A stretch of DNA of 64,000 nucleotides from Escherichia phage JLBYU43. Positions within the stretch are counted from its first letter, which is position 1; the number at the start of each line of letters is the position of its first letter. A program made the position numbers and the translations under genes. Shown piece after piece: positions 1-64,000 of the stretch. The stretch lies in the sequence record NC_105512.1, one strand, 5' to 3'. The notes under the pieces are model-generated. The model was given only the letters and a program-made list of their open reading frames with translations, did not search any database and had not been told where the DNA came from.

Positions 1-124
1 GTGCAGTGGGTTGGGGGAGAATACTTAGTCTGCTAACCGCCACCCCCGTTACTATTACCTTGCTAACTGTTTCATCCTGTAACCATTATTTAATTACAGG
101 ATGAAACTATTTTATTTTTAATTG

Positions 125-859
125 TTAGGCAACTTTTAATTTCTCAATATATTGTTGCGGGCTGCAACTATATTCTGCGCGTTCTTCTTCGGTCATACCT
201 TCCCAGCATAATTTTAAACGGTCAGCTAGGAATTGATAATCATTATCATCGTCGAGAGATTCATCAATAAAGGTTTCACCTATCAATGCCACGCCGATTG
301 ATAGAATATCGTTAATGGCTTGCGCGTCCAGCGTTTTAAATCCGTATGATGCCGCCGCTGATAATACGCCTTTATGATCATCAATCATCGTAAAATCAGC
401 GTTCGGATATAACTGTTTAAACAGTTCAAAGTAATAGCTTTTGTACACTGCATCTTTACTATGATATATATCGCTAACCTTATCAGCTTTAAAATATTTA
501 TGCAGTGTATCACGGGAAAATACGCGAATATTGCTTTTATCACGACCGCGTAAACCTTGTTTGCGCAGGAAGTAATAATCTGATTTGCTCATTAGTCGAG
601 CGGTACAAATAATGTTTAAAGTATTTGCGTCATTCATGCACTGGCGCATGTATTCAACTAATGGTAATAATGTATCTTGCATTATTAAATGATGTTTGCA
701 GGCTTCATTTTTATATTTATTTAAATCTAAATTGCCCTCATTATCAAAGCAAGGCGCTACACGATGGAAAGAATTAATGATAGTGCCGTCTAAATCCCAA
801 ATCATGACGCGGGAAATATGCGGGAAGCTGCGGGAAATAGTCATAATAGCTTTATTCAT
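125..859 (-). CDS. dmp: 5'-deoxyribonucleotidase Dmp (HAD-like)
   Basis: 244 aa; N-terminal HAD motif I (WDLDGTI); size and position match my recollection of T5 Dmp; GGAG RBS. Confidence 0.8.
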   Translation of the reverse strand: MNKAIMTISRSFPHISRVMIWDLDGTIINSFHRVAPCFDNEGNLDLNKYKNEACKHHLIMQDTLLPLVEYMRQCMNDANTLNIICTARLMSKSDYYFLRKQGLRGRDKSNIRVFSRDTLHKYFKADKVSDIYHSKDAVYKSYYFELFKQLYPNADFTMIDDHKGVLSAAASYGFKTLDAQAINDILSIGVALIGETFIDESLDDDNDYQFLADRLKLCWEGMTEEERAEYSCSPQQYIEKLKVA

Positions 860-938
860 TTGTTACGTTCTCCATTTAAGGGATTAGATTAATTCAGCAT
901 TACCCGCTATTTATAAGCGGGTAATAATAAATTAACTA

Positions 939-1331
939 TTAAAGACCAAAAGCAAGAGCATCGGCGATAAAACTAATATCCTCGCCGGATACACTGGAAC
1001 GAATGCCAGCGCAGGTGTATACCTTTGCACTGGTCAATTGATCATCAAGGCAGGCGAGGCAAGGCGCGACTACTGCAAAAGCTAAACCGGATTTTACGGC
1101 GTCGATGATAATCGTTTCTTGTTTCATCGTGTCAACATAAACACCTTTTGCTTTAATATGGCTTGTTAGTTTGCCTTGCATATATGCAAACGTTGTTACC
1201 TGTAGCGCCTCGTTAAAGTCTAGCAGTTCATCAATAATATGACCCGATTCAACGTGATAACGCTCGCCATTAGAATAAACCAGAACAATGGAAGATTGAG
1301 CGCGATCGAATGGAATATTTTGCTTTTTCAT
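939..1331 (-). CDS. hypothetical pre-early protein
   Basis: 130-aa ORF with the conserved TAATCCCTTAA-GGAG leader upstream. Confidence 0.55.
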   Translation of the reverse strand: MKKQNIPFDRAQSSIVLVYSNGERYHVESGHIIDELLDFNEALQVTTFAYMQGKLTSHIKAKGVYVDTMKQETIIIDAVKSGLAFAVVAPCLACLDDQLTSAKVYTCAGIRSSVSGEDISFIADALAFGL

Positions 1332-1368
1332 AGTTATAAAACTCCAGATTATTTAATAAGGGATTAAT

Positions 1369-1659
1369 TTATTTAATTTCAATACTAGCTGAATGGTTAG
1401 TTAATTCAACTGGTACATTAAATGATTCTTGTGAAAGGGTGTAACAATCAATAGTGATAAGAGAATCACAACCGATAATTATTACCCCATTATAGGCCAT
1501 TACTATAAAATCCCCTTTCCTGATTGGGTAATCGGGATAATCGTAACAATCAGAGCAAGCGCGGTAAACATGGTTATTTAAATATGCGTCACTGATTGGA
1601 ATATCAGATAATAAAAGGGATTTAGGCGAAAAGTCATTAATAGGTAGTACAATATTCAT
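1369..1659 (-). CDS. hypothetical pre-early protein
   Basis: 96-aa ORF in the leftward pre-early gene array. Confidence 0.5.
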   Translation of the reverse strand: MNIVLPINDFSPKSLLLSDIPISDAYLNNHVYRACSDCYDYPDYPIRKGDFIVMAYNGVIIIGCDSLITIDCYTLSQESFNVPVELTNHSASIEIK

Positions 1660-1716
1660 TTGATTAACCTTTTATTAATGGCGGTATATTTCAACCGCTA
1701 GGATGTTAATTAGTTA

Positions 1717-3387
1717 TTATGCAAAGAATTTTCCATTCTTAAAGTCAATCAAAGTACGTTGCCCGTTTGCATATGTAATTAAATGCGTTTGCGTCCAGCT
1801 TGACGCGCCAACGTTGTAACCCATATCCAGACTACCAGCAACGCCCGCGGTATATACGCCACCGTAAATGCTTGCCGTATGCGTATGCCCCGTGTTTAAC
1901 TTGCCCAATTTCTTAAATTGCTTAGGATTACCACGGCTGCCGTTAATGCCGTTGTGACCATGTACGCCGCATTCAATGCCTGCAATCTTGAAAGATTGAT
2001 CAGTGGTCAGGAAAATGGCGTTAAATTCACAACCTGCAACATTACGCAAGGCATAATCTAGCACGTTAAACGTTTCGTCGTGTTCACCGATTGCCGCGTA
2101 AATAGCCGCATTCAGGCGGTGATATATTTCCGCGTTTGCGGGATCGTCCTTAATGTTAGCATTACGATCATCAAGCCAACGGGATAGCGCCAAATCGTGA
2201 TTCGATTCGACAATGATCGTTTGACTAAAATCACGTTCCATCGATTCCAGCACGCGCCCCGTATCGATAAGATCATCCAGAACTTTATCACGTCCGGCGG
2301 CATACTGTTTTGCTAGGAATACACCGGATGCGCGGTTATGATGATTGCGGGATGTAAAATCATGCACGTCATGCACAAACTGATATTTTGGTTTAAGAAT
2401 ATCCACAAGCCCATAAGTATCACCATGCCCCCAAGATGCGGCGGCGCACTCTTCATCTAATTTTTCGGCGTGAATATCACCATACTGCAAGCCTAAAACA
2501 TGCCCCGATGTCTCATAGCATCCGGCAGGAGTAGCGCACACATTCAGATCATAAAATACCCCGCTTTCGTCCATCGTTTCGAGCTGGCGTACAAAAAATT
2601 CGCCGTCGTCGTCAAATTCTACCAGCAAAGCGCCGTAATTATGCAGCGCCTCAGCTTTTTGACCTGCTTTCTGCTGAATATAGTTTTTAAGTGTAGCCGT
2701 TCCGGTGGAGTACATACGGCGCACTACTTCACCTTTTAACGCTGGCACACTTTCAGCGGTAATTTTTGCGTGACCAATTGCCAGCCCTTCAATATTTAAA
2801 GCGGTGGCAGTTTCTGCGAATCCTGAAAGCGGGTAGTCTGCCGTTGGTAATACGTTAATTTCAGCCATGAAAGCAAAACGGCGATTGTTTAAAAATACAT
2901 TTTTCTCGCAGATATATTTATCAAATGCGGAGTCATATTTGATTTTTTCGCCGCCTTCCCCGTTCTGGAAGCCGTTTTTATTATAAATATACTTAGAAAC
3001 AAGCAAATCGGCACCGATATATTCAGCGAATTTTTCCAGACTTGCTAAAAAGTTTTTATGCGGGAAAGTATTATTCTGAATCGACGTAATAATAAAACGT
3101 TTACCCTGTTTTACTTCCCATTGCTCAACCGTACTAGAAACAATCCCAGCCGCTTCGGGGCGCTCGTCGTTTTTAATGGCTTTTGCTACTTTTGCCGCTT
3201 TCGGTTTAGCTGGTTTGTTTGCTTCCAGCCAATCACAAATGGCGGTAGAATGTTTCGTTGTATCGTAGACTGCTTTTGATATATCGTCGCAGACCTCCAG
3301 TTTAGTAGCGCGCAGACGTTTACCATAAAAATTAAAGTCAGCGGCCATTTTCAGGATAACGGTTTGTTTTTCTGCGGAAATAATCAT
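1717..3387 (-). CDS. A1: A1 protein, metallophosphoesterase-like
   Basis: 556 aa, the size I recall for T5 A1; calcineurin-like motifs GDIH and SNHD; conserved leader and GGAG RBS. Confidence 0.8.
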   Translation of the reverse strand: MIISAEKQTVILKMAADFNFYGKRLRATKLEVCDDISKAVYDTTKHSTAICDWLEANKPAKPKAAKVAKAIKNDERPEAAGIVSSTVEQWEVKQGKRFIITSIQNNTFPHKNFLASLEKFAEYIGADLLVSKYIYNKNGFQNGEGGEKIKYDSAFDKYICEKNVFLNNRRFAFMAEINVLPTADYPLSGFAETATALNIEGLAIGHAKITAESVPALKGEVVRRMYSTGTATLKNYIQQKAGQKAEALHNYGALLVEFDDDGEFFVRQLETMDESGVFYDLNVCATPAGCYETSGHVLGLQYGDIHAEKLDEECAAASWGHGDTYGLVDILKPKYQFVHDVHDFTSRNHHNRASGVFLAKQYAAGRDKVLDDLIDTGRVLESMERDFSQTIIVESNHDLALSRWLDDRNANIKDDPANAEIYHRLNAAIYAAIGEHDETFNVLDYALRNVAGCEFNAIFLTTDQSFKIAGIECGVHGHNGINGSRGNPKQFKKLGKLNTGHTHTASIYGGVYTAGVAGSLDMGYNVGASSWTQTHLITYANGQRTLIDFKNGKFFA

Positions 3388-3478
3388 AGTAATAAAACTC
3401 CATTAAAGGGATTAGATTAATAATGGCAATATTGCCAAATATAACGCCTCAAATAATAGGCGTTATAATTTGCAATAT

Positions 3479-3676
3479 TTAACTAATAGGCATCAGGCTA
3501 GAACTAACACCACAAACAACGGCGGCAATAAAACAAAGTAAGCCTAACCGCTTTGCTAACTTAGATTTGCGTTTAAAATAATACGAATCTAGATCATTTT
3601 GAAAATAAGTGAACAATAATGAGGCCGCCATAATAAACAAGCCTAGAATCAAAGATTCAGTAGGGAAGAAAATCAT
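3479..3676 (-). CDS. small membrane protein
   Basis: 65 aa, two hydrophobic helices, conserved pre-early leader. Confidence 0.45.
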   Translation of the reverse strand: MIFFPTESLILGLFIMAASLLFTYFQNDLDSYYFKRKSKLAKRLGLLCFIAAVVCGVSSSLMPIS

Positions 3677-3732
3677 TTTTAAAACTCCTGATTTAAGGGA
3701 AATTAGTGGGGAGTATTCCCCACTAATTAAAT

Positions 3733-4140
3733 TTATTCACCTGCGGCCTGTTTTACTTCATCGGCAACGCCTAACAATTGCGCCACGGCTTCCAGCGTTT
3801 CAAGTTTTGCACTTTCCAGCGATGCCAGATCATCGGCGTCTTTGATAATGCCGGAATCGATAGCATGTTTAGCGATAACGCGCACATAGTGAGCTTTACG
3901 CACAGAGCTACCGCCGCCAACTTTACGCGGCTTATCGCTTTTTTGATAGGCTTTTGCACTGGTCAATTTTGACCGAACGGATACGGGAGAAGCCGCGCCT
4001 ACTGCTTTTGCAATCTCTTTTAAACCGTCGCTATTTGCGAAATCTAAACCGTTTTCATTGATTAACTGCTGGTACATAGAAACAGCTTTCTGAGTGTTTT
4101 CTTCGTTCCATGCGAATTTTGCGGTTTTTGCGTTAGTCAT
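3733..4140 (-). CDS. A2: A2-like DNA-binding protein
   Basis: 135 aa directly upstream of A1 with an HTH-like segment; the A2 assignment rests on size and position. Confidence 0.6.
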   Translation of the reverse strand: MTNAKTAKFAWNEENTQKAVSMYQQLINENGLDFANSDGLKEIAKAVGAASPVSVRSKLTSAKAYQKSDKPRKVGGGSSVRKAHYVRVIAKHAIDSGIIKDADDLASLESAKLETLEAVAQLLGVADEVKQAAGE

Positions 4141-4240
4141 GGTAAAAACTCCTATTAGTTTAATTTAAGGGATTAAATGATTAACTAATGTTAATCGTTA
4201 TATGCCCCGAACTACTGGGGCATATAAAGTTAACACTAAA

Positions 4241-4492
4241 TTATAAAACAGCTTCCCACTTTTCGTTACGTTGAACAACCTTTACAACGTCGCCAGATTT
4301 AACGCGAACGTTATAAATTGGCTTGCCGTTGTTACTGCGTTCCGTTTCAGCGTATACCGCTTCGATTGTATCGAACGGCATAAGCGCCGCACCTTTAATA
4401 CGTTCGGCTTTTCCGGTTAATTCATCCATTTTAGTAACGAAAGGAATGAAGACGGATTGACCAACTTTCGGCGCGGTAATAACGTTTTGCAT
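4241..4492 (-). CDS. hypothetical pre-early protein
   Basis: 83-aa ORF with GGAG RBS; a 10-bp stem / GAAA loop hairpin lies upstream at ~4527-4552. Confidence 0.5.
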   Translation of the reverse strand: MQNVITAPKVGQSVFIPFVTKMDELTGKAERIKGAALMPFDTIEAVYAETERSNNGKPIYNVRVKSGDVVKVVQRNEKWEAVL

Positions 4493-4719
4493 AGTATAAA
4501 CTCCTAGTTATTTGGGGATTGTTCCGCATTACCTGCTAGAAAGTAGCAGGTAATAAGTAACAATCCGCTCGCCAATATAATAAAGTTAAAGAACTCCACG
4601 TAGGCCGCTATATCCCAGTTAGGGGGCGGGATGCATTATGGTAAGCACCGACCGTCAAATTGTATCAAGTTATCGCTCTTGTCGAACTGGGTATATCTTA
4701 AAGCCTATCGGCTAGGGTG

Positions 4720-4923
4720 TCAAACTGTTTTTTGCAGTTTTTTATGATTTTCTTTCAGGTCAATCATAATGTTTCGCCAGATCATTTCTAAACCTTGCTG
4801 GCGACCTTTCTTGTACTGCTTGAATCGGTATTTTACCGATCTTTGCGCTACGGTCAACAAATTTTTTGTTTTGCTATCTAGTGCCTTGCTAGGCTTGCCA
4901 GTGATCAATAAAGTTTGTTTCAT
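4720..4923 (-). CDS. small basic protein inside an inverted-repeat-flanked segment
   Basis: 67-aa Lys/Arg-rich ORF bracketed by perfect 25-bp inverted repeats (4688-4712 / 4956-4980). Confidence 0.3.
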   Translation of the reverse strand: MKQTLLITGKPSKALDSKTKNLLTVAQRSVKYRFKQYKKGRQQGLEMIWRNIMIDLKENHKKLQKTV

Positions 4924-5492
4924 ATCGTCGATTCCTTATAGTAGATAAGTTTACCGCCGATAGGCTTTAAGATATACCCAATTTTTAAAGAGCGCGGCGG
5001 TAAACTTCCCGCCGTGTAGTTCGTCATTGCCGCCCTACGAGATAAATAATAGGGGATTCCCGAAAATGGCGCAACCTTATTTTTGTAAAGAAACGTAAAG
5101 ACACGATTCACCGCACCACGTCCGGCGACGGCCTAAAATTAAAAGAAACGGGCGCGCAAATACCACAAAACATAGCAGATAAGCAAGTAATTTTTTCATT
5201 TATATTTGCTTTGCCCTAATTGACAAAATCCAAAAAGCTCATGGCAGCGATAAACGGCTTATCCCTTTATGATTGGATGGCTAAAAACTTTATTGCGTTC
5301 TGGAGCGTTTTCTCACTGCTGCCCTTATTATAATAAAGCCTTGTGTACGCTTACAGGACGCTAGAAATAGAAAACGCGCGGCTATCATAAAATTAGACGC
5401 TAGGCAAGGAAAATAAAAAAGTAAAATAATCTTTGCCCCTAGAAAGAAAATACCTTTATCATTCTTCTACCGATTAACGAGGAGGCCAACAA

Positions 5493-5819
5493 ATGCGGCT
5501 ATATAAACCAGATAACGCAACCGTCTTAAAAGGTGCACTGCGTAACCTGCTGGATGGTAGCAGAACAACCAGCATCCGGCATTTTGTTTTCAATTTTGAA
5601 ACTATTCATCAAAACTTTTTTGATGAATATGACGCTCATAATATGAATAGTTTTCTACCGTTATATAAACAAGGGGCAACGCTTGTTTTGTATAATCAGG
5701 ATTATCAATTGCTCACTAGTCGGGGGCCGGATACTGATTTCATAATCGTAAAAGGCAACACAGTAAAAGCCTATGATACTGGGGCGGGCTTAGAAGTTTT
5801 TTTCAATAGAAAACTATGA
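5493..5819 (+). CDS. hypothetical protein
   Basis: 108-aa ORF, strong GAGGAGG RBS. Confidence 0.55.
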   Translation: MRLYKPDNATVLKGALRNLLDGSRTTSIRHFVFNFETIHQNFFDEYDAHNMNSFLPLYKQGATLVLYNQDYQLLTSRGPDTDFIIVKGNTVKAYDTGAGLEVFFNRKL

Positions 5820-6129
5820 AGCCAATGATAATGATCTTTATGACGTAGAAAATTTTCTTGATTCATTTTGGCGTTATTTATCAGTTGGCTGGAATCGGTC
5901 GGATTATGACGGGTATTGTTTTGCGGCTATAATGGCCTTCGATGATAACGGTAATTTTTTGCTACCGTCGGAACTATGCCCGTATGTTTATAATGATCTG
6001 ATACAGGAGGCCGGTTTTACTTTCTGGAAAGATGAGGATCAGATTATTAACAGTATAGAAAAACATGCTGTAAATTCTAACACTCAAAGCGTTATCACTC
6101 AAACTACTGAAAATAAAGGAAAAAACACT

Positions 6130-6486
6130 ATGACCAAGATCGCTAACATCGTTGCCGCCAATAAGTCTGCCGTTGTAAACGCTGCAAAACTGGAAGCGGG
6201 TAAAATTGCACTAACTCAAATCACGAAAGTAGCGGCTAAAAAAGCACCGTTCATGATCAAAGGTTATATCGATACGCCGATTGGTCGCGTAGTAATCGCT
6301 AACCTGCTGAGTGTAGTGGTTGACCAGTACGCCCCTAACAACCAAAAAGCGAAAGCGGTAGCAGGCGCGGCTATGGAAGCGGCAATGCTGGAAATGGTAC
6401 AGAGTTTCAATATTGCTGAAATGATCGATGAAATGGTAAAAGGTATTGACATTTCAACCTTTACCCAAAATGCTGAAAGCGAGTAA
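6130..6486 (+). CDS. hypothetical protein
   Basis: in-frame ATG with an AAGGA RBS inside track ORF 5932-6486; start uncertain. Confidence 0.4.
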   Translation: MTKIANIVAANKSAVVNAAKLEAGKIALTQITKVAAKKAPFMIKGYIDTPIGRVVIANLLSVVVDQYAPNNQKAKAVAGAAMEAAMLEMVQSFNIAEMIDEMVKGIDISTFTQNAESE

Positions 6487-6605
6487 TAATTAGTCTAATG
6501 TAAAGTTTTGTAAAGGTCGCCTATTATGGCGGCCTTTTTTGTTATAATGCCTTTACACCGAAACGGTGGATTGAAAATTTTCCCTGATTTCTAGGAGGCG
6601 TTAAA

Positions 6606-6833
6606 ATGGTACATTCATCATCTTCTGCAATTTTTAATGGTATGGAATGGGTATCCGTTCCCGCTATTATCAGCGTTATGGTTTCTGAATTTGGGATTGG
6701 TAAAACTTATGTTACCATTCAGGAGCTTTACGACAATGACAAGATTGATCAGCAAACAGCCGGATTTTTGCTGGATGAATTGAAAGCTAACTACTGCACC
6801 AAAAAGCAAGCGGTAAAAATTGTTTTAATGTAA
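6606..6833 (+). CDS. hypothetical protein
   Basis: 75 aa, AGGAGG RBS. Confidence 0.5.
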   Translation: MVHSSSSAIFNGMEWVSVPAIISVMVSEFGIGKTYVTIQELYDNDKIDQQTAGFLLDELKANYCTKKQAVKIVLM

Positions 6834-6879
6834 TTATTAAAGGGGATAATATATCCCCTAATTTCTAGGAGCTAATGAA

Positions 6880-7062
6880 ATGGTTATTTTTCGATCTATT
6901 CTGGCTAGTATCTTGGGCGCTATTTTATCGCTGTTTGTAATAGCTTTCGGTATTCAGGATTCCTATTGCGGTTTGGTAAACACAAAACCTATGGTTATTA
7001 TTGGAGCAGGTATCGCTGTATTTTCTTATCTGCTGGGCTGCATGACTAGTAAAGGAGAATAA
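6880..7062 (+). CDS. small membrane protein
   Basis: 60 aa, hydrophobic, AGGAG RBS. Confidence 0.5.
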   Translation: MVIFRSILASILGAILSLFVIAFGIQDSYCGLVNTKPMVIIGAGIAVFSYLLGCMTSKGE

Positions 7063-7064
7063 AA

Positions 7065-7277
7065 ATGATCCGCAACGTTTCTCTTGCACGTTCGAAAGGC
7101 TTTAAGCTGGTGGATGCTAACACGTTCGAGCGGGAAGATTGTAAAATCGAATATGTAGCACGTAATAAAAATGCCTTTCGTGTTACCGAGAAAAAATTTG
7201 ATAAGCGCGGCAACGTGATCCTTGAAACGGTTAGGCACTTTGCCACCTTTTACGCTGCATTTCGTGGGGTACTATGA
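7065..7277 (+). CDS. hypothetical protein
   Basis: 70 aa, AAGGAGA RBS. Confidence 0.45.
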   Translation: MIRNVSLARSKGFKLVDANTFEREDCKIEYVARNKNAFRVTEKKFDKRGNVILETVRHFATFYAAFRGVL

Positions 7278-7400
7278 AAAGCGTTATTGTTGTTCTCCTT
7301 GCAATGGCTGGCGGTTTTATCGCCACCTTATTTAAGAATGATCCCACTTCGTTGGGGATCTTTATGTTATTATCTGGCTATCTGATCGGGAGGTTATAAA

Positions 7401-7745
7401 ATGGTTATTTATGAGGGCAATCGTTTTGTTGCTAACTGCCGCCCGGCATTGTTAGCAAACTATTTGAACCAGCTTTCGCCAGCTTATAAGGGCGTTATTA
7501 ATATTTATGAGGGCAAGGCGCATTATAAAATTAATGCGGTCGTTGCCCGTGAACTAGCGTTTCAATTTTTAACCTTTGCAGCTTGCGACGTTCAGGTTAT
7601 GGGTGAGGCATTAATCGCAGAAAATGAAGATGATTTTATTAATATTTTTCGCAAGATATGCACCGAGCGCCTGATAATGAAAGGCGCATATATTCAATCC
7701 ACGGCTGATAGTATTGAAACAGCGTTTCGAAAAATAGGTAAATAA
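7401..7745 (+). CDS. hypothetical protein
   Basis: 114 aa, GGGAGG RBS. Confidence 0.5.
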   Translation: MVIYEGNRFVANCRPALLANYLNQLSPAYKGVINIYEGKAHYKINAVVARELAFQFLTFAACDVQVMGEALIAENEDDFINIFRKICTERLIMKGAYIQSTADSIETAFRKIGK

Positions 7746-8018
7746 TATGGCTGTTTATATTGCTTTGCTAGGATATGCGCTATCCCTTATTGCTGGTATG
7801 GTTACTTATAACATGATCGGCAATATTGTGTTACCCCTTGTTGTCTGCACTATCTTAGGTCAGTTTTGCGGAATGTTCGTTATGTATAAATTAATGCAAG
7901 GAAAATAATACTAATGAAACTATATATTTTCGTTGGTAATGCTGAGGCAGCTAATGATTCCGCTGGTGGCGGTAACGTTCGCCACTATTGGCAAAAATAT
8001 ATTTACTAGGGCGTTATT

Positions 8019-8222
8019 ATGAGCAATAAAATTGTTGTAACCAAAACTACTACGATGGTAGACGTTTTCTACGTGCCCGATACGCCGGAAAACCGACAAG
8101 CGGTTGAGCGTGGGGAGTATGATAAAGTGATTTATGATCACGATGGTTATTATCAGTATTTAGTGGATTCATATGGGGAGGAGGAAAAAATCACGCATCG
8201 ACTACCAGAGGAGGATTTATGA
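8019..8222 (+). CDS. hypothetical acidic protein
   Basis: 67-aa ORF. Confidence 0.45.
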   Translation: MSNKIVVTKTTTMVDVFYVPDTPENRQAVERGEYDKVIYDHDGYYQYLVDSYGEEEKITHRLPEEDL

Positions 8223-8375
8223 AACGATGGTTTAATCACTGGTATAAACGGTTTTTAGTACGCCGTCGCAAGTCTAGATATCAAGATGAGTGGCGGGAGT
8301 GGGCAAAGCGTAACGATTGCCCACTACTATAATAATCACGGGGCGCAACTCTCAGGGAGTGCCCCCGTTTCTCAA

Positions 8376-8396
8376 ATGAGAATCATTCTCATTTGA
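8376..8396. repeat. palindrome AAATGAGAAT-C-ATTCTCATTT
   Basis: perfect 10-bp inverted arms with a 1-nt centre; first member of a repeat family recurring to ~8910. Confidence 0.7.
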
Positions 8397-8616
8397 CCGC
8401 GCCCGCGATGGTTAGCCTGCTAATGGTTAGGGTGTTACGTGTCGCCTTGTGTGATCGTTAGCGAGCTAACTAATTTTCAAGCCTCCTCCAATTTTGCCCT
8501 TGTTTTAGTATCCCCACCAAAATTAAACGCGTTAGAATGCGATCTAGGACGTTTTAGCGGTATATTAGAATTATTCACTGCGTAGGAATACTGTATATTT
8601 ATACAGTAGGATAAGC

Positions 8617-8625
8617 TGTGGATAA
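8617..8625 (-). promoter_or_regulatory. DnaA box (TTATCCACA on minus strand)
   Basis: exact 9-mer TGTGGATAA read on plus strand. Confidence 0.6.
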
Positions 8626-8689
8626 GTCTGTTAATAACGCCTCAAAATGGCTAGGGTTTTATCAAGTCAAATCGTGCTGTTAATAAACC

Positions 8690-8698
8690 TGTGGATAA
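8690..8698 (-). promoter_or_regulatory. DnaA box (TTATCCACA on minus strand)
   Basis: second exact TGTGGATAA, 73 bp from the first, same orientation. Confidence 0.6.
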
Positions 8699-8719
8699 CT
8701 TAAATAACAGTGTTTCTCA

Positions 8720-8910
8720 CTTCCATTCTTAAATGCGAATCATTATCATTATCATTTGTATTTCACTTCCTAAATGAGAATCATTCCACTTTTTAACTGA
8801 GAATCACTCCACTTTTTAAATGATTCTCATTTCACTTTCTAAATGCGAATTACTATCATTCTCATTCCGCTTTTTAAATGAGAATGATTCTTATTTTTAT
8901 TCTCATTTAG
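8720..8910. repeat. array of AAATG(A/C)GAAT(C/G)ATT partial palindromes
   Basis: about 6 degenerate copies at ~20-35 bp spacing, several self-complementary. Confidence 0.6.
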
Positions 8911-8932
8911 CGCAGGGCAAATTGCCCTGCGC
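8910..8932. repeat. perfect 23-bp palindrome GCGCAGGGCAA-A-TTGCCCTGCGC
   Basis: exact 11-bp inverted arms around one central base. Confidence 0.75.
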
Positions 8933-8936
8933 TTTT

Positions 8937-9672
8937 GTGCAAATCCGACATTGCTCCACGGGTGTTACGTGCGGGCGTGTATGTGCGAATCCGACAATTT
9001 TTGGTAGTGTGCAAATCCGACCCCAAAATTTTTTATAGTGTGCAAATCCGACAATGAATTTTCCCAAAAACTCCAGCAATCTCGAACTGCGTTCGAATCC
9101 TGTGGAATATGTGCAAATCCGACATGGTTTTTCTAGGATTAAGATGTGCGAATCCGACAAGATTTTTGTGACTTCGATGAGAAGGTGTGTGATTGTGTGA
9201 GTTTGGGGAGAAGTTGAGAGAGCGAGAGAAAATTAGGGGAACTGCGAGAGGGGCAGCAGTGGTGGCGTGCAACGCCTGATTTGCTGCGTTTTTGGGGAAG
9301 AGTTGAGAAGATTTGGGTTAATTTGAGATTAGGGGAGATAAAGTAAAATTTTATTAGCAAAATGGGGCAAAATAGCTTGACAAGTGAAAATTTCTGTGGC
9401 TCTAAAAAACTCAGGCAATCATGGGCCTTCGGCCCGAAATAATGCTGCCATTTTCAATATCCATAGAAACTCTGGAGACCCCTATCAATGTGCAAATCCG
9501 ACCATAAATTTCTAGAAACACAATGTGCAAATCCGATAGTAATTTCTGGAAATGTGTTTTGGAAAAATGCCTTCTAGAAATAACCGCCCTCCCTATAACC
9601 GCCCTGTATAGGAAAACCGGCCTAGGATATGTGACGTTGAGAGAAACTGCCCTAGAACATGTGCAAATCCGA
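8937..9672 (+). repeat. iteron-like direct repeats GTGC(A/G)AATCCGA, 9 copies
   Basis: copies at 8937, 8983, 9009, 9040, 9111, 9146, 9490, 9525 and 9661, all in the same orientation, mostly as TGTGCAAATCCGACA. Confidence 0.8.
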
Positions 9673-10126
9673 TTTAAAGTTTAGTATAAACGCTAGAGTT
9701 AGTGTTTAACTATTTAACTATTCCTAGAAACTTAGGAGTCTACTAGAAAGTGTTGAGCCATCCTAGCAGATGAGCGGCAACTGAGTGTATCATCTTGAAC
9801 GTTAATTTACCTATTTGACAATATCAGTTTTTATGTAAGTATAAGATCCCCAGGGTTCTCATATAGAGCTTTGCCCCCGCCAGAAGGTCTCGTGATGTTT
9901 CTAGTAATCTTTATTAAATTACCTGTTGACTTGTCCTGTCGCTCCGTAACCTACGCTACAAGTCAGTAATTTAAGATTCCTGAACCACCACACCTTCTGT
10001 GTGGCAACTCTAAATGGTTAATTCTATTAACTCATAGAGTTATGATAACATACATTTAGCTATCTGTCAACGAGAGTTTGTATTATTGTCTCGGTACAGG
10101 TATTGTGCACCGAGACTTGCAAGATC

Positions 10127-11008
10127 TTACAGTAACTCTTGGTATGCTTTTTGATACGCCTCAGTGTCAGTAGGTGTATCTTTTGCAATAGCTATTAATT
10201 CATCTGTGATCTGAATATTCGTGTTATAACGTGTGTGGAACTCGTTAGGAATTTCTAGGTATCTATTGATGAATGCTGCAGCAAGCGGTGAAGCTATACC
10301 CATTTCTAGAACCCATCCAACTTGTTTCTCAAACTTCAGATAAGGAGATTCTGTTTGAGTAGTAGAAGTTTTGGTTTCCTTGACTTCTTTAGTTGGTAGA
10401 ATTGGATTTTCATAACGTGCTTCTTCTGGAATAGCAGATCTACGTTCTTTATAAATATAAGTTTCTAGATCCGATGCTTTAGACCCTGAGTATACTGCAA
10501 AGACACTTGCTTTACCTTGTGATGCTCTAATTGGAAGATAACAATTTGGATAGCTTCTTAAGGCATCATGGAACGGGCTTCCAGAATATTGATAACGATC
10601 TCCATATAAATCATCAATATTCATTCGTTCATCTTCAAAGATGTGGAATGCACTAAATGAAGGTAGCGTAAAATATTCTGTCTCTAGCGCACGAATTAAG
10701 AAACGATGTGCATATGCACTAATCTTAATAACTGTGTAAGGTTTTTCTCCTTCTTTAAGAGCGTTACCCTTAGATGTAACTTGATAACGTTTCCCAAAGA
10801 ACTCTACTAAACGTTTCTCATTTAACGAGAGCGTAGAGTATAAACGTCCATTTAGTCCTAGCAAAGTATCAAACATAAATGCTAGCTTATCTTTTTCTTC
10901 TTTGGTTAATTCAGGGAATGGTAGGATCTTAGCATTTGGAATGTTATTTGTTTCCTTTGCCTTTCCTTTACCAGCATTTTGTCTTAGTTTATCTTTAAAG
11001 TTATACAT
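10127..11008 (-). CDS. hypothetical early protein
   Basis: 293-aa ORF. Confidence 0.55.
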   Translation of the reverse strand: MYNFKDKLRQNAGKGKAKETNNIPNAKILPFPELTKEEKDKLAFMFDTLLGLNGRLYSTLSLNEKRLVEFFGKRYQVTSKGNALKEGEKPYTVIKISAYAHRFLIRALETEYFTLPSFSAFHIFEDERMNIDDLYGDRYQYSGSPFHDALRSYPNCYLPIRASQGKASVFAVYSGSKASDLETYIYKERRSAIPEEARYENPILPTKEVKETKTSTTQTESPYLKFEKQVGWVLEMGIASPLAAAFINRYLEIPNEFHTRYNTNIQITDELIAIAKDTPTDTEAYQKAYQELL

Positions 11009-11085
11009 TATTTATCTCTCGTTTTTAAGGTCATTGTGACCTTCTTTTTATTTTAGAGCCTCCGTAGAGGCTCGTGCTTTTATTA

Positions 11086-11436
11086 CTAGATATCACAGGC
11101 TTGATCACCTGTAAATTTTTTAACTGGTCTTTCTTTTAATGTTATGACTCTATCTATAGCGGGATCTAATTTAATCCATATTAGATTTAGTTGAGCAACA
11201 ATATGAGACATGTTTCTAGCTGTGAAAGGTATATCTTTTGGCAATCTAAATACTAGCTCTTTGAGATCATTCATTAAATGACCATCAGCAAAGAATAAAT
11301 ACGCTAGCCTTTCCACACGTTCATATTCATCCTCCTTAATTTCAAAGATCCCAATAGTTTCTTCGTTATTAAAAGACTTTTCATTGAGAAAAGCCACCTT
11401 GCAGTGGCCTATAGTAAATTCAGTAACTAGTTCCAT
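11086..11436 (-). CDS. hypothetical protein
   Basis: 116-aa ORF. Confidence 0.5.
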   Translation of the reverse strand: MELVTEFTIGHCKVAFLNEKSFNNEETIGIFEIKEDEYERVERLAYLFFADGHLMNDLKELVFRLPKDIPFTARNMSHIVAQLNLIWIKLDPAIDRVITLKERPVKKFTGDQACDI

Positions 11437-12047
11437 TAATTAAAACCCTTACTATTAGTCAGATCAACAAGAGCTTCCATAACTGCATCAGCAAAGCTCT
11501 CATTCCTGCTAGATGGTGTGCTCAGATGAATAGTATATGAGTTCCTAGAAACTCCAGCATCCGCTGGTGCTACGCTTCGCATATCAGATTCAAGAGCTTC
11601 TTGAGTATGTTTCAGTTGTACGGAAGGACTGCAATCTTCCCCAAACTTATATGACTGCGTACTACTTACCACACCCCCACAAGGAACATTGTGCATATCC
11701 GACATTAATCTTTTATCAGAATTAGTTAGTGCAGTAATATGCCAAGGGTCATTACGAGGAATAGTTGTAGTACTCGGGCGGTTCACTTCAGTCTTCACGA
11801 GTTTGTATCCTGCATCGATCAGTGCATTAATCAGATTATCCGCCGGGATGCGAGCTGTGCCAAAGATATTACGAGCATTCATGAGCTTAGCCTGAAACTC
11901 TTTGCAAGCCTGAAGATCAGTGTGCAAAAACGACAGTTGCATAGATTTAAACTGTACTGTAGCAGTCAGATCTTTAAAGCTATAATCCCATGTGTCGAGT
12001 TCGTGGTCTGGTACTACTTGAATAGATTGTTGTGTATTAAAAGTCAT
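11436..12047 (-). CDS. hypothetical protein
   Basis: 203-aa ORF, start overlaps the downstream gene. Confidence 0.55.
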   Translation of the reverse strand: MTFNTQQSIQVVPDHELDTWDYSFKDLTATVQFKSMQLSFLHTDLQACKEFQAKLMNARNIFGTARIPADNLINALIDAGYKLVKTEVNRPSTTTIPRNDPWHITALTNSDKRLMSDMHNVPCGGVVSSTQSYKFGEDCSPSVQLKHTQEALESDMRSVAPADAGVSRNSYTIHLSTPSSRNESFADAVMEALVDLTNSKGFN

Positions 12048-12232
12048 TATTTATTCTCCAGTTTGTCTAACAGTTTATGAGCTGCGATATTATATTGTTT
12101 AAGTTCACGATTAAGGATTTGGTTCTCACACTTTAGCTCTAGATTCTTGTTGTTAAGAATATTGCAGATTAGTAGAAGTGCTAGTATTAGTAACAGAGAA
12201 CCTACGAGCATTAAAAGAAAAAGAGTTTCCAT
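12047..12232 (-). CDS. small membrane protein
   Basis: 61 aa with an N-terminal hydrophobic helix. Confidence 0.4.
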   Translation of the reverse strand: METLFLLMLVGSLLLILALLLICNILNNKNLELKCENQILNRELKQYNIAAHKLLDKLENK

Positions 12233-12672
12233 TATTTTATCTCCATTCTTAACTTTGAAAACTTATTATACCAAACTATATGATTATCGTCAATTACAAA
12301 CTTATGATAACATGCTGGTACGGTATAAGTTCCATAATCCGTGACACGCTGCACAACCTTGTGTGCACACAGTCGACAACCATGCCCTTCTAAATGAGAT
12401 CTAGCAGTTTGCCAGTAATACCCTTCATGATCTGGACAGTAGATCTCGACTTGCTGTTGCATTGTTTTGTAATTTACACGCTCATACCCAAAGAAAGCTC
12501 CATGAACTGCAACAGCTTTCTTGATAAATATAAGGTTTAGTGCTTCTTGTTGAAAGTCGGGATGTAGCTGTTTAATCTTAGTTCTATTAATAGATCCATC
12601 CGATTTGATAAACCTATTTATTGGGAAGTTGTTAGCTTCCTCGATTAGTAATTCATTTATTTTATCACGCAT
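12232..12672 (-). CDS. Cys/His-rich hypothetical protein
   Basis: 146 aa with a CPDH...HGCRLCAH cluster. Confidence 0.5.
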   Translation of the reverse strand: MRDKINELLIEEANNFPINRFIKSDGSINRTKIKQLHPDFQQEALNLIFIKKAVAVHGAFFGYERVNYKTMQQQVEIYCPDHEGYYWQTARSHLEGHGCRLCAHKVVQRVTDYGTYTVPACYHKFVIDDNHIVWYNKFSKLRMEIK

Positions 12673-12673
12673 G

Positions 12674-12892
12674 TTACTTATTAAATAACTTATTTAGTTT
12701 ACAGTATAAGTCTTTTGCTTGTTCTTCGGATAGCCAAATAATATTGGGGGATGTTCCTCCACCTTTTTGAGCTAATCGTACTGTTTTATTTTTGCTTATT
12801 TCACAGGTTACAGCAGATTGATCTTCCGTAGGGCTATATCTAGCCTTTAGGTAGTTATCTAATGTTTTCATACTAAGTTCCTTGAAACACAA
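12674..12892 (-). CDS. hypothetical protein
   Basis: 72-aa ORF. Confidence 0.45.
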   Translation of the reverse strand: MCFKELSMKTLDNYLKARYSPTEDQSAVTCEISKNKTVRLAQKGGGTSPNIIWLSEEQAKDLYCKLNKLFNK

Positions 12893-12918
12893 AAGGCCAG
12901 AACAATTAAGTCCTGGCC
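12885..12918 (-). terminator. rho-independent terminator
   Basis: GGCCAG/CTGGCC stem followed by a U-tract on the minus strand. Confidence 0.5.
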
Positions 12919-12925
12919 TCTAGAA

Positions 12926-13297
12926 TTAATGAAGTTGTTTACCACTTCTTAAAATAGTGGCCGTTTCCATAAGATTTAGTGTTGTATCACGCTTTTTGAT
13001 TTGTTTGTCGAGTTCATCGGTACGTTTGCCAATGTAAGCGTTAATAGCCATATTCATAGCTGAGGCGAGATCTTCTTTGGTTATCTCTTCATCATCTAAA
13101 GCTAATTTAGCCAAAGAATCGAAAGTACTAGAAAGTCCTATAAGATCTGAGGTTTCACTAGCCAAAATAGGATTTATATTATCTATTGTTACTTCTAGCA
13201 TAGAGTTAACAATATCTTCTCCGTCTACCAGACCAGATTCAATATTACTCTCCCATTCCCTCATCTGCTCCAGCAATGGATTTTTCTTTTCTGTCAT
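12926..13297 (-). CDS. hypothetical acidic protein
   Basis: start moved to the internal ATG at 13297 with an AGGAAA RBS. Confidence 0.45.
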   Translation of the reverse strand: MTEKKNPLLEQMREWESNIESGLVDGEDIVNSMLEVTIDNINPILASETSDLIGLSSTFDSLAKLALDDEEITKEDLASAMNMAINAYIGKRTDELDKQIKKRDTTLNLMETATILRSGKQLH

Positions 13298-13706
13298 GGT
13301 AAAGGTTTCCTGTGTCAGTGGGTAAGAAGGACGATTGAGCTTTAGGTGGATGTTGTTTAGCAATCCAGTTAAGAATCAGCACACGACTAGGAACAATATC
13401 GGTGTTGTACCAGAAATCATGAACCCATTGACGAGCATCCTCAAACTTACCAAATTTATACGCTTTCTTAAATAATTCAAACCCAAAACAATCTGGTGTG
13501 AAGTCTACTTCACGATACTGAATTACTTTAGAACCAGTTAGATCTTGGATCGCTGCATTAATTTCTGTATGCGAGAATTTTGTTTCGTGAAACTTATTAA
13601 AGAATCGGTAGTTGAAGCGTCCGTTCGTTTCGACAAACAACTGGATGAAGAGATCGTTAAATTGGTTATCAAACCAGTAATTCTGTAGTTGTTGTAGTGC
13701 TGTCAT
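13245..13706 (-). CDS. hypothetical protein
   Basis: 153-aa ORF. Confidence 0.5.
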   Translation of the reverse strand: MTALQQLQNYWFDNQFNDLFIQLFVETNGRFNYRFFNKFHETKFSHTEINAAIQDLTGSKVIQYREVDFTPDCFGFELFKKAYKFGKFEDARQWVHDFWYNTDIVPSRVLILNWIAKQHPPKAQSSFLPTDTGNLYHDRKEKSIAGADEGMGE

Positions 13707-13903
13707 TTACGAACTCCGTTAATTGCCACAATGATGCCTTCGTACATAAAAGGAAGAACTTGTGAAATGTGGAAATCTTGGACTGTCCAACCAGCTTCTT
13801 GATACATAATGTTAATGATTGCACAACTTAACATAAAAGCTGGTAGAATTATAAAGTAATCCCACGTTGCTTTCTGCAAGTTAGGGTTATAAAAATTAAT
13901 CAT
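13703..13903 (-). CDS. small membrane protein
   Basis: 66 aa, hydrophobic. Confidence 0.45.
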   Translation of the reverse strand: MINFYNPNLQKATWDYFIILPAFMLSCAIINIMYQEAGWTVQDFHISQVLPFMYEGIIVAINGVRK

Positions 13904-14003
13904 CTGTTTTTAAGTCTCCGTATTACTTTGGCCTGCTCAACGATTATGAAAACGGCAATCACTAAACCGAAGATTAGGATTGCCGTAACAGTTGTTAAAT
14001 CAA

Positions 14004-14336
14004 TCAAGGCAGACGCCAAATATAATGGGCTGTCCAAAGTGTTTCTGGTTCATCGTCATGATGCATCACTATGGACTCTGGAGAATAACTATTAGCCAGT
14101 TCTTTACGAACCATCTCACGTTCTTCACCAGTTTCAATATTTTTAACAATCACTTTCATATTAAGAGGAGTTAGCTCAGAAAGTGGTCGCCATAAGTCTT
14201 CCAGATCTGTTTTAGTTTTATTCTGGATGGATTGCAAGACTTCTAGTGTCTGAGGATCTACATTAATAGACCCACGTTCAGTAACAAAACCTAGAAACTC
14301 GTCCAGCAGGGTTAATTCACTAAAATTAAGCTTCAT
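14004..14336 (-). CDS. hypothetical protein
   Basis: 110-aa ORF. Confidence 0.5.
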   Translation of the reverse strand: MKLNFSELTLLDEFLGFVTERGSINVDPQTLEVLQSIQNKTKTDLEDLWRPLSELTPLNMKVIVKNIETGEEREMVRKELANSYSPESIVMHHDDEPETLWTAHYIWRLP

Positions 14337-14571
14337 CTTTCAGAATATCCTCGATCATGTCTGAAGATTGCTGTAGTTCATCTACAATGCGTTTAACGTC
14401 AGTTTTCGTCACTTTACCGGCCAACATCGTGAACAGCATTGCAACGATGATGATAGGAACTGGCAGAACAAACAGTGCTACTTTACCAACGTTCTTCGGG
14501 GTCCAGGTATGATACTTAGTAACCAGAACACCAACAATAACCAGATAAAAAGCTAAGATAATTAACATCAT
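14326..14571 (-). CDS. membrane protein
   Basis: 81 aa with two predicted TM helices. Confidence 0.45.
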   Translation of the reverse strand: MMLIILAFYLVIVGVLVTKYHTWTPKNVGKVALFVLPVPIIIVAMLFTMLAGKVTKTDVKRIVDELQQSSDMIEDILKDEA

Positions 14572-14849
14572 TTCTTAATCTCCGTGATTACCTGAGCGCG
14601 CAGGACTTTAATAGGAAGTTTAGTGTTACCAACAAGAGTTTCAATATTCATTAGCTTTTCTTTAAGGAGATCTGAACGTCTTTGGGCTAATTCGATATCT
14701 TCTTCCTGTTCGACAAGGCGTTTAACTAGCCCATCATTGGTGAGGCGCATCCTCTCCATATTTTTATTAGCATTAAGAATGCCAATGATTCCACCAATTG
14801 CTGCTAAAGTCGTGAGAACCAGCAATCCAATTAAAATTTCTGTAATCAT
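14568..14849 (-). CDS. membrane-anchored coiled-coil protein
   Basis: 93 aa with an N-terminal TM helix. Confidence 0.45.
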   Translation of the reverse strand: MITEILIGLLVLTTLAAIGGIIGILNANKNMERMRLTNDGLVKRLVEQEEDIELAQRRSDLLKEKLMNIETLVGNTKLPIKVLRAQVITEIKK

Positions 14850-15262
14850 TAATCCGTTACTCCATTACTACATTTAATGTAGGGGCTTATAGTTTCATAA
14901 AACTTAATTTTTACTAAGGAGGAATCATTCATTTTACAGAATCTTTTACCCTCTTCAATTTGAAGCTTGACTTCAATTGAGTCTTCTATTTTGTAGGCAT
15001 CTAATACTTCAACCCCAGAATATTTCGATAACGCTTCATCTAATTCTATTTGTTTAAGTGCAACGTTTGCTTCTGCGAGCACTCTATTACGTTCCGCTAT
15101 TGCTTGTACTTCAGGGCTAGCATAAACGTATACTTCTTTAGTTACTGGTTTTGGTAAATCTGCATCTCTTTGACTAAGCATATAGCCCGTCGTGCCCATC
15201 GAAATACAGAGTGAAACTAGGGCACCAAGCCCTAGTGAATAGAAGAATTGGCTGTAAGTCAT
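14849..15262 (-). CDS. hypothetical protein with N-terminal TM segment
   Basis: 137-aa ORF. Confidence 0.5.
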   Translation of the reverse strand: MTYSQFFYSLGLGALVSLCISMGTTGYMLSQRDADLPKPVTKEVYVYASPEVQAIAERNRVLAEANVALKQIELDEALSKYSGVEVLDAYKIEDSIEVKLQIEEGKRFCKMNDSSLVKIKFYETISPYIKCSNGVTD

Positions 15263-15531
15263 TATTTCTTACCTTTCAGTTGCTTAACTTCACGCTCAAA
15301 AGATGCTGCACGACGTTCGGCAGTTGCCTGATGCTCTTTCGCAAAACGTGCTTCCTGTTTTGCTAGGTTGAATGCCATAGCATTCTTGTTCAGAGAATCA
15401 TACATCTTTTTCATTGCCGGAATAGACATCTTCATGAGCTGACCTTCAAACCCTTGCATGTCCAGCAGGATAGCCAATACGTTTGCCATTTCAGTTTTAG
15501 TCATGTTTTCCATTTGAACTTCCTCTCTCAT
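15262..15531 (-). CDS. hypothetical protein
   Basis: 89 aa, directly behind an early promoter-leader cassette. Confidence 0.5.
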   Translation of the reverse strand: MREEVQMENMTKTEMANVLAILLDMQGFEGQLMKMSIPAMKKMYDSLNKNAMAFNLAKQEARFAKEHQATAERRAASFEREVKQLKGKK

Positions 15532-15545
15532 TAATTTATAAATAT

Positions 15546-15574
15546 ATTATATAAGATTTCTGGACATTTAGCAA
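15546..15574 (-). promoter_or_regulatory. sigma70 early promoter (TTGCTA-17-TATAAT)
   Basis: consensus -10, near-consensus -35, exact 17-bp spacer, AT-rich upstream, conserved leader into RBS. Confidence 0.7.
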
Positions 15575-15587
15575 GTAAATTATTTAT

Positions 15588-16019
15588 TTACCAATCGTTA
15601 ACGAAACCTGAGAACTCCGAAGCAAATACTAACTCAAATTTCTCAGCAATTTCAGGATAATCCTTACAGATCAGTTCGATGCACTTCTCAGGTTCCATAC
15701 CGTCTTCTTCAGGATCACCGTAATACTTATCCCAAAGATCATCAGGAATGATATGCTCCGCCAAATCCTGAAAAGAGATTAACTGATAACGTTCTGCCTC
15801 CTCAGCGATAAGAATTTCGCACAGATCTTTATCTATATCGCTACGATAATCCGCAATTAATAGGGCATTGCAAGCATGACATTCCCAGACCATCAAACGT
15901 TCAGAGATAGGATTAGACTTATCTTGAACGTAAGACTGGAACAAGGTTCGGAAAGTTGCCTTAACTTGTTCAAACTTATCTGCTGCTGCGAAAACTAGAG
16001 CTTTATCAACTTTGTTCAT
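15588..16019 (-). CDS. hypothetical protein
   Basis: 143-aa ORF. Confidence 0.5.
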   Translation of the reverse strand: MNKVDKALVFAAADKFEQVKATFRTLFQSYVQDKSNPISERLMVWECHACNALLIADYRSDIDKDLCEILIAEEAERYQLISFQDLAEHIIPDDLWDKYYGDPEEDGMEPEKCIELICKDYPEIAEKFELVFASEFSGFVNDW

Positions 16020-16186
16020 TTTGATTCCTTCTCATCAATTTATAAAGTAATTATACAGAAACTTAAGCATTTTAGCAAATAAAACTTTTAATTAAAATGC
16101 CTAATCCTGTACCAATAGCAATACAAATGATTATAAGTATTGCTATCGCTTGTATGATTCGTTTAATAATAGCCTCAGCTATATAC

Positions 16187-16777
16187 TTAGACATTTATAT
16201 CGCCACGTAATACAGCAGCTACATCTTCCCCTATTTGTAATACTTCGCCAGTAGTACAATTAACTACTCTATCGTAACTAGTAAACTTACCAGACACAAT
16301 ATCCTCTAATGGAATTGGAGTTTTACTCATTTCAAACGAGACATTGATATAACGTGGGTCACGTAAAGAAGTAGTATGTACATGTCCGTGAATATTTAGT
16401 TTGCCACGAAGTTCATTGGGGTGCAAAGGGCAGTGAGATAGCCAAAACTTTTTGCCACCTCCAGTCTGTTTACCCAGAGCCTGAATATCATCATAAACTT
16501 CTGCTAAGTCCCTAATGCTCAGTCCTTGACGTTCCGCATCATGATTACCCATAATAAGTTGATTAGGAACATTGTGGATAACCGACTTTAATTTGGCCAG
16601 GCCTTCACGACCTACTGCAATATCTCCTAGCAAAATAAGTTTTGTTCGTTTACCAATATGCTTCGAAAGAGTATCTAGAATATACTCATCGTGCTCTTTC
16701 ATGTTCTTAAACCATGGACGAAAACGTAGTGCTCCGGGGTGGTCTAGGTGCAAGTCTGACCAGAATTTAACTTTCAT
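16187..16777 (-). CDS. metallophosphoesterase (calcineurin-like)
   Basis: motifs SDLHLD, GD, GNHD and GHVH. Confidence 0.7.
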   Translation of the reverse strand: MKVKFWSDLHLDHPGALRFRPWFKNMKEHDEYILDTLSKHIGKRTKLILLGDIAVGREGLAKLKSVIHNVPNQLIMGNHDAERQGLSIRDLAEVYDDIQALGKQTGGGKKFWLSHCPLHPNELRGKLNIHGHVHTTSLRDPRYINVSFEMSKTPIPLEDIVSGKFTSYDRVVNCTTGEVLQIGEDVAAVLRGDINV

Positions 16778-17066
16778 TACTCTTTTCCTTATTCTGTATT
16801 AAACTATCAACCCAAGAGGTTAACACTTTGGTTTTAAACTCTTCGTGGGTCTCTCCTTCCTTAAGGTCTACCTCATTAAGGTAGGTAGTAAGCCTTGTTT
16901 CTATCTCTATTTCAGCAGGAGAATTAAAACAAAAATTGACTGCTATTCCAGAATATATTACTCCGGTATCTCCTTTGACGAAAGCATTAACTAATGCCCT
17001 CCAACGAAGGGCATCAATACGCATTGCTCGTAATTCTTCTCGTACTTCTTTCATTCTATCATTCAT
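16767..17066 (-). CDS. hypothetical protein
   Basis: 99-aa ORF. Confidence 0.45.
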   Translation of the reverse strand: MNDRMKEVREELRAMRIDALRWRALVNAFVKGDTGVIYSGIAVNFCFNSPAEIEIETRLTTYLNEVDLKEGETHEEFKTKVLTSWVDSLIQNKEKSNES

Positions 17067-17929
17067 TAAAGAATCCTCTGTACACCGCAGCTATCTTCCC
17101 GGAGTGTAGTAAATGTGGTGATTTTGCCAGTTTCATCGTTAACTTGCGCAACCGTCAACTGCCCGTTGAAAACACCGCCAGTATCAAGATAAACACGGTT
17201 CTGGTATAAAATCGGGTAGGGTACTCCAGTATGCCCATGAAATACAAAGTCTACTCCATTAACTGGGGGTACTTCTACCATGTATTTTTCCTTAAATCCT
17301 GCATAACGCTGGAAATATGGGTGTTCCTCACCATTTTTGGACAAGTAGAAGCCTATTTCTTGGATTACATCTCGATCCCATAAATATGGTTCAACATGAT
17401 ATCCCGGATGGTCATGTGGGTCTTCCTTAGCTGCTTCTACTTGCGCAATAAGATTATCCCATACTGGGGTTTCTACTTCATTACCGCATTCTTTGTATGT
17501 AAAAGGTACACCACCATGAACAACACCAAACTTCTTACCACGATGTCTAACAGTTAGGAATACTGGCATTTTTTCAGCCATATCTTCGGCAATATTTTTA
17601 ATTGTGTCTGCATCTAGTTCATTCATGGCCCACATACCACCATTATACATCCAATTAGCCCAATCTCCTACAATCATAAATTGGTCATGATTACCACGTA
17701 CACTGATAAAACGTGGATTATACAGGAATTTGGCTAAAACTTGTAGGTTTTGTGTGCCTCGGTCTATTAAGTCGCCGACACATACTACGCAATCTTTTTT
17801 GCTATTATACCCAGCTAATTTCAACGCATCTTCTAGCAAATCATTGCATCCATGAATATCACCAACGAAAAATAAATTAGCGTCATCCGGCACTACTAGA
17901 GTTTTATGTACATTAAATTCTTTTTTCAT
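17066..17929 (-). CDS. Ser/Thr protein phosphatase (lambda-PPase-like)
   Basis: GDIHG, GDLIDRG and GNHD motifs; start set to the ATG at 17929 because the track start codon is TTG. Confidence 0.75.
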   Translation of the reverse strand: MKKEFNVHKTLVVPDDANLFFVGDIHGCNDLLEDALKLAGYNSKKDCVVCVGDLIDRGTQNLQVLAKFLYNPRFISVRGNHDQFMIVGDWANWMYNGGMWAMNELDADTIKNIAEDMAEKMPVFLTVRHRGKKFGVVHGGVPFTYKECGNEVETPVWDNLIAQVEAAKEDPHDHPGYHVEPYLWDRDVIQEIGFYLSKNGEEHPYFQRYAGFKEKYMVEVPPVNGVDFVFHGHTGVPYPILYQNRVYLDTGGVFNGQLTVAQVNDETGKITTFTTLREDSCGVQRIL

Positions 17930-17931
17930 AA

Positions 17932-18177
17932 TTATTCCCAAATAACAGTTAAAATAGTTGTGCCATAGTCATTAGATAGTTGGAGAGTATAACCCTCTTT
18001 ATAGAGGGCTTTTATAGCTTCATAACTAATTTCATCACGATTAAACTGCACAAAAGAACCCCCAATCCCTACAGAAGAAACTATTCTCTTTTTAACATAC
18101 TTATATGGTTTCTTTCTGCTATTAAGAAGTGCAGCTCTATTTATCCTGGCTAAACGTTTTGCTTGTTCCGCTAACAT
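17932..18177 (-). CDS. hypothetical protein
   Basis: 81-aa ORF. Confidence 0.45.
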   Translation of the reverse strand: MLAEQAKRLARINRAALLNSRKKPYKYVKKRIVSSVGIGGSFVQFNRDEISYEAIKALYKEGYTLQLSNDYGTTILTVIWE

Positions 18178-18274
18178 TTAATCCTCCAATCAATTTATAT
18201 AACTATTATACCAAAATTTTTAGCAAAAAGCAAGTAAAATAAAAGCCTGATCAGCTAAGATCAGGCTTTGTTTA

Positions 18275-18565
18275 TTAGTCCTCTGGATTATCATCTAGGA
18301 AATTTTTAATAGCTTCGTGCATAGTTTCTTTACGAAGCTGACGTCCAATCAGAATATGATTAGCTTCTACTCGACCATTAGGTAAACGATCCGCCAGAAC
18401 TACTACAGGAACTTGGCGCACACCAAATTTCTGCATTAATTCTGTATTATCAGTCTCTTTATGGATTTCTAAATTATAGTCATTGACTACTTTATCAAAT
18501 ACTGGCTCGAAAAGTTTGCAAGGGTTGCAAGTGGAACCTTTTAATAGATATACTAATTTACTCAT
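18275..18565 (-). CDS. thioredoxin/glutaredoxin-like protein
   Basis: 96 aa with a CNPC redox motif near the N-terminus. Confidence 0.55.
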   Translation of the reverse strand: MSKLVYLLKGSTCNPCKLFEPVFDKVVNDYNLEIHKETDNTELMQKFGVRQVPVVVLADRLPNGRVEANHILIGRQLRKETMHEAIKNFLDDNPED

Positions 18566-18989
18566 AGTTATTAATGGCCTCTAAGAAGTTTCTCATGGTT
18601 TTTACGGTTGCGGTGCTTAGATCAAGATTTACACCCAAACACTCGGTTAATGCTTCCTGATAAGGAGCCTTTAATCTGCCTTCCGGGACTTCTACCTTCT
18701 TATACTCTTTATTTTTGACCTTTTTAATCATAGTCTCTAGTACAAGAAGCGGTAATTTAGCACCTTCAATATCAGTACCCAAAAGTTCAGTTAAAATTTT
18801 ATTAAGATCAAGACGAGTTAACTTTTTGCCCTTAGACATAGATGCACCTACCTTTGTATCAATAGATTTTTCCGCTTTCTTTTCGAGCTTTTTGTACTCA
18901 GGAGAGTCATGATCACGGAGTGCAATGTTTAGCTCGTAATGTGGTATACGAAAATGTTCCGCCATTTGAGTATAGAAACGATCAGACAT
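18558..18989 (-). CDS. hypothetical protein
   Basis: 143-aa ORF. Confidence 0.5.
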   Translation of the reverse strand: MSDRFYTQMAEHFRIPHYELNIALRDHDSPEYKKLEKKAEKSIDTKVGASMSKGKKLTRLDLNKILTELLGTDIEGAKLPLLVLETMIKKVKNKEYKKVEVPEGRLKAPYQEALTECLGVNLDLSTATVKTMRNFLEAINNYE

Positions 18990-19064
18990 AATATATACCT
19001 CTCTTAACTAATTTATGTATATATTATATAATAACGAGGGCTAAAAGTCAACTACTTTTTTATC

Positions 19065-19481
19065 TTAATCTACTGCATGTATAAATCTTTTCCTAACTAG
19101 ATACATAGTTATTGGGTAAATTGAGTACATAAGTATCGGGGAGAAAAGGGTGAAATACGCTGTAACTCCCCCAGCTAACATCAAAGGTATTAATGCTAGA
19201 ATAAGGGCCATAAGAATCATGCCGAATGAAACAGCCAAAGCTATGGATATAGGATTCTCTAGTTCCATCCATAACCAACAATATTTCGTATCTCTATGGC
19301 AATTGCATTTACAAACGCCGAATGAACCCATAATTATATACTCTAGTCCGTGAATAACCTTTATTAATAAGCTATTTCGGGTAGTTAATGCAAGGATAGT
19401 AAAGACTATCATTAAAACGAATACTACTAGACTTATTTTCCAGATACCTAGCAGCATCATAGTGAATAGTTCTGCAAACAT
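19065..19481 (-). CDS. multi-pass membrane protein
   Basis: 138 aa with 3-4 hydrophobic helices. Confidence 0.45.
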   Translation of the reverse strand: MFAELFTMMLLGIWKISLVVFVLMIVFTILALTTRNSLLIKVIHGLEYIIMGSFGVCKCNCHRDTKYCWLWMELENPISIALAVSFGMILMALILALIPLMLAGGVTAYFTLFSPILMYSIYPITMYLVRKRFIHAVD

Positions 19482-19558
19482 GGCTTTCTCCTATCTTTAA
19501 AAATTATTAAAGCCCCCTTTGCCTAAAAAGGCGGGAATATTCCCGCCTAAGTTATTAA

Positions 19559-19972
19559 TTAAACTAGTTCGACATGACCGCCATCATAGGTACCACGTTT
19601 TATTTCATCGTGATAATCTCCCGAAGCATCCCAATCAGCACCAAAACGAAGTTTAATGCCTAGTTCTTTACCTGCTTGTTCAAAAGCCTTTTTAACTGCC
19701 CAAAATGCTTCTAAGTCATTCCAATCAATTTTGCCATTAATGTATGGAGCAAAATCAAGGGCATCTCCAGTAATATGCTTACTTTTACTAGGGTCTTTTA
19801 AAAATGAAGTACCATTAGCAATATTCTGGGCACTTTGTGCTACTGTACGAATACCCTGTACGATCGTGAAATCATACGGGGATAATTCTAAAGCTCTACG
19901 AGCTACTTTTTGTAGCTCTGGCTTAACAGTAGCTAATTGTTTTTCGCTATTTTTACCAAATTTAAAACTCAT
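19559..19972 (-). CDS. lys: endolysin, L-alanyl-D-glutamate peptidase (M15-like)
   Basis: 137 aa; H...D...H zinc-ligand pattern (SKHITGDALDF, DGGHVE); sits just downstream of a holin-like gene. Confidence 0.75.
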   Translation of the reverse strand: MSFKFGKNSEKQLATVKPELQKVARRALELSPYDFTIVQGIRTVAQSAQNIANGTSFLKDPSKSKHITGDALDFAPYINGKIDWNDLEAFWAVKKAFEQAGKELGIKLRFGADWDASGDYHDEIKRGTYDGGHVELV

Positions 19973-20625
19973 ATTGATCTACCTAAAGATCTCTGTTGTG
20001 GGGAACAGAGCTTTGTTAAATACTCGTTAAATTTCTCAGAATCGGCTGCATCTACAGGATTATCTTTCCAAGCAATACCAATATATCCAGCATAGATATT
20101 GTTTAGATTGAAATATGGACAAGTGTATATGTAATTAAAAGTAACGTTCTTAAACGCAGGTATATTTAACCCCATGTATTTATTTACTTTTACACTTAAA
20201 TCCGATGCGTAGTTAAAGCCGTCTAAGTGACGTCTATATAGCTCAGACGTCTTATTTACCGCTTTATCGGCCAAGTCAGCCCTATCTAATTGCGCATTGC
20301 TTTCCCATGCAATAATGTTAGAATAATCATTAATGGCATCGGGTTTATACTTGACTACAAAAACAGCATCCGCACCCGTTTGGGAAAAAAGCACCATGCT
20401 CTTTTCTCTAGCTACGTTAGGAAAATTACTTATCCTTTGAGTTTGAACATCCTGTAGAACCGCAGACGTGGAGAAAGTCTTTAAGAATGACATCACCTCA
20501 CTAGTATTACTAACAAATAAGAAAATAATGACAGCAACTAAGATAGTTAGCAGACGTTTAAGAAGCGATGCTGGATCTTTCGCTTCTTGGAGCAGTACCG
20601 TTAATAATTGTAAGAACTTTTCCAA
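19969..20625 (-). CDS. putative holin
   Basis: 218 aa with a TM segment, start/stop overlap with the endolysin gene. Confidence 0.55.
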   Translation of the reverse strand: MEKFLQLLTVLLQEAKDPASLLKRLLTILVAVIIFLFVSNTSEVMSFLKTFSTSAVLQDVQTQRISNFPNVAREKSMVLFSQTGADAVFVVKYKPDAINDYSNIIAWESNAQLDRADLADKAVNKTSELYRRHLDGFNYASDLSVKVNKYMGLNIPAFKNVTFNYIYTCPYFNLNNIYAGYIGIAWKDNPVDAADSEKFNEYLTKLCSPQQRSLGRSI

Positions 20626-20781
20626 TTGTAACCTCCTCTAACCAATACCATTATACTAATTTTGGAGGAAAATTACAATGTGTTTTTAAAGATCACTTCT
20701 GGAGCATAAAATTTTGTCGTTGTCAAGAAGAATTTTAGATAAAAGAAAAGCCAGGGTCGTTAAACCCTGGCTTAAAACTAC

Positions 20782-21381
20782 TTACTCTTCTTTATGCTCC
20801 TCTGATTGAGGTAACTGGGCTTTGTTATATTGCTCAGATCGATATTTTGCCAAGATTTCAATACGCTTATGGATTTCTTTGCTATCTAGATAGATATTTT
20901 TGTTGTCTTTTACCATCTCGTCTATTTCGTCTATTGAGAAGAACGGATAGTAGACATCTAGCATCATATCTTCTACGAACTTGTTGTAAGATTCATAGGC
21001 TTTCTTGATTTCCTGACCTTTCTCACAGAACCCACCAGAGAACGTGTGGCCCATTAGCGTAGCATGTGGATGTACTACCCATCCATGACAGGATAGAAAA
21101 ATTGTGCAGTAAGCAGAAGCACTAGGACCAACCAGATGTCCTATAACTGTTCCACGGCAATTAGCAATTAAGTTAGATAACTGTGCAGCAGTATCAACAT
21201 AACCACCTGGACCATTAATCATCAGATTAATTTCGTCGTCCTCATTTGCTTGCATAAGTACCATTGATAAATCACGGTATTCATCTGGCGGGCCTAATTC
21301 CTCATCAAAGAAAAAGGTATACTCGTTAGATTGGCGAATGGAGTGAAACAGGTTAGTCTTTTCTTCTTTTTTATTAGTCAT
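20782..21381 (-). CDS. ClpP-like serine peptidase family protein
   Basis: INGPGG and GPSASA motifs resemble the ClpP/S14 fold. Confidence 0.45.
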   Translation of the reverse strand: MTNKKEEKTNLFHSIRQSNEYTFFFDEELGPPDEYRDLSMVLMQANEDDEINLMINGPGGYVDTAAQLSNLIANCRGTVIGHLVGPSASAYCTIFLSCHGWVVHPHATLMGHTFSGGFCEKGQEIKKAYESYNKFVEDMMLDVYYPFFSIDEIDEMVKDNKNIYLDSKEIHKRIEILAKYRSEQYNKAQLPQSEEHKEE

Positions 21382-21393
21382 AGCGATCCTTGA

Positions 21394-22143
21394 TTATCCA
21401 ACTAGTGGTTCTAGCTCTAAGTCACAGAAGTTATAAACTTCTAGTTTAAGGTTATTGATACCATCGAATTTATTAACTAATTCGTGAGTAATATATTTTG
21501 CAGGAATACCACTTTCAGATGGATGATCTGATTTAATAGTGAACTTCTGCTCAGCGGGTACTACATTTACTATCAAAGAATCCATATCTAGAGTATTGGT
21601 TTCCATAATTAGCTCTCCCTCATTGGGAAAACGCACATCGGTAACGATTGCGACGTCTGGGTCGTCTTTATCGATGGATTGCTCCAGAATTATGAGCCAA
21701 ATGCGTTCATGCACCAGCTGCCTTCCCAACTCAGTACCTACGAGCTGTAGCATTTTTCTTGGGGAGATAAATACGCTATACAGCGCATCATCAGCTTGCC
21801 CAATTAACTGCTGAGGATCAAGGTATTTTCCTTCAAAAATAGGCCAAACGTACGAGAAGTCCTCAAACTTATCGATACCATACTTAAACCATACGTCTCT
21901 AGCTCGCTCCAGCTGAGATTGTGTGACCGTAAACCATTGGTCAATCTCCTTTCCCCTGCGCTCTCCTAGAAACTCTGGAGTTACACCGAGGATTACGGAT
22001 GCAAGTTCATAAACGGGCTTAGCAAAACTATAACGACGAGAAAAACACGTTGGATACGTGTCATTACACCAATCGATAATTAATTTTGCAACGGTATCTT
22101 TTCCCGAACCAGCTTCACCATGTAAACCGACTAATACTGACAT
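21394..22143 (-). CDS. dnk: deoxynucleoside monophosphate kinase
   Basis: P-loop GLHGEAGSGKDT at the N-terminus; ~250 aa as for T5 Dnk. Confidence 0.75.
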   Translation of the reverse strand: MSVLVGLHGEAGSGKDTVAKLIIDWCNDTYPTCFSRRYSFAKPVYELASVILGVTPEFLGERRGKEIDQWFTVTQSQLERARDVWFKYGIDKFEDFSYVWPIFEGKYLDPQQLIGQADDALYSVFISPRKMLQLVGTELGRQLVHERIWLIILEQSIDKDDPDVAIVTDVRFPNEGELIMETNTLDMDSLIVNVVPAEQKFTIKSDHPSESGIPAKYITHELVNKFDGINNLKLEVYNFCDLELEPLVG

Positions 22144-22496
22144 TAATCTTTCCTATTGTTAATTGGTGGATAATATACTAAACAACGTTTTTCTTGCAAA
22201 TCTTGACGATAGAAGCAAACCATACTTGTCAGTCGTGAAATATAAGAGTAAACTGCTTCCTCGCATTTTGCTTTTGCATTCCAATCTTTGTAAGGTACAA
22301 CAACTACTACGCCATCTTCACCATTTGTAGCTAATTTCTTTTCGAATTTGAAATCAAAACTACACGGCTGAAGTCCTTTAGGCCAATCTACATGGGCTTG
22401 CTTTAACTCATGGGATGGCTCCGGTTTTATTTCTTCTGCACAGCCTGTGATTGTGATTGCGGCTGCAAGCAGTACTCCAAGTTTCCAGTTAAACAC
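22143..22496 (-). CDS. putative lipoprotein
   Basis: signal peptide with lipobox ITGC. Confidence 0.5.
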   Translation of the reverse strand: MFNWKLGVLLAAAITITGCAEEIKPEPSHELKQAHVDWPKGLQPCSFDFKFEKKLATNGEDGVVVVVPYKDWNAKAKCEEAVYSYISRLTSMVCFYRQDLQEKRCLVYYPPINNRKD

Positions 22497-22870
22497 GCTA
22501 ATCTTTCCTCGAACTCTTTATTCTGCTTTTTAGCAATTAATGTTACCAATCCAGGCTTTGCAGCGATAATATCTTGACGACTAAGAGCTTTATCTAACTG
22601 CTTAATCTTTTTGTCTAGATCTGCTTGCGAAATATTATTCATTGTAAAATACTGGTTCATTCGAGTCTCACGAAGTTCACTCTCAGTTTTCACTTTATTA
22701 AGAGAAGTCTCTAGAGTGGAGATCTTTTTAGTCGCAACTGCAAGATCTCCCGCTAAAGTTTCGACCTTATTTACTAAATGATAAGCACCGAATCCGATAC
22801 CTATCGCAAGACCAGCTCCCAGGATATACCACTTACCTTGCCATAGAGAACTAATAAAGTTTTTTATCAT
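22427..22870 (-). CDS. membrane-anchored coiled-coil protein
   Basis: 147 aa with an N-terminal TM helix. Confidence 0.45.
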   Translation of the reverse strand: MIKNFISSLWQGKWYILGAGLAIGIGFGAYHLVNKVETLAGDLAVATKKISTLETSLNKVKTESELRETRMNQYFTMNNISQADLDKKIKQLDKALSRQDIIAAKPGLVTLIAKKQNKEFEERLACLTGNLEYCLQPQSQSQAVQKK

Positions 22871-23547
22871 CTTTTCATATTCCTGAATGACGTAACCGTA
22901 TCAAATCCATGTGCTGCTAGGCGGTCTTTATCAGAAATGGTAATAATATCTGGTTCTCCTGTTCCAAGCACGCCCCAGATATATTGTTCAATTCTCTGGT
23001 GTAATCGATATAGGTTGCTTTCAATTTCCTGCCACGGAGTACCTGATAGGTGTAGACGCGGATTAGTTATAACCTTGAAGTATTTATTGTTATCTTTATC
23101 ATTTGGAACTAATGAATCTAGAACTGCTAACGGTACTCTTAGCTCAGATAAGGCTTCTTTAGCTTTCGGGGTAACTTCATCTTGCCATGATAAGATAGAC
23201 TCTTTTGGCTTCCCTCTATTTATATCTAGTAGAGAAAATCCCGTTGACCATCCATTCTCTTTCAAAACTTCTAATGCTTTGTCTAGGTTGAAAGTTTTTA
23301 CTTGAGTATCCAATACATCAATATGGTACATCCAGTAAATCTCTCCTGCTAGGAAAAACGGTAGAATTTTAAAGTAGCCTTTCTTTTCACCAACACGAGC
23401 AATCATACGTTCTTGCATAATCATGTAGTTGCCATCATCTGGAGCCTTTATTATTAGCTCTTCAGTTTTACGCTCCCAAGCACGATCGGGGTCAAACAAG
23501 CTGTTCTGCAAATCGTATACATCTGCCCATTTACTAATAATTCTCAT
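22867..23547 (-). CDS. hypothetical protein
   Basis: 226-aa ORF. Confidence 0.5.
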   Translation of the reverse strand: MRIISKWADVYDLQNSLFDPDRAWERKTEELIIKAPDDGNYMIMQERMIARVGEKKGYFKILPFFLAGEIYWMYHIDVLDTQVKTFNLDKALEVLKENGWSTGFSLLDINRGKPKESILSWQDEVTPKAKEALSELRVPLAVLDSLVPNDKDNNKYFKVITNPRLHLSGTPWQEIESNLYRLHQRIEQYIWGVLGTGEPDIITISDKDRLAAHGFDTVTSFRNMKR

Positions 23548-23699
23548 ATTTAATCCTCTTGCCTCAATCTATAAACATATTATACAATACTTGTGGCATC
23601 TGAGCAACTGAAATTTTATTACAAAAAATAGCCCAGTCGCAAAATTGCAGGCTGGGCTTTGTCATTATTATTCTTGCTAGGAGGTGATTATCATCACTC

Positions 23700-24083
23700 T
23701 TATTTACTTAATTCTCTAGCACGACGTAGCGATCCAGCGGTTCTCCATAGTTTAATGTCGTCAATAACGTCTTTGTAAGGAGCAATAGTAAGACCTAGCG
23801 GTCCTGCTACCAACAGTCCAAAGAAACCAATTACACGCATGTAGAGCAAGCATTCTTTGGGAGTCATTGACTGGACAGCCTGCCTTTCCTCATCACTGTC
23901 GAACTCATATTCTTGATCGTCTAAACGTAGGTACTTAATAAACCATTCAGCAGAATATTCATCCAGATGACGAATAACTGCAATAGCATAGCCTAAACCA
24001 ATAATAAACCATGCTGCTACAATGAATAAAATAAAGCTCATGATATCTCCAGTTAAAGTTGAGGTCAGCGACCAACTCACCAC
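23700..24083 (-). CDS. membrane protein
   Basis: 127 aa, two TM helices. Confidence 0.45.
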   Translation of the reverse strand: MVSWSLTSTLTGDIMSFILFIVAAWFIIGLGYAIAVIRHLDEYSAEWFIKYLRLDDQEYEFDSDEERQAVQSMTPKECLLYMRVIGFFGLLVAGPLGLTIAPYKDVIDDIKLWRTAGSLRRARELSK

Positions 24084-24157
24084 TTACCGCACTAAGGGGC
24101 ACGACTCCCTTATCCGTAACAGTTGCAGGTGACGCAACTCGGTCCTACGCGAGTTCT

Positions 24158-24433
24158 TTACTTGTTATGCATTTCAGCTTTGAATTGCTTAACCTTTAAG
24201 GTCTTGCGATAAAAGCCCCAAATAGCTACTGGCCCCATTAAGGTATCCATTGCTATCCAAACACACATCAAGATTTTAAATACTTTGGTATCATCCCAGG
24301 GAATAACGTTACTTTGACGGAACTTCCAGACCATAACTTCTTTGTTCTTGGAAATAAAGACATCATCAATAACACTATAGATACCTACAACAGCACCAAT
24401 GATAAACCATAGAGCAAAAGGTGAAACAATCAT
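24158..24433 (-). CDS. membrane protein
   Basis: 91 aa, two TM helices. Confidence 0.45.
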   Translation of the reverse strand: MIVSPFALWFIIGAVVGIYSVIDDVFISKNKEVMVWKFRQSNVIPWDDTKVFKILMCVWIAMDTLMGPVAIWGFYRKTLKVKQFKAEMHNK

Positions 24434-24726
24434 TTAAGATCCTTTTCGTCAATTAAAATATTAGTAAAGAATGGTTCGCAGCCTGGAAACATAGATGCTC
24501 CGAACTTCTCCATTACACTCCATAATGGCATTGTGATCATACCATTTTTAACTTTAGGATCTTTATACTCAGCTATTCGTTTATCCGCGAATGTTATTGC
24601 ACTAGAAGTTTCTTCGTACTGTTCTGTATAGTTAGTCCAGAATTTAACATGATCCTTTCTAAGATATTCTAGTACAGCATCAGTTGCTGGAATCTGTACT
24701 AGACTGTTGATGTTTAGTCTTTTCAC
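24430..24726 (-). CDS. hypothetical protein
   Basis: 98-aa ORF. Confidence 0.45.
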   Translation of the reverse strand: MKRLNINSLVQIPATDAVLEYLRKDHVKFWTNYTEQYEETSSAITFADKRIAEYKDPKVKNGMITMPLWSVMEKFGASMFPGCEPFFTNILIDEKDLK

Positions 24727-25099
24727 GTTCTTCTCTCCGACGTTTGCGTTCTTTCATCATATGAGCTGCTACAACTTCATGGTAGTAGTCATTAATGTTA
24801 CCTTCTGGCAAGAAATGCTTAATAGTCACTAGCTGACAAATAACTCGATGAAGATGGTTATTTGGTAGACACAATTTTATACCTGCAACAAATCCAGAGA
24901 AGCCTGGAACACTGAACATGGGTTGGGCTTCTACTCTACCTTCAGAGTTGATATTAAGCTCAATTGAGATACCCATTTTCATGCTATAAAGCTGACAACC
25001 TTCACCATTACCAAATTTTGACCAAACAGTGAAATCCTCATCGATTTGATCTTGGATTTCTTCAACTGCAAGTTTAATTCTAGGGTCTAAATTACTCAT
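24680..25099 (-). CDS. hypothetical protein
   Basis: start set to the internal ATG with a GAAGGTGAAG RBS; start uncertain. Confidence 0.4.
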   Translation of the reverse strand: MSNLDPRIKLAVEEIQDQIDEDFTVWSKFGNGEGCQLYSMKMGISIELNINSEGRVEAQPMFSVPGFSGFVAGIKLCLPNNHLHRVICQLVTIKHFLPEGNINDYYHEVVAAHMMKERKRRREEREKTKHQQSSTDSSN

Positions 25100-25397
25100 C
25101 TTCACCTTCAAAGCCACAGTCATAACGGCAAGTAAAAGAATCAGAACTATTAGTACGTTGAGTAGTGATTTCACCACGTTTGCTAACAGTAACAGCCGGA
25201 GTAGAGAAGTTTTTATTAGTATAGATTTCTACTTTGCCGTTACGTTCTTTAACATCACGCACTTTACCATATTCGGTGGTAATGCCGTTCTGTTGAACTT
25301 TAACATTACCATTTTTCATAGAAACTTTGGTAGTTGCCTGAGAACCGAAACTAACTGCTGAGATTACTAGAGCAATAATAAACTTATTCATCTTCAT
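25092..25397 (-). CDS. secreted small protein
   Basis: signal peptide MKMNKFIIALVISAVSFGSQA; AAGAGGA RBS. Confidence 0.45.
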   Translation of the reverse strand: MKMNKFIIALVISAVSFGSQATTKVSMKNGNVKVQQNGITTEYGKVRDVKERNGKVEIYTNKNFSTPAVTVSKRGEITTQRTNSSDSFTCRYDCGFEGEDE

Positions 25398-25683
25398 CGT
25401 CCTCTTTACAGTCACGGCATACATCATAATCATTGAAAGAATGTTCGTGAGCTTCACACCACCAAGAACAAGAATCGCACAAGAAAATTTCTGTTTTCTC
25501 TATTGACTGTCCAAGCAGTTCGTCTGCTTCATCTTCTGTGATTTTCAAACTACAAACATCAGCAACACGTTTAACAATCATTTTACCTGCTTCATGATAA
25601 GACATACAAGTCCCAACAACATCATGCTCAAGTACGTGAACAGCACAGTCTAGGCGAGTTTTCATTTCAAAGCTCCTTATCAA
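25384..25683 (-). CDS. Cys-rich acidic protein
   Basis: 99 aa with CDSCSWWC and CRDC motifs. Confidence 0.45.
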   Translation of the reverse strand: MIRSFEMKTRLDCAVHVLEHDVVGTCMSYHEAGKMIVKRVADVCSLKITEDEADELLGQSIEKTEIFLCDSCSWWCEAHEHSFNDYDVCRDCKEDDEDE

Positions 25684-25736
25684 TTTATGTAAATATTATA
25701 TCAATAAAGAGGACTTTCGTCAAGTAAATTTTTAAG

Positions 25737-26255
25737 TTATCTACTCTTTTCTTTTATAATATTAGATATAGTAGGTTGGCTAACACCAAACATAGCAGCT
25801 AAAGCCGATTGTCCAAATTCTTTGCTTCTAGGTTGATAATGTGTGCGTATCCAATATACATCTGCATCTGATAACTTACACCTTCCGTGCTGCTCTCCTT
25901 TAGCTCTCTTTTCAGGGCTATTTAATCCAGTATTGTACGCATGTTCCATATTTTCTTCTGCCGTCACCCACTCTAGGTTACTTTCCTCGTTGTTATACTT
26001 ATTGCCATCTAGGTGGTTAACAAAAGGTTTGTTATCTGGGTTAGACACATAATGCTCTGCAACTAGCCTATGTATCCTATACTTTCTACACTTACCTGTC
26101 TCATAGTAAAGATTTACTATTAAGTAACCTTGTCTATTCACTTGAGGTTTAAGAATTTTACCAGATAAGTAACTCAGAACATTTCCTTTATTACTTATCT
26201 GATATTTACCCTCAAAACCTGTTATATCTTTCCAGGTTTCCACTAGTATCCTCAA
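25737..26255 (-). CDS. HNH homing endonuclease
   Basis: NUMOD4-like N-terminus, HNH core (HRLVAEHY...NHLDGNK), C-terminal HTH. Confidence 0.7.
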   Translation of the reverse strand: MRILVETWKDITGFEGKYQISNKGNVLSYLSGKILKPQVNRQGYLIVNLYYETGKCRKYRIHRLVAEHYVSNPDNKPFVNHLDGNKYNNEESNLEWVTAEENMEHAYNTGLNSPEKRAKGEQHGRCKLSDADVYWIRTHYQPRSKEFGQSALAAMFGVSQPTISNIIKEKSR

Positions 26256-26599
26256 TCATATACCCACCATAACCCACGCTTACGCATGTCATGGTCGCGA
26301 TTATAATCATAATTTTCTGGATCTTTCATCACGCGGTGGAGTTCTTGACGATTCCCTTGACGAACCATCTTATTAGAATGCCACTTAACATTCTTACTAA
26401 TGGAATTCCAGTTATAACCATCCTTTTTCTCATTACGAATGGTTGCTTCCTTCATTTCTTTTTTGATGTCGTCCCAGGATTTGGCATAAATAACACGAAT
26501 CCAGTAGCCATTTTCTTTGAGGAAAGAATATTCTTGAGAGAATTGTTCTTTAGACTTCCACCACTGATCACCAGATTGTTTACGATAAGTACGGCTCAT
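26252..26599 (-). CDS. hypothetical protein
   Basis: 115-aa ORF. Confidence 0.45.
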   Translation of the reverse strand: MSRTYRKQSGDQWWKSKEQFSQEYSFLKENGYWIRVIYAKSWDDIKKEMKEATIRNEKKDGYNWNSISKNVKWHSNKMVRQGNRQELHRVMKDPENYDYNRDHDMRKRGLWWVYD

Positions 26600-26720
26600 A
26601 TTACCTCCATTAAGTCTTTTAAATTAACCTAATGTGGATGAATTTTATTATACATATATTATGTACCTTTATACAGAAAAACCCCAGACTACTTATTCAA
26701 TAGCTGGGGTTTGTTATTAA

Positions 26721-27035
26721 TTACAGATCGGGGCGTTCATCTTCGAAACAGCCTGAGCTGATTCCTTCTCCGAATCCTACAAAGCCGTCAAATTCATCGT
26801 TTGAGATGCCCATAATCATTGCTTCCATTTTCCTGATCTCCGAGATTTTCATACCTGCTTTACTATTCTTATAGTATTTGCGAGGATTCCCACACATCCA
26901 ACAAGAACAGATGCAAGGAGTGGTAGTAATAATGCCTAACCGCTTAGGACTTTCTTCATGTGGGAAGACTGTCCAATACTTTTTGCGATTGTTTTTCACA
27001 CGTTGCCGGTGATGGCGTCTTAATGCTCGATCCAC
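26721..27035 (-). CDS. hypothetical Cys-containing protein
   Basis: 104-aa ORF. Confidence 0.45.
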   Translation of the reverse strand: MDRALRRHHRQRVKNNRKKYWTVFPHEESPKRLGIITTTPCICSCWMCGNPRKYYKNSKAGMKISEIRKMEAMIMGISNDEFDGFVGFGEGISSGCFEDERPDL

Positions 27036-27116
27036 ACATTTCTCCTAAAACTTGGGAGATAAATGGAGTTTGCTCGACTACCTTGCGTAGTTGGGAGAAA
27101 TCGTATCCAAATCCCA

Positions 27117-27485
27117 TTATATCGCCTGAGTAAATGTACGACTAATAACGTCGTTCTGTTGTTCACGCGTCAATGCGTTAAATCGAACAGCATAGCCAGA
27201 GACACGGATGGTCAACTGAGGATATTTTTCAGGATGTTTCTGTGCATCCAAAAGCTGATCACGGCTTAACACATTGACATTTAGGTGCTGACCACACTCG
27301 ACTTGAGGAACCACTTCTACATCTACAATGCGGAAGGCCTCAGGGTCAAAATGAGGTGTGATACCCTCTAGATCTTCAACTAGAACCTTTTGTTTAAGTT
27401 CACCATCTTTAGAATATAGCTGAATGATCTGGTTATCATGAACAAGGTTAATTACGCCAGACTTAAGACTTTGATATGCTTTCAT
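27117..27485 (-). CDS. autonomous glycyl radical cofactor (GrcA/YfiD-like)
   Basis: 122 aa; C-terminus [27 protein letters not shown] closely matches my recollection of E. coli GrcA (glycyl-radical RVSGYAV). Confidence 0.7.
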
Positions 27486-27668
27486 TAGATCTCCCTGATG
27501 TTAGAATTTGGCTCAGCTTTTTGTTAACCCAGAAGCAAGATAAAAACTGGGAGGCAGGCTGTTTATTAAGTGAATACCCGATAATCGCTCGTAGTCCGGC
27601 TTGTGGATTGATAGTCCCATTCAGTTTAATAAACACAGAGATCTGGCACAAAGGCCTGATCTTATCTT

Positions 27669-27744
27669 TGGTAGTTAGTAGTGGAGTTGAACCACTGTAG
27701 TCGCTCCGTATGAAGGAGGTGCATAACCACTCTGCCAACTAACT
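27669..27744 (-). tRNA. tRNA with anticodon CAU (Met or Ile2)
   Basis: 7-bp acceptor stem, T-arm AGTGG-TTCAACT-CCACT, encoded CCA, loop TTCATAC. Confidence 0.55.
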
Positions 27745-27750
27745 ATAATT

Positions 27751-27825
27751 TGGTACCCAATCTAGGTTACGATCCTAGGTCTGAGAGTTATCGGCTCTCT
27801 GTTCTACCATTGAACTAATCGGGCT
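27751..27825 (-). tRNA. tRNA-Ile (GAU)
   Basis: perfect D-arm and anticodon stem, encoded CCA; unusual T-loop ATCGTAA. Confidence 0.5.
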
Positions 27826-28390
27826 TTTTAATACTTTTGGGATCTTTTCCTGTTAAGGCTTTATATCTTTTTCTTAAGCCATTATCAGAATAACCAAGTT
27901 CTTTAGCTGCTCTGACCCAGGAATAGTTAGATACCCAATATTCAATTTGTTCAGCAGATACACTATTATCTTTTACTTTTGACTCGCTATAATGTTTAAG
28001 ACAATAAGTAGACTTACCCGCTATTCTTATTCCACAGACTTTGCAAAAACTTTGTTTGGGCGGAGATATTCCCCTATCAAAACAAGTTTTCTCATAATGA
28101 TCCAGTTTAGACCTCACTATCAGGTTATCTAAATCATTATTAGATATATCTGTATCATCGTGATCTACTTCTAAATCAGAGGTTAATGAGGGTAGATCTT
28201 TATATACTCTCGCTAATGCTCTGCTTAGTAGTATATTTTTAGTTCCATTTTCGACGCCGAAATATTTATACCCAGTAGTATTAGTACGTATACTAAGTAA
28301 TTTATTACTTATTTTGGAATATACTCTACCCTCTCTAGAAATTAAATAATCTGGATACTCTGGTATTTCCTTAAATTCTGTTAAGTCCAT
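27815..28390 (-). CDS. HNH homing endonuclease
   Basis: NUMOD4-like N-terminus and HNH motif (EVDHDD...N). Confidence 0.7.
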   Translation of the reverse strand: MDLTEFKEIPEYPDYLISREGRVYSKISNKLLSIRTNTTGYKYFGVENGTKNILLSRALARVYKDLPSLTSDLEVDHDDTDISNNDLDNLIVRSKLDHYEKTCFDRGISPPKQSFCKVCGIRIAGKSTYCLKHYSESKVKDNSVSAEQIEYWVSNYSWVRAAKELGYSDNGLRKRYKALTGKDPKSIKKPD

Positions 28391-28683
28391 TACATCATCT
28401 CGTCTAGGTAAGAAGTATACTGGTATTTAGCTTCACCAGTTTTAGCTACTTCGACTTCTGTTCTAGGTACTTTTCGTACCAGACCATGAATCATCTTATA
28501 GTTAAGAGACTTAGATGGTTCGTGATCTTTTGGAAAGACTTGTTTAACCGTTACTACTTTGAAGCCTTCACGAGGTGTTAATACAACAACTTGATCACCT
28601 TCTTTAATTTTCCAGGACTCAGGAAATTCATAAGTGTAGCGTTGACCACCAGTTTGGAACACGACAGAAAGATAACGTTTCAT
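28390..28683 (-). CDS. hypothetical protein
   Basis: 97-aa ORF behind an early promoter. Confidence 0.5.
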   Translation of the reverse strand: MKRYLSVVFQTGGQRYTYEFPESWKIKEGDQVVVLTPREGFKVVTVKQVFPKDHEPSKSLNYKMIHGLVRKVPRTEVEVAKTGEAKYQYTSYLDEMM

Positions 28684-28757
28684 TTGGTTTCCCTCTCATT
28701 AATTTATATAAATATTATAACAAGAAATAAGAGAGAAGGCAAATGAATTTTTAAATT

Positions 28758-28832
28758 TGGTGCTCCCACCAGGAGTCGAACCTAGTTCAGATGCTTACAA
28801 GGCAACTGCATCGCCAGCAATGCTTTAGGAGC
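28758..28832 (-). tRNA. tRNA-Thr (UGU)
   Basis: acceptor and T-arm fold, CCA encoded, loop CTTGTAA. Confidence 0.6.
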
Positions 28833-28999
28833 AATAAACCCGTCATTTCAACGGGATTTCTTTTTCAAATACAGGAGACTTATCAGACATTACTGTCATC
28901 GCCAACTGCTGAAGAAACTCGAAGGATAGTGCTAGGCGTTCGTCACCAAGCTCAATCTCTACACGTTTCTTTTGTTTGTCAACCTTTAGTTTCAGGTTA

Positions 29000-29221
29000 T
29001 CAGCCATCTTCGGATTCTAGTTGCTCGGCTACTGCTAGCCAGTCTGGTAAAAGAAACTTAGTACGAAACTCTTCATAAGGTTCTTCTGGATAAAAGCTAA
29101 AATTTGCTTTCTCATCATTTAATAAAACCGAACCGTCTTCCTGTTCATAAGCTCGGTATGTTTCACCAATAATTAAAACTCGTCTATTAGGATTTTTATT
29201 ACGAAACTCAAAAACGTCCAT
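29000..29221 (-). CDS. hypothetical protein
   Basis: 73-aa ORF. Confidence 0.45.
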   Translation of the reverse strand: MDVFEFRNKNPNRRVLIIGETYRAYEQEDGSVLLNDEKANFSFYPEEPYEEFRTKFLLPDWLAVAEQLESEDG

Positions 29222-29236
29222 AACGTTTCCTTAAAT

Positions 29237-29311
29237 TGGTGCGGGATACGAGAGTCGAACTCGTGTCTACTGGTTGGAAGCCAGTTATTCTAGCCACTGA
29301 ACTAATCACGC
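29237..29311 (-). tRNA. tRNA-Gly (UCC)
   Basis: T-arm ACGAG-TTCGACT-CTCGT, CCA encoded, loop CTTCCAA. Confidence 0.6.
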
Positions 29312-29318
29312 ATTCGTT

Positions 29319-29394
29319 TGGCTGGAGAAGGAGGAATCGAACCTACCATTAACGGAGTCAAAGGCCGCTGTGCTAACCGTTACACTACTCTCCA
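29319..29394 (-). tRNA. tRNA-Gln (UUG)
   Basis: U1-A72 acceptor with discriminator G as in Gln tRNAs; loop CTTTGAC. Confidence 0.55.
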
Positions 29395-29400
29395 ATTGTT

Positions 29401-29476
29401 TGGCTGGAGTGCCTGGGATCGAACCAGGAACCTTCGGAGTCAGAGGCCGACGATCTGCCAATTGATCTACACTCCA
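29401..29476 (-). tRNA. tRNA-Gln (CUG)
   Basis: perfect acceptor TGGAGTG/CACTCCA, discriminator G, loop CTCTGAC. Confidence 0.55.
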
Positions 29477-29484
29477 ATAATTCT

Positions 29485-29685
29485 TCACTCTACAGGAACC
29501 GTGGCTATTGGTTCTGGTTCTTCTAGACGTTTGCCTTCATGATCTACACGAATAACACCACAACCTTCACAGATTACAACAGCACCGTAGCCTTCTTTAA
29601 CTTCGGCTTCTGTAATCAGACCAGAAAGATCACCAGTATCTCTACCCCACATATCAATGGAGCATTGTTTGCAGAAATCAGCCAT
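29485..29685 (-). CDS. small zinc-ribbon protein
   Basis: 66 aa with CxxC...CxxC. Confidence 0.45.
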   Translation of the reverse strand: MADFCKQCSIDMWGRDTGDLSGLITEAEVKEGYGAVVICEGCGVIRVDHEGKRLEEPEPIATVPVE

Positions 29686-29710
29686 ATTTTATTTCCTATT
29701 TAAGTTAACT

Positions 29711-29787
29711 TGGGGTGGCTAGTGGAATTCGAATCCACATAGGCCTGATTCACAATCAGGATCATTAACCAATTATGATATAGCCAC
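29711..29787 (-). tRNA. tRNA-His (GUG)
   Basis: extra 5' G (G-1), discriminator C, loop TTGTGAA, CCA encoded. Confidence 0.7.
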
Positions 29788-30255
29788 AATTGAAAACTCG
29801 CAGTGTTAGCGAAACCATCCTCAAATAGCATTTTCTAGAATACTAATCAAGTTATCTCCTATTGCACGCAGCTCAAGACGAGTACGAATTTTCAATTGTG
29901 GCGGCTCTCCGAAACTCATCACACTAACAACTAGTTGATTACACCTGGATTCTCGCCCAGGAAATTCTCTAGAAAGGCGCACCGTTACACTTTGAGCCAT
30001 TGAATGGGATGGTCTCTCATCCCTACTAACTACTTGATCCTTACGATCCGTCGGTTAGCACGAGCAGCGACCCTTCATATATTGTATAGTGCTCAGAAGG
30101 TCATTAGAAGCACTTATCAAGAAGCAGAAGGACTTGAACCTTCACGAGATAGACCATTTATCTCAGCCTCGTTTTCGGGTATCTTATGAGGAGTGGATGT
30201 TCCCCTTACGCCCTTTAGGAAGCCCCGTCTACCGATTCCGGCATACTTCAAGATT

Positions 30256-30350
30256 TGGAGGTAGGTAAGGGGATCGAACCCTTACACCGTATCACTACGA
30301 TCAACCGATTTCAAGTCGGAGTCCAGCGCCAGCCATTGGATTGACCTACC
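30256..30350 (-). tRNA. tRNA-Ser (UGA), long variable arm
   Basis: perfect acceptor GGTAGGT/ACCTACC, CCA encoded, loop CTTGAAA, 95 nt. Confidence 0.55.
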
Positions 30351-30362
30351 GTATAAATTGTT

Positions 30363-30456
30363 TGGCGGAAAAGATGGGAGTTGAACCCATAAGGCGGTAT
30401 TGCTACCACTCAACCGATTTCCAATCGGGTTTAGTCACCAGTCTATTTGCTTTTCC
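30363..30456 (-). tRNA. tRNA-Ser (GGA), long variable arm
   Basis: perfect acceptor GGAAAAG/CTTTTCC, CCA encoded, loop TTGGAAA. Confidence 0.5.
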
Positions 30457-31027
30457 GTTGTTCTGTTAATACTTTTGGGCTTAATCCGGTTAGTTTAGTA
30501 TATCGTCTACGTAAAGTGGACTCTGATACTTCTAGATCTTTAGCTGCCTTAACCCACCCCATTAATAATACCTTTTCAGTTATGTCTTCTAAGGACAATT
30601 CTGGTTTTATTAACTTTCCTGTAGGTTTTGGCTTACAATTTGTACATGTTACTGATCTCTGAAGCATTAGATTTCCACATAAGGGGCAAGGTACTCTACT
30701 ATCAGACCATCCATTATCTTTATTAGTTTTCTTCTGATGTTCTATTTTTGATAAAACTTGAAGATTATCTTTAGATAGATTCAGCCTATCTCTATCCTTG
30801 TGATCTACTTCTAATTCAGGGTCAAATAGATTATATAAGTCCCCAAATACATGAGAAATAATTCGGTGTATAAGTACCGAAGTTTGCTTACCATTTATCT
30901 GTAATTTTACAGCAGGGTATCCATCAACTATATATCTTGATAAAATTTTATTAGTAAATGTAGATAACACATCCCCTGTTTCATTTACTAAATACCCTGG
31001 TGCATCTTTTATTGGTACAAACTGCAT
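30443..31027 (-). CDS. HNH homing endonuclease
   Basis: NUMOD4-like N-terminus, HNH motif EVDHKDRDRLN, Cys-rich zinc ribbon. Confidence 0.7.
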   Translation of the reverse strand: MQFVPIKDAPGYLVNETGDVLSTFTNKILSRYIVDGYPAVKLQINGKQTSVLIHRIISHVFGDLYNLFDPELEVDHKDRDRLNLSKDNLQVLSKIEHQKKTNKDNGWSDSRVPCPLCGNLMLQRSVTCTNCKPKPTGKLIKPELSLEDITEKVLLMGWVKAAKDLEVSESTLRRRYTKLTGLSPKVLTEQRKSK

Positions 31028-31043
31028 ACATTACCCTATAAGT

Positions 31044-31128
31044 TGGTGGGGCTAGGGAGACTCGAACTCCCACGCATTTAAGCTACGGAATCTAAGGCCG
31101 TATTGTCTACCAGTTCCAGCATAGCCCC
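31044..31128 (-). tRNA. tRNA-Leu (UAG), long variable arm
   Basis: perfect acceptor GGGGCTA/TAGCCCC, CCA encoded, loop CTTAGAT. Confidence 0.55.
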
Positions 31129-31133
31129 AAATT

Positions 31134-31207
31134 TGGTGGAGAAAGAGGGAGTTGAACCCTCGTCTTCTGCGTGCAAAGCAGATGTTCTACCATTAAACTA
31201 TATCCCC
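31134..31207 (-). tRNA. tRNA-Ala (UGC)
   Basis: G3-U70 wobble (Ala identity element), loop TTTGCAC, CCA encoded. Confidence 0.6.
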
Positions 31208-31467
31208 AAATTCTTTAGTTTACTAAGGCTATTAGCTCGGTGTGCGTATTACCCTCAGACATTAGCCAGTAGAGGATAACCGCTCTTCACAAACCCGATA
31301 CACTATTCAGTTGCCGCTGAATCTAGTGGACTAATCTAGAACTTCTCCCGAGTCGTAGGGATTGTGCTTTTTGGCAGCCAGTCCTAGGTCGAGCTAATAC
31401 CTTAGTGAACTTTGATGAGGATTTCTCCTCATCAATTTATATAAATATTATAACAAGAAATTAAACA

Positions 31468-31827
31468 TTAAGCAAGTACATTTTTGCAGATTTCTTGTAT
31501 TTCCTTAACGTCACTAACGAAAAGGTAATCAGAGCTTCCAGAGTGCATACTCTGCATAACCACACCACCATCCGGTGCATCTTCTTTCAAAGTAATACCT
31601 AACCAGAACTTGGCAAAACTAGGTGTTACCTCACCTTGACTTGCCTTGAACACATCGCCTTCTGTGATCTCTTGACCAGTGGAGAGTCCCATGTATGGTA
31701 CGTTCAGATCAATATCTTTGTAGAACTCAGCTAGATCTTGCTCGAAATCCCAACCTTTAGAGATAGCGAACTCCATTGTTACATGACCGAAATAGCCTTG
31801 AACCTTGCTTGATAATTGCATTTGCAA
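31468..31827 (-). CDS. hypothetical protein
   Basis: 119-aa ORF. Confidence 0.5.
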   Translation of the reverse strand: MQMQLSSKVQGYFGHVTMEFAISKGWDFEQDLAEFYKDIDLNVPYMGLSTGQEITEGDVFKASQGEVTPSFAKFWLGITLKEDAPDGGVVMQSMHSGSSDYLFVSDVKEIQEICKNVLA

Positions 31828-31846
31828 TTCCTTATTTTGAGTTAAT

Positions 31847-31920
31847 TGGTACTCGGTGATAGAATCGAACTATCGCAACCGCCGTGTAAAGACGGGGTTC
31901 TCCCATTAAACTAACCGAGC
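31847..31920 (-). tRNA. tRNA-Val (UAC)
   Basis: T-arm GATAG-TTCGATT-CTATC, loop TTTACAC, CCA encoded. Confidence 0.55.
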
Positions 31921-31924
31921 AATT

Positions 31925-32002
31925 TGGTGGATTGCCTGGGATTCGAACCCAGAACTGACGGATTAAAGGTCCGCTACTCTTATCCAGTTGAGCTAGCAAT
32001 CC
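31925..32002 (-). tRNA. tRNA-Lys (UUU)
   Basis: perfect acceptor GGATTGC/GCAATCC, loop CCTTTAA (C at position 33), CCA encoded. Confidence 0.5.
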
Positions 32003-32466
32003 AATTTTTCTACTAATAATTTAAAAGCATCTAGTACAGGTACTTCAAACCATTCTCCAGATACTATATAATCTTTAAGAAGATTATGTAATTCTTTCTC
32101 TGTACGTCTTTTATCCGACGAAAATCTGAAATGGTATAGCTTGTAGTCTCTATTAGGTGAATAAGTTTGATAACTTGCTAACCTCTCATTCACATCTATA
32201 GTCATACCTATTTTATACATGCCTGGCCATGCTGGATTACCAATTACATATACAAAACCTTCCGTTATAGGTATTTTATGCTCCCTTTTATACTTTAAGA
32301 GATTTAAGGCTGCCATTCGATAACAGAATCTAAACTCTGAAGTTTTTAACTTACCTTCTTTACCTGAAATTTCGTTATATTTGCTCATATAAGCTCTTAT
32401 GAGCTTATCATCTATAATGAAGTTATCAGGAAGGTTTAAGGCAGATAAAACTTTATTAATTAGCAT
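31993..32466 (-). CDS. T5orf172-domain protein (GIY-YIG-like)
   Basis: motif VYVIGNPAWPGMYKIGMT...ERL...YQTYSP. Confidence 0.55.
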   Translation of the reverse strand: MLINKVLSALNLPDNFIIDDKLIRAYMSKYNEISGKEGKLKTSEFRFCYRMAALNLLKYKREHKIPITEGFVYVIGNPAWPGMYKIGMTIDVNERLASYQTYSPNRDYKLYHFRFSSDKRRTEKELHNLLKDYIVSGEWFEVPVLDAFKLLVEKLDC

Positions 32467-32641
32467 AGACTTCCTTAATAGAATAAACTTTTAAGTAAGG
32501 GTGATTAATACCAAATTCCGCCATCACTTCGTTTTCATCTTTACCGTAATGGGCTAGTGGATACTTCTTACGATCTTTGCTAGAACGCAGATCACTTACT
32601 TTTAAACGAAATAATTTCATTTCGAAATCCTTCTATTAAAT

Positions 32642-32719
32642 TGGAAGCGGGTGTAGGAATCGAACCTACCTCTTTCTAGCTTATGAGACTAGCGATCTCT
32701 ACCAGAGATCTAACCCGCA
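32642..32719 (-). tRNA. tRNA-Met (CAU)
   Basis: loop CTCATAA, T-arm GTAGG-TTCGATT-CCTAC, CCA encoded; 1-72 pair mismatched. Confidence 0.5.
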
Positions 32720-32725
32720 ATTGTT

Positions 32726-32803
32726 TGGTCTCCGTGGGAGGATTTGAACCCCCGACCCTACCGCCCCAAACGGAACGCTCTGGCCAAACTGAGCTACACG
32801 GAG
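32726..32803 (-). tRNA. tRNA-Pro (UGG)
   Basis: perfect acceptor CTCCGTG/CACGGAG, loop TTTGGGG, CCA encoded. Confidence 0.6.
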
Positions 32804-33119
32804 AATATTCTTTGTTAACTCACTTTATAAGATATATTATACAGAGAATTAAGTGAAATAGCAAATGAATTTTTAATAAATTTACTTATTGCGTAGGCCA
32901 CCTGGAGGGTTCAAGCCCCACGGCTGACAAAGAAGTTTGCGAGACTTCTCTTAAATGCCAGAATAGACCCGCCGATCTATCGGAACCTACATAATAAGTA
33001 AACTTTCGTTTACCTACACCTACCTGGTCGGGAGGATTTTCAGCGACTAGAACCGGCCGGAAACTCATCGCCTTGTTTACCCTGTAGTCCCACTATAAGT
33101 GACGCGACCTACAAAGATT

Positions 33120-33193
33120 TGGTGCGGTCGGAGGGAATCGAACCCTCAACTTCTGGTTGGCAACCAAAAATTATACCTTTTAACTACGAACGC
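33120..33193 (-). tRNA. tRNA-Gly (GCC)
   Basis: T-arm GAGGG-TTCGATT-CCCTC, loop TTGCCAA, CCA encoded. Confidence 0.5.
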
Positions 33194-33406
33194 ATAATGA
33201 GTCAATCTAGGTAGGACTTGAACCTACTATCACTTGTGCGGATTTACGAGAACCATTCTTTCACTCGAATCGAACGAGCTTCTACCCTCGGCAAGCTGGT
33301 GTCCCCTCTCCACCACGCTAGAATGATAATTAATGCCTGCTCCTTTGAATCAAGAAGTCCACCCCGGACTTTGGGTCTTTGCAGTACATCACGCTGCTCT
33401 GATGTT

Positions 33407-33483
33407 TGGTACACCCACTAGGACTTGAACCTAGAACCCTCCGCTTAAGAGGCGGTAGCTCTAACCAATTGAGCTATGGATGT
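33407..33483 (-). tRNA. tRNA-Lys (CUU)
   Basis: acceptor ACATCCA/TGGGTGT, loop CTCTTAA, CCA encoded. Confidence 0.5.
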
Positions 33484-33489
33484 ATAATT

Positions 33490-33542
33490 TGGCGGTACTA
33501 AGGGTAATCGAAACCCTACCTCTCCCGTGACAGGGGAGTACC
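33490..33542 (-). tRNA. compact tRNA-like element without D-arm (anticodon loop GUC, Asp-like)
   Basis: 53 nt: acceptor-like stem, hairpin CTCCC-CTGTCAC-GGGAG, T-arm AGGGT-TTCGATT-ACCCT, CCA encoded; no room for a D-arm. Confidence 0.3.
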
Positions 33543-33574
33543 ATTACCAAGCCAGCCCCGATCGCATAATTTAT

Positions 33575-33760
33575 TTACTCAGCTTTGAGTTTTTCGATAG
33601 CTTCCTCAACCTCTTTTAGAGCTTCACGACGCTCTACTTGACCTTGAAGTTCTTCAAGAAGTTCAGCTTTCAGAGCCTTAATAATATTACCACGAACCTT
33701 AATATTATTAATCATATTATCACGATCAGCTTCTAGTCGAGCAATTGCACGAGTTGTCAT
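33575..33760 (-). CDS. small coiled-coil protein
   Basis: 61-aa charged ORF. Confidence 0.35.
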   Translation of the reverse strand: MTTRAIARLEADRDNMINNIKVRGNIIKALKAELLEELQGQVERREALKEVEEAIEKLKAE

Positions 33761-33787
33761 ATCTATTTCCTCAGTTGTTAGTGAAAT

Positions 33788-33873
33788 TGGCGGGCCGTGT
33801 AGGAGTTGAACCTACTTTATCCTTGCGGATACGGATTAACAGTCCGGCGCTTAAACCGTTCAGCCAACGACCC
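33788..33873 (-). tRNA. tRNA with anticodon GUU (Asn-type loop) and long variable arm
   Basis: 86 nt; acceptor GGGTCGT/ACGGCCC, loop CTGTTAA, variable hairpin ATCC-GCAA-GGAT, CCA encoded. Confidence 0.5.
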
Positions 33874-34025
33874 TAAATTTATATTGCTGACTAGGATTTT
33901 CACCTAGACGGAGTTAGCACCGTAGCGTGTAGCGGCATACCTCTCCAAACCGTGCCTCATCTTTCAATTACTGAGGCAGTGTTCCTACGCGTGCCTGAAC
34001 TGTTTTAACAATTCTTTCAGCAAAT

Positions 34026-34101
34026 TGGACGACCGCATGAGATTCGAACTCACATAAAAAGGATTTGCAATCCTTCGCCTAAGCCATTCAGCCAACAGTC
34101 G
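34026..34101 (-). tRNA. tRNA-Cys (GCA)
   Basis: loop TTGCAAA on a perfect AAGGA/TCCTT stem, discriminator U, CCA encoded. Confidence 0.6.
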
Positions 34102-34282
34102 ATTTATCTTGTTTTTCGAGATCTTCAAATTCTAGATTTATAGAATGTCCTATGGACCTAGCATAATAGCTATCTCCAGCATCAGTATCTCTTTCAATTT
34201 GGTACAACCTGTACGCAACGATCGTACCTCTTCTCCTTTTCAGGGAGATACTAATCCTTCTCAGTTAAAGTTGCATATTATC

Positions 34283-34353
34283 TGGCAGGGGTAAAGGTAT
34301 TCGAAACCTTTTCATGGGTTTTGGAGGCCCACTAGCAACCTATGCGTACCCCA
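34283..34353 (-). tRNA. tRNA-Trp (CCA)
   Basis: 3' end CCCCTGCCA as in E. coli tRNA-Trp, loop CTCCAAA. Confidence 0.55.
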
Positions 34354-34362
34354 ATTATTAAT

Positions 34363-34437
34363 TGGCACACCCACGGAGAATTGAACTCCGATTCTCAGAT
34401 TGAAATCCTGATGTCCTAACCATTAGACGATAGGTGC
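34363..34437 (-). tRNA. tRNA-Glu (UUC)
   Basis: Glu-type D-arm GTCTAATGGTTAGGAC, loop ATTTCAA, CCA encoded. Confidence 0.55.
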
Positions 34438-34445
34438 ATTAATTT

Positions 34446-34526
34446 TGGTGGGGGATGGAGGACTCGAACCTCCGCGTGGTATACCCGGTCTACAGCCAGG
34501 CGCCGTCGCCACTGAGCCAATCCCCC
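34446..34526 (-). tRNA. tRNA, probable anticodon GUA (Tyr)
   Basis: perfect acceptor GGGGGAT/ATCCCCC and T-arm, CCA encoded; anticodon arm fold ambiguous. Confidence 0.45.
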
Positions 34527-34632
34527 ATATTTGAATGAAAAGTAAGTCGGTTAAACTCAAAGTGGAATATTTCAGGAAATCCTGACTTTACCCCTAAAAG
34601 CAACTCGCTTAATTACTTCTCATTCAGATATG

Positions 34633-34661
34633 TTTCCAAAGTAGATAACTATTATATCAAG
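34633..34661 (-). promoter_or_regulatory. sigma70 promoter upstream of the tRNA cluster (TTGCTC-17-TATAAT)
   Basis: consensus -10 and 17-bp spacer on the minus strand; a 13-bp-stem hairpin lies immediately upstream at 34662-34701; ~110-nt leader before tRNA-Tyr. Confidence 0.5.
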
Positions 34662-34715
34662 TTTTATGGCACTGAGCAAGTCAGATTTTAAAGAACTTGC
34701 TCAGTGCTATATCAG

Positions 34716-35009
34716 TTAATCAAATGAAGGAGTGACTTTCAAAGTGAATGGAAGTTCGAATACCTCTTCACCTTCATCAGTAACAGTGACTACTCGACCC
34801 TCTAGATTATTCATGCTGATTTCAACATCAGCCGTAGCATCAGGAGCCATACCAGCCTCAATACATTGAGCTTTGATCTCTGGAAGAAGTTCTACATTGT
34901 AGAAATAAAGCCACTCGATCTCACCTTCCCAACCACCCCAGGATTTACATACTGAGCTTTCAATACCAGTTGCTGTAACACGTTTTGACATTCTGATTCC
35001 TCTCATCAA
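34716..35009 (-). CDS. hypothetical protein
   Basis: 97-aa ORF. Confidence 0.5.
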   Translation of the reverse strand: MMRGIRMSKRVTATGIESSVCKSWGGWEGEIEWLYFYNVELLPEIKAQCIEAGMAPDATADVEISMNNLEGRVVTVTDEGEEVFELPFTLKVTPSFD

Positions 35010-35080
35010 TTTATATAACTATTATATCAGAAATTTAAGGCAAAAGGCAAGTACATTTTTAAAAATTCTGTTTGGAGGAG

Positions 35081-35287
35081 TTAAAGACCGGATTCATCAG
35101 CCAGATCTAGACCAATAAGGGTGATTGCCATGATTGCAGCAGCCTGTTCTTTTTCACTCACATCTTTAGCAGACGCGATAATCTTTTCAAATTGTGATTT
35201 AAAATCTGCTACTTCAGCTTCTAAACCAGCTTCAGCAATAATGCCTTTCACCATAATACGCTGCGTCATAATTTCAGGATTTGCCAT
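35081..35287 (-). CDS. hypothetical protein
   Basis: 68-aa ORF. Confidence 0.4.
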   Translation of the reverse strand: MANPEIMTQRIMVKGIIAEAGLEAEVADFKSQFEKIIASAKDVSEKEQAAAIMAITLIGLDLADESGL

Positions 35288-35462
35288 TTGTTTTCTCCAG
35301 TTTCATTTTTAGTATTTTGCAAACAAAGTCAATATCTTCATCCGTGCCTAGATCTCTATCTTCAAGGGTTGCCTTGAAATTTTTTGTTAGTTCCATAAGA
35401 ATAACTTCCCTGGAACGACGTGTTGGCGGAGGTGGATGTCTATACATCTTAATTCCTTAATT

Positions 35463-35537
35463 TGGTGGGTCGGAGGAGAATCTAACTCCTACTCGTTAGC
35501 TTATGAGGCCACCGCTTTAACTTTAAGCTACCGACCC
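35463..35537 (-). tRNA. tRNA with anticodon CAU (Met/fMet/Ile2)
   Basis: perfect acceptor GGGTCGG/CCGACCC, loop CTCATAA, CCA encoded; anticodon stem weak. Confidence 0.5.
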
Positions 35538-35543
35538 TATGTT

Positions 35544-35632
35544 TGGAGGAAGAAGTGGGAATCGAACCCACAAGGCTATATTTCAAACTGACAGATTAGC
35601 AATCTGCTGCAATACCGTTATGCTATTCTTCC
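35544..35632 (-). tRNA. tRNA-Ser (GCU), long variable arm
   Basis: perfect acceptor GGAAGAA/TTCTTCC, loop TTGCTAA, CCA encoded. Confidence 0.55.
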
Positions 35633-35653
35633 GAATTTATAAGATATATTATA

Positions 35654-36172
35654 TTAGAAATTTAGCTTCATAGCAAGAAAATTTTTCAAGTTTTCGGTAG
35701 ACATCTCATCCACATCTACAGGAGAAACAAATCCATTTAATTGTTTAGCAAATTTTTCACCTGCAGGATCATTATCCCCAACAGCTACCAATTTAAAAGG
35801 TAGTAATTTCAATTGCTTTAACAACGCTTTTCCAGGGGAAGAACCCAACATTGCTAGGGCTGGATAACCAGCATTATGTAATGCAACTGCCTTAAATACA
35901 GATTCAGCAATCAATACTACTTTTTCATCTCCATTGAGAGTTTCTAGTCCCCATACACACTGGGTAGTAGAATAAGTAAAATATTTAGCTTCAAAGGGAC
36001 ACTTACCATGACCTTTTGGAGCAGAAGGATTATAAGTTTGATAGCCCCTCAACATCCCAGAGAAATCATATAACGGGACTGTTAGCCATCCTTCCGGACT
36101 TAACCAGCAATGATATTTTTCTGTATCAAATCCCCTAGATAGAAGGTGCTGTGTTAGCTCATCAACACTCAT
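35654..36172 (-). CDS. Toprim-domain protein (primase-like)
   Basis: conserved Glu (LIAES) and DxD (VAVGDNDPAG) typical of DnaG-type Toprim. Confidence 0.45.
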   Translation of the reverse strand: MSVDELTQHLLSRGFDTEKYHCWLSPEGWLTVPLYDFSGMLRGYQTYNPSAPKGHGKCPFEAKYFTYSTTQCVWGLETLNGDEKVVLIAESVFKAVALHNAGYPALAMLGSSPGKALLKQLKLLPFKLVAVGDNDPAGEKFAKQLNGFVSPVDVDEMSTENLKNFLAMKLNF

Positions 36173-36210
36173 ATTTGATCTCCTAGTTAGTTTTATAAAT
36201 ACATTATATA

Positions 36211-36242
36211 GAAAAGCCCGCGCTCTCGGAGGAAACGCGGGC
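36211..36242 (-). terminator. rho-independent terminator
   Basis: AGCCCGCG/CGCGGGCT stem followed by a U-tract on the minus strand. Confidence 0.5.
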
Positions 36243-36267
36243 TTGTTTCGAAGATTACGTGTAACTA

Positions 36268-37284
36268 TTACTTATTACGCATATCCATAATCATCTGGCC
36301 ATCATAACCAGTACCTACAACAGTCTGAGGAACGCCACCCTGATATTTTTCAGCGCGTTTCATATCAACTTCCAGCTGCTTCCAACGAATCATTTCAGGA
36401 GTAATGGTACGTTGCAGAGCGGCGTTAGCTTCAGCTTCTTTCTTAGCTGCGTACAGTTTAGCATCTGCGTCACGTTCGTTAGCTACTGCCATATTTTCAC
36501 GAGCAGAACGATCAGCTTCAGCTTGCTTAACTTTCTGCTGTGCTTCTTGTTCAACACGAGCTAGTTCAGCTTTTGCAGCGTTAACTTGTTCTTCACGAAC
36601 TTTTGTGTTTTGTACCTGTTCCATGATTACCGGTGGCAGAGTAATATCCTGAAGGAATACTTGCTTAACGGTGTAACCATAAGGACGCGCGTACTCTTCT
36701 ACTTCTTGCTGAATAGCGGTTTGCAGTTGAGCCTGAATCTTAGCGTCGAACAGATCTTGTGCTTTTGGTACAGACTTACCAAACTCACGAATCGTAGACA
36801 GCATCTTCTCTTCAACGTACTTGTTCAGAGCTTGATCCTGAGTACCTGCGTTAATACGGTTAATCGGTGCCTTAGAACCATCAAACTGCAACATAACAGT
36901 CAAGTCAACAGTGGATTTAAACTTATCCTGGCTAGGAACCTGAAGTTTATCTAATTTTACAGCAATATCTTTTGTACTAAAAGTATCGAAAGATGCAAAC
37001 GGGTTTACAAGATGGAAACCAGGCAATACTGGATTAGGATCTACTTTACCCAGAAATGTTTGGGTTTTAACCGTACCATCAGAAACAATAGTATATGAAT
37101 TAAAAGCTAGAATCAAGCCTGCTAAACCAACTACAGCACCAATACCCCAACGTTTAATAGTATATGAATTAAAAGCTAGAATCAAGCCTGCTAAACCAAC
37201 TACAGCACCAATACCCCAACGTTTAATAGTACGAATTACTTTCTGCTCAGAAGTCAGTTCTTTCATATTTTTAGTATTAAACAT
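36268..37284 (-). CDS. SPFH/band-7 (prohibitin, HflC-like) membrane protein
   Basis: N-terminal TM anchor, SPFH core, C-terminal coiled coil; contains an exact 69-bp tandem duplication. Confidence 0.7.
   Translation of the reverse strand: MFNTKNMKELTSEQKVIRTIKRWGIGAVVGLAGLILAFNSYTIKRWGIGAVVGLAGLILAFNSYTIVSDGTVKTQTFLGKVDPNPVLPGFHLVNPFASFDTFSTKDIAVKLDKLQVPSQDKFKSTVDLTVMLQFDGSKAPINRINAGTQDQALNKYVEEKMLSTIREFGKSVPKAQDLFDAKIQAQLQTAIQQEVEEYARPYGYTVKQVFLQDITLPPVIMEQVQNTKVREEQVNAAKAELARVEQEAQQKVKQAEADRSARENMAVANERDADAKLYAAKKEAEANAALQRTITPEMIRWKQLEVDMKRAEKYQGGVPQTVVGTGYDGQMIMDMRNK
37087..37231. repeat. 69-bp perfect tandem duplication (2.1 copies)
   Basis: 37088-37156 is identical to 37157-37225; in frame, duplicating the TM segment of the SPFH protein. 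Confidence 0.85.
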
Positions 37285-37318
37285 ATGTTTCCTTTGTTTT
37301 AGTTACAGTTAATAAAAT

Positions 37319-37393
37319 TGGCCGAGGTGACAGGATTCGAACCTGCATAAAGGAATTTAGAAGACTCCTGCCTATCCCTTAGACTACACCCCG
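37319..37393 (-). tRNA. tRNA-Arg (UCU)
   Basis: T-arm GCAGG-TTCGAAT-CCTGT, loop CTTCTAA, CCA encoded. Confidence 0.55.
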
Positions 37394-37995
37394 TTTAGGT
37401 ATTTTTAAGAACTCTCGTAAAAGTCCTTAAAGATACCCAACGGTAGGTAGGGTCAGCCCCCTCAGATTAAGCTCTGCAGCCCTTCCGTCAGACAATATCT
37501 TCCAGTTTAAGTCAAGGTGACTTTGTGGTTATGTTCTCCGTATGTGAAGAACTCGGTTAGGCTTAGGTCATGACTCCCAGCCTACTGCTGCCGCTCAACA
37601 GGAATTATCGCGAATTACCTGTACTATTGGGCACCATTAGTGACATCTCTCATGTCAGCATTTCCCACTTTGTGGATAGCTTGAAAAACTACTCCGATAT
37701 GGAGAAAGAACTTCACTATCCTAGAAATACCTTCTAAAGTTCTTCTTTAGCCTGGACATAGTTAAATCGTAATAAAACTATTCAGCAGACTAGTTGGTTA
37801 GCCTGGAACCAACTACCGCGTGGTTTAGGCAGTGCGTAACTAACCTAGGAAGCTTTTACGTTAAAAGCATCAGTTATCCAGTTCTTACCGACCGTAGGAT
37901 TCGAACCTACATCTTCCACCAGTTACGGCTTGATAATACCAATTATACTAGGACGGCAGTGTTACTACATAAGTGATTTCCACACACCACTATTA

Positions 37996-38478
37996 CTAAC
38001 CAAAGTTAGTAAATTCTTTATGTAAGGATTCTCTTAATATCTTAGAGGCCTCGAAAGCCTCTTCCGCAGTTTTAAACCCTCTTTTACTGTAATTTTTTCC
38101 TTCATGTCTTACTTGGTATCTCCAGGAAGAGCCTTCCCAACTTACTCCTTTGTACCCAGAAGTATTATTGCATTGTTGGTTTCTATTCGCATTGTTTTGC
38201 GATCTAGAGGCGTCCCTTAGATTATTTTTCCTATTATTTCTAGGATTAGTATCCTTATGATCTACTTCTTCAGGCCTATATCCATAGTACATAATAAACA
38301 ATAAGACATGCAGTTGATAGGTGTCGCCCTGAAATCCCACATCTGGGTGTGATTTCTTATTATTGGCACAACACTCTTTCAAACCTTTCTTTGTTTTCCT
38401 ATATAGTACCCCATTATCAGGATCAGCTACAAAATATTTTTCAAGTATTTCTTTAGTAGGGTATTCTTTCCTTTTCAT
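37996..38478 (-). CDS. HNH endonuclease with AP2-like domain
   Basis: HNH motif (EVDHKDTNPRNN) plus C-terminal YKGVSWEGSSWRYQV. Confidence 0.65.
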   Translation of the reverse strand: MKRKEYPTKEILEKYFVADPDNGVLYRKTKKGLKECCANNKKSHPDVGFQGDTYQLHVLLFIMYYGYRPEEVDHKDTNPRNNRKNNLRDASRSQNNANRNQQCNNTSGYKGVSWEGSSWRYQVRHEGKNYSKRGFKTAEEAFEASKILRESLHKEFTNFG

Positions 38479-38521
38479 GAAACTATTATATCAACTTTTT
38501 CGATGTTAAGCAAATCAATTT

Positions 38522-38965
38522 TTAATTAAATTCGCCAGCAACCTGAGCAGCAATGCCACCGTCGTAACGACCAGGAAACTCTTCCTTAATCGCTTTCATC
38601 AGCATACCTTTTGTAATCCCAGGATTCAACTTAACTAATTCTGCAAAGTATTTGCGAATCTCAGAATCAGATAACTGAGGCGGCAGATACTGCTGTAACC
38701 ATTTGTTCAGTATATATTCATACTGAGCAGACTGCAAGCTATAATTATCAAGGTCTTGACCGTGAAGTTTAGCTTTCGTCTGATTAATGCTTTTCAGTTG
38801 AGCTTTTAGATAAGATACAAACTGTTCAGAAGTAATGAAGTCTTTATCAACACGCTGAAGATCTCCGATTATGGTCTGGTAGCTTTTAGCTACTTCTTTA
38901 TCAGAACCATTAAACTTGGATTCCTGCAAAGCCCTACGCAAAACATCTAGAATATTCTCTTCCAT
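38522..38965 (-). CDS. GatB/YqeY-domain protein
   Basis: 147 aa; C-terminal pattern (GITKGMLMKAIKEEFPGRYDG) resembles the YqeY family. Confidence 0.5.
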   Translation of the reverse strand: MEENILDVLRRALQESKFNGSDKEVAKSYQTIIGDLQRVDKDFITSEQFVSYLKAQLKSINQTKAKLHGQDLDNYSLQSAQYEYILNKWLQQYLPPQLSDSEIRKYFAELVKLNPGITKGMLMKAIKEEFPGRYDGGIAAQVAGEFN

Positions 38966-39156
38966 TATTTAATTCCCAGTGCTTGGTTAAAAGATTGTTC
39001 TGTCATAACTGCTGAGACTTTGGCGAAATCAAACTTCTTAGGATTTGTAGTAATTTCAGCAACGTTAGTAGTTTTAACTGTTTTCGTAGTACGAATACCG
39101 TGAGTGTTAACACCAATAATTACTAAGGTTTTCATTGTTCGCTTTCCTCTCATCAA
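38965..39156 (-). CDS. hypothetical protein
   Basis: 63-aa ORF. Confidence 0.4.
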   Translation of the reverse strand: MMRGKRTMKTLVIIGVNTHGIRTTKTVKTTNVAEITTNPKKFDFAKVSAVMTEQSFNQALGIK

Positions 39157-39204
39157 TTTATACAGTTATTATACAGAATTTTAAGGCTTAAAGCAATTGA
39201 ATTT

Positions 39205-39651
39205 TTAAATTTTCTTAGTCACAGGCTTATAGAACGTGTGGCCTTGAATTTTAGTTGTTTTCTTGAACGTTTTCGTCCAGTACGGCTTTTCTTTACCACT
39301 ATGGAAGTATAACGCTCCATATGTTGGATCATGTGGTAAATCAACGTAGTATATCACTCTAGCTACATTCTTAGCAGTTTGCCAAGCCGCATCGGTTTTA
39401 TCAACTTTTGGTCTCTTAGATACCCAAGAGAACTGGTTAGACTGATATACTACTTTACAGTAAGAATCCGGGAATGTGCCAGAGTTAACACGGTTTTTAG
39501 TGACCTGTGCAACTGCAACCATTCCCTTCGTGCCCTCACCTCGGCTCTCAAAATAGACATTTTTTGCAATGCAATCAATCTGTTTAGCGTCGTAGGTAGC
39601 ATGACTCTGAAAGCTAAAGGTTAGGGCAGCCATTAGTAAGACTGCCTTCAT
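39205..39651 (-). CDS. secreted cell-wall hydrolase (SleB-like)
   Basis: signal peptide plus Hydrolase_2-like core (NVYFESRGEG...GALYFH). Confidence 0.6.
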   Translation of the reverse strand: MKAVLLMAALTFSFQSHATYDAKQIDCIAKNVYFESRGEGTKGMVAVAQVTKNRVNSGTFPDSYCKVVYQSNQFSWVSKRPKVDKTDAAWQTAKNVARVIYYVDLPHDPTYGALYFHSGKEKPYWTKTFKKTTKIQGHTFYKPVTKKI

Positions 39652-39663
39652 TCTTTTTACTCC

Positions 39664-40485
39664 TTAAAATAGATCATATTCTAATCTATTGGGATTTTCT
39701 CGGTATCCATAAGACGTAAGGGTTCCTCTCATGTACTCTGCGTCAACAGGATTAGATGTTACTAGAACCACTTTTAGTGGTCTTTGACCTAAAAATAGTA
39801 TATGATCTAATAAATCTTTTCCTTGTACCTCTGGATCCCCTAAATCTGAGTCCATAAATAAATAGGATCCTGTGAAACTAAACATATCTGATAGTTCCAG
39901 CGCACCTATAACTGTACGACAAATAATGGACATTTCAGGTAGATCTCTAACATCGTCTATTAGAATATTGGTCTGCTTCCCAATTTCTGCATTACATAAA
40001 CCATTTACTAGTTTTTCTCTTTCCCCTTTAGCTTGTTCGAAAGTGGTGAAGCCAGGAGATACGAAAAACTTTCCACCTAATGTAATGCTATACGCAAAAC
40101 CCTCGGAGAGGAGTTCTACACCTACGGTTTTATCAGTATTAATCCTATTTAACTTAAAATTTGTCTCTCTTAGATTAAGAATTCTGTTATCCCACGGTAT
40201 GGTATTTATATGGTCGATCATATCAGGTGGCTCTTCACCATAATGGAGCAACCACGCTATTCGGTGCCCATAAATAATTGTGGGTTTATTACCTAAGAGC
40301 AAGCTAACTCTGATGTACCCATTAGAGTTCTTACTACATATTTCTCTCCCAGCATATAGGGTGTGCCAAGTTTTATTCTTGTATTTATTAGGCTTATAAA
40401 ATAATTTACCTGTATAAGGATTATATTCTATAATTTCTCGAATATAATCTATATATGATAGTATTTGTTTTTGTAATTTACCCAT
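39664..40485 (-). CDS. HNH homing endonuclease
   Basis: HNH motif (HRIAWLLHYG...IDHIN...N). Confidence 0.65.
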   Translation of the reverse strand: MGKLQKQILSYIDYIREIIEYNPYTGKLFYKPNKYKNKTWHTLYAGREICSKNSNGYIRVSLLLGNKPTIIYGHRIAWLLHYGEEPPDMIDHINTIPWDNRILNLRETNFKLNRINTDKTVGVELLSEGFAYSITLGGKFFVSPGFTTFEQAKGEREKLVNGLCNAEIGKQTNILIDDVRDLPEMSIICRTVIGALELSDMFSFTGSYLFMDSDLGDPEVQGKDLLDHILFLGQRPLKVVLVTSNPVDAEYMRGTLTSYGYRENPNRLEYDLF

Positions 40486-40936
40486 AATAGCCTCGTCTCA
40501 TCAATTTAAAAATATATTATATAGAAAACTAAACTAATTAGCAAATACATTTTTAAATTGAGAGACTAGTAAACCGATAAACAGCCTAGAGGCGCCACAG
40601 GCCATATCTTATGAGCCATGTACCTTTGATCTAGGGTTTGAATCATCAACGAATACTTTGCATCTTTTAGCTTTAGAAGGTTAGAAGTTTGAGTGCTTTT
40701 AACTTTTCAGCTTTCATACTTGAGCGTTGATCTTTGAAGTTGTGTTGGTACTACCAACGACGTCTTGTTTTATTTTGACAGATGCAACATCTGCCGAAAA
40801 ATAAATTAAGATAATCTCCAATAGATTATACTGTATCTAGTATGGTCAGCGGTCTTATTTAACCTCGTATTTCAACCGCTGCTGCGAGGTAAGATGCTTG
40901 GGCTTTCGTCTACCGATTTACTAGTCTTTTAAATTA

Positions 40937-41575
40937 TTACTCTACTTCGATAAAAGTAGAGGCGTTGGACTCAGACAGAACAAAGTCAACGTTGGTTGCA
41001 AAGTCCTGGTATTCTTCGTCGTGTTGCTTGATCAGCTTTTCCAGCTCCAGCGGATCGATCAGGAACGGAGTGTTCTTGAGTTCCAGCAGGTTAAGCTGCA
41101 TCTTAACTTCATCCTCGGAAGTCTTCTTGTCGCGGGTAGCCATGGTATCCTGCAAACGCTCATACTTAGCATCAAACTGAGCTTTCTGAGTGTTAAACTT
41201 AACAGTAGCAGCATGGAACTGCTTACGCATGTTAGCCAGCAACTGAGCTTTGAGTTCCATAGAACGCTTAGCTTCGATTGCTTCCGCAACAGTCATAGAG
41301 CGCGAACCGATCTCTACAACAGTTTCAGCATTGCTCTTGATCAGCGCAGCTTTCAGACGATCACGCTGGGACATCATATCCAGCAGAGACTGGAAATCAG
41401 TCTTAATACGGGTAGACAGATCGTCTACTTCGATTGCAGCGCCAACTACAACCTGGTTCTTGTCCTTACCTTCACCAACAGCGATCAAAAGCTGTTGTTC
41501 AGTAGCTTTACGGATTTTAGCTTCCAGAGACTTGATAGTTGCCAGAGCACGAGTTTTAGAGATACGAGTAGTCAT
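40937..41575 (-). CDS. hypothetical protein
   Basis: 212-aa ORF in a locally GC-richer segment. Confidence 0.5.
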   Translation of the reverse strand: MTTRISKTRALATIKSLEAKIRKATEQQLLIAVGEGKDKNQVVVGAAIEVDDLSTRIKTDFQSLLDMMSQRDRLKAALIKSNAETVVEIGSRSMTVAEAIEAKRSMELKAQLLANMRKQFHAATVKFNTQKAQFDAKYERLQDTMATRDKKTSEDEVKMQLNLLELKNTPFLIDPLELEKLIKQHDEEYQDFATNVDFVLSESNASTFIEVE

Positions 41576-41628
41576 TATTTGCTTCCTTATATGAAGTTTG
41601 AGATTTGAATTTGTTTAAATTTGGTCTA

Positions 41629-41811
41629 TTACAGACCAATTGCCAGCAGAGTGCGCAGAACAGTATCGTTACTGTTATCAATTTTAGGATTAGCACGATT
41701 TAGCAGATCAAAGATTTTCTGGATACCTGATTGACGTTCAGCCATACGACGGATACCCAGATTACGAGTAGCTTTCTTACCATTTTTACGAACATTTTTA
41801 GATACTGGCAT
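41629..41811 (-). CDS. hypothetical basic protein
   Basis: 60-aa ORF. Confidence 0.4.
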   Translation of the reverse strand: MPVSKNVRKNGKKATRNLGIRRMAERQSGIQKIFDLLNRANPKIDNSNDTVLRTLLAIGL

Positions 41812-41881
41812 ATTTGTTTTCCTTTTATTGTTTTCTCAAATTTATGAATATATTATACAGAATTTTGGAGCCGGAAGCAAA

Positions 41882-42583
41882 TCAAATTTTCATTTTTTCG
41901 ATCATAGCTGCAACACAATAGCTCTCAACTAGGGCATCGAATGCTGGGTCGTGCTTAACCGGATAGATCCCATAACGAATGGTGTCCATCTTCTCCATTT
42001 TAGCTATTGCCCAGCTAATACCTTCGGTTTCTAGAGCTTTATAACTATAGCCAGTTTGCATCCAGAGATTACGAAGAGATCTAACATTACCCAAGTTCCA
42101 GAATTTCCACGGAACTATTTCTTCATTGGTTCCAGCATGGAAAGTGTTTGCAGAGTAGATAGTCATATCAAACTCTGGGCCATTGCCATAATACAAAGCA
42201 TTTTCGCCTAGAGCCAACTCCATAATATTTTGAGCCATAGAGAAGGCAGCATGGTTAGAGCCAAGTTTATTAGTGCAATGATGTTTACCATTTTGGAAGG
42301 CAACCAGTTTTGGATTAGGCTCATTCATAGCTTCCATAATGTGGATAGCAGACGGGCTATGTTTAGCCTGATCCATCCAGAATGCTAGAGTAGATGCTGT
42401 AACTTTGGCACCAGAATTAAGTTGATCTTGTACATCTAAAGTAACAAATACTAGATCAGGGTCTTTATCAATTCCATGCATAGCCACAAAAGCGAATGAA
42501 GGCATTGCGATATGGGTAGTACCACAATCTCCTGGAGTTCCTAGAGATTCAATATCTAGCATACCAAATGGTTTTACTTTCAT
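41882..42583 (-). CDS. putative 3'-5' exonuclease (DEDD-like)
   Basis: Exo I-like LDIESLG and Exo III-like HDPAFDAL motifs. Confidence 0.45.
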   Translation of the reverse strand: MKVKPFGMLDIESLGTPGDCGTTHIAMPSFAFVAMHGIDKDPDLVFVTLDVQDQLNSGAKVTASTLAFWMDQAKHSPSAIHIMEAMNEPNPKLVAFQNGKHHCTNKLGSNHAAFSMAQNIMELALGENALYYGNGPEFDMTIYSANTFHAGTNEEIVPWKFWNLGNVRSLRNLWMQTGYSYKALETEGISWAIAKMEKMDTIRYGIYPVKHDPAFDALVESYCVAAMIEKMKI

Positions 42584-42611
42584 AACTTATCCTTTATTGT
42601 GTAGAAAACTA

Positions 42612-42833
42612 TTAAAGAGCTGTCTCTTTAATAGACTCCCACTTCTTGGGGTCTTTAAAACCAGGAAGCATATCCTCACTGACATCCCAGTTCTCTTCCA
42701 TATAGAGATCATCTAAGTCTAGCTCATCCACTGCTAAATCCATTATCTCATGACTAGAAAGTCGTGTATAATCTCTAGCGGACTTATGAGTGCTAGCACG
42801 GTTAAAATCATTCTTTGCTACAAAATTACGCAT
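42612..42833 (-). CDS. hypothetical protein
   Basis: 73-aa ORF. Confidence 0.4.
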   Translation of the reverse strand: MRNFVAKNDFNRASTHKSARDYTRLSSHEIMDLAVDELDLDDLYMEENWDVSEDMLPGFKDPKKWESIKETAL

Positions 42834-42874
42834 AGTTTCTCCGATTAAGAGGGGCTTTCGCCCCTATTTATCTA

Positions 42875-43390
42875 TTACTTCGCTTTACGCTTGCGAGCTG
42901 GTTTAGCAGATTTACGAGCAGAATCACCCGTGAACTTAATGCCTACACCGTAACACAGAGCACGAACGTTATCTTTACTATACTCTACGCCAAAGATATT
43001 TGGCTTAACAGAACCAAACTGCCCGCGAGTATCACGCAATACATCTGCCGTTGGTTTACGCTTCTGGTTAACTGCCTTCTCATAGTCTTTCATAGACATA
43101 CCATTACGAGAGAACAATTCAGCCCCAGCGTTGAAGCTCAGGGAAACTGGGACAGATTTGTGGCCGTAATTTTCTACATACATAACCATTTTGTAGGATT
43201 TACGGGTGGCATTTTTAGCTTTAGGCTTCTGACGAATCGGAGCCGGATTATTCAGTGCTTGCGCAGCCTGAGCATCGGTGGGATGCTTACGCAGGTGGCG
43301 TTCCAGACGAGCCTTGCGATTAGCCTCAGTCTTCGGGAAAGTTTTAACTGCCGGAGCTGCTTGAGTTTTTGCGTTTTTCTGCTTAGCCAT
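42875..43390 (-). CDS. hypothetical basic protein
   Basis: 171-aa ORF, Lys/Arg-rich. Confidence 0.5.
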   Translation of the reverse strand: MAKQKNAKTQAAPAVKTFPKTEANRKARLERHLRKHPTDAQAAQALNNPAPIRQKPKAKNATRKSYKMVMYVENYGHKSVPVSLSFNAGAELFSRNGMSMKDYEKAVNQKRKPTADVLRDTRGQFGSVKPNIFGVEYSKDNVRALCYGVGIKFTGDSARKSAKPARKRKAK

Positions 43391-43473
43391 TATTTGTTTT
43401 CCTTTTTGTTTATCAATTTATGAAGTATATTATACGAGAATTTGAAGCGTTTAGCAAATGAATTTTTTAAAAA

Positions 43474-43752
43474 TTATCTACCAACCATCTTAGCTTGTTC
43501 GGCATCTGAGACATATTGATACGCCCCTTTATTATACGCCGGAGCAGTACACATTTTCTTACGCTCAATCTCTTCCTGAGCTTTTCTTTCACGTTCAGCT
43601 AATTCTTCATCCAGATAAACTAAACGTTGCTCTGGAGGAGGTGGAAGACGTGTTTCTGGCTCACCAATATTAGCCTTTCTTATTTGACGAGGTGATTGTG
43701 CACGTTTTCTCAATGGTTTAAATCCTAATGAATTTGAGTTATAAATTCGCAT
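43474..43752 (-). CDS. hypothetical protein
   Basis: 92-aa ORF. Confidence 0.45.
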   Translation of the reverse strand: MRIYNSNSLGFKPLRKRAQSPRQIRKANIGEPETRLPPPPEQRLVYLDEELAERERKAQEEIERKKMCTAPAYNKGAYQYVSDAEQAKMVGR

Positions 43753-43828
43753 AAAGCCCTCCTCACTTTCAATACGAATATTATACTAAATTAGAGGGCT
43801 TTAAGCAAGAAAATTTTTAATTTATTTA

Positions 43829-44305
43829 TCACATCTCAGCCATTTCAGCTTCAGTAATAACTGTGTTGCACAATGCATCTACAGCTTCATTACCACTAAT
43901 ACCAGAATGCCCTTTAACCTTAATAAAGGTAGGATTAGTATTATGAAAGTTGATATACTGCTGTGTTAATTTAAATGCTTCCTGCCAAAGTTCTAGATTA
44001 AGAGGAACTTCACCATCTGCTTTCTTCCAGCCTTTCCTTTGCCAAGAAAACATCCAACTTTCCATACCATTTTTGCAATAAGCAGAATCAGTATAGATAG
44101 CAATTGGTCTATTATCTTTTTTAACAGACCAACGTAGAGCTTCTACAATAGCTGTGAGTTCCATCTCATTATTTGTAGTTTTAGGATTATAACCAGATTT
44201 AGAACCTAAACGATCGTCGTTATCATCATAGACAATAAAACCCCAAGCACCTGGACCTGGGTTAGACTTACAAGCACCATCTGTGTAAATGTGGAAAACG
44301 CTCAC
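43829..44305 (-). CDS. rnh: ribonuclease H
   Basis: RNase HI signature (YTDGAC...ELTA...TDS). Confidence 0.8.
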   Translation of the reverse strand: MSVFHIYTDGACKSNPGPGAWGFIVYDDNDDRLGSKSGYNPKTTNNEMELTAIVEALRWSVKKDNRPIAIYTDSAYCKNGMESWMFSWQRKGWKKADGEVPLNLELWQEAFKLTQQYINFHNTNPTFIKVKGHSGISGNEAVDALCNTVITEAEMAEM

Positions 44306-44850
44306 TTATTAAGTTCCTCTATTGGTGGGTAATAGTTGGTATAGAAATCTTCTATAACTGCTTCGCTACCATGAAGTGTTTTTCTTAGTTCATTAGCCTT
44401 TATGACCGCACTTTCTAGGTCTAAGTAGTCAAAAACACACCCGTAAATATTTTTACCATTATTATCAATCACCTGTACTTGCCATTTCTGTAGTTGTTTG
44501 TTCCAGTGTACGCCTAGATATCCAGATTTACTCGATGCGGTACAATTTCTGTTATTAGACTGGCTTGTAGCTTCTCTTAGATTTATCCACCTATTATCTG
44601 ACCTAATTCTATTTTTGTGGTCTATTAAATCAGGTATTGATCCTGTCATGTATAGAAAGGCTAACCTATGAGCTAAATAATCTATTTTATCTATCTTAAT
44701 AGTTATATAGCCATCTTTTCTTAGGTATCCAGCGGGCGAACCTGCTTTTCCTCCCCTACCACGACTTATCTTATTAGTAAATATACCGGTATCTGGGTCA
44801 TAGATTAGTATTTCTTTTAATCTTTCTTGGCTAGGTAACTTTTTACTCAT
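44302..44850 (-). CDS. HNH homing endonuclease with AP2-like domain
   Basis: HNH motif (DHKNRIRSDN) plus YLGVHWNKQLQKWQVQV. Confidence 0.7.
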   Translation of the reverse strand: MSKKLPSQERLKEILIYDPDTGIFTNKISRGRGGKAGSPAGYLRKDGYITIKIDKIDYLAHRLAFLYMTGSIPDLIDHKNRIRSDNRWINLREATSQSNNRNCTASSKSGYLGVHWNKQLQKWQVQVIDNNGKNIYGCVFDYLDLESAVIKANELRKTLHGSEAVIEDFYTNYYPPIEELNK

Positions 44851-45226
44851 CTAACCATCCTATGTCTATACTAAGTAATGCTTTTATTCCTGTAATACCT
44901 GTACCATAAGTATTATATCGAATAGCACTTCTGCTCTTTACTTCAAGTATATTTTCATACTCTGTATTTTCTAGAATTTCTGTAGATATACCTAAATATC
45001 CTAATTGATCTTCCTCGTCCCAACCCATATCTTCTAGAAGATTTAGACGTAACTCTACCTTCTCATCTCCATTGCCTACAGAGTGGTAGTCTTCTAAAGT
45101 CCTGAATTTAGAAGTGATAGAGTCTAGTATTAATAATACCTGTTCCTTAGTAATAGTTTCTTTATCACTCTGCAAGTAATTGGAGTAATTCAGAAGGGCT
45201 TGTTCTAATTCAATTTCTTTACTCAT
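44843..45226 (-). CDS. hypothetical acidic protein
   Basis: 127-aa ORF. Confidence 0.45.
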   Translation of the reverse strand: MSKEIELEQALLNYSNYLQSDKETITKEQVLLILDSITSKFRTLEDYHSVGNGDEKVELRLNLLEDMGWDEEDQLGYLGISTEILENTEYENILEVKSRSAIRYNTYGTGITGIKALLSIDIGWLDE

Positions 45227-45325
45227 TTTATTATCCTTTTGTACTTATTGAGTATATTATATTTGAAATTGTACTTAATAAGCAAATACAATTTCAAATA
45301 TAATAGTCCCGAAGGACTATTTAAG

Positions 45326-46165
45326 TTAAGAAGACATTTTAGCTTTAAGAGCTGGATGCGGATCATATCCTTCCAGCTTGAAAGACCAAGCCGCAGTATT
45401 ATTCTCTAATAAATCATAGAGATCTACAAATTCTGGCATTACTAGAGTTGGCAAGGGACGTGGTTTACGTTTCAATTGCTCCTCTACTTGCTCTATATGA
45501 TCACTGTAAATATGTGTATCTCCACCACTAAAGATGAGATAACGGGGTTTTAATCCAGTCAGTTTTGCCAGGATATGTGTTAATAAAGCATAACTAGCAA
45601 TATTGAAAGGTAGGCCTAGAAAACAGTCTACAGAACGTTGTGTCCATTTAAGATCTAAGTATCCATCATTACTTACGTAACATTGGAAACCATAGTGACA
45701 TGGTGGTAATGCCATCTTATCCAGTTCAGCTACATTCCATGCAGATACTAGGTGTCTACGACCATGTGGATTATTCTTGAGACCCTCAATGAGTTCTAGA
45801 ATCTGATCTCGTCCACCAAAGTTACGCCATTGTTTGCCATATACTGGCCCTAGATTACCCTTGTCATATCCCATACTTATGGCTTGGTCTTCATAATTTG
45901 GAGTCCAGATGGTCCACTGTCCTTCGTCACGCCCAAATGTGAATACTCGTAGATCATGGAGATTTGTAGATCCAGATAAAAACCATAAGAGTTCTCCAAC
46001 TACCGATTTCCAAGCTAGACGTTTAGTAGTTACAGCTGGGAATCCCTCACGTAAATCGAACTTAGCATAGGAATCAAAAATTGAAACTGTGCCTGTTCCT
46101 GTACGATCGTTACGTGGTTCACCTAGTAGAATTACATCTGTTAGAATTTTTAAATATTGTTGCAT
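45326..46165 (-). CDS. thyA: thymidylate synthase
   Basis: 279 aa with canonical ThyA motifs. Confidence 0.9.
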   Translation of the reverse strand: MQQYLKILTDVILLGEPRNDRTGTGTVSIFDSYAKFDLREGFPAVTTKRLAWKSVVGELLWFLSGSTNLHDLRVFTFGRDEGQWTIWTPNYEDQAISMGYDKGNLGPVYGKQWRNFGGRDQILELIEGLKNNPHGRRHLVSAWNVAELDKMALPPCHYGFQCYVSNDGYLDLKWTQRSVDCFLGLPFNIASYALLTHILAKLTGLKPRYLIFSGGDTHIYSDHIEQVEEQLKRKPRPLPTLVMPEFVDLYDLLENNTAAWSFKLEGYDPHPALKAKMSS

Positions 46166-46698
46166 TAATAAGTAACCAATTCCTGTACAAATCGCAGGCT
46201 GTTATCACTGTTTGCGCCAGTTGCGTAAACTAAACGAGTAGATTCATAGTTGTAATCTAGAATCATATTATCCAGATGTACATCTGCATCTAGTTTTTGA
46301 TTACTAAAGATTGTTGATACAAAAGCACTTTCAATATGTCCATGAATATACATTTCGTATAGTAATGTTGCGCCACCTAAAACCACTGTCTGTTGATCTT
46401 TTAAGAATGTAGGTAATGTATCCCCAATCTTAGAAATTGGAGTGTAAATACCATGTTTAATATCATCAGGCAGAGGACGATCCGCACGAATAAAGAGGTC
46501 AGATTCTCCAATCATACGTTGCCGAACAACTTCTGGAAGTGCTAAATAAGTACCCACACCAATGATGATGTTATCTGGGTTCAACACGTCCAGTTGAGAG
46601 TAGAAAGCATCTAGTTCTTCTTTGAAGGAACCCCAGGGGAGTTTACCTCGGAGGCCGAACTCCCCATTCGGCCCAACTGCATATAATGCCGTTATCAT
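46165..46698 (-). CDS. frd: dihydrofolate reductase
   Basis: DHFR N-terminus (ITALYAVGPNGEFG...LPW); start at ATG 46698 in an ATGA overlap with the nrdB stop. Confidence 0.8.
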   Translation of the reverse strand: MITALYAVGPNGEFGLRGKLPWGSFKEELDAFYSQLDVLNPDNIIIGVGTYLALPEVVRQRMIGESDLFIRADRPLPDDIKHGIYTPISKIGDTLPTFLKDQQTVVLGGATLLYEMYIHGHIESAFVSTIFSNQKLDADVHLDNMILDYNYESTRLVYATGANSDNSLRFVQELVTY

Positions 46699-47840
46699 AA
46701 GAAATCTCCAAATTCGTTGCCAAGATCTTTCAGAGTATCCATAGATGTTTCTGTGACTTGACCTACACGATATGCTGCGCCAATCTGAATCTCTTGCGGA
46801 GCAGGTTGTAAAGATGTAGTATCCAACCAGTTCATGATCCACGGAATAGGGTTTTTGGTGATTACTGGTAAATGACTAGGCCATTCTACACCAATGTGCA
46901 TAAACGCATTACGCCCCACAAAATATAGGTACTCTTCTAGAAGTTCTGCATTCAAGCCAATCAGACTACGACCTTTGAAAATGAAATGACCCCATTCAAT
47001 TTCAGTTTTCAGAGTTTTCAGGAGCTGTGCTGGTGCTTTAGCCACTGCTTCATCCACCAGATCTTTGTCAAACTGCTGGAACATAATCTGGATGATTGCT
47101 TTGGACATCTGAGTATGCAGAGCTTCATCTTTAGCGATTAATTGCAGATTTTTAGCAATACCCTGCAGAATATCATTCTCTGCTAATGCAAAGGTACATG
47201 CAAAGGATGCGTAAAACTGCATTGCTTCCAGACCGTAGATCGCAAAGTAAGCGTCTAATAGCTTAGCCTGAGTTTCACGTTTAACTTCAGGGAACTCAGT
47301 TTCTGGATATGTATTGTCGCCACGATGATCGCGTACTGCGATGAAATACTGACCTAACTGGTACAGTTCATCGAATAGTTCAACAGAATCAGCGATGCGT
47401 GCGAATGCTTCTTGGTTTTTGGTTACAGAATCAATAAATTCTGCTGGATCAGTTAGCACATTACGAATAATATTGCTATAAGCACGACTATGCAGATCTT
47501 CGAAGTAGCTCCACTGTTTGAGCATACCTTCTAGTTCTGGACGACTTACAAGCGGCATAATAGCTGCTTCAGGAGCACGACTGATAAAAGAATCTGTTTG
47601 AGTCTGCCATGCTAAGTTCAGGAGTGTAATTTCCTGAATTTCACGTGGGAGATTAGGCCATTGTTTCTTATCTGCTTCCAGACTGATTTCAGTTTCAGTC
47701 CAAAATTGAGAGCGTTGCAAAAGTGCCAGACGTTCTAGTTCTGGGTGTGCTACACGTACATAATCTGCGATACCGAGAGAATCGCCCAGGAAAAGGTCAG
47801 CGTTAGTATGGTCCCAATTCAGGTTTAGTAAAGTAGTCAT
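46695..47840 (-). CDS. nrdB: ribonucleotide reductase class Ia beta subunit
   Basis: 381 aa with the di-iron/tyrosyl-radical architecture. Confidence 0.85.
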   Translation of the reverse strand: MTTLLNLNWDHTNADLFLGDSLGIADYVRVAHPELERLALLQRSQFWTETEISLEADKKQWPNLPREIQEITLLNLAWQTQTDSFISRAPEAAIMPLVSRPELEGMLKQWSYFEDLHSRAYSNIIRNVLTDPAEFIDSVTKNQEAFARIADSVELFDELYQLGQYFIAVRDHRGDNTYPETEFPEVKRETQAKLLDAYFAIYGLEAMQFYASFACTFALAENDILQGIAKNLQLIAKDEALHTQMSKAIIQIMFQQFDKDLVDEAVAKAPAQLLKTLKTEIEWGHFIFKGRSLIGLNAELLEEYLYFVGRNAFMHIGVEWPSHLPVITKNPIPWIMNWLDTTSLQPAPQEIQIGAAYRVGQVTETSMDTLKDLGNEFGDFL

Positions 47841-47910
47841 TGATTTTCCTCTTTCTCACTATTTCAGGAATATTATAGCAAATCTGGTAGCGATTAGCAA
47901 GTAAAATTTC

Positions 47911-47948
47911 AAAGAAAAAGGAGACCCGAAGATCTCCTTGTTTTTATT
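47911..47948. terminator. bidirectional hairpin terminator between nrdA and nrdB
   Basis: AGGAGA/TCTCCT stem with A-tract on one side and T-tract on the other. Confidence 0.45.
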
Positions 47949-50277
47949 AAATAGTACAACCACCGGATGCACAACCGGCTGCTTCTTCTCCAGCACCTCC
48001 ACCATTTGCGGTATTGAAGTTTGCATAGTAGAAAGTTTTCCACCCATACTTAACAGCAGTCATGAAATCACGAACTACTACTGGGCCAGGAATGATTTCA
48101 TTCTCAAACTTGGTGTAGTCATAGTACATATTCGTACTGATAGACTGACTGAAGAATTTCTGCATAGTTGCTACCCATTTGATCCACTCGATACGATCTA
48201 CATCATAAGCCAGTTTATAGCTCATTAACGTTTCCCAATCAGTTGCACCTGGAGCAATTGCAATTACTTTATTAACTGCACTACCCTTGATAGATACAAT
48301 CTTACGAGGTGGTTCGATAGAGTTAGTAACACCTAACAGAACAGAAGAACTTTCTCCCGGCATCTGAGCAGTCAGAACAGAGTTACGCATACCATATTTC
48401 AGAATATCTGCACGCAGAGACTCCCAATCCATTTCTAGACCTACAGATACCAGTTCATCAACAGTTTTCTTGTACGTGTCGATTACCAGAATTCCTTTAG
48501 ACGGTTTAGTACGATCAAACCACTCACATGCACCCTGTTCTTTAGCTAGGCGTACAGAGGCTTTATGCAGGAAGTAAGACAGTTTTTCAGCCTCACGGTG
48601 GATCCAGTTACGGGCTTCAATACCTTCATAAGCCAGACCTTCTGCTGCCATTGCACCTGCTGCGTTCATTAGGCCAATACCAACATTACGACGTTTCTTA
48701 GCCGTATATTCCATAGTTGGGAACGGATAATCCTGAATTTCAATAATTGTATCAACGAATTTCAGGAGGATGTAGCAAGTTTTTTCCCACTCAGCCAGAG
48801 ATTCCATGCGTCCAAGTACAACACCACCTAAGTTACACAGAGATACTTCACCAATATCCTCCGGCTTCATTTGATCAAGCTGCTCTTTTGTCTTATACAG
48901 TTCTGTGATATGATGGAACGGGCGTGTAGGCTGAGTAATTTCAACACAAAGGTTTGTCATACGGATCGGATCAAGGAAGTTACCATGACGATTAGATTCC
49001 CCGATGTGATGAGCATACATACGTCCTGTTTCCATTCGGATACGTAGCCAAGTATCTAGGATTTCTTTTGCGGAAACTTTAGGAGCTGCTGGAACTGTTT
49101 TTCCTTCATGATCGATCTTTGTAAGAGATGCCACACGTTTCTCCGCTGCCACGTAGATTTCTTCAAATTTAGCCTCGTCATCACTATAAAACGCTTCATG
49201 AACTTCTGGAGCATAGAAGTATGACATTAGCGTAATATCTTCGTTTTTAAGATAACGTTTTAACAAAAGATTGTTAAAGCTCAGAGAATAATCCATCTTA
49301 TCGATTTTATTCTCATCTGTAGCACGTTGTTGCTTAACCTGCATCAATTGAATGATTTCAGGGTCGAAGTATGGATAAGACACTGTGGCAGAACCACCAC
49401 GAGTTTGCTGAGTATTGGCCTTTACTGAGCGGTCAATGTGTCGATAATATGGCAGTTTTCCGGAATGCGGGAATGCCCCATTTCGCACCGGATCAGCAAT
49501 TGATCGGCTTTCAAGATGATACCCGATTCCCGCTCTGGCTGCGACCATTTTGAAGACGATGTGCTCGGCGGTGTCGATTGAATCCAACGTGTCAGTGGAA
49601 TCCACGAGGCAGCAACTAGCAAATCCACGGTCACTAGAGCGCAGACCAACCAGTGGCGGCGTAGGAACGTTGATTTTGTGGAGTGACATTGCGTTGTAGA
49701 GGTCGATTGCATCTAGAATTGTCCAGTTAGGTTGAGATAGCATCGCCATTGCCATACCCATGTAGGCAAACTGCGGAGTTTCGTAAATTTCACCAGTGGC
49801 TATGTTGCGACGGGAATACTTATCAAAGAACTGCTTCAGTCCACCACTAGTAAAAAGACGATCACGATCATGGTCGATAACCTGATTCAGAGCTTCAAAT
49901 TGCTCATCGGTAATCCATGCACTCATGTCTTCCCATGCACCTACGCTAACCATATGGTCATGGAAGAAGCGTAGAGAAGGTGGTTCGAAAGAGTCATAGA
50001 GGCGCTTACGCATTTGCGCAAGACGTAATTCCTTTGCTGGCACATCGTATGCTGGGTTATCTTTAATAAGACTTTCAGCAGCTTTAATTAATGCATCCAT
50101 CAGAGTGTCGGAATCTACAACCCCTTTAGGCAGAGTTTTTTGAGCAGCCATAGTAATGGCTGACCAACTTACATCAACTGTTTTGCAACCATACTCTGCC
50201 CAACCATTGATTTTTTCAGGAGCAAAGTCTTCTACAGTACCGTCACGTTTAATTACTTTTTCAATGCGATGGCTCAT
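47947..50277 (-). CDS. nrdA: ribonucleotide reductase class Ia alpha subunit
   Basis: ATP-cone N-terminus; start set to ATG 50277 (AGGAAAG RBS), trimming a 35-aa upstream extension in the track. Confidence 0.85.
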   Translation of the reverse strand: MSHRIEKVIKRDGTVEDFAPEKINGWAEYGCKTVDVSWSAITMAAQKTLPKGVVDSDTLMDALIKAAESLIKDNPAYDVPAKELRLAQMRKRLYDSFEPPSLRFFHDHMVSVGAWEDMSAWITDEQFEALNQVIDHDRDRLFTSGGLKQFFDKYSRRNIATGEIYETPQFAYMGMAMAMLSQPNWTILDAIDLYNAMSLHKINVPTPPLVGLRSSDRGFASCCLVDSTDTLDSIDTAEHIVFKMVAARAGIGYHLESRSIADPVRNGAFPHSGKLPYYRHIDRSVKANTQQTRGGSATVSYPYFDPEIIQLMQVKQQRATDENKIDKMDYSLSFNNLLLKRYLKNEDITLMSYFYAPEVHEAFYSDDEAKFEEIYVAAEKRVASLTKIDHEGKTVPAAPKVSAKEILDTWLRIRMETGRMYAHHIGESNRHGNFLDPIRMTNLCVEITQPTRPFHHITELYKTKEQLDQMKPEDIGEVSLCNLGGVVLGRMESLAEWEKTCYILLKFVDTIIEIQDYPFPTMEYTAKKRRNVGIGLMNAAGAMAAEGLAYEGIEARNWIHREAEKLSYFLHKASVRLAKEQGACEWFDRTKPSKGILVIDTYKKTVDELVSVGLEMDWESLRADILKYGMRNSVLTAQMPGESSSVLLGVTNSIEPPRKIVSIKGSAVNKVIAIAPGATDWETLMSYKLAYDVDRIEWIKWVATMQKFFSQSISTNMYYDYTKFENEIIPGPVVVRDFMTAVKYGWKTFYYANFNTANGGGAGEEAAGCASGGCTI

Positions 50278-50419
50278 TTGGCTTTCCTTTTTATAGTTAT
50301 CAGGATTTAAGGAATATTCTACTTTATTATCGGTCATTAGGCAAATAAAATTTTCTGATAGAAAAGGCCCGAGTATTTTCATACCCAGGCCCTGTGTATT
50401 ACCAGTCTAGCTTTTTAGC

Positions 50420-50641
50420 TTATTCAATTACTTTAGCTCTAGCTACTTCTTTTAATAGAATATCTATGGAGGTGCTCAGCTCGTTATAATTGAATGGTTT
50501 ATTTGGATTTGAGGTTACAATTTTCCACGCTAGGGTTGTCTTAGGACTTTCTTCCCCTTCCTTACGTGTAATAATATTAGCAGCACTCAGTGAAGTACGA
50601 TGTATTTTAGTTTTACGGCTCAGATGAACGACGTTTCCCAT
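50420..50641 (-). CDS. hypothetical protein
   Basis: start set to the internal ATG with a GGGGAAGGTG RBS just after the phoH stop. Confidence 0.4.
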   Translation of the reverse strand: MGNVVHLSRKTKIHRTSLSAANIITRKEGEESPKTTLAWKIVTSNPNKPFNYNELSTSIDILLKEVARAKVIE

Positions 50642-50642
50642 A

Positions 50643-51404
50643 TTACACCTTCCCCATGTCTTTAAAAATACCATAGAATGCTTTAGACTCAACAGAACGA
50701 ACGTTATCAATCAATTCGATCATTGAGAATGGGGCATTTTCATATTTCTCATAGACTTCCATAAGGAGTGCTAGACCTGAGTCACCTTTAATGTCTTTCT
50801 GAGCTATATCTCCGCAGATAATTAAACGGCAGTCTTGTCCTACACGAGTTAGGAGACAAATCATTGCCTCAACGGAAATATTCTGAGCTTCATCGACAAT
50901 TACATAGGAGTTGTTGAAAGTTCTGCCACGAGCATGTTCGATAGCCAAAAATTTAATTTTCTGACGTTCGACATATCCCTTATATGCATGATCTCCGATG
51001 GCCCATTTCATACCATCAGCTATTGGCTCCAACCAAGGCTCTAGCTTTTCCGCTAGATCACCAGGAAGCATACCAAGAGACTTACCTAGAGGTTCATTAG
51101 GACGTACGAGGATCACTTGCTCAATATCTGAGTGAATGTCTACGAGTTCCTGAGCTGCAAGAACGGACGGAATAAAGGTTTTACCAGTACCTGGCTCACC
51201 GATACCCACAGTCACTGTGTTGTTCTTGATCATATTGATATATGATTTTTGCTCGCGGTTTTTACCTACTAGGGATTTAGCAACTGGGTTAGCGTAATCA
51301 TTAGAAAAATCAGCCTGAATTACGTTATTCTCATATTTGTTGCCACGCTTTCTTGAACCATTGCGGTTCTCTCTTTTTTGACGTGCTTTTCCCATAAATA
51401 ACAC
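50643..51404 (-). CDS. phoH: PhoH-like ATPase
   Basis: Walker A GEPGTGKT, PhoH-like architecture. Confidence 0.8.
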   Translation of the reverse strand: MLFMGKARQKRENRNGSRKRGNKYENNVIQADFSNDYANPVAKSLVGKNREQKSYINMIKNNTVTVGIGEPGTGKTFIPSVLAAQELVDIHSDIEQVILVRPNEPLGKSLGMLPGDLAEKLEPWLEPIADGMKWAIGDHAYKGYVERQKIKFLAIEHARGRTFNNSYVIVDEAQNISVEAMICLLTRVGQDCRLIICGDIAQKDIKGDSGLALLMEVYEKYENAPFSMIELIDNVRSVESKAFYGIFKDMGKV

Positions 51405-51694
51405 TCCTATAGTGTACTTCGCTTCTAACAGAGGATCAACAAAAAGATCTTGTTTATCAACTTACAAATATATTATACCAATATATGTGGGAGAAAGCAA
51501 CTACAATTTTAAATAAGCATATGATATTGCATTTAAATAAAAAATTTGCTTGCTTATAGAGGCAGAAATATGATACTAGATAATCATTTATTTATACGCA
51601 AAATATTACAGTATTAGATGACGAAAGAAAATTTTAATTGACATAGTGGATAATGTTTAGTATAATAGGTGTAAAAATTCTGTGGAGAAGGGGA

Positions 51695-52558
51695 ATGCCG
51701 AAAAAATTAACTCAAGAAGAAGTAGATAAATGCCTAGCCGAACGTGGTTTTACTATGGTGGATAAGCCTTACCAAAATTCTAGGTATAGGCATACGTATC
51801 AGTGTGAATATGGTCATCAATGGACATCTAAATTTGATGCTATTAGGAATGGAAAGACCAATTGTCCTACTTGTTCTATTAATAGCCGTAAACTAGATAT
51901 CGATAAAATTAATACTGTATTACAGGGTAGGGGTATTACATTGTTGGAGGGCTATAAAAATAGTGCCGATATAAATACTAAATTTAGGTGTGTTTGTGGT
52001 CATGAGTGGGCTACTACACTTAATAGTATAATTAATAGAGGTAGTGGCTGCCCCTCTTGTGCTATTAATAAACAAAAACTTAGTATTAATACTATAAACG
52101 ATCGTCTTACTGCTAGGAATATTAGAATAGTAGGTGAATATAGTAATGCGAATATTAAGACCACCTTTCTCTGTGGTGCAGGGCATCAGTGGGAAGCTAC
52201 TCCAGGATCCGTGTTAGGAGGAAATGGTTGTCCTTACTGTAAGTATAGGGATTTAGAAAATACTAAGGTATATATTATGCATAGCCCTTCACATGGTGTT
52301 AAAATAGGAAGGTCTAACAATCCAGAGCGCAGACTTTTACATATTAAATCTAGTAGTCACCTTACTGATCTGGAAGTAATTAAAGTATTTGAAATTGGAG
52401 AATATAGTGATGCTGTTCAAATCGAAAAATTAGCTCATAATTACTTTAAAGAACAGAATTGCCAATACAAAGATTTTGATGGTGCTACGGAATTCTTCAA
52501 TATTGAGCCAGAAGTAGCTATAAAATTTATCGAGGAAATAATCAATGACAGAAAATGA
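51695..52558 (+). CDS. T5orf172-domain protein with three zinc-ribbon repeats
   Basis: three ~47-aa repeats CxxGHxW...GxGCPxC followed by a T5orf172/GIY-YIG-like C-terminus; start at ATG 51695 with a GGAGAAGGGG RBS. Confidence 0.55.
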   Translation: MPKKLTQEEVDKCLAERGFTMVDKPYQNSRYRHTYQCEYGHQWTSKFDAIRNGKTNCPTCSINSRKLDIDKINTVLQGRGITLLEGYKNSADINTKFRCVCGHEWATTLNSIINRGSGCPSCAINKQKLSINTINDRLTARNIRIVGEYSNANIKTTFLCGAGHQWEATPGSVLGGNGCPYCKYRDLENTKVYIMHSPSHGVKIGRSNNPERRLLHIKSSSHLTDLEVIKVFEIGEYSDAVQIEKLAHNYFKEQNCQYKDFDGATEFFNIEPEVAIKFIEEIINDRK

Positions 52559-54371
52559 ACTAATTGAAAATTGCAAAGGTTTACTTACTCTAACTGCTGA
52601 CAAAGACTTGCAGCATAATAATGCTAATAAACCTAGCGAGATGTTTCATACACAGAGGGACTTACTAGCTGGAGAAATCAACAAGTATTTAGTAGCACAA
52701 GAATTACCTAAACATTTATTAGACGCCCATAATCTAGGTAAAATACACATCCATGATATGGATTATAGAGCACAGGGGTACACTAACTGTTGTTTAGTAG
52801 ACCTAGGTGGTATGTTGAAAAATGGTACTAAAATTGGTAATGCGAATATTGAAACTCCTAAATCTATAACTACTGCATGTGCGATTACTGCTCAGATTAT
52901 TGCTCAGGTATCAGGCGCTCAGTATGGGGGTACTTCTATTGATCGTATTGATGAAGTTCTAGCTCCGTATGTTAGGAAGTCCTACAATAAACATCTGGGG
53001 CGTGGCCTACGTTGGCTTAAGGATGAGAGAAAAGCTGCTGTATATGCTACTGAACTTACTGAAAAAGAATGTTATGATGCATTCCAAGCTCTAGAGTATG
53101 AAACTAATTCATTATTTAACTCTAATGGGCAGACTCCTTTTATTACGCTGGGCTTTGGATTAGGGCAGGAGTGGGAGGAAAGGATGATTCAGAAAGCCAT
53201 CCTCCAAAATCGTATTAAAGGTTTAGGTGCTGCTGAGTCAACTCCTATCTTCCCTAAACTAGTATTCTCAGTTAAAGAAGGGTTAAATAAAAATCCAGGT
53301 GATCCTAACTATGATATAAAACAACTAGCACTTGAGTGTTCTGCTACTCGTATGTACCCAGACTATTTAAGTTACGAGAAAGTTGTAGCTGTTACTGGTG
53401 ATTTTAAAGCCCCTATGGGTTGTCGTAGTTTTTTATCTGCCATCCCCTCTGGAGAAATTGCAGGACGTAATAATTTAGGTGTTGTGTCTATCAATCTACC
53501 TATGGTTGCTGCTGAGGCAGATGGAGTTTTTGAAGATTTCTGGGATATTCTAGACAAATATGTGGATGAGGCTTTTGAAGCACATGACTTCTTCTTAAAC
53601 AGACTGAAGAAAGTTAAGGCTAAACAAGCCCCTATTCTTTATATGCACGGTGGTTTTGGTGTACGTTTAGAAGGAGAAGAATATGTATGGCCTATTTTTG
53701 AGGGTAGATCTTCTGTATCTCTTGGGTATATTGGGGTCTATGAGATGTGCCAAATAATGTTTAGTTTACCACAGACTCATAGGGACTGTATTGAATTTAC
53801 AGAGGAAGTTCTCACTCACCTAAAAAATCGTTGCGAAGTTAAAGCTACTGAAACTAATCTTGGGTTTAGCTTGTATGCTACTCCTAGTGAGTCTCTGTGT
53901 AATCGCTTTAATAAACTACTGGAGCGTAGATTCCCAGAGTATTCTTGGTTAGCAGATAAAGGTTATCTTACTAATAGCCATCATTTGGACGTGAGGGAGA
54001 AGGTAGCTCCAGATACTAAATTTGAGTATGAGGCTCATTTTACTAAAATAGCTAATGGTGGTAATATATCATTTGTGGAACTACCTCAAATGAAAAAGTT
54101 CCACAAAGCTCTTGAGTATGTGGTGGATAAGGGGCTAGAATGTAGTCATTATATTGGTGTTAATATACCAATTGATGAGTGCTTCAATTGTGGGTATATG
54201 GGTGAATCTATTGCTTCTGAGCGTGGGTTTGTATGTCCAAGTTGTGGGTCTGAAGAAATAGAGGTTACACGTAGGGTTTGCGGGTACCTGGGATCCCCTG
54301 GCAGTAGGCCTTTCAATTCTGGGAAACAAAAAGAAGTTCTTGGTAGAGTAAAACACTTAAATTTCAAGTAA
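52545..54371 (+). CDS. nrdD: anaerobic ribonucleoside-triphosphate reductase (class III)
   Basis: 608 aa; C-terminal zinc ribbon CxxC...CPxCG and glycyl-radical motif RRVCGYLGS. Confidence 0.85.
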   Translation: MTENELIENCKGLLTLTADKDLQHNNANKPSEMFHTQRDLLAGEINKYLVAQELPKHLLDAHNLGKIHIHDMDYRAQGYTNCCLVDLGGMLKNGTKIGNANIETPKSITTACAITAQIIAQVSGAQYGGTSIDRIDEVLAPYVRKSYNKHLGRGLRWLKDERKAAVYATELTEKECYDAFQALEYETNSLFNSNGQTPFITLGFGLGQEWEERMIQKAILQNRIKGLGAAESTPIFPKLVFSVKEGLNKNPGDPNYDIKQLALECSATRMYPDYLSYEKVVAVTGDFKAPMGCRSFLSAIPSGEIAGRNNLGVVSINLPMVAAEADGVFEDFWDILDKYVDEAFEAHDFFLNRLKKVKAKQAPILYMHGGFGVRLEGEEYVWPIFEGRSSVSLGYIGVYEMCQIMFSLPQTHRDCIEFTEEVLTHLKNRCEVKATETNLGFSLYATPSESLCNRFNKLLERRFPEYSWLADKGYLTNSHHLDVREKVAPDTKFEYEAHFTKIANGGNISFVELPQMKKFHKALEYVVDKGLECSHYIGVNIPIDECFNCGYMGESIASERGFVCPSCGSEEIEVTRRVCGYLGSPGSRPFNSGKQKEVLGRVKHLNFK

Positions 54372-54378
54372 GCTAATC

Positions 54379-54411
54379 AGCCAGGTTGCTAGTCGACCTG
54401 GCTTTTATTTT
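54379..54411 (+). terminator. rho-independent terminator after nrdD
   Basis: AGCCAGGT/ACCTGGCT stem followed by TTTATTTTATTT. Confidence 0.65.
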
Positions 54412-54412
54412 A

Positions 54413-54441
54413 TTTGCTTTCAGCTAAAAATTTATGTATAA
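54413..54441 (+). promoter_or_regulatory. sigma70 early promoter (TTGCTT-17-TATAAT)
   Basis: consensus -10, near-consensus -35, 17-bp spacer, conserved leader into RBS. Confidence 0.65.
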
Positions 54442-54469
54442 TAGATTTATAAATTTAAGAGGAGGGTAT

Positions 54470-54829
54470 ATGAAATTAAAACCATTTATTGTTGTATCTA
54501 AACTAGGGCATTATCACGTAGGAGTAGATACAATTCAGGAAGCTATTTTTGCTGCTACAGGTGATTACTCATTACTAGAAGGTATTGGGTATCCTACACT
54601 ACTAGGCGACTTCGTAGAGCAAGAACTAGATATTACTGTCTATAATCCTATATATGAAGAACCTGAATACTTAAAAGAGACTCTAGAATTTGTATATTGG
54701 AACCACTTACAAGTATTTAATGTTACCTCTAATGGCACAGAGGATTTCTCTTCTGTTATTAAATGCCATATTAAACAAGTTTACTACGATTATTTCTACG
54801 AGGATATTGGAGCGGAGCTAAAAGTATGA
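54470..54829 (+). CDS. hypothetical protein
   Basis: start at ATG 54470 with a GAGGAGGG RBS directly behind the promoter. Confidence 0.5.
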   Translation: MKLKPFIVVSKLGHYHVGVDTIQEAIFAATGDYSLLEGIGYPTLLGDFVEQELDITVYNPIYEEPEYLKETLEFVYWNHLQVFNVTSNGTEDFSSVIKCHIKQVYYDYFYEDIGAELKV

Positions 54830-55029
54830 AAAACGTAAAACATCTTAAATATCGCTTAATTTACAACGGACGTATGGAAACAGAAGATCTAGCACAGCTA
54901 GCGATCAATTCAGATGAAGTTACAGTTCGTGCTTTGTCCATTGAGAAGCTGCGTGCTTCTTACGAAAATCGTATTATGGAATTAGAGGAGAAACTTTATG
55001 GCATTCTCGAGTCAGAAGCTACCAAGTGA
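54826..55029 (+). CDS. hypothetical protein
   Basis: 67 aa, ATGA overlap with the upstream gene. Confidence 0.45.
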   Translation: MKNVKHLKYRLIYNGRMETEDLAQLAINSDEVTVRALSIEKLRASYENRIMELEEKLYGILESEATK

Positions 55030-55243
55030 AAATGTTAGTCTTATTGACCTGAGTAAACTCAATGTAGAGTTTCAGGGGGTTTTAATGAAGCACTGGGAAA
55101 CTGGCTATAAGGATGGTGTTGAATCCTGTGCTACTATGCTAGAATTTATTGCTAATACCTTAGTGGAGAAAGGCAATAAAGAATTAGCTGAGCTGTTAGA
55201 CAGTATTGGGCAAAACTTCAGAGAGCAGGTGAAAAATGCGTAG
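54998..55243 (+). CDS. hypothetical protein
   Basis: 81-aa ORF. Confidence 0.45.
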   Translation: MAFSSQKLPSENVSLIDLSKLNVEFQGVLMKHWETGYKDGVESCATMLEFIANTLVEKGNKELAELLDSIGQNFREQVKNA

Positions 55244-56012
55244 ACTAATCATTGTTAGTGGTGCTGGTTTAAGTGTTGATAGTGGTATCCGTGCATTCCG
55301 TACAGATACTGCTAGTGGTAAAGCAATGTGGGACGAGTACGATCTAGAAGAGGTGTGTGATATTCATGCTTTTCGTGGCCAGTTCTACTGGAAAACCCAC
55401 GAGTTCTACAACAAGCGTCGTCAGGAGTTGCGGACTGTTGAACCTAACATTGCGCACCTTCGTATTGGGGAATGGTTCCAGCGGTATCCAGAAGCGGTAC
55501 TAAACATTACTACTAACGTAGATGACTTGCTGGAAAGAGCTGGTGTGCCGAAAAGTGAGGTTCTCCACGTTCATGGCTATTTACCGGAAGTTCGTATTAA
55601 GGAATTGCCAGACCGAAAAGAGTACATCCTAGATGTGGGCTATACTGCTATTGATCCTGATGAATTTTATTGGGCAAAGCCTAACGTTGTATTCTTTGGT
55701 GAAGCAGCCCCCGAATATGCTCTGATGCATGCCACTTTTGATAGTCTTACAGCTAACGATATGGTTATCGTGGTTGGGTGTAGTAACCAAGTTATCAACT
55801 TCAACTGGGAACTTTTTCCTGCACTAGCTCGTGGTACTAAGATGATGGTTGTTAACCCAACTATTAACTACTTGGAACAATCCCTGTACGAAGAGCGTGG
55901 TGTTACTGTATGGCGTGCTGGGGCTGCCGAAGTTTTCGGTAACAAACACTTTATTGGCCAGGTAGAAGCTTTTATGGAAGGAACTATTTATGCCCCAGAA
56001 AAGCATGTGTGA
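55236..56012 (+). CDS. SIR2-family (sirtuin-like) NAD-binding protein
   Basis: sirtuin motifs GAGLSVDSGIRAFR, VVFFGE and VVGCS; no CxxC zinc-ribbon insert visible. Confidence 0.65.
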   Translation: MRRLIIVSGAGLSVDSGIRAFRTDTASGKAMWDEYDLEEVCDIHAFRGQFYWKTHEFYNKRRQELRTVEPNIAHLRIGEWFQRYPEAVLNITTNVDDLLERAGVPKSEVLHVHGYLPEVRIKELPDRKEYILDVGYTAIDPDEFYWAKPNVVFFGEAAPEYALMHATFDSLTANDMVIVVGCSNQVINFNWELFPALARGTKMMVVNPTINYLEQSLYEERGVTVWRAGAAEVFGNKHFIGQVEAFMEGTIYAPEKHV

Positions 56013-56182
56013 TCTTTTAGTATGGCCGGACGGTAGTTGGTGCTACCGTTTCGAATTTGCTACCGATGACTTCTCATGGAAAAGTGATGATTTCTGCGTT
56101 ATCTAAGAGGATACAGCAGAATGGAAAGAGTTCCTTATTAAGGAGGGAGAGTATGGTGAAGAAGATTTTTAAGGGTATCTGG

Positions 56183-56338
56183 AAGGGTCTATTATGGTTT
56201 GTCAACCTAATCGGTATGATTACCATTTATTCTCTGTTCCTATCTGTTATGTGGGGTAAAGGTGAACTGAAGGTTCCAGTTCCTTTTACTGATGAAGTTA
56301 AAGTCTGGACGTGGGATGCTACTGGTGGAAATAAGTAA
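56183..56338 (+). CDS. small membrane protein
   Basis: AAGGAGGGAG RBS, one TM helix; start moved inside the track ORF. Confidence 0.4.
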   Translation, partial: KGLLWFVNLIGMITIYSLFLSVMWGKGELKVPVPFTDEVKVWTWDATGGNK

Positions 56339-56528
56339 TACTCCTGTGATTTTCCTGGATATTGATGGGGTGCTCAATTCGAGCATCTCTCACCATCATG
56401 CTCGAGATAATGAAAAGCTGTTCTTTGGCAGTGATTGGGTTTATAAGCCATTACTCCAGGCTTTTCAGAACTTCCTCAAACCTTCTCCAATAATGATTGT
56501 TGGGGTATCTTCATGGTTTTCTGTATGA
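56316..56528 (+). CDS. HAD-like fragment (motif I DIDGVLN), N-terminal part
   Basis: ends at an in-frame TGA; continues in the same frame as 56535-56831. Confidence 0.35.
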   Translation: MLLVEISNTPVIFLDIDGVLNSSISHHHARDNEKLFFGSDWVYKPLLQAFQNFLKPSPIMIVGVSSWFSV

Positions 56529-56534
56529 AATGAA

Positions 56535-56831
56535 ATGGAGAACGTTCAGATTATGACCGGACTCGGTTTGATCGATCGTTTTCTTGGTACAACAGATTTT
56601 ACTGGAGGTGGTTTATCTAGGGGTAATTCTGTTTTACGTTTTGTCGAAAAATATAAGCTCAAACATTGGTGTGTGCTGGATGATGCCGGTGCTATGATGT
56701 ATCAGTATCCAACGGTTATAGTCAATGGTAGAACTGGGATAAATCTTCAAGATTTAAGAGCTGTTAGCTATATGTTAGAATTTAGTCCAGATCTTGAAAT
56801 GTGTAAAGCCCTACAGCAATTTAAGGTGTAA
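56535..56831 (+). CDS. hypothetical protein (possible C-terminal part of split HAD-like protein)
   Basis: 98 aa in the same frame as the upstream fragment; contains VLDDAG. Confidence 0.4.
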   Translation: MENVQIMTGLGLIDRFLGTTDFTGGGLSRGNSVLRFVEKYKLKHWCVLDDAGAMMYQYPTVIVNGRTGINLQDLRAVSYMLEFSPDLEMCKALQQFKV

Positions 56832-56833
56832 AT

Positions 56834-57262
56834 ATGTTTAATAATGTATTCTCTAAAGAAGCTAACCCAATTTTGGTTAACTTTTGGCGTACTCTCCCAG
56901 CTAGCCTGTATAATGAGGCTATTAACTCTTTGAAAATATGGTGTGAGAATAACGAAATCTCCTTTGCTTTTAAAGATGATATTGATGAGGCCCCTTGTAT
57001 TGGTTTAATTGTTCAGGTAGAGGAGGGTCTTGAAGAGATTGTCGGCTGGAAAGAGTTAGATGAAATGGGCTTAGTTTTTGCATTAAATTATAAGCTGTTT
57101 ATGCCTGCTAAGCATCGCCTCGTTGTTAACTATAAAACTAGTGAGTCTCCTGGTTTTCAGGTTAATGAACGTGAGGGCTGGTCATATTCGCCCGAGGAAG
57201 TAAATGAAGGGATTCAGAAACTTCGTCGTTTCGGGTATATGATCCCAGGTTTAACTGCTTAA
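56834..57262 (+). CDS. hypothetical protein
   Basis: 142-aa ORF. Confidence 0.5.
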   Translation: MFNNVFSKEANPILVNFWRTLPASLYNEAINSLKIWCENNEISFAFKDDIDEAPCIGLIVQVEEGLEEIVGWKELDEMGLVFALNYKLFMPAKHRLVVNYKTSESPGFQVNEREGWSYSPEEVNEGIQKLRRFGYMIPGLTA

Positions 57263-57271
57263 GGAGGCAGA

Positions 57272-57667
57272 ATGGAACAAGTATTTTGGCGTCAGATAGA
57301 TCCTAGTTTGGTAGAGCGTGCTGAGGGGCTCCTTGCACATTGGTTGGGGGTTGACAAGGTTAGTGTAACATTTCCGTTTACTTCTGTAACAGACCCTAGT
57401 GTAGGTGTATTTGTGGACGAAGATGAAGATGATGGTTGGGAAGCTGACTGGAATGAATTGTCCAGCATGGGCTTGATTGTTGCCATCAACTTCTCTATAT
57501 TCCATCCACGTGGCTTAGCCATTACACGTGACCCCGAAACTGGTGAATCCCCTTATCTTTTGCAAGTAGAAGATGATATTTGGGAGTACACCGAAGATAT
57601 TCTCGAAGAAGCTAAAGGTCAATTAAATCGCATTGGGATCTATGTTCCAGGCCTAAATGATGATTGA
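57272..57667 (+). CDS. hypothetical acidic protein
   Basis: 131 aa, AGGAGG RBS. Confidence 0.5.
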   Translation: MEQVFWRQIDPSLVERAEGLLAHWLGVDKVSVTFPFTSVTDPSVGVFVDEDEDDGWEADWNELSSMGLIVAINFSIFHPRGLAITRDPETGESPYLLQVEDDIWEYTEDILEEAKGQLNRIGIYVPGLNDD

Positions 57668-57690
57668 TTTTCATTAGCCCAATCCTGATT

Positions 57691-57718
57691 ACCGAGTCAT
57701 TTTGGCTCGGTTTTCTCT
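57691..57718 (+). terminator. rho-independent terminator
   Basis: ACCGAG/CTCGGT stem followed by a T-tract. Confidence 0.55.
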
Positions 57719-57753
57719 GTGCTCAAAGACACTGATAGCACCTTCGTAAAAAA

Positions 57754-57782
57754 TTTTGTTGCACGATGCTCAAAATCTTGGT
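57754..57782 (+). promoter_or_regulatory. candidate sigma70 promoter (TTGCAC-17-TATAAT)
   Basis: consensus -10, 17-bp spacer, upstream A-tract; ~590 nt before the next start codon. Confidence 0.45.
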
Positions 57783-58380
57783 ATAATATTTATATTGAAT
57801 TGAGAGACATTAGTAAAAATTGATTTTGCTAATTTTTCTTAGTGAAGCTGACAATGGATTTACGGCGAGAGTGGTCGATGACCCGTAAATAGCTGCATAA
57901 GGTACGTTGCTAGAGCTTTATGAAAAAGTTTTTCTTGTTTACAATCCGCGATACGGAACAGTTAGGCTGCCCCATTAAGGGTTGTTTTAACTATTACTAG
58001 TGTTTATATTGCATTAGTTAATCTTCAATTAAGTGATCTGTGTACCCTGAATTCGGAAAGGTAAATCCAAACCGTGCATATTTAGCTCGTTATATAGGCA
58101 GAGCTTTATATGGGGGTGCGAACGAAAAGAGCAGCGAATGGCGGCACGTACAGTAGTCACCTACCAATAGGATAGCGAGGACAAATAGAATCGGCTTAGC
58201 GGCCAATGACCTAGGTTCTATTCTGTATATGAGCGAAGAGAGCACAGCACTGAGATATGATAACTTATTCATATTGTTTGATGATAATTGATGTTTACGT
58301 AAATAGTAGTAATAGTTGTTCTATTCTTTCTGAATAGTCCTAAAGAAAAGATTTCGATTAATCAACACAGGAGTATTGTT

Positions 58381-61170
58381 GTGTTTTCTATCCTCCAAGG
58401 TCACGCCGGGTTTTCTCGTGATTTAGCAACAGGTATTTGGCGAGAAATCAAAGCGGAAGATTATACCTTTGCCAAACGATTCTCGAAAGAGCATCCAGAA
58501 GGTAAACCAGCTTCTATGCCCTTCAAATTTGATGTAATAGAAGAGCACGACCCACAAAGCCTTGCTGAAATGTTACCACTTATGAGACGTTTAACGTCTG
58601 ACCCTCATATCGTTGTGGTACGAGGTCGATGTCTTGCACCTAAAAATAATGTGCGACGTAAGAAAGGTAACTTTAATGTATCCAACCCTAGCAATATTAT
58701 TGCTATGGACGTGGATGGTATCCTGGATACCGGTGGGTACGACAAGTTTAATCTTGTAGGTATGGCCCGTCACATTATTAAGATGTTGAATAGTATTAGT
58801 GAGGACATGTTTCCTCTTGATGCAGGGTTTATTGCTCATGCATCGTCTTCGGCTGGCCTAAAACCAGGTATCCGAATGCACTTAATGCTAGAATCTAACG
58901 TCAAGGTAACTCAAGGTCAGTTAAAGTTCTTATTTACGTCTATCAATGATAGTAGTAAGCAAAAATTCGGTTTTGATATTGCCGACTTAGCTTATTATTC
59001 ATCTGTCCAGCTTCACTATTTTGCCGACCCTTTATTTAGCGATGGTATTGTTGATCCGTTTAAAGCGGAGAGTAAGCCACGTCTGGTGTATGTTAAAGGT
59101 TCGAAAGTAAATTTGCCTAATAATCTGGTTGACTATGAAACAACTAGAGGGGAGTTTAAGGAAGAGTTTTATTCTTTACTTGATCAAATTAAAGGCAAAA
59201 AGATTGCTTCTGATAAAGTAGAAGAAACCATCAGCGAATTGGAAGAAGCTGAGGATGGGGTGTACTTGCGTATTATCCCCAAACTATACCATAGAGCATT
59301 AGAGGATGGTGTTGATTTCGCATGGCTAGAACGTGAGATTAAACCCGCTTTATCTGAATATATTGCAACTAAAGATAACAGTCGTAATATTCAAGATTAC
59401 TTTAATAACGGTCGTAAGCAGGCTCTCAAAGCGTTTGTTAATAATTCTAAACGCGAGATTCCATTAAATCTGAAAGGTGTTCCTCTTAAGAAATTAGAAG
59501 TGGATTCTCCACCAGAAGTTCCATACCTGAAGATTAACATTGTGCCCCCAAAAGGGCATATAACATTTGTTAAGGCAAGTCTTGGTACTGGCAAAACTAC
59601 GGCAGTAACTAAATGGCTGGACGCAGGTGTTCTTCCTGGCAACTTTTTAGCAGTTACAAATACTAGAGCGCTGGTATCTTCAAACGCTAAGAAATTTAGC
59701 GCAGGACAATATGATAAGTCTGTAGATATGCTCAACTTTAAACGTGGAGCTATTGATCGTATGTCCACAACTATTCACTCTTTGCATAAGTTCAAGAGTT
59801 TTATTGGTCAAATTGATGCAATCTTTATCGATGAATGTGATGCTGTAATGAATGACCTATTATTCGCCCCGGTTGTTAAACAGCGTCGTGAATGTATTCA
59901 AGTTCTACGTGACATCCTCATGACAGCTAAAACTGTAATTCTATCAGATGGTGATATTAGTGCCGAAACTATTGAAGCATATGGTTCTCTAATTGATTTT
60001 GATAAACCAGTAGCATTTTATAATCATCACCGTAAAATGCTGTCAAAAGCTCATGCTTATGAGTTCCCTGACGAATCCAGTATTTGGGTTGCACTTCAAA
60101 CATCTCTAGAGATGGGTGAGAAGTCAATCCTAGTATCTGACTGTGGACCTGATGAATTAAATGAAAAGGGAATGGCATTACGTCGTAATACCGGTGCGTT
60201 AGTTAAAGAAATTCACTCAAACTCTACGTCTGATGTAGATATCCGACGTATTCTGGATTATACAACTAATGAGCTAATTGATCAACAGATTGATTGTTTG
60301 TTATGTAGTCCATCTGTAACGAGTGGTGTTGACTTTAACTATTTTGATAACGTATTCGTAATCACTAGAACCTCAAACCAAGCGCCAAACATGCGTTTCC
60401 AAGCAATCAGGCGCGACCGTGGTGCTCAGAACATTTATTATTTTATTGATAAATCTACGAGTGGATTTTCTGCAGGTTCCGAGCAATATAATATTGACGA
60501 GGGTTGGATTGAGTTAGCCCAACAACTGTACGCACGTCGTCGTGAGCTGGAATCTAGAAACTATACCAGTACTTTGCGTTATTATCTTCTCGATCAAGGT
60601 GCAACTATTGATATCTTCAGTGAAAGCTGGGGGACTATCGAAGGTGCAGGCAAAGAGTATACAGAAGAGCGAATCAAAGCCATTTTGTATTCAACTCCTG
60701 ATTATTGTGCTCCACGCCATGCAGATGCGTATGAAGCTAAACTACTTCTTGTTCGCTATTATCATCTTGAGTCTATTAAAGATGTAACAGTTGAGCATGT
60801 TGAGCAATATATCAAGGATAAACCTAATGATCGAGCTGCATTCTTCCATAAAATGCACGAGATGTTCTGGGAAGATATTAAGAAGTGTTCAAATGTCACT
60901 ATCAAACCATTCATAGAAGCTCTGAAAGGTAAGAAGAAAGATTTCTTCCTTAAAACAGGTCAGAGTGCTAACCCAAAATACGCCAGAATGTATCTTGGTA
61001 TGATGGGTATTGGTAAGGATATGAACACGGAGAATATTGTAGACTGGTACAGAACCTATTGTAAAATCGAATGTATGCCAATCCCGTATAAGTTTATGAC
61101 TGATGAGGAGAAACATATGCATGATGAAGCAATGGCAGAGCTAGGCGCTAGAAATGACAGTGAAGAATAA
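58381..61170 (+). CDS. large Walker-ATPase/helicase-like protein (putative replication initiator or origin-binding protein)
   Basis: 929 aa; GTG start after an AGGAG RBS; Walker A SLGTGKTT and Walker B-like IFIDECD. Confidence 0.6.
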   Translation: MFSILQGHAGFSRDLATGIWREIKAEDYTFAKRFSKEHPEGKPASMPFKFDVIEEHDPQSLAEMLPLMRRLTSDPHIVVVRGRCLAPKNNVRRKKGNFNVSNPSNIIAMDVDGILDTGGYDKFNLVGMARHIIKMLNSISEDMFPLDAGFIAHASSSAGLKPGIRMHLMLESNVKVTQGQLKFLFTSINDSSKQKFGFDIADLAYYSSVQLHYFADPLFSDGIVDPFKAESKPRLVYVKGSKVNLPNNLVDYETTRGEFKEEFYSLLDQIKGKKIASDKVEETISELEEAEDGVYLRIIPKLYHRALEDGVDFAWLEREIKPALSEYIATKDNSRNIQDYFNNGRKQALKAFVNNSKREIPLNLKGVPLKKLEVDSPPEVPYLKINIVPPKGHITFVKASLGTGKTTAVTKWLDAGVLPGNFLAVTNTRALVSSNAKKFSAGQYDKSVDMLNFKRGAIDRMSTTIHSLHKFKSFIGQIDAIFIDECDAVMNDLLFAPVVKQRRECIQVLRDILMTAKTVILSDGDISAETIEAYGSLIDFDKPVAFYNHHRKMLSKAHAYEFPDESSIWVALQTSLEMGEKSILVSDCGPDELNEKGMALRRNTGALVKEIHSNSTSDVDIRRILDYTTNELIDQQIDCLLCSPSVTSGVDFNYFDNVFVITRTSNQAPNMRFQAIRRDRGAQNIYYFIDKSTSGFSAGSEQYNIDEGWIELAQQLYARRRELESRNYTSTLRYYLLDQGATIDIFSESWGTIEGAGKEYTEERIKAILYSTPDYCAPRHADAYEAKLLLVRYYHLESIKDVTVEHVEQYIKDKPNDRAAFFHKMHEMFWEDIKKCSNVTIKPFIEALKGKKKDFFLKTGQSANPKYARMYLGMMGIGKDMNTENIVDWYRTYCKIECMPIPYKFMTDEEKHMHDEAMAELGARNDSEE

Positions 61171-61387
61171 AAAATGGGAAACAAGGAAGTTTCCAGTAAA
61201 AGAGCGTAAAGTTCCTGTTTACGACACTTCGGAAAAGCTATGTAGGGTGGTACCACACAGATTAGCTGGCATCCCTAACATATCCGAGTGGTTACTTAAA
61301 CAACGGAAAACTAACGTGTCTCTTCGCATCGGCTTTGAGTTAGATAAAGTCTATGCTGAACTTGCTTCTTTGCTCAAGGAACAATAA
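61154..61387 (+). CDS. hypothetical protein
   Basis: 77-aa ORF overlapping the end of the ATPase gene. Confidence 0.4.
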   Translation: MTVKNKKWETRKFPVKERKVPVYDTSEKLCRVVPHRLAGIPNISEWLLKQRKTNVSLRIGFELDKVYAELASLLKEQ

Positions 61388-61959
61388 TGTTTATAAGAAT
61401 TCCCGAATTTCCTGACTATGCAGTGAATGAAAATGGAGATGTATACTCTTTTCTCTCCAACAAATTTCTTGCTCCAGGTCAAAATACTGCGGGGTACTTA
61501 CAAGTTAACTTAATGAAAGATGGCTCCCCTATAAATGTGAGAGTGCATAGGCTAGTGGCTTATTGTTTTGGTCTACTTCCTGAGTTAGAATCAGAGTTGG
61601 TAGTAGACCATATAAATGATAATAAGTTAGATCCTAGATTAGTTAACCTACAGGTATTAACCCACAAAGCTAATGCAATAAAATTCCATAATAAAAACTG
61701 GAGAGAACATCCAGATTTCTTAGCAGAGATTAAGAAATTAGAAAGTATGGGTATAACTAAAGCAGCTGCATCTTATAGGTGTAGGGCTATGTTTAAATAT
61801 AATGTGGTTATTCCTTCCGGTGATACTCTAACCTTAGAGTTAATAGAATCTACATATCAGAAAACCAATTCTTGGAGAAAAACCGCGAGAGTACTTGGAT
61901 TTAAAAGCGCTCCTGCCATTCTTTATAGATATAACAAGCTGAAAGCAGCTTCTTTATAA
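61387..61959 (+). CDS. HNH homing endonuclease
   Basis: NUMOD4-like N-terminus and HNH motif VVDHINDNKLDPRLVN. Confidence 0.7.
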   Translation: MFIRIPEFPDYAVNENGDVYSFLSNKFLAPGQNTAGYLQVNLMKDGSPINVRVHRLVAYCFGLLPELESELVVDHINDNKLDPRLVNLQVLTHKANAIKFHNKNWREHPDFLAEIKKLESMGITKAAASYRCRAMFKYNVVIPSGDTLTLELIESTYQKTNSWRKTARVLGFKSAPAILYRYNKLKAASL

Positions 61960-61965
61960 ATTTAT

Positions 61966-61994
61966 TTGCTTTCAGGAAAAAATTTCTGTATAAT
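61966..61994 (+). promoter_or_regulatory. P_N25-like sigma70 promoter (TTGCTT-17-TATAAT)
   Basis: TTTATTTGCTTTCAGGAAAAAATTTCTGTATAATAGATTCATAAATTTGAGAGAGGAG closely matches my recollection of T5 P_N25. Confidence 0.75.
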
Positions 61995-62025
61995 AGATTC
62001 ATAAATTTGAGAGAGGAGTTTAAAT

Positions 62026-62730
62026 ATGGCTGGTTCTCGTAGAAAGAAACACATTCATGAAATCCCGGATGAAGTCTTTAAAAAGGTTATAGAGCATCTG
62101 GAGAACGGCGGTACTAAGAAAGCAGCATGTGAAATGCTCGGCGTATCATCCAATCCAACTATGGAAAGGATGATTGAGGAATGGCAAGACCGCCAAATTC
62201 AAGTTGCCGAGATGAAGAAAAAGAAACGTGGCACACTCATTGAAGGCATTGAGTTAGCTAACGTTATTGAGCAGTATTTATCTGGTGATTCTTTTGAAGA
62301 AATTGCCGATCGTAATTATCGTTCTGTAGCAATGGTTAAATCTGTTTTGGAACGCTATGGTGCTCTGCTTCGTTTGAACGATATTGTAGATCCATTGAAT
62401 CCTCCAATTATTCCTGATGATGCTGTAGCAGAAGAATTTGAGGTTGGAGAACTAGTTTGGGTTCCTGGATACCAGTGTATTGGTGAAATCAAAAAAGCAA
62501 TGGATAATCCTGTTGGTTGTTACCGTGTATGGCTTCTATCAGAAGGCAAACAACAGAACGTCCATTATATGAATTACGAGCTGGCTTCTGTTAAACATCT
62601 GGAAAAGCTAGGGGTTGATGTAAAATCTCTAGGGTATAAATGGACTCGTGAAGAAATTATTACGTTGATTAATGAAGCTGTTAAGGCTGCCCTGAAACTT
62701 GATAAAGAAAAAGGAAAACGCCGTGAGTAA
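62026..62730 (+). CDS. HTH DNA-binding protein
   Basis: 234 aa with an N-terminal helix-turn-helix (GGTKKAACEMLGVS); first gene behind the P_N25-like promoter. Confidence 0.55.
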   Translation: MAGSRRKKHIHEIPDEVFKKVIEHLENGGTKKAACEMLGVSSNPTMERMIEEWQDRQIQVAEMKKKKRGTLIEGIELANVIEQYLSGDSFEEIADRNYRSVAMVKSVLERYGALLRLNDIVDPLNPPIIPDDAVAEEFEVGELVWVPGYQCIGEIKKAMDNPVGCYRVWLLSEGKQQNVHYMNYELASVKHLEKLGVDVKSLGYKWTREEIITLINEAVKAALKLDKEKGKRRE

Positions 62731-62959
62731 GCTAACTGATTTGCTTAAAGATGGGGATGTAAAATATCTTCAACGGGATAGCTGGGAGAATAATAAAGAG
62801 TATACTGTACTGTTAAAATTTGACGTAGACAGCAATACTGTACGTCAATACGTGTGGATGCCTCCAGATACTACGCTGCTGCCTAGTGATGAAGAGGTTG
62901 AATTAACCCTAGACGAAGCTCTAGCGGATGATTGGGAGATTGTTGAGCTAGATGTGTAG
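62726..62959 (+). CDS. hypothetical acidic protein
   Basis: GTG start after an AAGGAAAA RBS; start uncertain. Confidence 0.4.
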   Translation, partial: SKLTDLLKDGDVKYLQRDSWENNKEYTVLLKFDVDSNTVRQYVWMPPDTTLLPSDEEVELTLDEALADDWEIVELDV

Positions 62960-62977
62960 CAATTACCGAAAAATTTC

Positions 62978-63008
62978 AGTTGCTTAATCCTATAATTCTT
63001 GATATAAT
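62978..63008 (+). promoter_or_regulatory. sigma70 early promoter (TTGCTT-17-TATAAT)
   Basis: consensus elements upstream of the AAGGAAA RBS of gene 63066. Confidence 0.55.
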
Positions 63009-63065
63009 ATTCTCATAGTTTGAAAGAACTATTCTGTTTAATTCTTAATTAAGGAAATATAAAAT

Positions 63066-63476
63066 ATGACTACTCCAACTCAGTGGACTGATGAACTGTT
63101 CGAAAAAATGTCTTCCGAATACGTTGCTCGTATGGAGCAATTCCCAGAGGATGAACGTCCGGGTGTTAGCATGGAAATTGTTAGCGAAATTGCCCAGGAA
63201 AATGGTGTAACTCCGAACGGTTTTCGTATGAAGCTGACTAAAGCAGGTTTGTATATCAAGAAAGCTGCTGGCTCTGCTTCTAAATCTAGTGCATCTACTG
63301 GAGAAAAAGCTTCTGGTGGTTCTCGCACTTCTAAAGCTCAAGCCCATGCCGACCTTCGTTCAGCATTCTCTGATGCTGGCCTAGCACCAGATTTTCTGGA
63401 TGATGCAATTATTGACAAACTGACCGGTAAAGCGGCTGCTCATCTGGCAGAAGCAATCCGAGCTATCACTAAGTAA
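63066..63476 (+). CDS. hypothetical protein
   Basis: 136-aa ORF. Confidence 0.5.
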   Translation: MTTPTQWTDELFEKMSSEYVARMEQFPEDERPGVSMEIVSEIAQENGVTPNGFRMKLTKAGLYIKKAAGSASKSSASTGEKASGGSRTSKAQAHADLRSAFSDAGLAPDFLDDAIIDKLTGKAAAHLAEAIRAITK

Positions 63477-63512
63477 TTTTTAGATAAATCCACCAACAAA
63501 AGGAACACAGTT

Positions 63513-63809
63513 ATGACCAAAGCTGAAATTATCGCACAATGTGAAAAATTTGGTGAGTTTTATCTTCATTACGAGAAACTTCGTCAGAAAGGAACCACGT
63601 ACCTTCAGGGTACGATGGAATTTGATCCAGCCCAAGATAAATATCTGGCTGAGCGTATTAAACGTGAACGTATTCGTAAAGCGAAAGATGATGAGATCCT
63701 TGTCTTCTCTCGTACTAATGATAGCTTCCGTTTTATTCCTGTCGAGAAAGTCCGTCGTGTGACTAGCCTCCAATCAGAGTTAGATCGTGCTTCTCCAGTA
63801 GGCCGATAA
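63513..63809 (+). CDS. hypothetical protein
   Basis: 98 aa, AAGGAACACAG RBS. Confidence 0.5.
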   Translation: MTKAEIIAQCEKFGEFYLHYEKLRQKGTTYLQGTMEFDPAQDKYLAERIKRERIRKAKDDEILVFSRTNDSFRFIPVEKVRRVTSLQSELDRASPVGR

Positions 63810-63819
63810 GAAACCAATT

Positions 63820-63842
63820 AGCCCCTATATGGGGCTTTTTGT
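63820..63842 (+). terminator. rho-independent terminator
   Basis: AGCCCC-TATAT-GGGGCT hairpin followed by TTTTTG. Confidence 0.65.
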
Positions 63843-63859
63843 GTATTTGGGATATGTAA

Positions 63860-64000
63860 ATGAGCGAACAGGTAAATCAAAACTATGAAGGACACGTTGA
63901 TGACCAGTCCATCATACTTTGGGAGAAGGAGGGAGAACAAGTAAGATTAACAGTATCTGAATTTCGTGGGAATCTATACATGGGTATTCGTTACTGGCTT
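63860..64000 (+). CDS. hypothetical protein (partial, runs off window)
   Basis: ATG at 63860 with open frame to the window end. Confidence 0.35.
   Translation, partial: MSEQVNQNYEGHVDDQSIILWEKEGEQVRLTVSEFRGNLYMGIRYWL

What the first reader, a model, noticed from the sequence alone, without database searches (positions are those of the whole stretch)
51695..52558. T5orf172-domain protein with three tandem zinc-ribbon repeats, abutting nrdD
Three ~47-aa repeats (CxxGHxW...GxGCPxC) precede a GIY-YIG-like T5orf172 core, and the gene overlaps the start of nrdD. The arrangement suggests a free-standing homing endonuclease targeting the nrd region. A second T5orf172 protein (31993-32466) sits inside the tRNA island.
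Basis: partly seen in the sequence, partly recalled or inferred. Interest (0 to 1): 0.45.

Follow-up and report, generated by a model that had tools for sequence, protein, structure and literature searches.

The report
Homing-type nuclease gene upstream of nrdD
This is a selfish "homing endonuclease" gene of a type already described in T5-like phages, lodged between the promoter and the start of the anaerobic ribonucleotide reductase gene; it is real and well supported but ordinary for this phage group.

Summary
The ORF at 51695-52558 (+) is real. It encodes 287 aa: three tandem DUF4379/CapR-type zinc-finger modules, with a period of 61-62 aa rather than about 47, followed by a C-terminal T5orf172 (GIY-YIG superfamily) nuclease domain. 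It overlaps the nrdD start by 14 nt and shares nrdD's promoter and terminator.

The window is a T5-like phage (Demerecviridae). About 440 related phage records carry the phoH flank, and 25 of them hold this gene, always at this site. Others hold a frameshifted deletion relic (8), a degenerate 3' relic (6), two different two-finger paralogues (21 and 7), an HNH-AP2 nuclease gene, or nothing (T5).

The evidence that the gene is functional and mobile, now or recently:
- dN/dS is 0.09-0.14.
- Y193, R213 and E266 are invariant across the family.
- The gene and the first ~500 nt of nrdD form a mosaic block.
- A 99%-identical paralogue sits in front of two nrdD alleles that are only ~62% identical.

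Barth, Dunham and Seed (2023) already described this class, and RefSeq and GenBank already label the gene as an endonuclease or homing endonuclease. Cleavage and the target site remain untested.

The parts
51638..51666 (+). Consensus sigma-70 promoter (TTGACA-17-TATAAT, 12/12) driving the HEG-nrdD unit
   Evidence: the only 12/12 match in 51350-54600. It is also conserved in HEG-less relic alleles (Gostya9, HildyBeyeler), so it is the nrdD promoter, and the HEG lies downstream of it.
51684..51693 (+). Ribosome-binding site of the HEG (GGAGAAGGGG)
   Evidence: Sequence read. It ends 1 nt before the ATG at 51695. The alternative upstream ATG at 51653 lies inside the promoter spacer, so it is unlikely to be transcribed.
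51695..52558 (+). Free-standing T5orf172-type homing endonuclease gene (287 aa)
   Evidence: dN/dS is 0.09-0.14 against nine orthologues. The AF2 model has pLDDT 85.3.
51695..51886 (+). Zinc-finger DNA-binding module 1 (aa 1-64; C37, H41, C57, C60)
   Evidence: This module is absent from the two-finger paralogues, which align from residue ~65.
51887..52069 (+). Zinc-finger module 2 (aa 65-125; C99, H103, C119, C122)
   Evidence: C119 and C122 are invariant and C99 nearly invariant in the family alignment.
52070..52252 (+). Zinc-finger module 3 (aa 126-186; C160, H164, C179, C182)
   Evidence: C179, P180 and C182 are invariant.
52259..52555 (+). T5orf172 / GIY-YIG-fold nuclease domain (aa 189-287)
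52378..52544 (+). 3' end of the HEG that survives in HEG-less alleles; it contains the nrdD ribosome-binding site (GAGGA at 52532-52536)
   Evidence: The last 167 nt are retained at 91% identity in 8 deletion-relic records. A degenerate version is retained in Gostya9, DT57C and DT571/2. The stretch TTTATnGAGGAAA...ATG is invariant in all alleles aligned.
52545..52558 (+). 14-nt overlap of the HEG stop with the nrdD start (translational coupling inferred)
   Evidence: The same overlap (14 or 8 nt) is found in orthologues of 59-63% identity.
52545..54371 (+). nrdD, anaerobic ribonucleoside-triphosphate reductase (class II allele of T5-like phages)
   Evidence: PF13597, 2e-157. It is only 61-62% aa identical to T5 nrdD. 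48 database records carry this class.
53028..53138 (+). Recurrent recombination breakpoint zone inside nrdD (nt 484-594), the right edge of the block that travels with the HEG
   Evidence: Maximum chi-square breakpoints in seven independent pairwise comparisons, chi2 up to 99.
54379..54403 (+). Intrinsic terminator ending the HEG-nrdD transcription unit
   Evidence: 10-bp stem with 6 GC pairs and a T tract. No + strand terminator lies between the HEG and nrdD.
50643..51404 (-). phoH, the divergently transcribed left neighbour (conserved left flank of the polymorphic gap)
   Evidence: PF02562, 7e-61. It is 99-100% aa identical across T5-like phages whatever occupies the gap.

Best explanation
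The gene encodes a sequence-specific DNA endonuclease of the T5orf172 branch of the GIY-YIG superfamily. It behaves as a free-standing homing endonuclease gene (HEG) parked between the nrdD promoter and nrdD.

Proposed mechanism:
1. The gene is transcribed with nrdD from the shared consensus promoter (shown by anatomy).
2. It is translated from its own ribosome-binding site, and its stop overlaps the nrdD start.
3. The three zinc-finger modules, arranged as beads on a string, read a long asymmetric DNA site (inferred from CapR).
4. The C-terminal nuclease domain cuts nearby (inferred from Odn and I-TevI).
5. In a mixed infection with a related phage whose phoH-nrdD region lacks the gene, the break is repaired from the HEG-bearing genome. 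This copies in the HEG plus flanking DNA, about 200 nt to the left and about 500 nt of nrdD to the right (inferred from the mosaic block).

The 3' end of the gene now supplies the ribosome-binding site and start region of nrdD. When the gene decays, that end is therefore kept (shown by the relic alleles).
For: Domains and fold:
- Pfam and PHROG hits.
- Y193, R213 and E266 are invariant in 24 family members.

Precedent:
- The T5orf172 protein Odn cleaves DNA in vitro, and mutation of the conserved Glu kills it (PMC8263062).
- The CapR zinc finger binds DNA, and Cys-to-Ser mutants do not (PMC8096241).
- T5orf172 HEGs with repeated zinc fingers are enriched in T5-like phages, and 33% of their neighbourhoods hold ribonucleotide reductase genes (PMC10448857).

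Population evidence:
- 25 of ~440 records carry the gene, all at this site, in two genera.
- Eight records hold a frameshifted internal-deletion relic and six a degenerate relic.
- T5 has an empty site with no trace of the gene.
- Rival occupants are two two-finger paralogues and an HNH_3+AP2 gene.

Selection: dN/dS is 0.09-0.14.

Mosaicism:
- Against SP01 and HZ_ZJUN2, the HEG plus nrdD nt 1-600 are 96-100% identical, then identity falls to 87-91%.
- Against EH1 and S124 the pattern is the reverse.
- Breakpoints recur at nrdD nt 484-594.

Mobility at this site: the NR01-type paralogue is 99.1% identical in NR01 and rutana, but it fronts nrdD alleles of different classes (~62% aa identical between classes). 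Divergence starts at the nrdD ATG.

Operon anatomy: one promoter and one terminator.
Against: - No biochemical data exist for this protein or any close orthologue, and the target site is unknown.
- Every one of the 48 records with the window's nrdD class carries a T5orf172 gene or its relic. No never-invaded cognate allele was seen, so invasion by this three-finger gene has not been caught directly.
- HEG-bearing haplotype B and the relic alleles have the same nrdD 5' sequence. No protective substitution pattern marks a target.
- Orthologues of 59-63% identity sit at the same place in distant relatives whose PhoH and NrdD are equally diverged. That fits long vertical residence, and so possibly a host-useful role.
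- The recurrent nrdD breakpoint could be an ordinary recombination junction between two nrdD haplotypes.
- The second tyrosine of the canonical GIY-YIG motif is a lysine (K203), as in other T5orf172 domains.
Confidence: 0.7

Rival explanations
1. Domesticated protein. The gene is kept because it helps the phage. It might act as a DNA-binding autoregulator of the phoH/nrdD control region, as I-TevI represses its own promoter. Or it might be a weapon that cuts the nrdD region of competing T5-like phages, without itself spreading any more.
For: - It has kept the same position for a long time: orthologues of 59-63% identity lie at phoH|nrdD in distant contigs, with a conserved overlap of the nrdD start.
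- Purifying selection is strong (dN/dS about 0.1).
- It sits directly behind the nrdD promoter.
- There are precedents for co-option of this family: CapR as a repressor (PMC8096241) and Odn as an anti-satellite nuclease (PMC8263062).
- Barth et al. state that homing cannot be inferred from sequence alone (PMC10448857, Discussion).
Against: - The gene is dispensable. It has been lost at least twice by deletion, and in at least one lineage a paralogue occupies its place, in otherwise near-identical phages.
- T5 and about 360 other records do without it.
- The catalytic residues are conserved, which a pure repressor would not need.
- Interference competition through cutting a rival's locus is mechanistically the same act as homing.
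Confidence: 0.2
2. Inactive passenger. The ORF is intact but the protein no longer cuts DNA. It persists only because its 3' end carries the nrdD translation start and deletions are rare.
For: - Relic alleles show that only the last 110-170 nt are needed for nrdD.
- Many phage HEGs are defunct, for example T4 I-TevIII (PMC2988022).
Against: - dN/dS of 0.07-0.35 in every one of the four domains, including the nuclease domain (0.07-0.13), is not neutral decay.
- All ten copies with intact starts are full-length, without stops.
- The active-site residues are invariant.
Confidence: 0.06
3. Anti-satellite or anti-defence nuclease in the manner of ICP1 Odn. The zinc fingers would recognise a foreign element (a satellite, plasmid or host locus) rather than a phage allele.
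For: - The nuclease family is the same as Odn's (PMC8263062).
- There are weak PADLOC hits to the candidate system PDC-S57 on the nuclease domain only (E 8e-7).
Against: - The DNA-binding part is the generic CapR/DUF4379 array of the HEG class, not a borrowed replication-initiator domain as in Odn.
- The locus shows the turnover typical of HEGs (relics, rival HEGs of other families in the same gap).
- No satellite is known for T5-like phages (my knowledge, not tested).
Confidence: 0.04

Closest known systems
T5orf172-family homing endonuclease genes with repeated CapR/DUF723/DUF4379 zinc fingers (Barth, Dunham & Seed 2023, PMC10448857)
   Same: - Same architecture: an N-terminal array of zinc-finger modules and a C-terminal T5orf172 domain.
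- Same phage group: that paper names T5-like phages as enriched.
- Same kind of site: 33% of neighbourhoods hold ribonucleotide reductase genes.
- Same evolutionary behaviour: repeats, domain swapping, and position at boundaries of genetic exchange.
   Different: Nothing essential; this gene is a member. That paper does not dissect the phoH|nrdD gap, the relic alleles, or the use of the gene's 3' end as the nrdD translation start.
Odn (Gp88) of vibriophage ICP1
   Same: A C-terminal T5orf172 nuclease domain with the conserved Arg and Glu. Odn is the only member of the family in the papers found here with published in vitro cleavage; E180A is inactive (PMC8263062).
   Different: - Odn's DNA-binding part is a RepA_N domain taken from the PLE satellite, not zinc fingers.
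- It targets a satellite replication origin and is a defence tool, not a homing element.
CapR of the V. cholerae PLE satellite
   Same: A homologous zinc-finger DNA-binding module (Pfam PF21817 hit, E 3e-10). DNA binding depends on the four metal ligands (PMC8096241).
   Different: - CapR has a single module, no nuclease domain, and a CxxC...CxC ligand pattern. Here the pattern is C-x3-H...C-P-x-C.
- CapR is a transcriptional repressor.
I-TevI / I-TevII and the Seg endonucleases of phage T4 (GIY-YIG)
   Same: - Beads-on-a-string DNA recognition.
- Free-standing Seg genes ride on host transcripts.
- I-TevII targets nrdD, and nrd genes are HEG hot spots in T-even phages (PMC2988022).
   Different: - Domain order is reversed: in Tev and Seg the nuclease is N-terminal.
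- Their DNA-binding modules are of a different type (helix-turn-helix, minor-groove helices).
- I-TevII is intron-encoded, whereas nrdD here has no intron (no Rfam hit).
- The second motif Tyr is Lys here.
mobE of T4 (HNH) between nrdA and nrdB
   Same: A free-standing nuclease gene wedged between ribonucleotide reductase genes that mobilises flanking DNA (PMC2790892).
   Different: A different nuclease superfamily (HNH) and a different nrd gene pair.

Membership tests
T5orf172 / GIY-YIG nuclease superfamily | Match to the family profile above the curated threshold | tested here: met
   PF10544 scores 46.5 bits (cut-off 20) and PF13455 47.3 bits (cut-off 22.3), residues 192-282.
T5orf172 / GIY-YIG nuclease superfamily | GIY-YIG alpha/beta fold (three-stranded sheet flanked by helices) | tested here: met
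   [not shown]
T5orf172 / GIY-YIG nuclease superfamily | Conserved catalytic Tyr (strand 1), Arg (helix 1) and metal-binding Glu | tested here: met
   Y193, R213 and E266 are invariant in 24 aligned family members. Their equivalence to I-TevI Y6/R27/E75 and to Odn E180 is inferred from order and secondary structure, not from a superposition. The second motif Tyr is Lys (K203), as is typical of T5orf172.
T5orf172 / GIY-YIG nuclease superfamily | Endonuclease activity | not testable with these tools
   This needs an in vitro cleavage assay with an E266A control.
CapR / DUF4379 treble-clef zinc-finger DNA-binding module | Profile match above threshold, present as repeats | tested here: met
   [not shown]
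CapR / DUF4379 treble-clef zinc-finger DNA-binding module | Four metal ligands per module | tested here: inconclusive
   Each module has C-x3-H...C-P-x-C. The CPxC pair is invariant. The first Cys is present in all three modules here. In the family alignment it is nearly invariant for modules 2 and 3, while module 1 is missing from the two-finger members. The His is not conserved in all family members, so the fourth ligand is uncertain. CapR itself has CxxC...CxC (PMC8096241).
Free-standing homing endonuclease gene (functional class) | Sporadic presence or absence at one locus among close relatives | tested here: met
   25 of ~440 records, in two genera.
Free-standing homing endonuclease gene (functional class) | Signs of the invasion-decay cycle (relics, replacement by other HEGs) | tested here: met
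   A frameshifted deletion relic in 8 records and a degenerate relic in 6. Two two-finger paralogues and an HNH_3+AP2 gene occupy the same gap in other phages.
Free-standing homing endonuclease gene (functional class) | Co-conversion of flanking DNA / lateral transfer between backgrounds | tested here: inconclusive
   For this gene there is a mosaic block (about 51480 to 53030-53140) with recurrent breakpoints. That is compatible with co-conversion but not proof of it. For the NR01-type paralogue at the same site, transfer between nrdD classes is clear.
Free-standing homing endonuclease gene (functional class) | A cognate HEG-less allele that carries a cleavable target | tested here: inconclusive
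   A naive empty site exists only with the other nrdD class (T5). All 48 records of the window's nrdD class carry a T5orf172 gene or relic.
Free-standing homing endonuclease gene (functional class) | Super-Mendelian inheritance in mixed infection | not testable with these tools
   This needs phage crosses.
Hef-like endonucleases (phage U5 Hef) | Sequence or domain similarity to a Hef-like protein | tested here: not met
   The top BFVD hit is labelled 'Hef-like'. However, LIMEstone1 F-LimIII, listed as Hef-like in PMC3296691, has DUF7487 + REase_MTES_1575 and no BLASTP similarity to this protein. U5 Hef itself could not be obtained.
Known anti-phage defence systems (PADLOC) | Match to a system's protein models | tested here: not met
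   Only weak domain-level hits to the candidate PDC-S57 (E 8e-7) on the nuclease domain.

The most novel reading that the evidence does not exclude
The phoH|nrdD gap of T5-like phages may be a long-lived arena in which nuclease cassettes replace one another. The resident T5orf172 gene may have become entrenched: its last ~110-170 nt were taken over as the ribosome-binding site and start region of nrdD. Under this reading, nrdD of the invaded lineages lost its own first ~9 codons, and the nuclease gene can decay but never be cleanly removed. The cassettes also mark the boundary between two nrdD allele classes only ~62% identical, inside otherwise 99%-identical phages. That would mean a homing element has driven the exchange of a whole metabolic gene between phage lineages.
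Probability: 0.4. Interest if true: 0.4.

Novelty: already known. Interest (0 to 1): 0.2.

Why it matters
Little changes for annotation: the gene should be called a putative T5orf172-family homing endonuclease, as several records already do.

The locus is nonetheless a convenient natural experiment. Intact, frameshifted, degenerate, replaced and empty alleles all exist in cultured phages. Both SelmaRatti (intact) and HildyBeyeler (relic) were isolated on E. coli K-12. No T5orf172 nuclease has been shown to home in the papers I found, and this locus would allow a direct test.

It also explains why nrdD phylogenies of T5-like phages disagree with the rest of the genome. And it shows how a selfish gene can become fixed in part by supplying its neighbour's translation signals.

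Tried and rejected
1. Paralogues in the window. tblastn of the protein against the window found only itself. The second T5orf172 gene is too diverged for BLAST and has no zinc fingers.
2. Solved structures by sequence. A profile search of PDB sequences gave nothing significant.
3. Single-sequence AF2 gave a poor nuclease domain (pLDDT 30-40). It was replaced by an alignment-based model.
5. The Hef lead was rejected.
6. Intron or RNA element in or near nrdD: no Rfam match.
7. DNA repeats that might be a tripartite binding site in the window or in the T5 empty site: only short, chance-level matches.
8. Target-site immunity substitutions in nrdD. HEG-bearing haplotype B and the HEG-less relic alleles share the same 5' nrdD sequence, so no diagnostic pattern emerged.
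9. Defence-system membership: no PADLOC system. NCBIfam has no model.
10. My first count of Gostya9-type relics (19) was wrong. It included short partial matches, and the correct count is 6 records (re-read).

Full report
**What is there.** The window is a T5-like phage (Demerecviridae, Markadamsvirinae). Over 50400-54400 its closest record is Salmonella phage 2-3, at 97.6% identity. The ORF at 51695-52558 (+) is intact, is preceded by GGAGAAGGGG, and encodes 287 aa. Pfam finds three DUF4379 'treble clef zinc finger' stretches (E 2.2e-14) that also match the CapR homology domain (3.1e-10). A C-terminal T5orf172/MUG113 domain covers residues 192-282 (5.5e-12 and 3.2e-12). PHROG 681 'endonuclease' scores 1.8e-65.

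The motif CxxGHxW...CPxC starts at residues 37, 99 and 160 and occurs nowhere else in the six-frame translation of the window. The repeat unit is 61-62 aa, not about 47. It consists of a helix-strand leader plus a 23-24 aa zinc knuckle, and the units are 27-31% identical to each other.

The stop codon lies 14 nt inside nrdD, whose ATG is at 52545 (PF13597, E 2e-157). It is 157 aa with no zinc fingers, and it lies among 23 tRNA genes.

**Anatomy of the transcription unit.** The only perfect sigma-70 consensus in the region (TTGACA-17-TATAAT, 51638-51666) lies just upstream of the gene. The only strong + strand terminator follows nrdD at 54379-54403. The same promoter precedes nrdD in relatives that lack the gene. 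The nuclease gene is therefore an insertion between the nrdD promoter and nrdD, co-transcribed with it. The 301-aa start used in some records (ATG 51653) lies inside the promoter spacer and is probably wrong.

Across 24 family members the invariant residues of the nuclease domain are Y193, K203, G205, R213, E244, H248 and F261-D262-G263..E266. I assign Y193, R213 and E266 to the GIY-YIG Tyr, Arg and metal-binding Glu by order and secondary structure; this is an inference. The predicted-structure library of viral proteins holds 289 matches at E <= 0.001 with the same architecture, so the design is common in phages.

**What the literature already says.**
- Barth, Dunham and Seed (PMC10448857) describe this class. 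T5orf172 HEGs are enriched in T5-like phages. Of their neighbourhoods, 33% contain ribonucleotide reductase genes. Of the genes, 87% carry CapR/DUF723/DUF4379-type zinc fingers, often repeated 'beads on a string'.
- Odn of phage ICP1 is a T5orf172 protein. It cuts DNA in vitro and is inactivated by mutating the conserved Glu (PMC8263062).
- The CapR zinc finger binds DNA in a Cys-dependent way (PMC8096241).
- In T4, nrdD is itself the home of the GIY-YIG enzyme I-TevII, and nrd genes are HEG hot spots (PMC2988022).
- RefSeq and GenBank already name the orthologues 'endonuclease', 'homing endonuclease', 'putative homing endonuclease' or 'GIY-YIG nuclease family protein'.

Among 50,697 phage records, 439-443 share the phoH flank. 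Occupancy of the gap is as follows:
- The intact three-finger gene is in 25 records, at 91-99.8% identity, always between phoH and nrdD. These include Tequintavirus (SelmaRatti, SHSML-45, SP01) and Epseptimavirus (2-3, RN29, EH1).
- Eight records (HildyBeyeler, Kenya-K36/42/44, phA11, phC11/17) keep only ATGCCGAAAA joined to the last 167 nt. This is an internal deletion at an AATTAA microhomology. It is frameshifted, with a stop after 18 codons.
- Six records (Gostya9, DT57C, DT571/2) keep only a degenerate ~110-130 nt 3' remnant (blastn E 1e-15; tblastn fragments for residues 245-264 and 274-287).
- Twenty-one records carry a two-finger paralogue of the NR01 type (44-45% aa identity). Seven carry another of the NBEco002/AKFV33 type (49-52%).
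- SE24 carries an HNH_3+AP2 nuclease gene in the opposite orientation.
- T5 itself has an empty gap with no trace of the gene and its own nrdD ribosome-binding site.

**Two nrdD classes.** The nrdD next to the gene (class II; 48 records) is only 61-62% aa identical to T5 nrdD (class I, the majority). The adjacent PhoH is 99-100% identical in all of them. The 48 class II records are accounted for as 25 intact, 8 + 6 relic and about 9 NR01-type. I therefore found no never-invaded class II allele.

**Evidence for function and mobility.**
- dN/dS of the gene against nine orthologues is 0.09-0.14. It is below 0.35 in each of the four domains. For nrdD it is about 0.02.
- Identity profiles are mosaic. 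Against SP01 and HZ_ZJUN2, the gene and nrdD nt 1-600 are 96-100% identical, and the rest of nrdD is 87-91%. Against EH1 and S124 the gene and nrdD 5' end are 88-92%, and nrdD nt 601-1200 is 97.5-98%. Against 2-3 everything from the intergenic region onward is 99-100%, but phoH is 91%.
- Maximum chi-square breakpoints fall at nrdD nt 484-594 in seven comparisons (chi2 up to 99). On the left they fall at 51337-51487. A block of about 1.6 kb (intergenic region, HEG, first ~500 nt of nrdD) therefore moves as a unit. That is what co-conversion around a homing site would produce, although ordinary recombination between two haplotypes is not excluded.
- Direct evidence of cassette transfer exists for the paralogue. 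The NR01-type gene is 99.1% identical in NR01 and rutana. NR01 has class II nrdD. Rutana has a class I nrdD that is 100% identical to SE24's over most of its length (75-98% in the first 800 nt). The two sequences part company exactly at the nrdD ATG.
- NBEco002 compared with T5 shows a cassette of promoter + HEG + the first ~75 nt of nrdD replacing T5 sequence. Homology resumes at the conserved NNANKPS codons.

**Entrenchment.** In all invaded alleles, nrdD starts about 9 codons downstream of the T5 start. It uses a GAGGA box that lies inside the last codons of the nuclease gene (52532-52536). That stretch is invariant in intact, relic and paralogue alleles. This explains why decay always spares the 3' end. 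The functional step (that nrdD translation depends on it) is inferred.

**Age.** Orthologues of 63% and 59% identity (P0002, P0003) sit at the same phoH|HEG|nrdD position in metagenomic contigs, with 14- or 8-nt overlaps. PhoH in those contigs is 65-66% and NrdD 60-66% identical to the window's. The association is therefore old. That is compatible with persistence by recurrent homing, but also with a host-useful role.

**Verdict.** The interpretation as a free-standing homing endonuclease acting at the nrdD 5' region is supported by comparative evidence and is the best explanation (0.7). The main rival is domestication (0.2). Cleavage, target site and biased inheritance are untested. The kind is already described and the gene already annotated, so novelty and interest are low. 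The locus would, however, make a good system for testing whether a T5orf172 nuclease homes.

Noticed in passing
window 31993-32466 (-): The second T5orf172/MUG113 gene (157 aa, no zinc fingers) overlaps tRNA-Lys (31925-32002) by 10 nt inside the tRNA island. It is sporadic too: 386 records share the flanking tRNAs, and only 81 cover at least 80% of the stretch.
   Followed up: partly
window 52545-54371 (+) versus L015 (T5) 11962-13686: T5-like phages carry two nrdD allele classes only 61-62% aa (about 66% nt) identical. The neighbouring PhoH is 99-100% identical. The boundary lies in the phoH-nrdD gap where the nuclease genes sit.
   Followed up: partly
L016 (Salmonella phage SE24) 3885-4376 (-): An intact 163-aa HNH_3 + AP2 nuclease ORF occupies the same phoH-nrdD gap in the opposite orientation. 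RefSeq annotates only a 144-nt piece as 'HNH endonuclease'.
   Followed up: partly
L011 (phage 2-3) 2395-2880; L015 (T5) 7537-8061; L017 (SelmaRatti) nrdA; L023 nrdA: The whole nrd cluster is crowded with mobile elements:
- Phage 2-3 has an HNH_3 gene between nrdA and the small DUF7430 gene, which is absent from the window.
- T5 has hegH between nrdA and nrdB.
- SelmaRatti has an intein in nrdA, and a metagenomic relative has a LAGLIDADG hit in nrdA.
   Followed up: no
window ~50420-50640 (-), small ORF next to phoH: RefSeq names the orthologues of this 70-80 aa DUF7430 protein 'tail length tape measure protein'. Given its size and its place among nucleotide-metabolism genes, that looks like a propagated annotation error.
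   Followed up: no
window 51653 (alternative ATG) and 51638-51666 (promoter): Some records (SelmaRatti, cluster P0001) start the nuclease gene 42 nt earlier, giving 301 aa. That ATG lies inside the spacer of the consensus promoter, so the 287-aa start at 51695 is more likely.
   Followed up: partly
L009 (phage H8) 4001-4858: The H8 copy matches only from residue 2 (858 nt) and lacks the normal start context. This could be a start mutation or a sequencing error in an old record.
   Followed up: no
window 55236-56012 (+): A Sir2-family (NAD-dependent deacetylase) gene lies about 0.9 kb downstream of nrdD, after three small ORFs. Relatives carry one or two Sir2 genes with variable small ORFs between them.
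   Followed up: no

What the first reader, a model, noticed from the sequence alone, without database searches (positions are those of the whole stretch)
55236..56012. SIR2-family protein without the usual zinc-ribbon insert
Sirtuin motifs (GAGxS..SGIxxFR, FFGE, VVGxS) are present but I see no CxxC...CxxC module. SIR2 domains lacking the zinc ribbon occur in NADase-type effectors of bacterial immunity; in a phage early operon this could be an ADP-ribosyltransferase or NAD-manipulating factor acting on the host. The function cannot be inferred from sequence alone.
Basis: partly seen in the sequence, partly recalled or inferred. Interest (0 to 1): 0.55.

Follow-up and report, generated by a model that had tools for sequence, protein, structure and literature searches.

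The report
Cysteine-free sirtuin of T5-like phages
This is the long-annotated "Sir2-like" gene of T5-like phages: an intact NAD-dependent sirtuin closest to the host deacylase CobB that keeps the small ribbon module but has lost its zinc-binding cysteines; its substrate has never been tested.

Summary
ORF 55236-56012 (+, 258 aa) is a real SIR2-family gene (Pfam PF02146 E=1e-23; PHROG 2162 E=2e-105). The window is a T5-like Epseptimavirus, and the protein is 100% identical to one already deposited as "NAD-dependent protein deacetylase of SIR2 family".

The ribbon segment itself is not missing. It is 40 residues long (42 in E. coli CobB) and is modelled confidently as three strands. Only the metal ligands are gone.

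The protein is not a defence-type SIR2 NADase: PADLOC gives no hit. Its best sequence and fold matches are the class III deacylases CobB, Sir2Af1 and SIRT5. The catalytic His113, Asn94/Asp96, the FGE loop and the class III Tyr58-x-x-Arg61 pocket are invariant, and the gene is under purifying selection.

My best guess is a CobB-like lysine deacylase (about 0.45). The main rival (about 0.3) is a published prediction for this phage sirtuin clade: Tpt1-like removal of RNA 2'-phosphate. I confirmed the RNA-repair neighbours behind that prediction (HAD_SAK_2 here; Rnl1/cREC/kinase in rV5-like phages). In this phage the HAD partner carries a nonsense codon.

Zinc-less phage sirtuins were already noted in 2016. 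Verdict: already known, and biochemically uncharacterised in the literature I could search.

The parts
55236..56012 (+). Sir2-like CDS, 258 aa: class-III-type sirtuin without cysteine zinc ligands
   Evidence: ORF. Pfam PF02146 E=1.1e-23. PHROG 2162. AF2 pLDDT 90.7. Foldseek top hit CobB 1s5p, TMt 0.87. 60 synonymous against 8 nonsynonymous codon differences vs TrudiGerster.
55227..55232 (+). Shine-Dalgarno-like AGGTGA, 3 nt before the ATG. The start overlaps the end of the upstream ORF (54998-55243) by 8 nt.
   Evidence: Read from the sequence and the ORF list. Inference only.
55260..55301 (+). NAD-binding motifs GAGLS (aa 9-13) and SGIRAFR (aa 16-22)
   Evidence: G9, A10, G11, S16, G17, F21 and R22 are invariant in 42 homologues. 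They align to CobB GAGISAESGIRTFR.
55407..55421 (+). Y58-N-K-R61-R62: the class III Tyr-x-x-Arg anion-binding acyl pocket
   Evidence: Aligns to CobB FYNARRR, i.e. Y92/R95 by the offset derived from PDB mutant names. Y58, R61 and R62 are invariant in A1. Y58 and R62 are invariant in the wider zinc-less set A3.
55509..55523 (+). T92-T93-N94-V95-D96: variant of the sirtuin TQNxD motif (Gln replaced by Thr)
   Evidence: N94 and D96 are invariant. Thr/Ser in place of Gln goes together with loss of ribbon cysteines across about 350 relatives.
55572..55577 (+). Catalytic His113-Gly114
   Evidence: Invariant in both alignments. Aligns to the CobB HG.
55575..55688 (+). Cysteine-free remnant of the zinc-ribbon module (aa 114-151), including the invariant G135-Y136
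   Evidence: No Cys. 40 residues between His113 and the FGE motif, against 42 in CobB. Three strands, pLDDT 92-96. First CxxC aligns to I121/L124 and the second knuckle is gapped.
55692..55703 (+). F153-F154-G155-E156 (FGE loop of the acyl-lysine tunnel)
   Evidence: F153, F154 and E156 are invariant.
54434..57667 (+). Tightly packed transcription unit: orf131, orf67, orf81, Sir2, small membrane-like ORF, HAD_SAK_2, two DUF7415 genes
   Evidence: ORFs. Pfam and PHROG hits. The same order is seen in T5-like loci.
54379..54403 (+). Terminator-like hairpin after nrdD, upstream boundary of the unit
   Evidence: 10-bp stem with 6 GC pairs and a T-run. A consensus match only.
57691..57711 (+). Terminator-like hairpin after the second DUF7415 gene, downstream boundary of the unit
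   Evidence: 9-bp stem and a T-run. A consensus match only.
56325..56831 (+). HAD_SAK_2 phosphatase gene ('HAD domain in Swiss Army Knife RNA repair proteins'), the predicted partner of the sirtuin. Here it is interrupted by an in-frame TGA at 56526-56528.
   Evidence: Pfam PF18143 hits both halves; the intact TrudiGerster orthologue scores E=7e-19. CGA->TGA relative to five relatives. HAD lies next to Sir2 in 32 of the 35 T5-like IMG/VR loci, i.e. those with both nrdD and primase hits.

Best explanation
The gene encodes a catalytically competent, zinc-independent sirtuin derived from class III (CobB/SIRT5-type) enzymes. It is made from an early operon of a T5-like phage.

Shown here:
- SIR2 fold.
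- A complete NAD-binding and catalytic set: GAG, S16/G17, F21/R22, N94, D96, H113.
- The FGE loop.
- The class III Tyr58-x-x-Arg61 pocket.
- A ribbon module kept without cysteines.
- Purifying selection.

Inferred mechanism: NAD+ binds the Rossmann domain, and an oxygen nucleophile of the substrate attacks C1' of the nicotinamide ribose, releasing nicotinamide. His113 then activates the ribose hydroxyl to resolve the adduct.

Most likely substrate (inferred from homology): an acyl-lysine, probably including acidic acyls such as succinyl or malonyl, which the Tyr/Arg pocket recognises in CobB and SIRT5. The target would be a host or phage protein, making this a phage-encoded CobB-like deacylase. 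The ribbon fold is presumably held together by hydrophobic and aromatic residues (I121, L124, Y136, W146) instead of Zn(Cys)4.
For: - Pfam SIR2 E=1e-23 over the whole model.
- The best solved relatives by sequence are CobB, Sir2Af1/Af2 and SIRT5. By fold they are CobB (TMt 0.87, rmsd 3.0), Sir2Af1 and SIRT5.
- The best NCBIfam matches are all 'NAD-dependent protein deacylase' models.
- Invariant catalytic and NAD-binding residues, the FGE loop and Y58/R61/R62 in 42 phage homologues down to 58% identity.
- Y58 aligns with CobB Y92. PDB entry 6rxs is a CobB variant carrying Y92A together with A76G, I131L and V187Y; that Y92 is an acyl-specificity residue rests on general knowledge of class III sirtuins.
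- 60 synonymous against 8 nonsynonymous codon differences vs TrudiGerster.
- The nearest cellular relatives are chromosomal zinc-less sirtuins of Marinobacterium, Oceanospirillaceae and Parahaliea, which sit in ordinary metabolic contexts with no RNA-repair genes. The zinc-less design therefore exists in a housekeeping setting.
- The protein is acidic (pI 5.2, net charge -11; family range 4.6-6.05), unlike what one expects of an RNA-binding enzyme. This is weak evidence.
Against: - No biochemical data exist for any member; none was found in five literature searches.
- Scores against the curated CobB equivalog models are far below cut-off (109 vs 243 bits; 91 vs 320), so it is not a CobB orthologue.
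- The clade has its own changes near the active site: Gln->Thr in TQNxD, V186-I187-N188-F189 where CobB has V-Y-P, an invariant C41 at the CobB A76 position, and an invariant G135-Y136 in the ribbon.
- In three unrelated phage lineages the gene sits among RNA-end-healing and sealing genes rather than near any protein-modification function.
- The host already has CobB, so the benefit of a second deacylase is unexplained.
Confidence: 0.45

Rival explanations
1. Tpt1/KptA analogue in tRNA repair, as predicted by Iyer, Burroughs, Anantharaman and Aravind (2022) for this phage sirtuin clade. The 2'-phosphate left on RNA after a 2',3'-cyclic end is opened attacks NAD+ C1' in the sirtuin active site. 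[quoted passage not shown] The neighbouring HAD_SAK_2 phosphatase heals RNA ends or processes the ADP-ribose product. This would protect the phage's (and host's) tRNAs against anticodon nucleases.
For: - The prediction is published for exactly this clade and context (PMC9503650).
- I confirmed the contexts independently:
  - HAD_SAK_2 lies directly downstream here and in 32 of the 35 T5-like IMG/VR loci that have both nrdD and primase hits.
  - rV5/PVP-SE1-like phages have metallophosphoesterase - Rnl1 - cREC - P-loop kinase - Sir2 in one block.
  - Jumbo phage BF has 2H - x - Sir2 - Nudix+cREC.
- Sirtuin and Tpt1 chemistry are formally parallel: an O-nucleophile attacks C1'', then the 2''-OH attacks (Tpt1 mechanism as stated in the PMC11417386 abstract).
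- An invariant Tyr/Arg/Arg anion pocket could hold a phosphate.
- The phage carries 23 tRNA genes.
- In DT57C, Sir2 and HAD were lost together.
Against: - It rests on gene neighbourhood only.
- The link is not universal. Klebsiella T5-like phages have Sir2 without HAD. In Phapecoctavirus, cREC lies about 82 kb from Sir2.
- In this very phage the HAD gene has a nonsense codon while Sir2 is intact.
- From general knowledge, T4-type Rnl1 repair does not leave a 2'-phosphate.
- The protein is acidic (net charge -11).
- The nearest cellular relatives have no RNA-repair context.
- No RNA ligase was seen in the Sir2 operon of T5-like phages.
Confidence: 0.3
2. One reading: an NADase or host-directed ADP-ribosyltransferase. 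Either it depletes or redirects host NAD+, or it ADP-ribosylates a host protein as SirTM-type sirtuins do, to take over or disarm the host.
For: - The NAD-binding and nicotinamide-cleavage residues are intact.
- It is expressed from the early region.
- NAD+ salvage genes lie near the homologue in other phages: NAMPT about 7-8 kb upstream in PVP-SE1-like phages, and NAMPT plus NMNAT 2-4 kb upstream in phage BF.
- Some T5-like phages carry NadR/PnuC (PMC13464706).
Against: - No similarity to defence-type SIR2 NADases (PADLOC 0 hits; only PF02146 in Pfam).
- There is no macrodomain partner as in SirTM operons.
- Invariant FGE and Tyr-x-x-Arg residues make sense only if a specific substrate is bound in the acyl channel.
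- An NADase would work against a phage that, from general knowledge of T5, depends on an NAD+-dependent DNA ligase.
- This window has no NadR/PnuC.
Confidence: 0.12
3. It acts on a small molecule or an RNA cap derived from NAD/ADP-ribose, for example NAD-capped RNA or an ADP-ribose-based immune signal. It would work with Nudix, 2H or cREC-type enzymes as a counter-defence.
For: - In jumbo phage BF the neighbours are an Acb1-like 2H phosphodiesterase and a Nudt16-like Nudix fused to cREC.
- cREC is predicted to process cyclic phosphates, including those of ADP-ribose derivatives (PMC9503650).
Against: - This is pure speculation from one lineage's context.
- T5-like phages have none of these neighbours.
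- No precedent is known to me for a PF02146 sirtuin acting on such substrates.
Confidence: 0.08
4. It is a decaying or catalytically dead relic whose loss of zinc ligands reflects loss of function.
For: - From general knowledge, mutating zinc ligands inactivates canonical sirtuins.
- The gene is dispensable in DT57C, where only a fused remnant is left.
Against: - Strong purifying selection: 60 synonymous against 8 nonsynonymous codon differences.
- All catalytic residues are invariant across about 1000 phage records and several phage families.
- The ribbon is modelled with high confidence.
- Zinc-less versions are conserved chromosomal genes in a bacterial genus.
Confidence: 0.03

Closest known systems
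E. coli/Salmonella CobB (class III sirtuin, NAD-dependent protein deacylase; PDB 1S5P, 6RXJ)
   Same: - Best sequence hit (E=4e-18) and best fold hit (TMt 0.87).
- Same NAD-binding and catalytic residues, FGE loop and Tyr-x-x-Arg pocket.
- Ribbon segment of nearly the same length: 40 vs 42 residues.
   Different: - About 27% identity.
- Far below the NCBIfam equivalog cut-offs.
- No cysteine in the ribbon, where CobB has four.
- TTNVD instead of TQNID.
- V-I-N-F instead of V-Y-P.
- An extra C-terminal helix at 237-248.
Human/zebrafish SIRT5 and Archaeoglobus Sir2Af1 (class III desuccinylase-type sirtuins)
   Same: Fold hits with E about 1e-14 to 1e-16. They share the Tyr-x-x-Arg signature; its role in binding acidic acyl groups is general knowledge.
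   Different: They bind zinc through Cys4, are 21-27% identical, and are cellular or mitochondrial enzymes.
Phage sirtuin clade of Iyer et al. 2022 (predicted RNA-repair sirtuins; T5-like 'SP15 type' with HAD, rV5/Mydo type, jumbo-phage BF type) = PHROG 2162
   Same: This protein is a member.
- PHROG 2162 E=2e-105.
- Homologous to the rV5, PVP-SE1 and BF proteins.
- It has the SP15-type HAD_SAK_2 neighbour.
   Different: Nothing, except that here the HAD partner carries a nonsense codon. The clade's activity is a prediction, not a measurement.
Sir2/CobB of Vibrio phages KVP40, phiSt2 and phiGrn1 (Skliros et al. 2016)
   Same: These are phage sirtuins for which absence of the zinc ligand site was already reported. 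T5 was named there as carrying a homologue.
   Different: They are only distantly related: Vibrio phage hits are about 41% identical over 80% of the protein. That paper proposed a salt bridge as the substitute and deacetylation of Acs as the function; neither was tested.
Defence-associated SIR2 NADases (ThsA, DSR1/DSR2, SIR2-HerA, SIR2-APAZ/pAgo)
   Same: Rossmann-type SIR2 superfamily, no zinc ribbon, NAD+ as substrate (general knowledge).
   Different: - No detectable sequence match (PADLOC 0 hits).
- No partner or sensor domains.
- This protein keeps the acyl-channel motifs (FGE, Tyr-x-x-Arg), which as far as I know those NADases lack (not checked here).
Tpt1/KptA RNA 2'-phosphotransferase
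   Same: This is only the proposed reaction logic: an NAD+-dependent, two-step transfer via the ribose 2''-OH.
   Different: It has an unrelated fold (ART superfamily). There is no homology, so the comparison is of mechanism, not of family.

Membership tests
SIR2/sirtuin family (Pfam PF02146) | Profile match above the curated cut-off across the whole catalytic core | tested here: met
   84.5 bits against a cut-off of 24, model positions 1-178 of 180.
SIR2/sirtuin family (Pfam PF02146) | Rossmann-fold large domain plus small domain, as in solved sirtuins | tested here: met
   AF2 pLDDT 90.7. Foldseek: CobB TMq 0.76 / TMt 0.87; 291 PDB hits with E<=0.001, and all 50 listed are sirtuins.
SIR2/sirtuin family (Pfam PF02146) | Catalytic His and the Asn/Asp of the xQNxD motif; GAGxS and SGIxxFR NAD-binding motifs | tested here: met
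   H113, N94, D96, G9-A10-G11, S16, G17, F21 and R22 are invariant. The Gln of the motif is Thr93.
SIR2/sirtuin family (Pfam PF02146) | Structural Zn(Cys)4 site in the ribbon of the small domain | tested here: not met
   No Cys between residues 114 and 152. None of 120 homologues has a CxxC. Alignment with zinc-bearing relatives.
SIR2/sirtuin family (Pfam PF02146) | NAD+-dependent deacylase (or ADP-ribosyltransferase) activity | not testable with these tools
   This needs an enzyme assay. No published assay was found.
Class III sirtuins (CobB/SIRT5 type) | Tyr-x-x-Arg in the acyl pocket | tested here: met
   Y58-N-K-R61 aligns to CobB Y92-N-A-R95 and is invariant in A1.
Class III sirtuins (CobB/SIRT5 type) | Orthology to CobB by the curated NCBIfam equivalog models | tested here: not met
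   Best scores 109 bits (cut-off 243) and 91 bits (cut-off 320).
Defence-type SIR2 NADases (ThsA, DSR, SIR2-HerA, SPARSA) | Match to a defence-system SIR2 profile | tested here: not met
   PADLOC-DB: 0 families at E<=1. Pfam lists only PF02146 at E<=1.
Defence-type SIR2 NADases (ThsA, DSR, SIR2-HerA, SPARSA) | Fused or adjacent sensor/partner (SLOG, HerA, TIR, pAgo-APAZ, large C-terminal domain) | tested here: not met
   It is a single-domain 258-aa protein. The neighbours are small unknown ORFs, HAD_SAK_2 and DUF7415.
SirTM (macrodomain-linked ADP-ribosylating sirtuins) | Operon partner with a macrodomain | tested here: not met
   No Macro hit among the eight neighbouring ORFs.
Phage 'RNA-repair' sirtuin clade (Iyer et al. 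2022; PHROG 2162) | Homology to the T5-like, rV5-like and jumbo-phage sirtuins | tested here: met
   PHROG 2162 E=1.6e-105. tblastn finds 999 phage records, including PVP-SE1, rV5-like phages and Serratia phage BF.
Phage 'RNA-repair' sirtuin clade (Iyer et al. 2022; PHROG 2162) | Conserved neighbourhood with RNA-end-processing genes (HAD_SAK in the T5-like type) | tested here: met
   HAD_SAK_2 lies at +1089 nt. Caveat: an in-frame TGA at 56526 interrupts it in this phage.
Phage 'RNA-repair' sirtuin clade (Iyer et al. 2022; PHROG 2162) | Removal of RNA 2'-phosphate with NAD+ | not testable with these tools
   This is a prediction only.

The most novel reading that the evidence does not exclude
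This clade could be the first sirtuin that works on nucleic acid. It would be a zinc-free sirtuin that removes 2'-phosphates from (or ADP-ribosylates the phosphate ends of) broken tRNAs with NAD+, convergent with the unrelated ART-fold enzyme Tpt1/KptA. It would form part of a widespread phage tRNA-repair counter-defence. The idea itself is already published as a prediction (PMC9503650); what would be new is its demonstration.
Probability: 0.28. Interest if true: 0.75.

Novelty: already known. Interest (0 to 1): 0.3.

Why it matters
Sirtuins of this clade are found in about 1000 of roughly 50,700 deposited phage genomes. These include T5-like, rV5-like, phi92-like and jumbo phages that are used in phage therapy and as defence-system models. 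I found no report of a measured activity for any of them.

If the enzyme is a deacylase, phages reset host or phage protein acylation early in infection. If it is a Tpt1 analogue, the catalytic range of sirtuins extends to RNA, and a new NAD+-dependent arm of phage tRNA repair would exist. That would tie phage NAD+ salvage (the NARP pathways) to translation defence.

The cysteine-free ribbon also shows that the 'essential' structural zinc of sirtuins can be replaced. The same solution is fixed in chromosomal genes of some marine Gammaproteobacteria.

For this scan, though, the finding is an ordinary, already annotated member of a known family.

Tried and rejected
1. Defence-type SIR2 NADase: rejected. 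PADLOC gave 0 hits, and Pfam reports only PF02146 at E<=1.
2. SirTM-type operon: rejected. There is no macrodomain neighbour.
3. Pseudogene or relic: rejected by the synonymous/nonsynonymous counts and the invariant catalytic residues.
4. 'Ribbon insert deleted': rejected. The segment length and the model show it is retained.
5. Literature: five searches found no experimental work on the T5-type Sir2. A sixth search, for biochemically characterised zinc-less sirtuins, returned nothing relevant.
6. Phage NAD+ salvage next to the gene: NadR-like and PnuC genes exist in TrudiGerster, but tblastn finds neither in this window. No argument can be built on them here.
7. Net charge as a test for RNA binding: the protein is acidic (pI 5.2). 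This is only weak evidence against the RNA hypothesis.
8. Is the clade phage-only? The genome-contig scan shows nothing above 45% identity in cellular genomes. However, a chromosomal zinc-less sister group exists in Marinobacterium and relatives, so zinc loss is not a phage invention per se.
9. I considered testing for non-orthologous displacement, i.e. KptA in place of Sir2 in Rnl1-cREC operons. The cREC search showed that cREC phages are largely the same lineages that carry Sir2. I did not pursue it further, so that test remains open.
Full report
WHAT THE WINDOW IS. The 777-nt finding is 100% identical to Phage vB_SabS_Sds2 and Salmonella phage PYC03, and 99.9% identical to several other Salmonella phages. 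The closest well-annotated relative, Escherichia phage TrudiGerster (Bas27), is a Demerecviridae/Markadamsvirinae Epseptimavirus, i.e. a T5-like phage. The protein is 100% identical to a Phage MSP1 protein already annotated as 'NAD-dependent protein deacetylase of SIR2 family'. A note in the PVP-SE1 record cites the T5 orthologue as YP_006930.1, 'putative Sir2-like protein'.

CHECK OF THE OBSERVATION. ORF 55236-56012 (+) is 258 aa. An AGGTGA lies 3 nt before the ATG, and the start overlaps the upstream ORF by 8 nt. Pfam SIR2 (PF02146) matches model positions 1-178 of 180 with E=1.1e-23. PHROG 2162 'Sir2' matches with E=1.6e-105.

The protein has two cysteines (C41, C182) and no CxxC, and none of the 120 closest database homologues has a CxxC either. 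So the factual core is confirmed.

The title, 'without the usual zinc-ribbon insert', is not accurate:
- The segment between the catalytic His113 and the FGE motif is 40 residues, against 42 in E. coli CobB.
- An AlphaFold2 model built on 42 homologues (mean pLDDT 90.7, pTM 0.87; block means 92-96 over residues 111-150) gives three strands there: 114-122, 130-133 and 146-151.
- In a MAFFT alignment with zinc-bearing distant relatives, the first CxxC falls on I121...L124. The second knuckle falls in an alignment gap, partly offset by a 4-residue insertion earlier.

The module is kept; only its metal ligands are gone. I infer, but cannot show without coordinates, that conserved hydrophobic and aromatic residues (I121, L124, Y136, W146) replace the Zn(Cys)4 centre.

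E. coli CobB itself shows C-x18-C-x-C-C rather than two CxxC pairs in the printed alignment. It is described as zinc-binding in PMC5107563.

WHAT KIND OF SIRTUIN IT IS. The best solved relatives by sequence are E. coli CobB (4e-18), Archaeoglobus Sir2Af2/Af1 and SIRT5. By fold, CobB is first (TMq 0.76, TMt 0.87, rmsd 3.0), followed by Sir2Af1 and SIRT5. NCBIfam returns only 'NAD-dependent protein deacylase/deacetylase' models, but far below their curated cut-offs (109 vs 243 bits; 91 vs 320). It is therefore a divergent relative, not a CobB orthologue. PADLOC, with 5027 defence-system models, returns nothing at E<=1.

Across 42 phage homologues down to 58% identity the following are invariant:
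- G9, A10, G11, S16, G17, F21 and R22 (NAD binding);
- N94 and D96;
- H113-G114 (catalytic);
- F153, F154 and E156 (FGE loop);
- Y58, R61 and R62.

Y58-x-x-R61 aligns with CobB 'FYNARRR'. Using the offset fixed by the PDB mutant names (A76, I131), this is CobB Y92/R95. From established knowledge of SIRT5 and CobB, that is the pair that binds the carboxylate of succinyl- or malonyl-lysine.

Against TrudiGerster the gene shows 60 synonymous and 8 nonsynonymous codon differences, so it is under purifying selection.

CLADE-SPECIFIC DIFFERENCES.
- TQNxD is TTNVD.
- The V-x-P of the acyl-lysine tunnel is V186-I187-N188-F189.
- C41 is invariant at the position of CobB A76.
- G135-Y136 in the ribbon is invariant, and is shared with the nearest zinc-bearing relatives ('IGY').
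- Among about 350 relatives, Thr/Ser at the Gln position goes with fewer than 3 ribbon cysteines in 173 sequences (6 exceptions). Gln goes with 3 or more cysteines in 137 sequences (10 exceptions, 8 of them with no ribbon cysteine). These sequences are related, so this is a clade-level trait and not independent evidence of coupling.

DISTRIBUTION. tblastn finds the protein in 999 phage records. These include T5-like phages, rV5-like and PVP-SE1-like Vequintavirinae, Phapecoctavirus, Klebsiella and Proteus myoviruses and, more distantly, jumbo phages and Vibrio phages.

An exhaustive phmmer search of 1.84 billion representatives gives 38 clusters at E<=1e-30. The closest of these lack ribbon cysteines. 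Clusters with CxxC...CxxC start at about E=1e-35.

A scan of 185,579 species genomes finds nothing above 45% identity. The best cellular hits are Marinobacterium sirtuins that are also cysteine-free, with TTNVDD and IGY. A follow-up search shows this is a conserved chromosomal gene in Marinobacterium, Oceanospirillaceae and Parahaliea. It lies on contigs of up to 4.5 Mb, in ordinary metabolic neighbourhoods with no phage or RNA-repair genes.

GENOMIC CONTEXT. In the window the gene lies in a compact unit, 54434-57667: three small unknown ORFs, Sir2, a small hydrophobic ORF, a HAD_SAK_2 phosphatase gene and two DUF7415 paralogues. Terminator-like hairpins at 54379-54403 and 57691-57711 flank the unit, which sits between nrdD and the primase gene. 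HAD_SAK_2 is the Pfam family 'HAD domain in Swiss Army Knife RNA repair proteins'.

Across 62 IMG/VR loci:
- HAD sits 0.8-1.3 kb downstream of Sir2 in 32 of the 35 T5-like loci, i.e. those with both nrdD and primase hits.
- It is missing in the Klebsiella and Pectobacterium T5-like lineages.

In rV5/PVP-SE1-like phages the order is metallophosphoesterase - RNA ligase 1 - cREC - P-loop kinase - Sir2 - ATP-dependent DNA ligase - MazG-like. NAMPT lies 7-8 kb upstream.

In Serratia jumbo phage BF the order is NMNAT/Nudix - NAMPT - ... - 2H (Acb1-like) - x - Sir2 - Nudix+cREC.

In Phapecoctavirus the neighbours are unrecognisable, and cREC is about 82 kb away.

These contexts reproduce what Iyer et al. 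2022 described. They proposed that this 'distinct clade' of phage sirtuins removes RNA 2'-phosphates like KptA/Tpt1 (PMC9503650). Skliros et al. 2016 had already noted the missing zinc site in Vibrio-phage Sir2/CobB proteins and listed T5 among carriers (PMC5107563).

HOW IT MOST LIKELY WORKS. Shown here: an intact sirtuin active site and acyl-channel signature in a stable, cysteine-free fold. Inferred: NAD+ is bound, an oxygen nucleophile of the substrate attacks C1' and releases nicotinamide, and His113 activates the ribose hydroxyl to resolve the adduct.

Two substrates fit.
- (a) Acyl-lysine (deacylase, about 0.45). Points in favour:
  - homology;
  - the invariant FGE and Tyr-x-x-Arg residues, whose only known role is to hold an acyl-lysine with an anionic tail;
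  - the housekeeping context of the zinc-less cellular sister group;
  - the acidic protein (pI 5.2, net charge -11).
- (b) RNA 2'-phosphate (Tpt1-like, about 0.3). Points in favour:
  - the recurrent RNA-repair neighbourhoods in three unrelated phage lineages;
  - the formal parallel between sirtuin and Tpt1 chemistry;
  - the 23 tRNA genes of this phage;
  - the joint loss of Sir2 and HAD in DT57C.

  Points against:
  - the linkage is broken in two lineages;
  - no RNA ligase was found in the Sir2 operon of T5-like phages;
  - in this phage the HAD gene carries a CGA->TGA nonsense codon at 56526 while Sir2 is intact.

NADase or host ADP-ribosylation (about 0.12), small-molecule or cap processing (about 0.08) and a dead relic (about 0.03) are less likely, for the reasons given under the rival explanations.

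VERDICT. The proposed link to immune NADases is not supported. The gene is an already annotated member of a widespread phage sirtuin family. Its zinc-less nature and a possible RNA-repair role are both in the literature. I found no report of its biochemical activity, and that is the only source of interest.

Noticed in passing
window 56325-56831 (stop codon at 56526-56528): The HAD_SAK_2 phosphatase gene downstream of Sir2 is split by an in-frame TGA. Five relatives (MSP1, STWB21, HMD-P2, Ob_P, TrudiGerster) have CGA (Arg) at this codon. Codons after the stop still show 25 synonymous against 7 nonsynonymous differences vs MSP1. This points to a recent nonsense mutation, a sequencing error, or read-through.
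   Followed up: yes
L153 (Escherichia phage DT57C) 2968-3240: The ORF annotated 'sir2 (defective)' is a fusion remnant of Sir2 residues ~172-207 and HAD residues ~128-168. Both genes were lost together, so both are dispensable for growth of that phage.
   Followed up: yes
PHROG phrog_18062; L150 (Salmonella phage HMD-P2) 3081-3596: phrog_18062, labelled 'Sir2 (NAD-dependent deacetylase)', actually matches the C-terminal half of the HAD protein. The HMD-P2 HAD gene is annotated 'Sir2'. This looks like an annotation error, probably spread from the DT57C fusion remnant.
   Followed up: partly
L002 (Escherichia phage inoa) 8776-9489: A second gene annotated 'putative Sir2-like protein' has no SIR2 Pfam hit. 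It is homologous to PVP-SE1 gp112, annotated as nucleotide pyrophosphohydrolase, so this is probably a mis-annotation.
   Followed up: partly
window 56834-57262 and 57272-57667: Two tandem DUF7415 paralogues, very acidic (pI 4.7 and 4.05), follow Sir2/HAD in nearly all T5-like loci examined (34 of 35), including those that lack HAD. Their function is unknown.
   Followed up: no
window 27669-37393 (- strand): There is a cluster of 23 tRNA genes. In TrudiGerster the equivalent region also holds a NadR-like NMN adenylyltransferase and a PnuC transporter (the NARP3 NAD+ salvage pair of PMC13464706). tblastn finds neither gene anywhere in this window.
   Followed up: partly
window 56057-56338: A small ORF (phrog_11166, unknown function) with a hydrophobic, membrane-like stretch lies between Sir2 and HAD and overlaps the HAD start. 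Relatives annotate two short ORFs here.
   Followed up: no
L069, L154 (Marinobacterium chromosomes), match at 8001-8723: Chromosomal cysteine-free sirtuins with T[TS]NVDD and [IL]GY motifs are conserved in Marinobacterium, Oceanospirillaceae and Parahaliea. They sit in ordinary metabolic contexts and form a cellular sister group of the phage clade.
   Followed up: partly
Sir2 residues 92-96 (window 55509-55523) and relatives P0001-P0386: Loss of ribbon cysteines goes together with Gln->Thr/Ser in the TQNxD motif. Thr/Ser occurs with fewer than 3 Cys in 173 sequences and with 3 or more Cys in 6. Gln occurs with 3 or more Cys in 137, with 1-2 Cys in 2, and with no Cys in 8. This is a clade-level trait and its functional meaning is unknown.
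   Followed up: partly
L066 (Serratia phage BF) 7281-7727: The 2H-family gene two genes upstream of Sir2 matches Pfam 'Anti-CBASS protein Acb1' (E=4e-15). It lies a few kb from NAMPT and NMNAT genes, so this region could be an NAD or counter-defence island rather than an RNA-repair one.
   Followed up: no

What the first reader, a model, noticed from the sequence alone, without database searches (positions are those of the whole stretch)
56316..56831. HAD-like reading frame interrupted by a single in-frame TGA
ORF 56316-56528 carries HAD motif I (FLDIDGVLN) and ORF 56535-56831 continues in the same frame after one TGA codon (56526-56528) and two sense codons, carrying a VLDDAG element. This could be a pseudogene, two genuinely separate proteins, a sequencing error or a recoding event.
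Basis: seen in the sequence. Interest (0 to 1): 0.45.

Follow-up and report, generated by a model that had tools for sequence, protein, structure and literature searches.

The report
Nonsense-mutated phage HAD phosphatase gene
A small phosphatase-like gene of a T5-like phage carries one C-to-T change that turns an arginine codon into a stop codon; every relative examined has the gene in one piece, so this is an ordinary, recent gene knockout (or a single base-calling error), not recoding.

Summary
Window 56316-56528 and 56535-56831 are in one frame, separated by a single TGA (56526-56528). Joined, they form one complete Pfam HAD_SAK_2 domain (E 4e-18). The window is a T5-like phage; exact protein look-up identifies it as Escherichia phage JLBYU43, where the pieces are already annotated as two "putative RNA repair protein" CDSs.

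All 29 relatives whose DNA I read, including T5 (gene T5.105), have an uninterrupted 168-171 aa ORF with Arg or Lys at this codon. The closest alleles have CGA in otherwise identical flanks, so the stop is one C>T transition at 56526. No phage record among 434 matches the 71 nt around the stop exactly. A degenerate pattern carrying the TGA found nothing in the viral, metagenome or genome collections.

The stop lies in a loop between core strand 2 and the next helix. It separates motifs I and II from motifs III and IV, so neither piece holds a whole active site. The second piece has no proper ribosome-binding site. The window has no suppressor tRNA and uses TGA as a normal stop.

Verdict: a lineage-specific nonsense mutation in a dispensable accessory gene. 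A base-calling error is the untestable rival. Interest is low.

The parts
56316..56525 (+). N-terminal 70 codons of the HAD_SAK_2 gene. They hold motif I (D15 at 56358-56360, D17 at 56364-56366) and motif II (S65/S66). Alternative starts are ATG 56292 (the GenBank 78-aa call) and GTG 56325 (aligned with T5's ATG).
   Evidence: Pfam HAD_SAK_2 positions 1-54, E 1.3e-8. PHROG 1818 positions 2-65. 98 % nt identity to the Epseptimavirus-type allele L002. Model strands E11-14 and E60-63.
56526..56528 (+). Premature TGA stop at codon 71, derived from CGA (Arg) by a C>T transition at 56526.
   Evidence: Relatives have CGA (4), AGA (8), AGG (15) or AAA (1) here. L001 and L003 have CGA with identical 30-nt and 31-nt flanks. 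No exact 71-nt match among 434 phage records; the best is 70/71. The TGA pattern gave 0 hits in three collections.
56404..56404 (+). Window-private C>G change (CCA to CGA, Pro30Arg) in the N-terminal piece. It is a second private amino-acid change in the same gene.
   Evidence: Pro in 28 of 28 aligned relatives. Only three private changes exist in the whole gene: this one, one synonymous change at 56477, and the stop.
56529..56831 (+). The rest of the same HAD_SAK_2 frame: codons 72-171 plus TAA. It holds motif III (R102 at 56619-56621) and motif IV (D122/D123 at 56679-56684). In-frame ATGs lie at 56535 and 56553.
   Evidence: Pfam HAD_SAK_2 positions 70-138. PHROG 1818 positions 70-161. Model elements H73-82, E89-92, H100-113, E118-122. 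There is no Shine-Dalgarno match before 56535 (-2.7 kcal/mol, 16 nt away) and only GGAG 11-12 nt before 56553.

Best explanation
The two ORFs are the halves of one gene, the orthologue of phage T5 gene T5.105. It encodes a 171-aa single-domain HAD-superfamily protein of Pfam family HAD_SAK_2, a predicted phosphatase. In this phage (Escherichia phage JLBYU43, a T5-like Demerecviridae member) a single C>T transition at 56526 changed the Arg-71 codon CGA into TGA. Translation therefore ends after 70 residues. That fragment has the nucleophile motif I and motif II but lacks motifs III and IV and three of the five core strands, so the enzyme is expected to be inactive. The downstream 100 codons still look intact because the mutation is recent: the gene has only three private changes. 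At most, trace amounts of full-length protein could arise from the ordinary leakiness of UGA in E. coli, or a C-terminal fragment from weak re-initiation at ATG 56535 or 56553. Neither would be an evolved mechanism. Shown here: the domain continuity, the intact state of all relatives read, the CGA ancestry, the uniqueness of the stop, and its position in the fold. Inferred: loss of activity, the recent date, and that the gene is dispensable.
Against: No sequencing reads are available, so a consensus base error cannot be excluded. I read DNA for only 29 of about 434 related phage records. A record with TGA plus another nearby mismatch would not be caught by the 71-nt identity test, although the protein search found no other N-terminal-only cluster. 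Loss of enzymatic function is inferred from the fold, not measured. No biochemical function has been demonstrated for this family as far as I could find.
Confidence: 0.8

Rival explanations
1. Sequencing or consensus error: the phage actually has CGA at 56526-56528 and an intact gene, and the T is a miscalled base in the deposited assembly.
For: The stop is a singleton. It is seen in one record only and differs from the closest alleles by exactly one base in 71. The gene is otherwise nearly undamaged.
Against: It is a substitution, not a homopolymer indel, which is the commoner assembly error (established knowledge). Compared with phage EH1 over about 64 kb, this is the only annotated-gene counterpart with an internal stop, and there are no frameshift candidates, so the assembly is not error-prone. 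A second private, non-conservative change (P30R at a position that is Pro in 28 of 28 relatives) lies 122 nt upstream. That fits relaxed constraint on a real dead gene better than two independent miscalls.
Confidence: 0.13
2. A functional split or read-through gene. Either the two fragments are made separately and reassemble into an active HAD domain, or the TGA is read through (UGA followed by A, decoded by tRNA-Trp) often enough to supply full-length enzyme. In both cases the locus would stay functional.
For: Both halves are still free of further stops or frameshifts. An in-frame ATG lies 6 nt after the stop and another 24 nt after it, with a GGAG 11-12 nt upstream of the second. UGA is the leakiest stop codon in E. 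coli (established knowledge, not tested here). Shivani and SHSML-45 keep the C-terminal 105 codons as an in-frame fusion to an upstream ORF.
Against: The stop is not conserved in any relative, so no recoding signal can have evolved. Intactness is explained by recency, since there are only 3 private changes. The cut runs through a single alpha/beta sheet and separates motifs I and II from motifs III and IV. ORF 2 has no real ribosome-binding site. There is no suppressor tRNA. TGA terminates 13 other long ORFs. The Shivani and SHSML-45 remnant is 98 % identical to full-length alleles and identical between the two phages, so it is a recent deletion and tells nothing about selection.
Confidence: 0.05
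3. Two genuinely separate, independently evolved genes that happen to be adjacent and in frame.
For: GenBank annotates two CDSs. PHROG 18062 is a 92-aa family that matches only the C-terminal piece.
Against: Each piece matches a complementary part of the same domain profile, in order. Orthologues are single ORFs in 29 of 29 relatives. PHROG 18062 is accounted for by 5'-deleted or truncated annotations such as SHSML-45.
Confidence: 0.02

Closest known systems
Phage T5 gene T5.105 (YP_006933.1) and its orthologues in Tequintavirus and Epseptimavirus
   Same: Same genomic position, downstream of nrdD and the Sir2 gene and upstream of two DUF7415 genes and the origin-binding/helicase gene. About 88-92 % nucleotide identity and 87-95 % amino-acid identity. 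Same motifs.
   Different: T5 and the other relatives read encode one 168-171 aa protein. Here codon 71 is TGA, and there is a private P30R change. The RefSeq name 'Sir2 (NAD-dependent deacetylase)' for T5.105 is a mislabel. The protein hits HAD_SAK_2 and not SIR2; the real Sir2 is T5.102.
Pfam PF18143 HAD_SAK_2 ('HAD domain in Swiss Army Knife RNA repair proteins'), in the HAD phosphatase superfamily
   Same: The joined sequence matches the whole profile above the gathering score. Motif I DxDG, motif II SS, the conserved R102 and motif IV DD are present. The modelled fold matches HAD phosphatases.
   Different: It is a stand-alone domain in a lytic phage, not part of a multidomain RNA-repair protein. 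The 'RNA repair' role is a name carried by the family and by UniRef, and was not tested here. In this phage the domain is truncated by the stop.
Programmed UGA read-through, for example the Q-beta coat/A1 protein (from my own knowledge)
   Same: An in-frame UGA followed by A, with open frame continuing downstream.
   Different: In Q-beta the stop and its extension are conserved and required. Here the stop occurs in a single record and relatives have a sense codon, so nothing indicates an evolved mechanism.

Membership tests
HAD superfamily / Pfam HAD_SAK_2 (PF18143) | Profile match above the curated gathering score across the whole domain | tested here: met
   The joined sequence scores 66.5 bits against a cut-off of 27.5, over profile positions 1-138 of 139. 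The N-terminal piece alone scores 35.7 bits. The C-terminal piece alone scores 22.8 bits, which is below the cut-off.
HAD superfamily / Pfam HAD_SAK_2 (PF18143) | Motif I, DxD nucleophile at the end of strand 1 (hhhDxDx[T/V]) | tested here: met
   IFLDIDGVL, with D15 and D17 invariant or nearly so in alignments A1 and A2. It follows model strand E11-14.
HAD superfamily / Pfam HAD_SAK_2 (PF18143) | Motif II (Ser/Thr after strand 2), motif III (Lys/Arg before strand 4) and motif IV (acidic DD after strand 4) | tested here: met
   S65/S66 follow E60-63. Invariant R102 sits at the start of H100-113. D122/D123 end E118-122. The assignment of R102 as motif III is by position only.
HAD superfamily / Pfam HAD_SAK_2 (PF18143) | Rossmann-like HAD fold | tested here: met
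HAD superfamily / Pfam HAD_SAK_2 (PF18143) | Mg-dependent phosphatase activity, or a role in RNA end repair | not testable with these tools
   I found no biochemical data on this family.
Programmed stop-codon read-through / recoding site | The stop codon is conserved at the site across related genomes, with the downstream frame under selection | tested here: not met
   0 of 29 relatives have a stop there. There is no exact match in 434 phage records and 0 pattern hits in three collections.
Programmed stop-codon read-through / recoding site | A dedicated decoding agent (suppressor tRNA) or genome-wide reassignment of TGA | tested here: not met
   None of the 23 tRNAs has anticodon tca. TGA ends 13 of 63 ORFs of 120 aa or more.
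Naturally split (two-gene) enzyme | Orthologues encoded as two conserved genes, each with its own start and RBS | tested here: not met
   Orthologues are single ORFs. ORF 2's best Shine-Dalgarno pairing is -2.7 kcal/mol at 16 nt for ATG 56535 and -6.4 at 11 nt for ATG 56553. Neighbouring genes show -6.4 to -12.4 kcal/mol at 3-9 nt.

The most novel reading that the evidence does not exclude
The interrupted gene is still functional in this phage. One possibility is basal UGA read-through, in a UGA-A context, giving enough Trp-71 full-length phosphatase. The other is that the C-terminal 92-98 aa fragment is re-initiated and has an activity of its own. The in-frame retention of the same C-terminal segment in the Shivani and SHSML-45 deletion variants hints at the second possibility.
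Probability: 0.05. Interest if true: 0.4.

Novelty: already known. Interest (0 to 1): 0.08.

Why it matters
It matters little biologically. It is one more case of an accessory phage gene knocked out by a point mutation. It does show that T5.105-type HAD genes are dispensable for plaque formation, at least under isolation conditions, which agrees with the independent frameshift and deletions seen in relatives. The practical value lies in annotation. The two CDSs in JLBYU43 should be flagged as one disrupted gene. The widespread RefSeq and PHROG label 'Sir2 (NAD-dependent deacetylase)' on this HAD family is wrong.

Tried and rejected
- **Suppressor tRNA or TGA reassignment.** ARAGORN found 23 tRNAs, none with anticodon tca. 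TGA ends 13 of 63 long ORFs. Rejected.
- **Conserved stop in other genomes.** A degenerate TGA-containing pattern gave 0 hits in viral contigs, metagenome contigs and genome contigs. A 71-nt BLAST gave no exact match.
- **Exact look-up of the encoding contig for ORF 2.** Nothing on record. The cluster look-up did identify the source phage.
- **Literature.** Searches for JLBYU43, HAD_SAK_2, PF18143 and T5.105 returned nothing. A guessed PMC id for the paper I believed defines the 'Swiss Army Knife' RNA-repair domains was not held.
- **C-terminal remnant in Shivani and SHSML-45 as evidence of independent function.** The remnant is identical between the two phages and 98 % identical to full-length alleles, so it carries no information on selection.
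- **Genome-wide stop-crossing screen against EH1.** It gave many hits, but all except the HAD gene were off-frame or antisense segments, or had the stop in the untranslated leader.

Full report
**1. The observation**

Translating window 56316-56831 in one frame gives 70 sense codons (MLLVEISNTPVIFLDIDGVLN...VGVSSWFSV). Then comes TGA at 56526-56528, then NE, then MENVQIMTGLGL...CVLDDAGAMMYQ...QQFKV, ending with TAA at 56829-56831. The description and coordinates are correct.

The two pieces are not a chance juxtaposition. Against Pfam, the first piece matches HAD_SAK_2 (PF18143) profile positions 1-54 and the second matches positions 70-138. The joined sequence matches 1-138 of 139 with E 4.3e-18, 66.5 bits against a gathering score of 27.5. 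PHROG 1818, a 161-position profile, is likewise covered end to end only by the joined sequence.

**2. Where the window comes from**

The region is 88-94 % identical to about 440 T5-like phage genomes (Demerecviridae, Markadamsvirinae; Epseptimavirus and Tequintavirus). An exact-sequence look-up shows that both ORFs are proteins UGO55794.1 (78 aa) and UGO55688.1 (98 aa) of Escherichia phage JLBYU43. Each is labelled 'putative RNA repair protein' and each is known from one contig only. The split is therefore already in GenBank as two CDSs.

The local gene order is nrdD (52545-54371), small ORFs, Sir2 (55236-56012, Pfam SIR2), a small ORF, the HAD gene, two paralogous DUF7415 genes (56834-57262 and 57272-57667), and then the 929-aa origin-binding/helicase gene. 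This matches T5, where the HAD gene is T5.105.

**3. What relatives have at the stop**

I read the DNA of 28 IMG/VR relatives (T5 among them) and of the closest phage record, SP76. All 29 have an uninterrupted 168-171 aa frame. The codon aligned with the TGA is AGG in 15, AGA in 8, CGA in 4 and AAA in 1.

The alleles closest to the window in this part of the gene (L001 = LVR16A, L003 = SH9) have CGA, with 30 nt upstream and 31 nt downstream identical to the window. The stop is therefore one C>T transition at 56526.

A BLAST of the 71 nt around the stop found 434 phage records. None is identical, and the best are 70/71. A degenerate pattern that requires TGA at this codon found nothing in IMG/VR, in the metagenome contigs or in 185,579 species genomes.

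In the 5.8-billion-protein search, the homologues are 153-184 aa, apart from one 117-aa truncation (SP_Thor). No other N-terminal-only fragment appeared. The 90 % cluster of the N-terminal fragment holds only JLBYU43 and a frameshifted PMBT26 protein.

**4. Age of the lesion**

Pairwise dN/dS between the window gene and its relatives is 0.05-0.11, in both halves. This reflects long-term purifying selection on the intact gene.

Only three nucleotide states are private to the window among the 29 sequences:
- the stop itself;
- a synonymous CTT>CTC at 56477;
- CCA>CGA at 56404 (Pro30Arg), at a position that is Pro in all 28 relatives.

Two damaging changes out of three, and no further decay, fit a recent inactivation. 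The numbers are too small for a statistical claim.

**5. Position in the fold**

The order of elements is:
- strand 11-14 (motif I, D15/D17);
- a small hairpin at 34-43;
- helix 44-54;
- strand 60-63 (motif II, S65/S66);
- a loop containing residue 71;
- helix 73-82;
- strand 89-92;
- helix 100-113 (invariant R102);
- strand 118-122 (motif IV, D122/D123).

The stop thus cuts a single alpha/beta sheet. It separates motifs I and II from motifs III and IV, so neither fragment has a complete active site. Loss of activity is an inference from this.

**6. Tests of the more interesting readings**

*Recoding.* None of the 23 tRNA genes in the window has anticodon tca. TGA terminates 13 of 63 ORFs of 120 aa or more, including Sir2 immediately upstream. 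No relative conserves the stop.

*Separate genes.* ATG 56535 has no Shine-Dalgarno complement (best -2.7 kcal/mol, 16 nt away). ATG 56553 has only a GGAG 11-12 nt upstream (-6.4 kcal/mol). Neighbouring genes show -6.4 to -12.4 kcal/mol at 3-9 nt. Basal UGA leakiness, or re-initiation 6 nt after the stop, could give trace products. That is generic bacterial behaviour known from the literature. It was not tested here and is not an evolved feature.

*Sequencing error.* This cannot be excluded without reads. However, the change is a substitution. A comparison with phage EH1 over about 64 kb found no other annotated-gene counterpart with an internal stop in the window. The three other candidates had the stop in the untranslated leader. 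There were no frameshift candidates.

**7. The gene is lost repeatedly in relatives**

- PMBT26 has an extra A in an A-run, which shifts the frame.
- Shivani and SHSML-45 share a deletion. It removes Sir2, the small ORFs and HAD codons 1-66, and fuses 24 codons of an upstream ORF in frame to W67.
- DT57C retains only the 3' end.
- SP_Thor and SE3 have shortened proteins.

These lesions explain PHROG 18062, a 92-aa 'family' that covers only the C-terminal part. They support the view that the gene is a dispensable accessory gene.

**8. Comparison with what is known, and verdict**

The locus is a member of a catalogued family (PF18143; the T5.105 orthologue group) that carries an ordinary nonsense mutation. 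It fails the defining tests for programmed read-through and for a naturally split enzyme.

- Best explanation: a recent, lineage-specific CGA>TGA knockout, confidence about 0.8.
- Main rival: a base-calling error, about 0.13.
- Functional read-through or fragment complementation: about 0.05.

Novelty is 'already known' and interest is low. The useful by-products are annotation corrections. The JLBYU43 pair should be marked as one disrupted gene. The 'Sir2' label on T5.105-type proteins is a mislabel.

Noticed in passing
window 56328-56831: The HAD gene is mosaic. Up to about 56650 it is 98 % identical to an Epseptimavirus-type allele (L002). From about 56655 it is 98-100 % identical to the T5-type allele (L008, L009). 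This implies a recombination breakpoint near 56652-56663, about 130 nt downstream of the stop.
   Followed up: partly
L039 (T5) 2089-2595 = T5.105; PHROG 18062: RefSeq and PHROG label this HAD_SAK_2 protein 'Sir2 (NAD-dependent deacetylase)' in T5 and many relatives. It has no SIR2 match. The true Sir2 is T5.102, which corresponds to window 55236-56012 (Pfam SIR2, E 1e-23). The label looks like a propagated mis-annotation.
   Followed up: yes
L038 (Shivani) 1129-1518; L027 (SHSML-45): The two phages share a deletion. It removes Sir2, the small ORFs and HAD codons 1-66, and joins the first 24 codons of the upstream ORF (homologue of window 54998-55243) in frame to W67 of the HAD, at a CAC|TGG junction. 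The remnant is identical in both phages and 98 % identical to full-length alleles.
   Followed up: partly
L037 (PMBT26), aligned with window ~56646-56652: PMBT26 has one extra A in an A-run (GTCGAAAAA in the window, GTAGAAAAAA in PMBT26). This shifts the frame of the same HAD gene. It is either an independent lesion or a homopolymer sequencing error.
   Followed up: partly
L041 (EH1) 6179-6718: Phage EH1 lacks the Sir2 gene and the small ORFs between the upstream ORF and the HAD gene, but keeps an intact HAD ORF (180 aa as annotated). The Sir2 block is therefore variably present in this group.
   Followed up: no
window 27669-37393 (- strand): There is a cluster of 23 tRNA genes, with none for Trp, Phe or Asp. 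The related phage EH1 has all three annotated. The tRNA complement varies between close relatives.
   Followed up: no
window 56834-57262 and 57272-57667: The two genes just downstream are paralogues: 31 % identity over 124 aa, E 1e-19. Both match Pfam DUF7415 with two stretches each. They correspond to T5.106 and T5.107, whose function is unknown.
   Followed up: partly
window 56404: There is a private Pro30Arg change (CCA>CGA) in the N-terminal HAD fragment, at a position that is Pro in 28 of 28 relatives. It is a second non-conservative private change in the same gene.
   Followed up: yes
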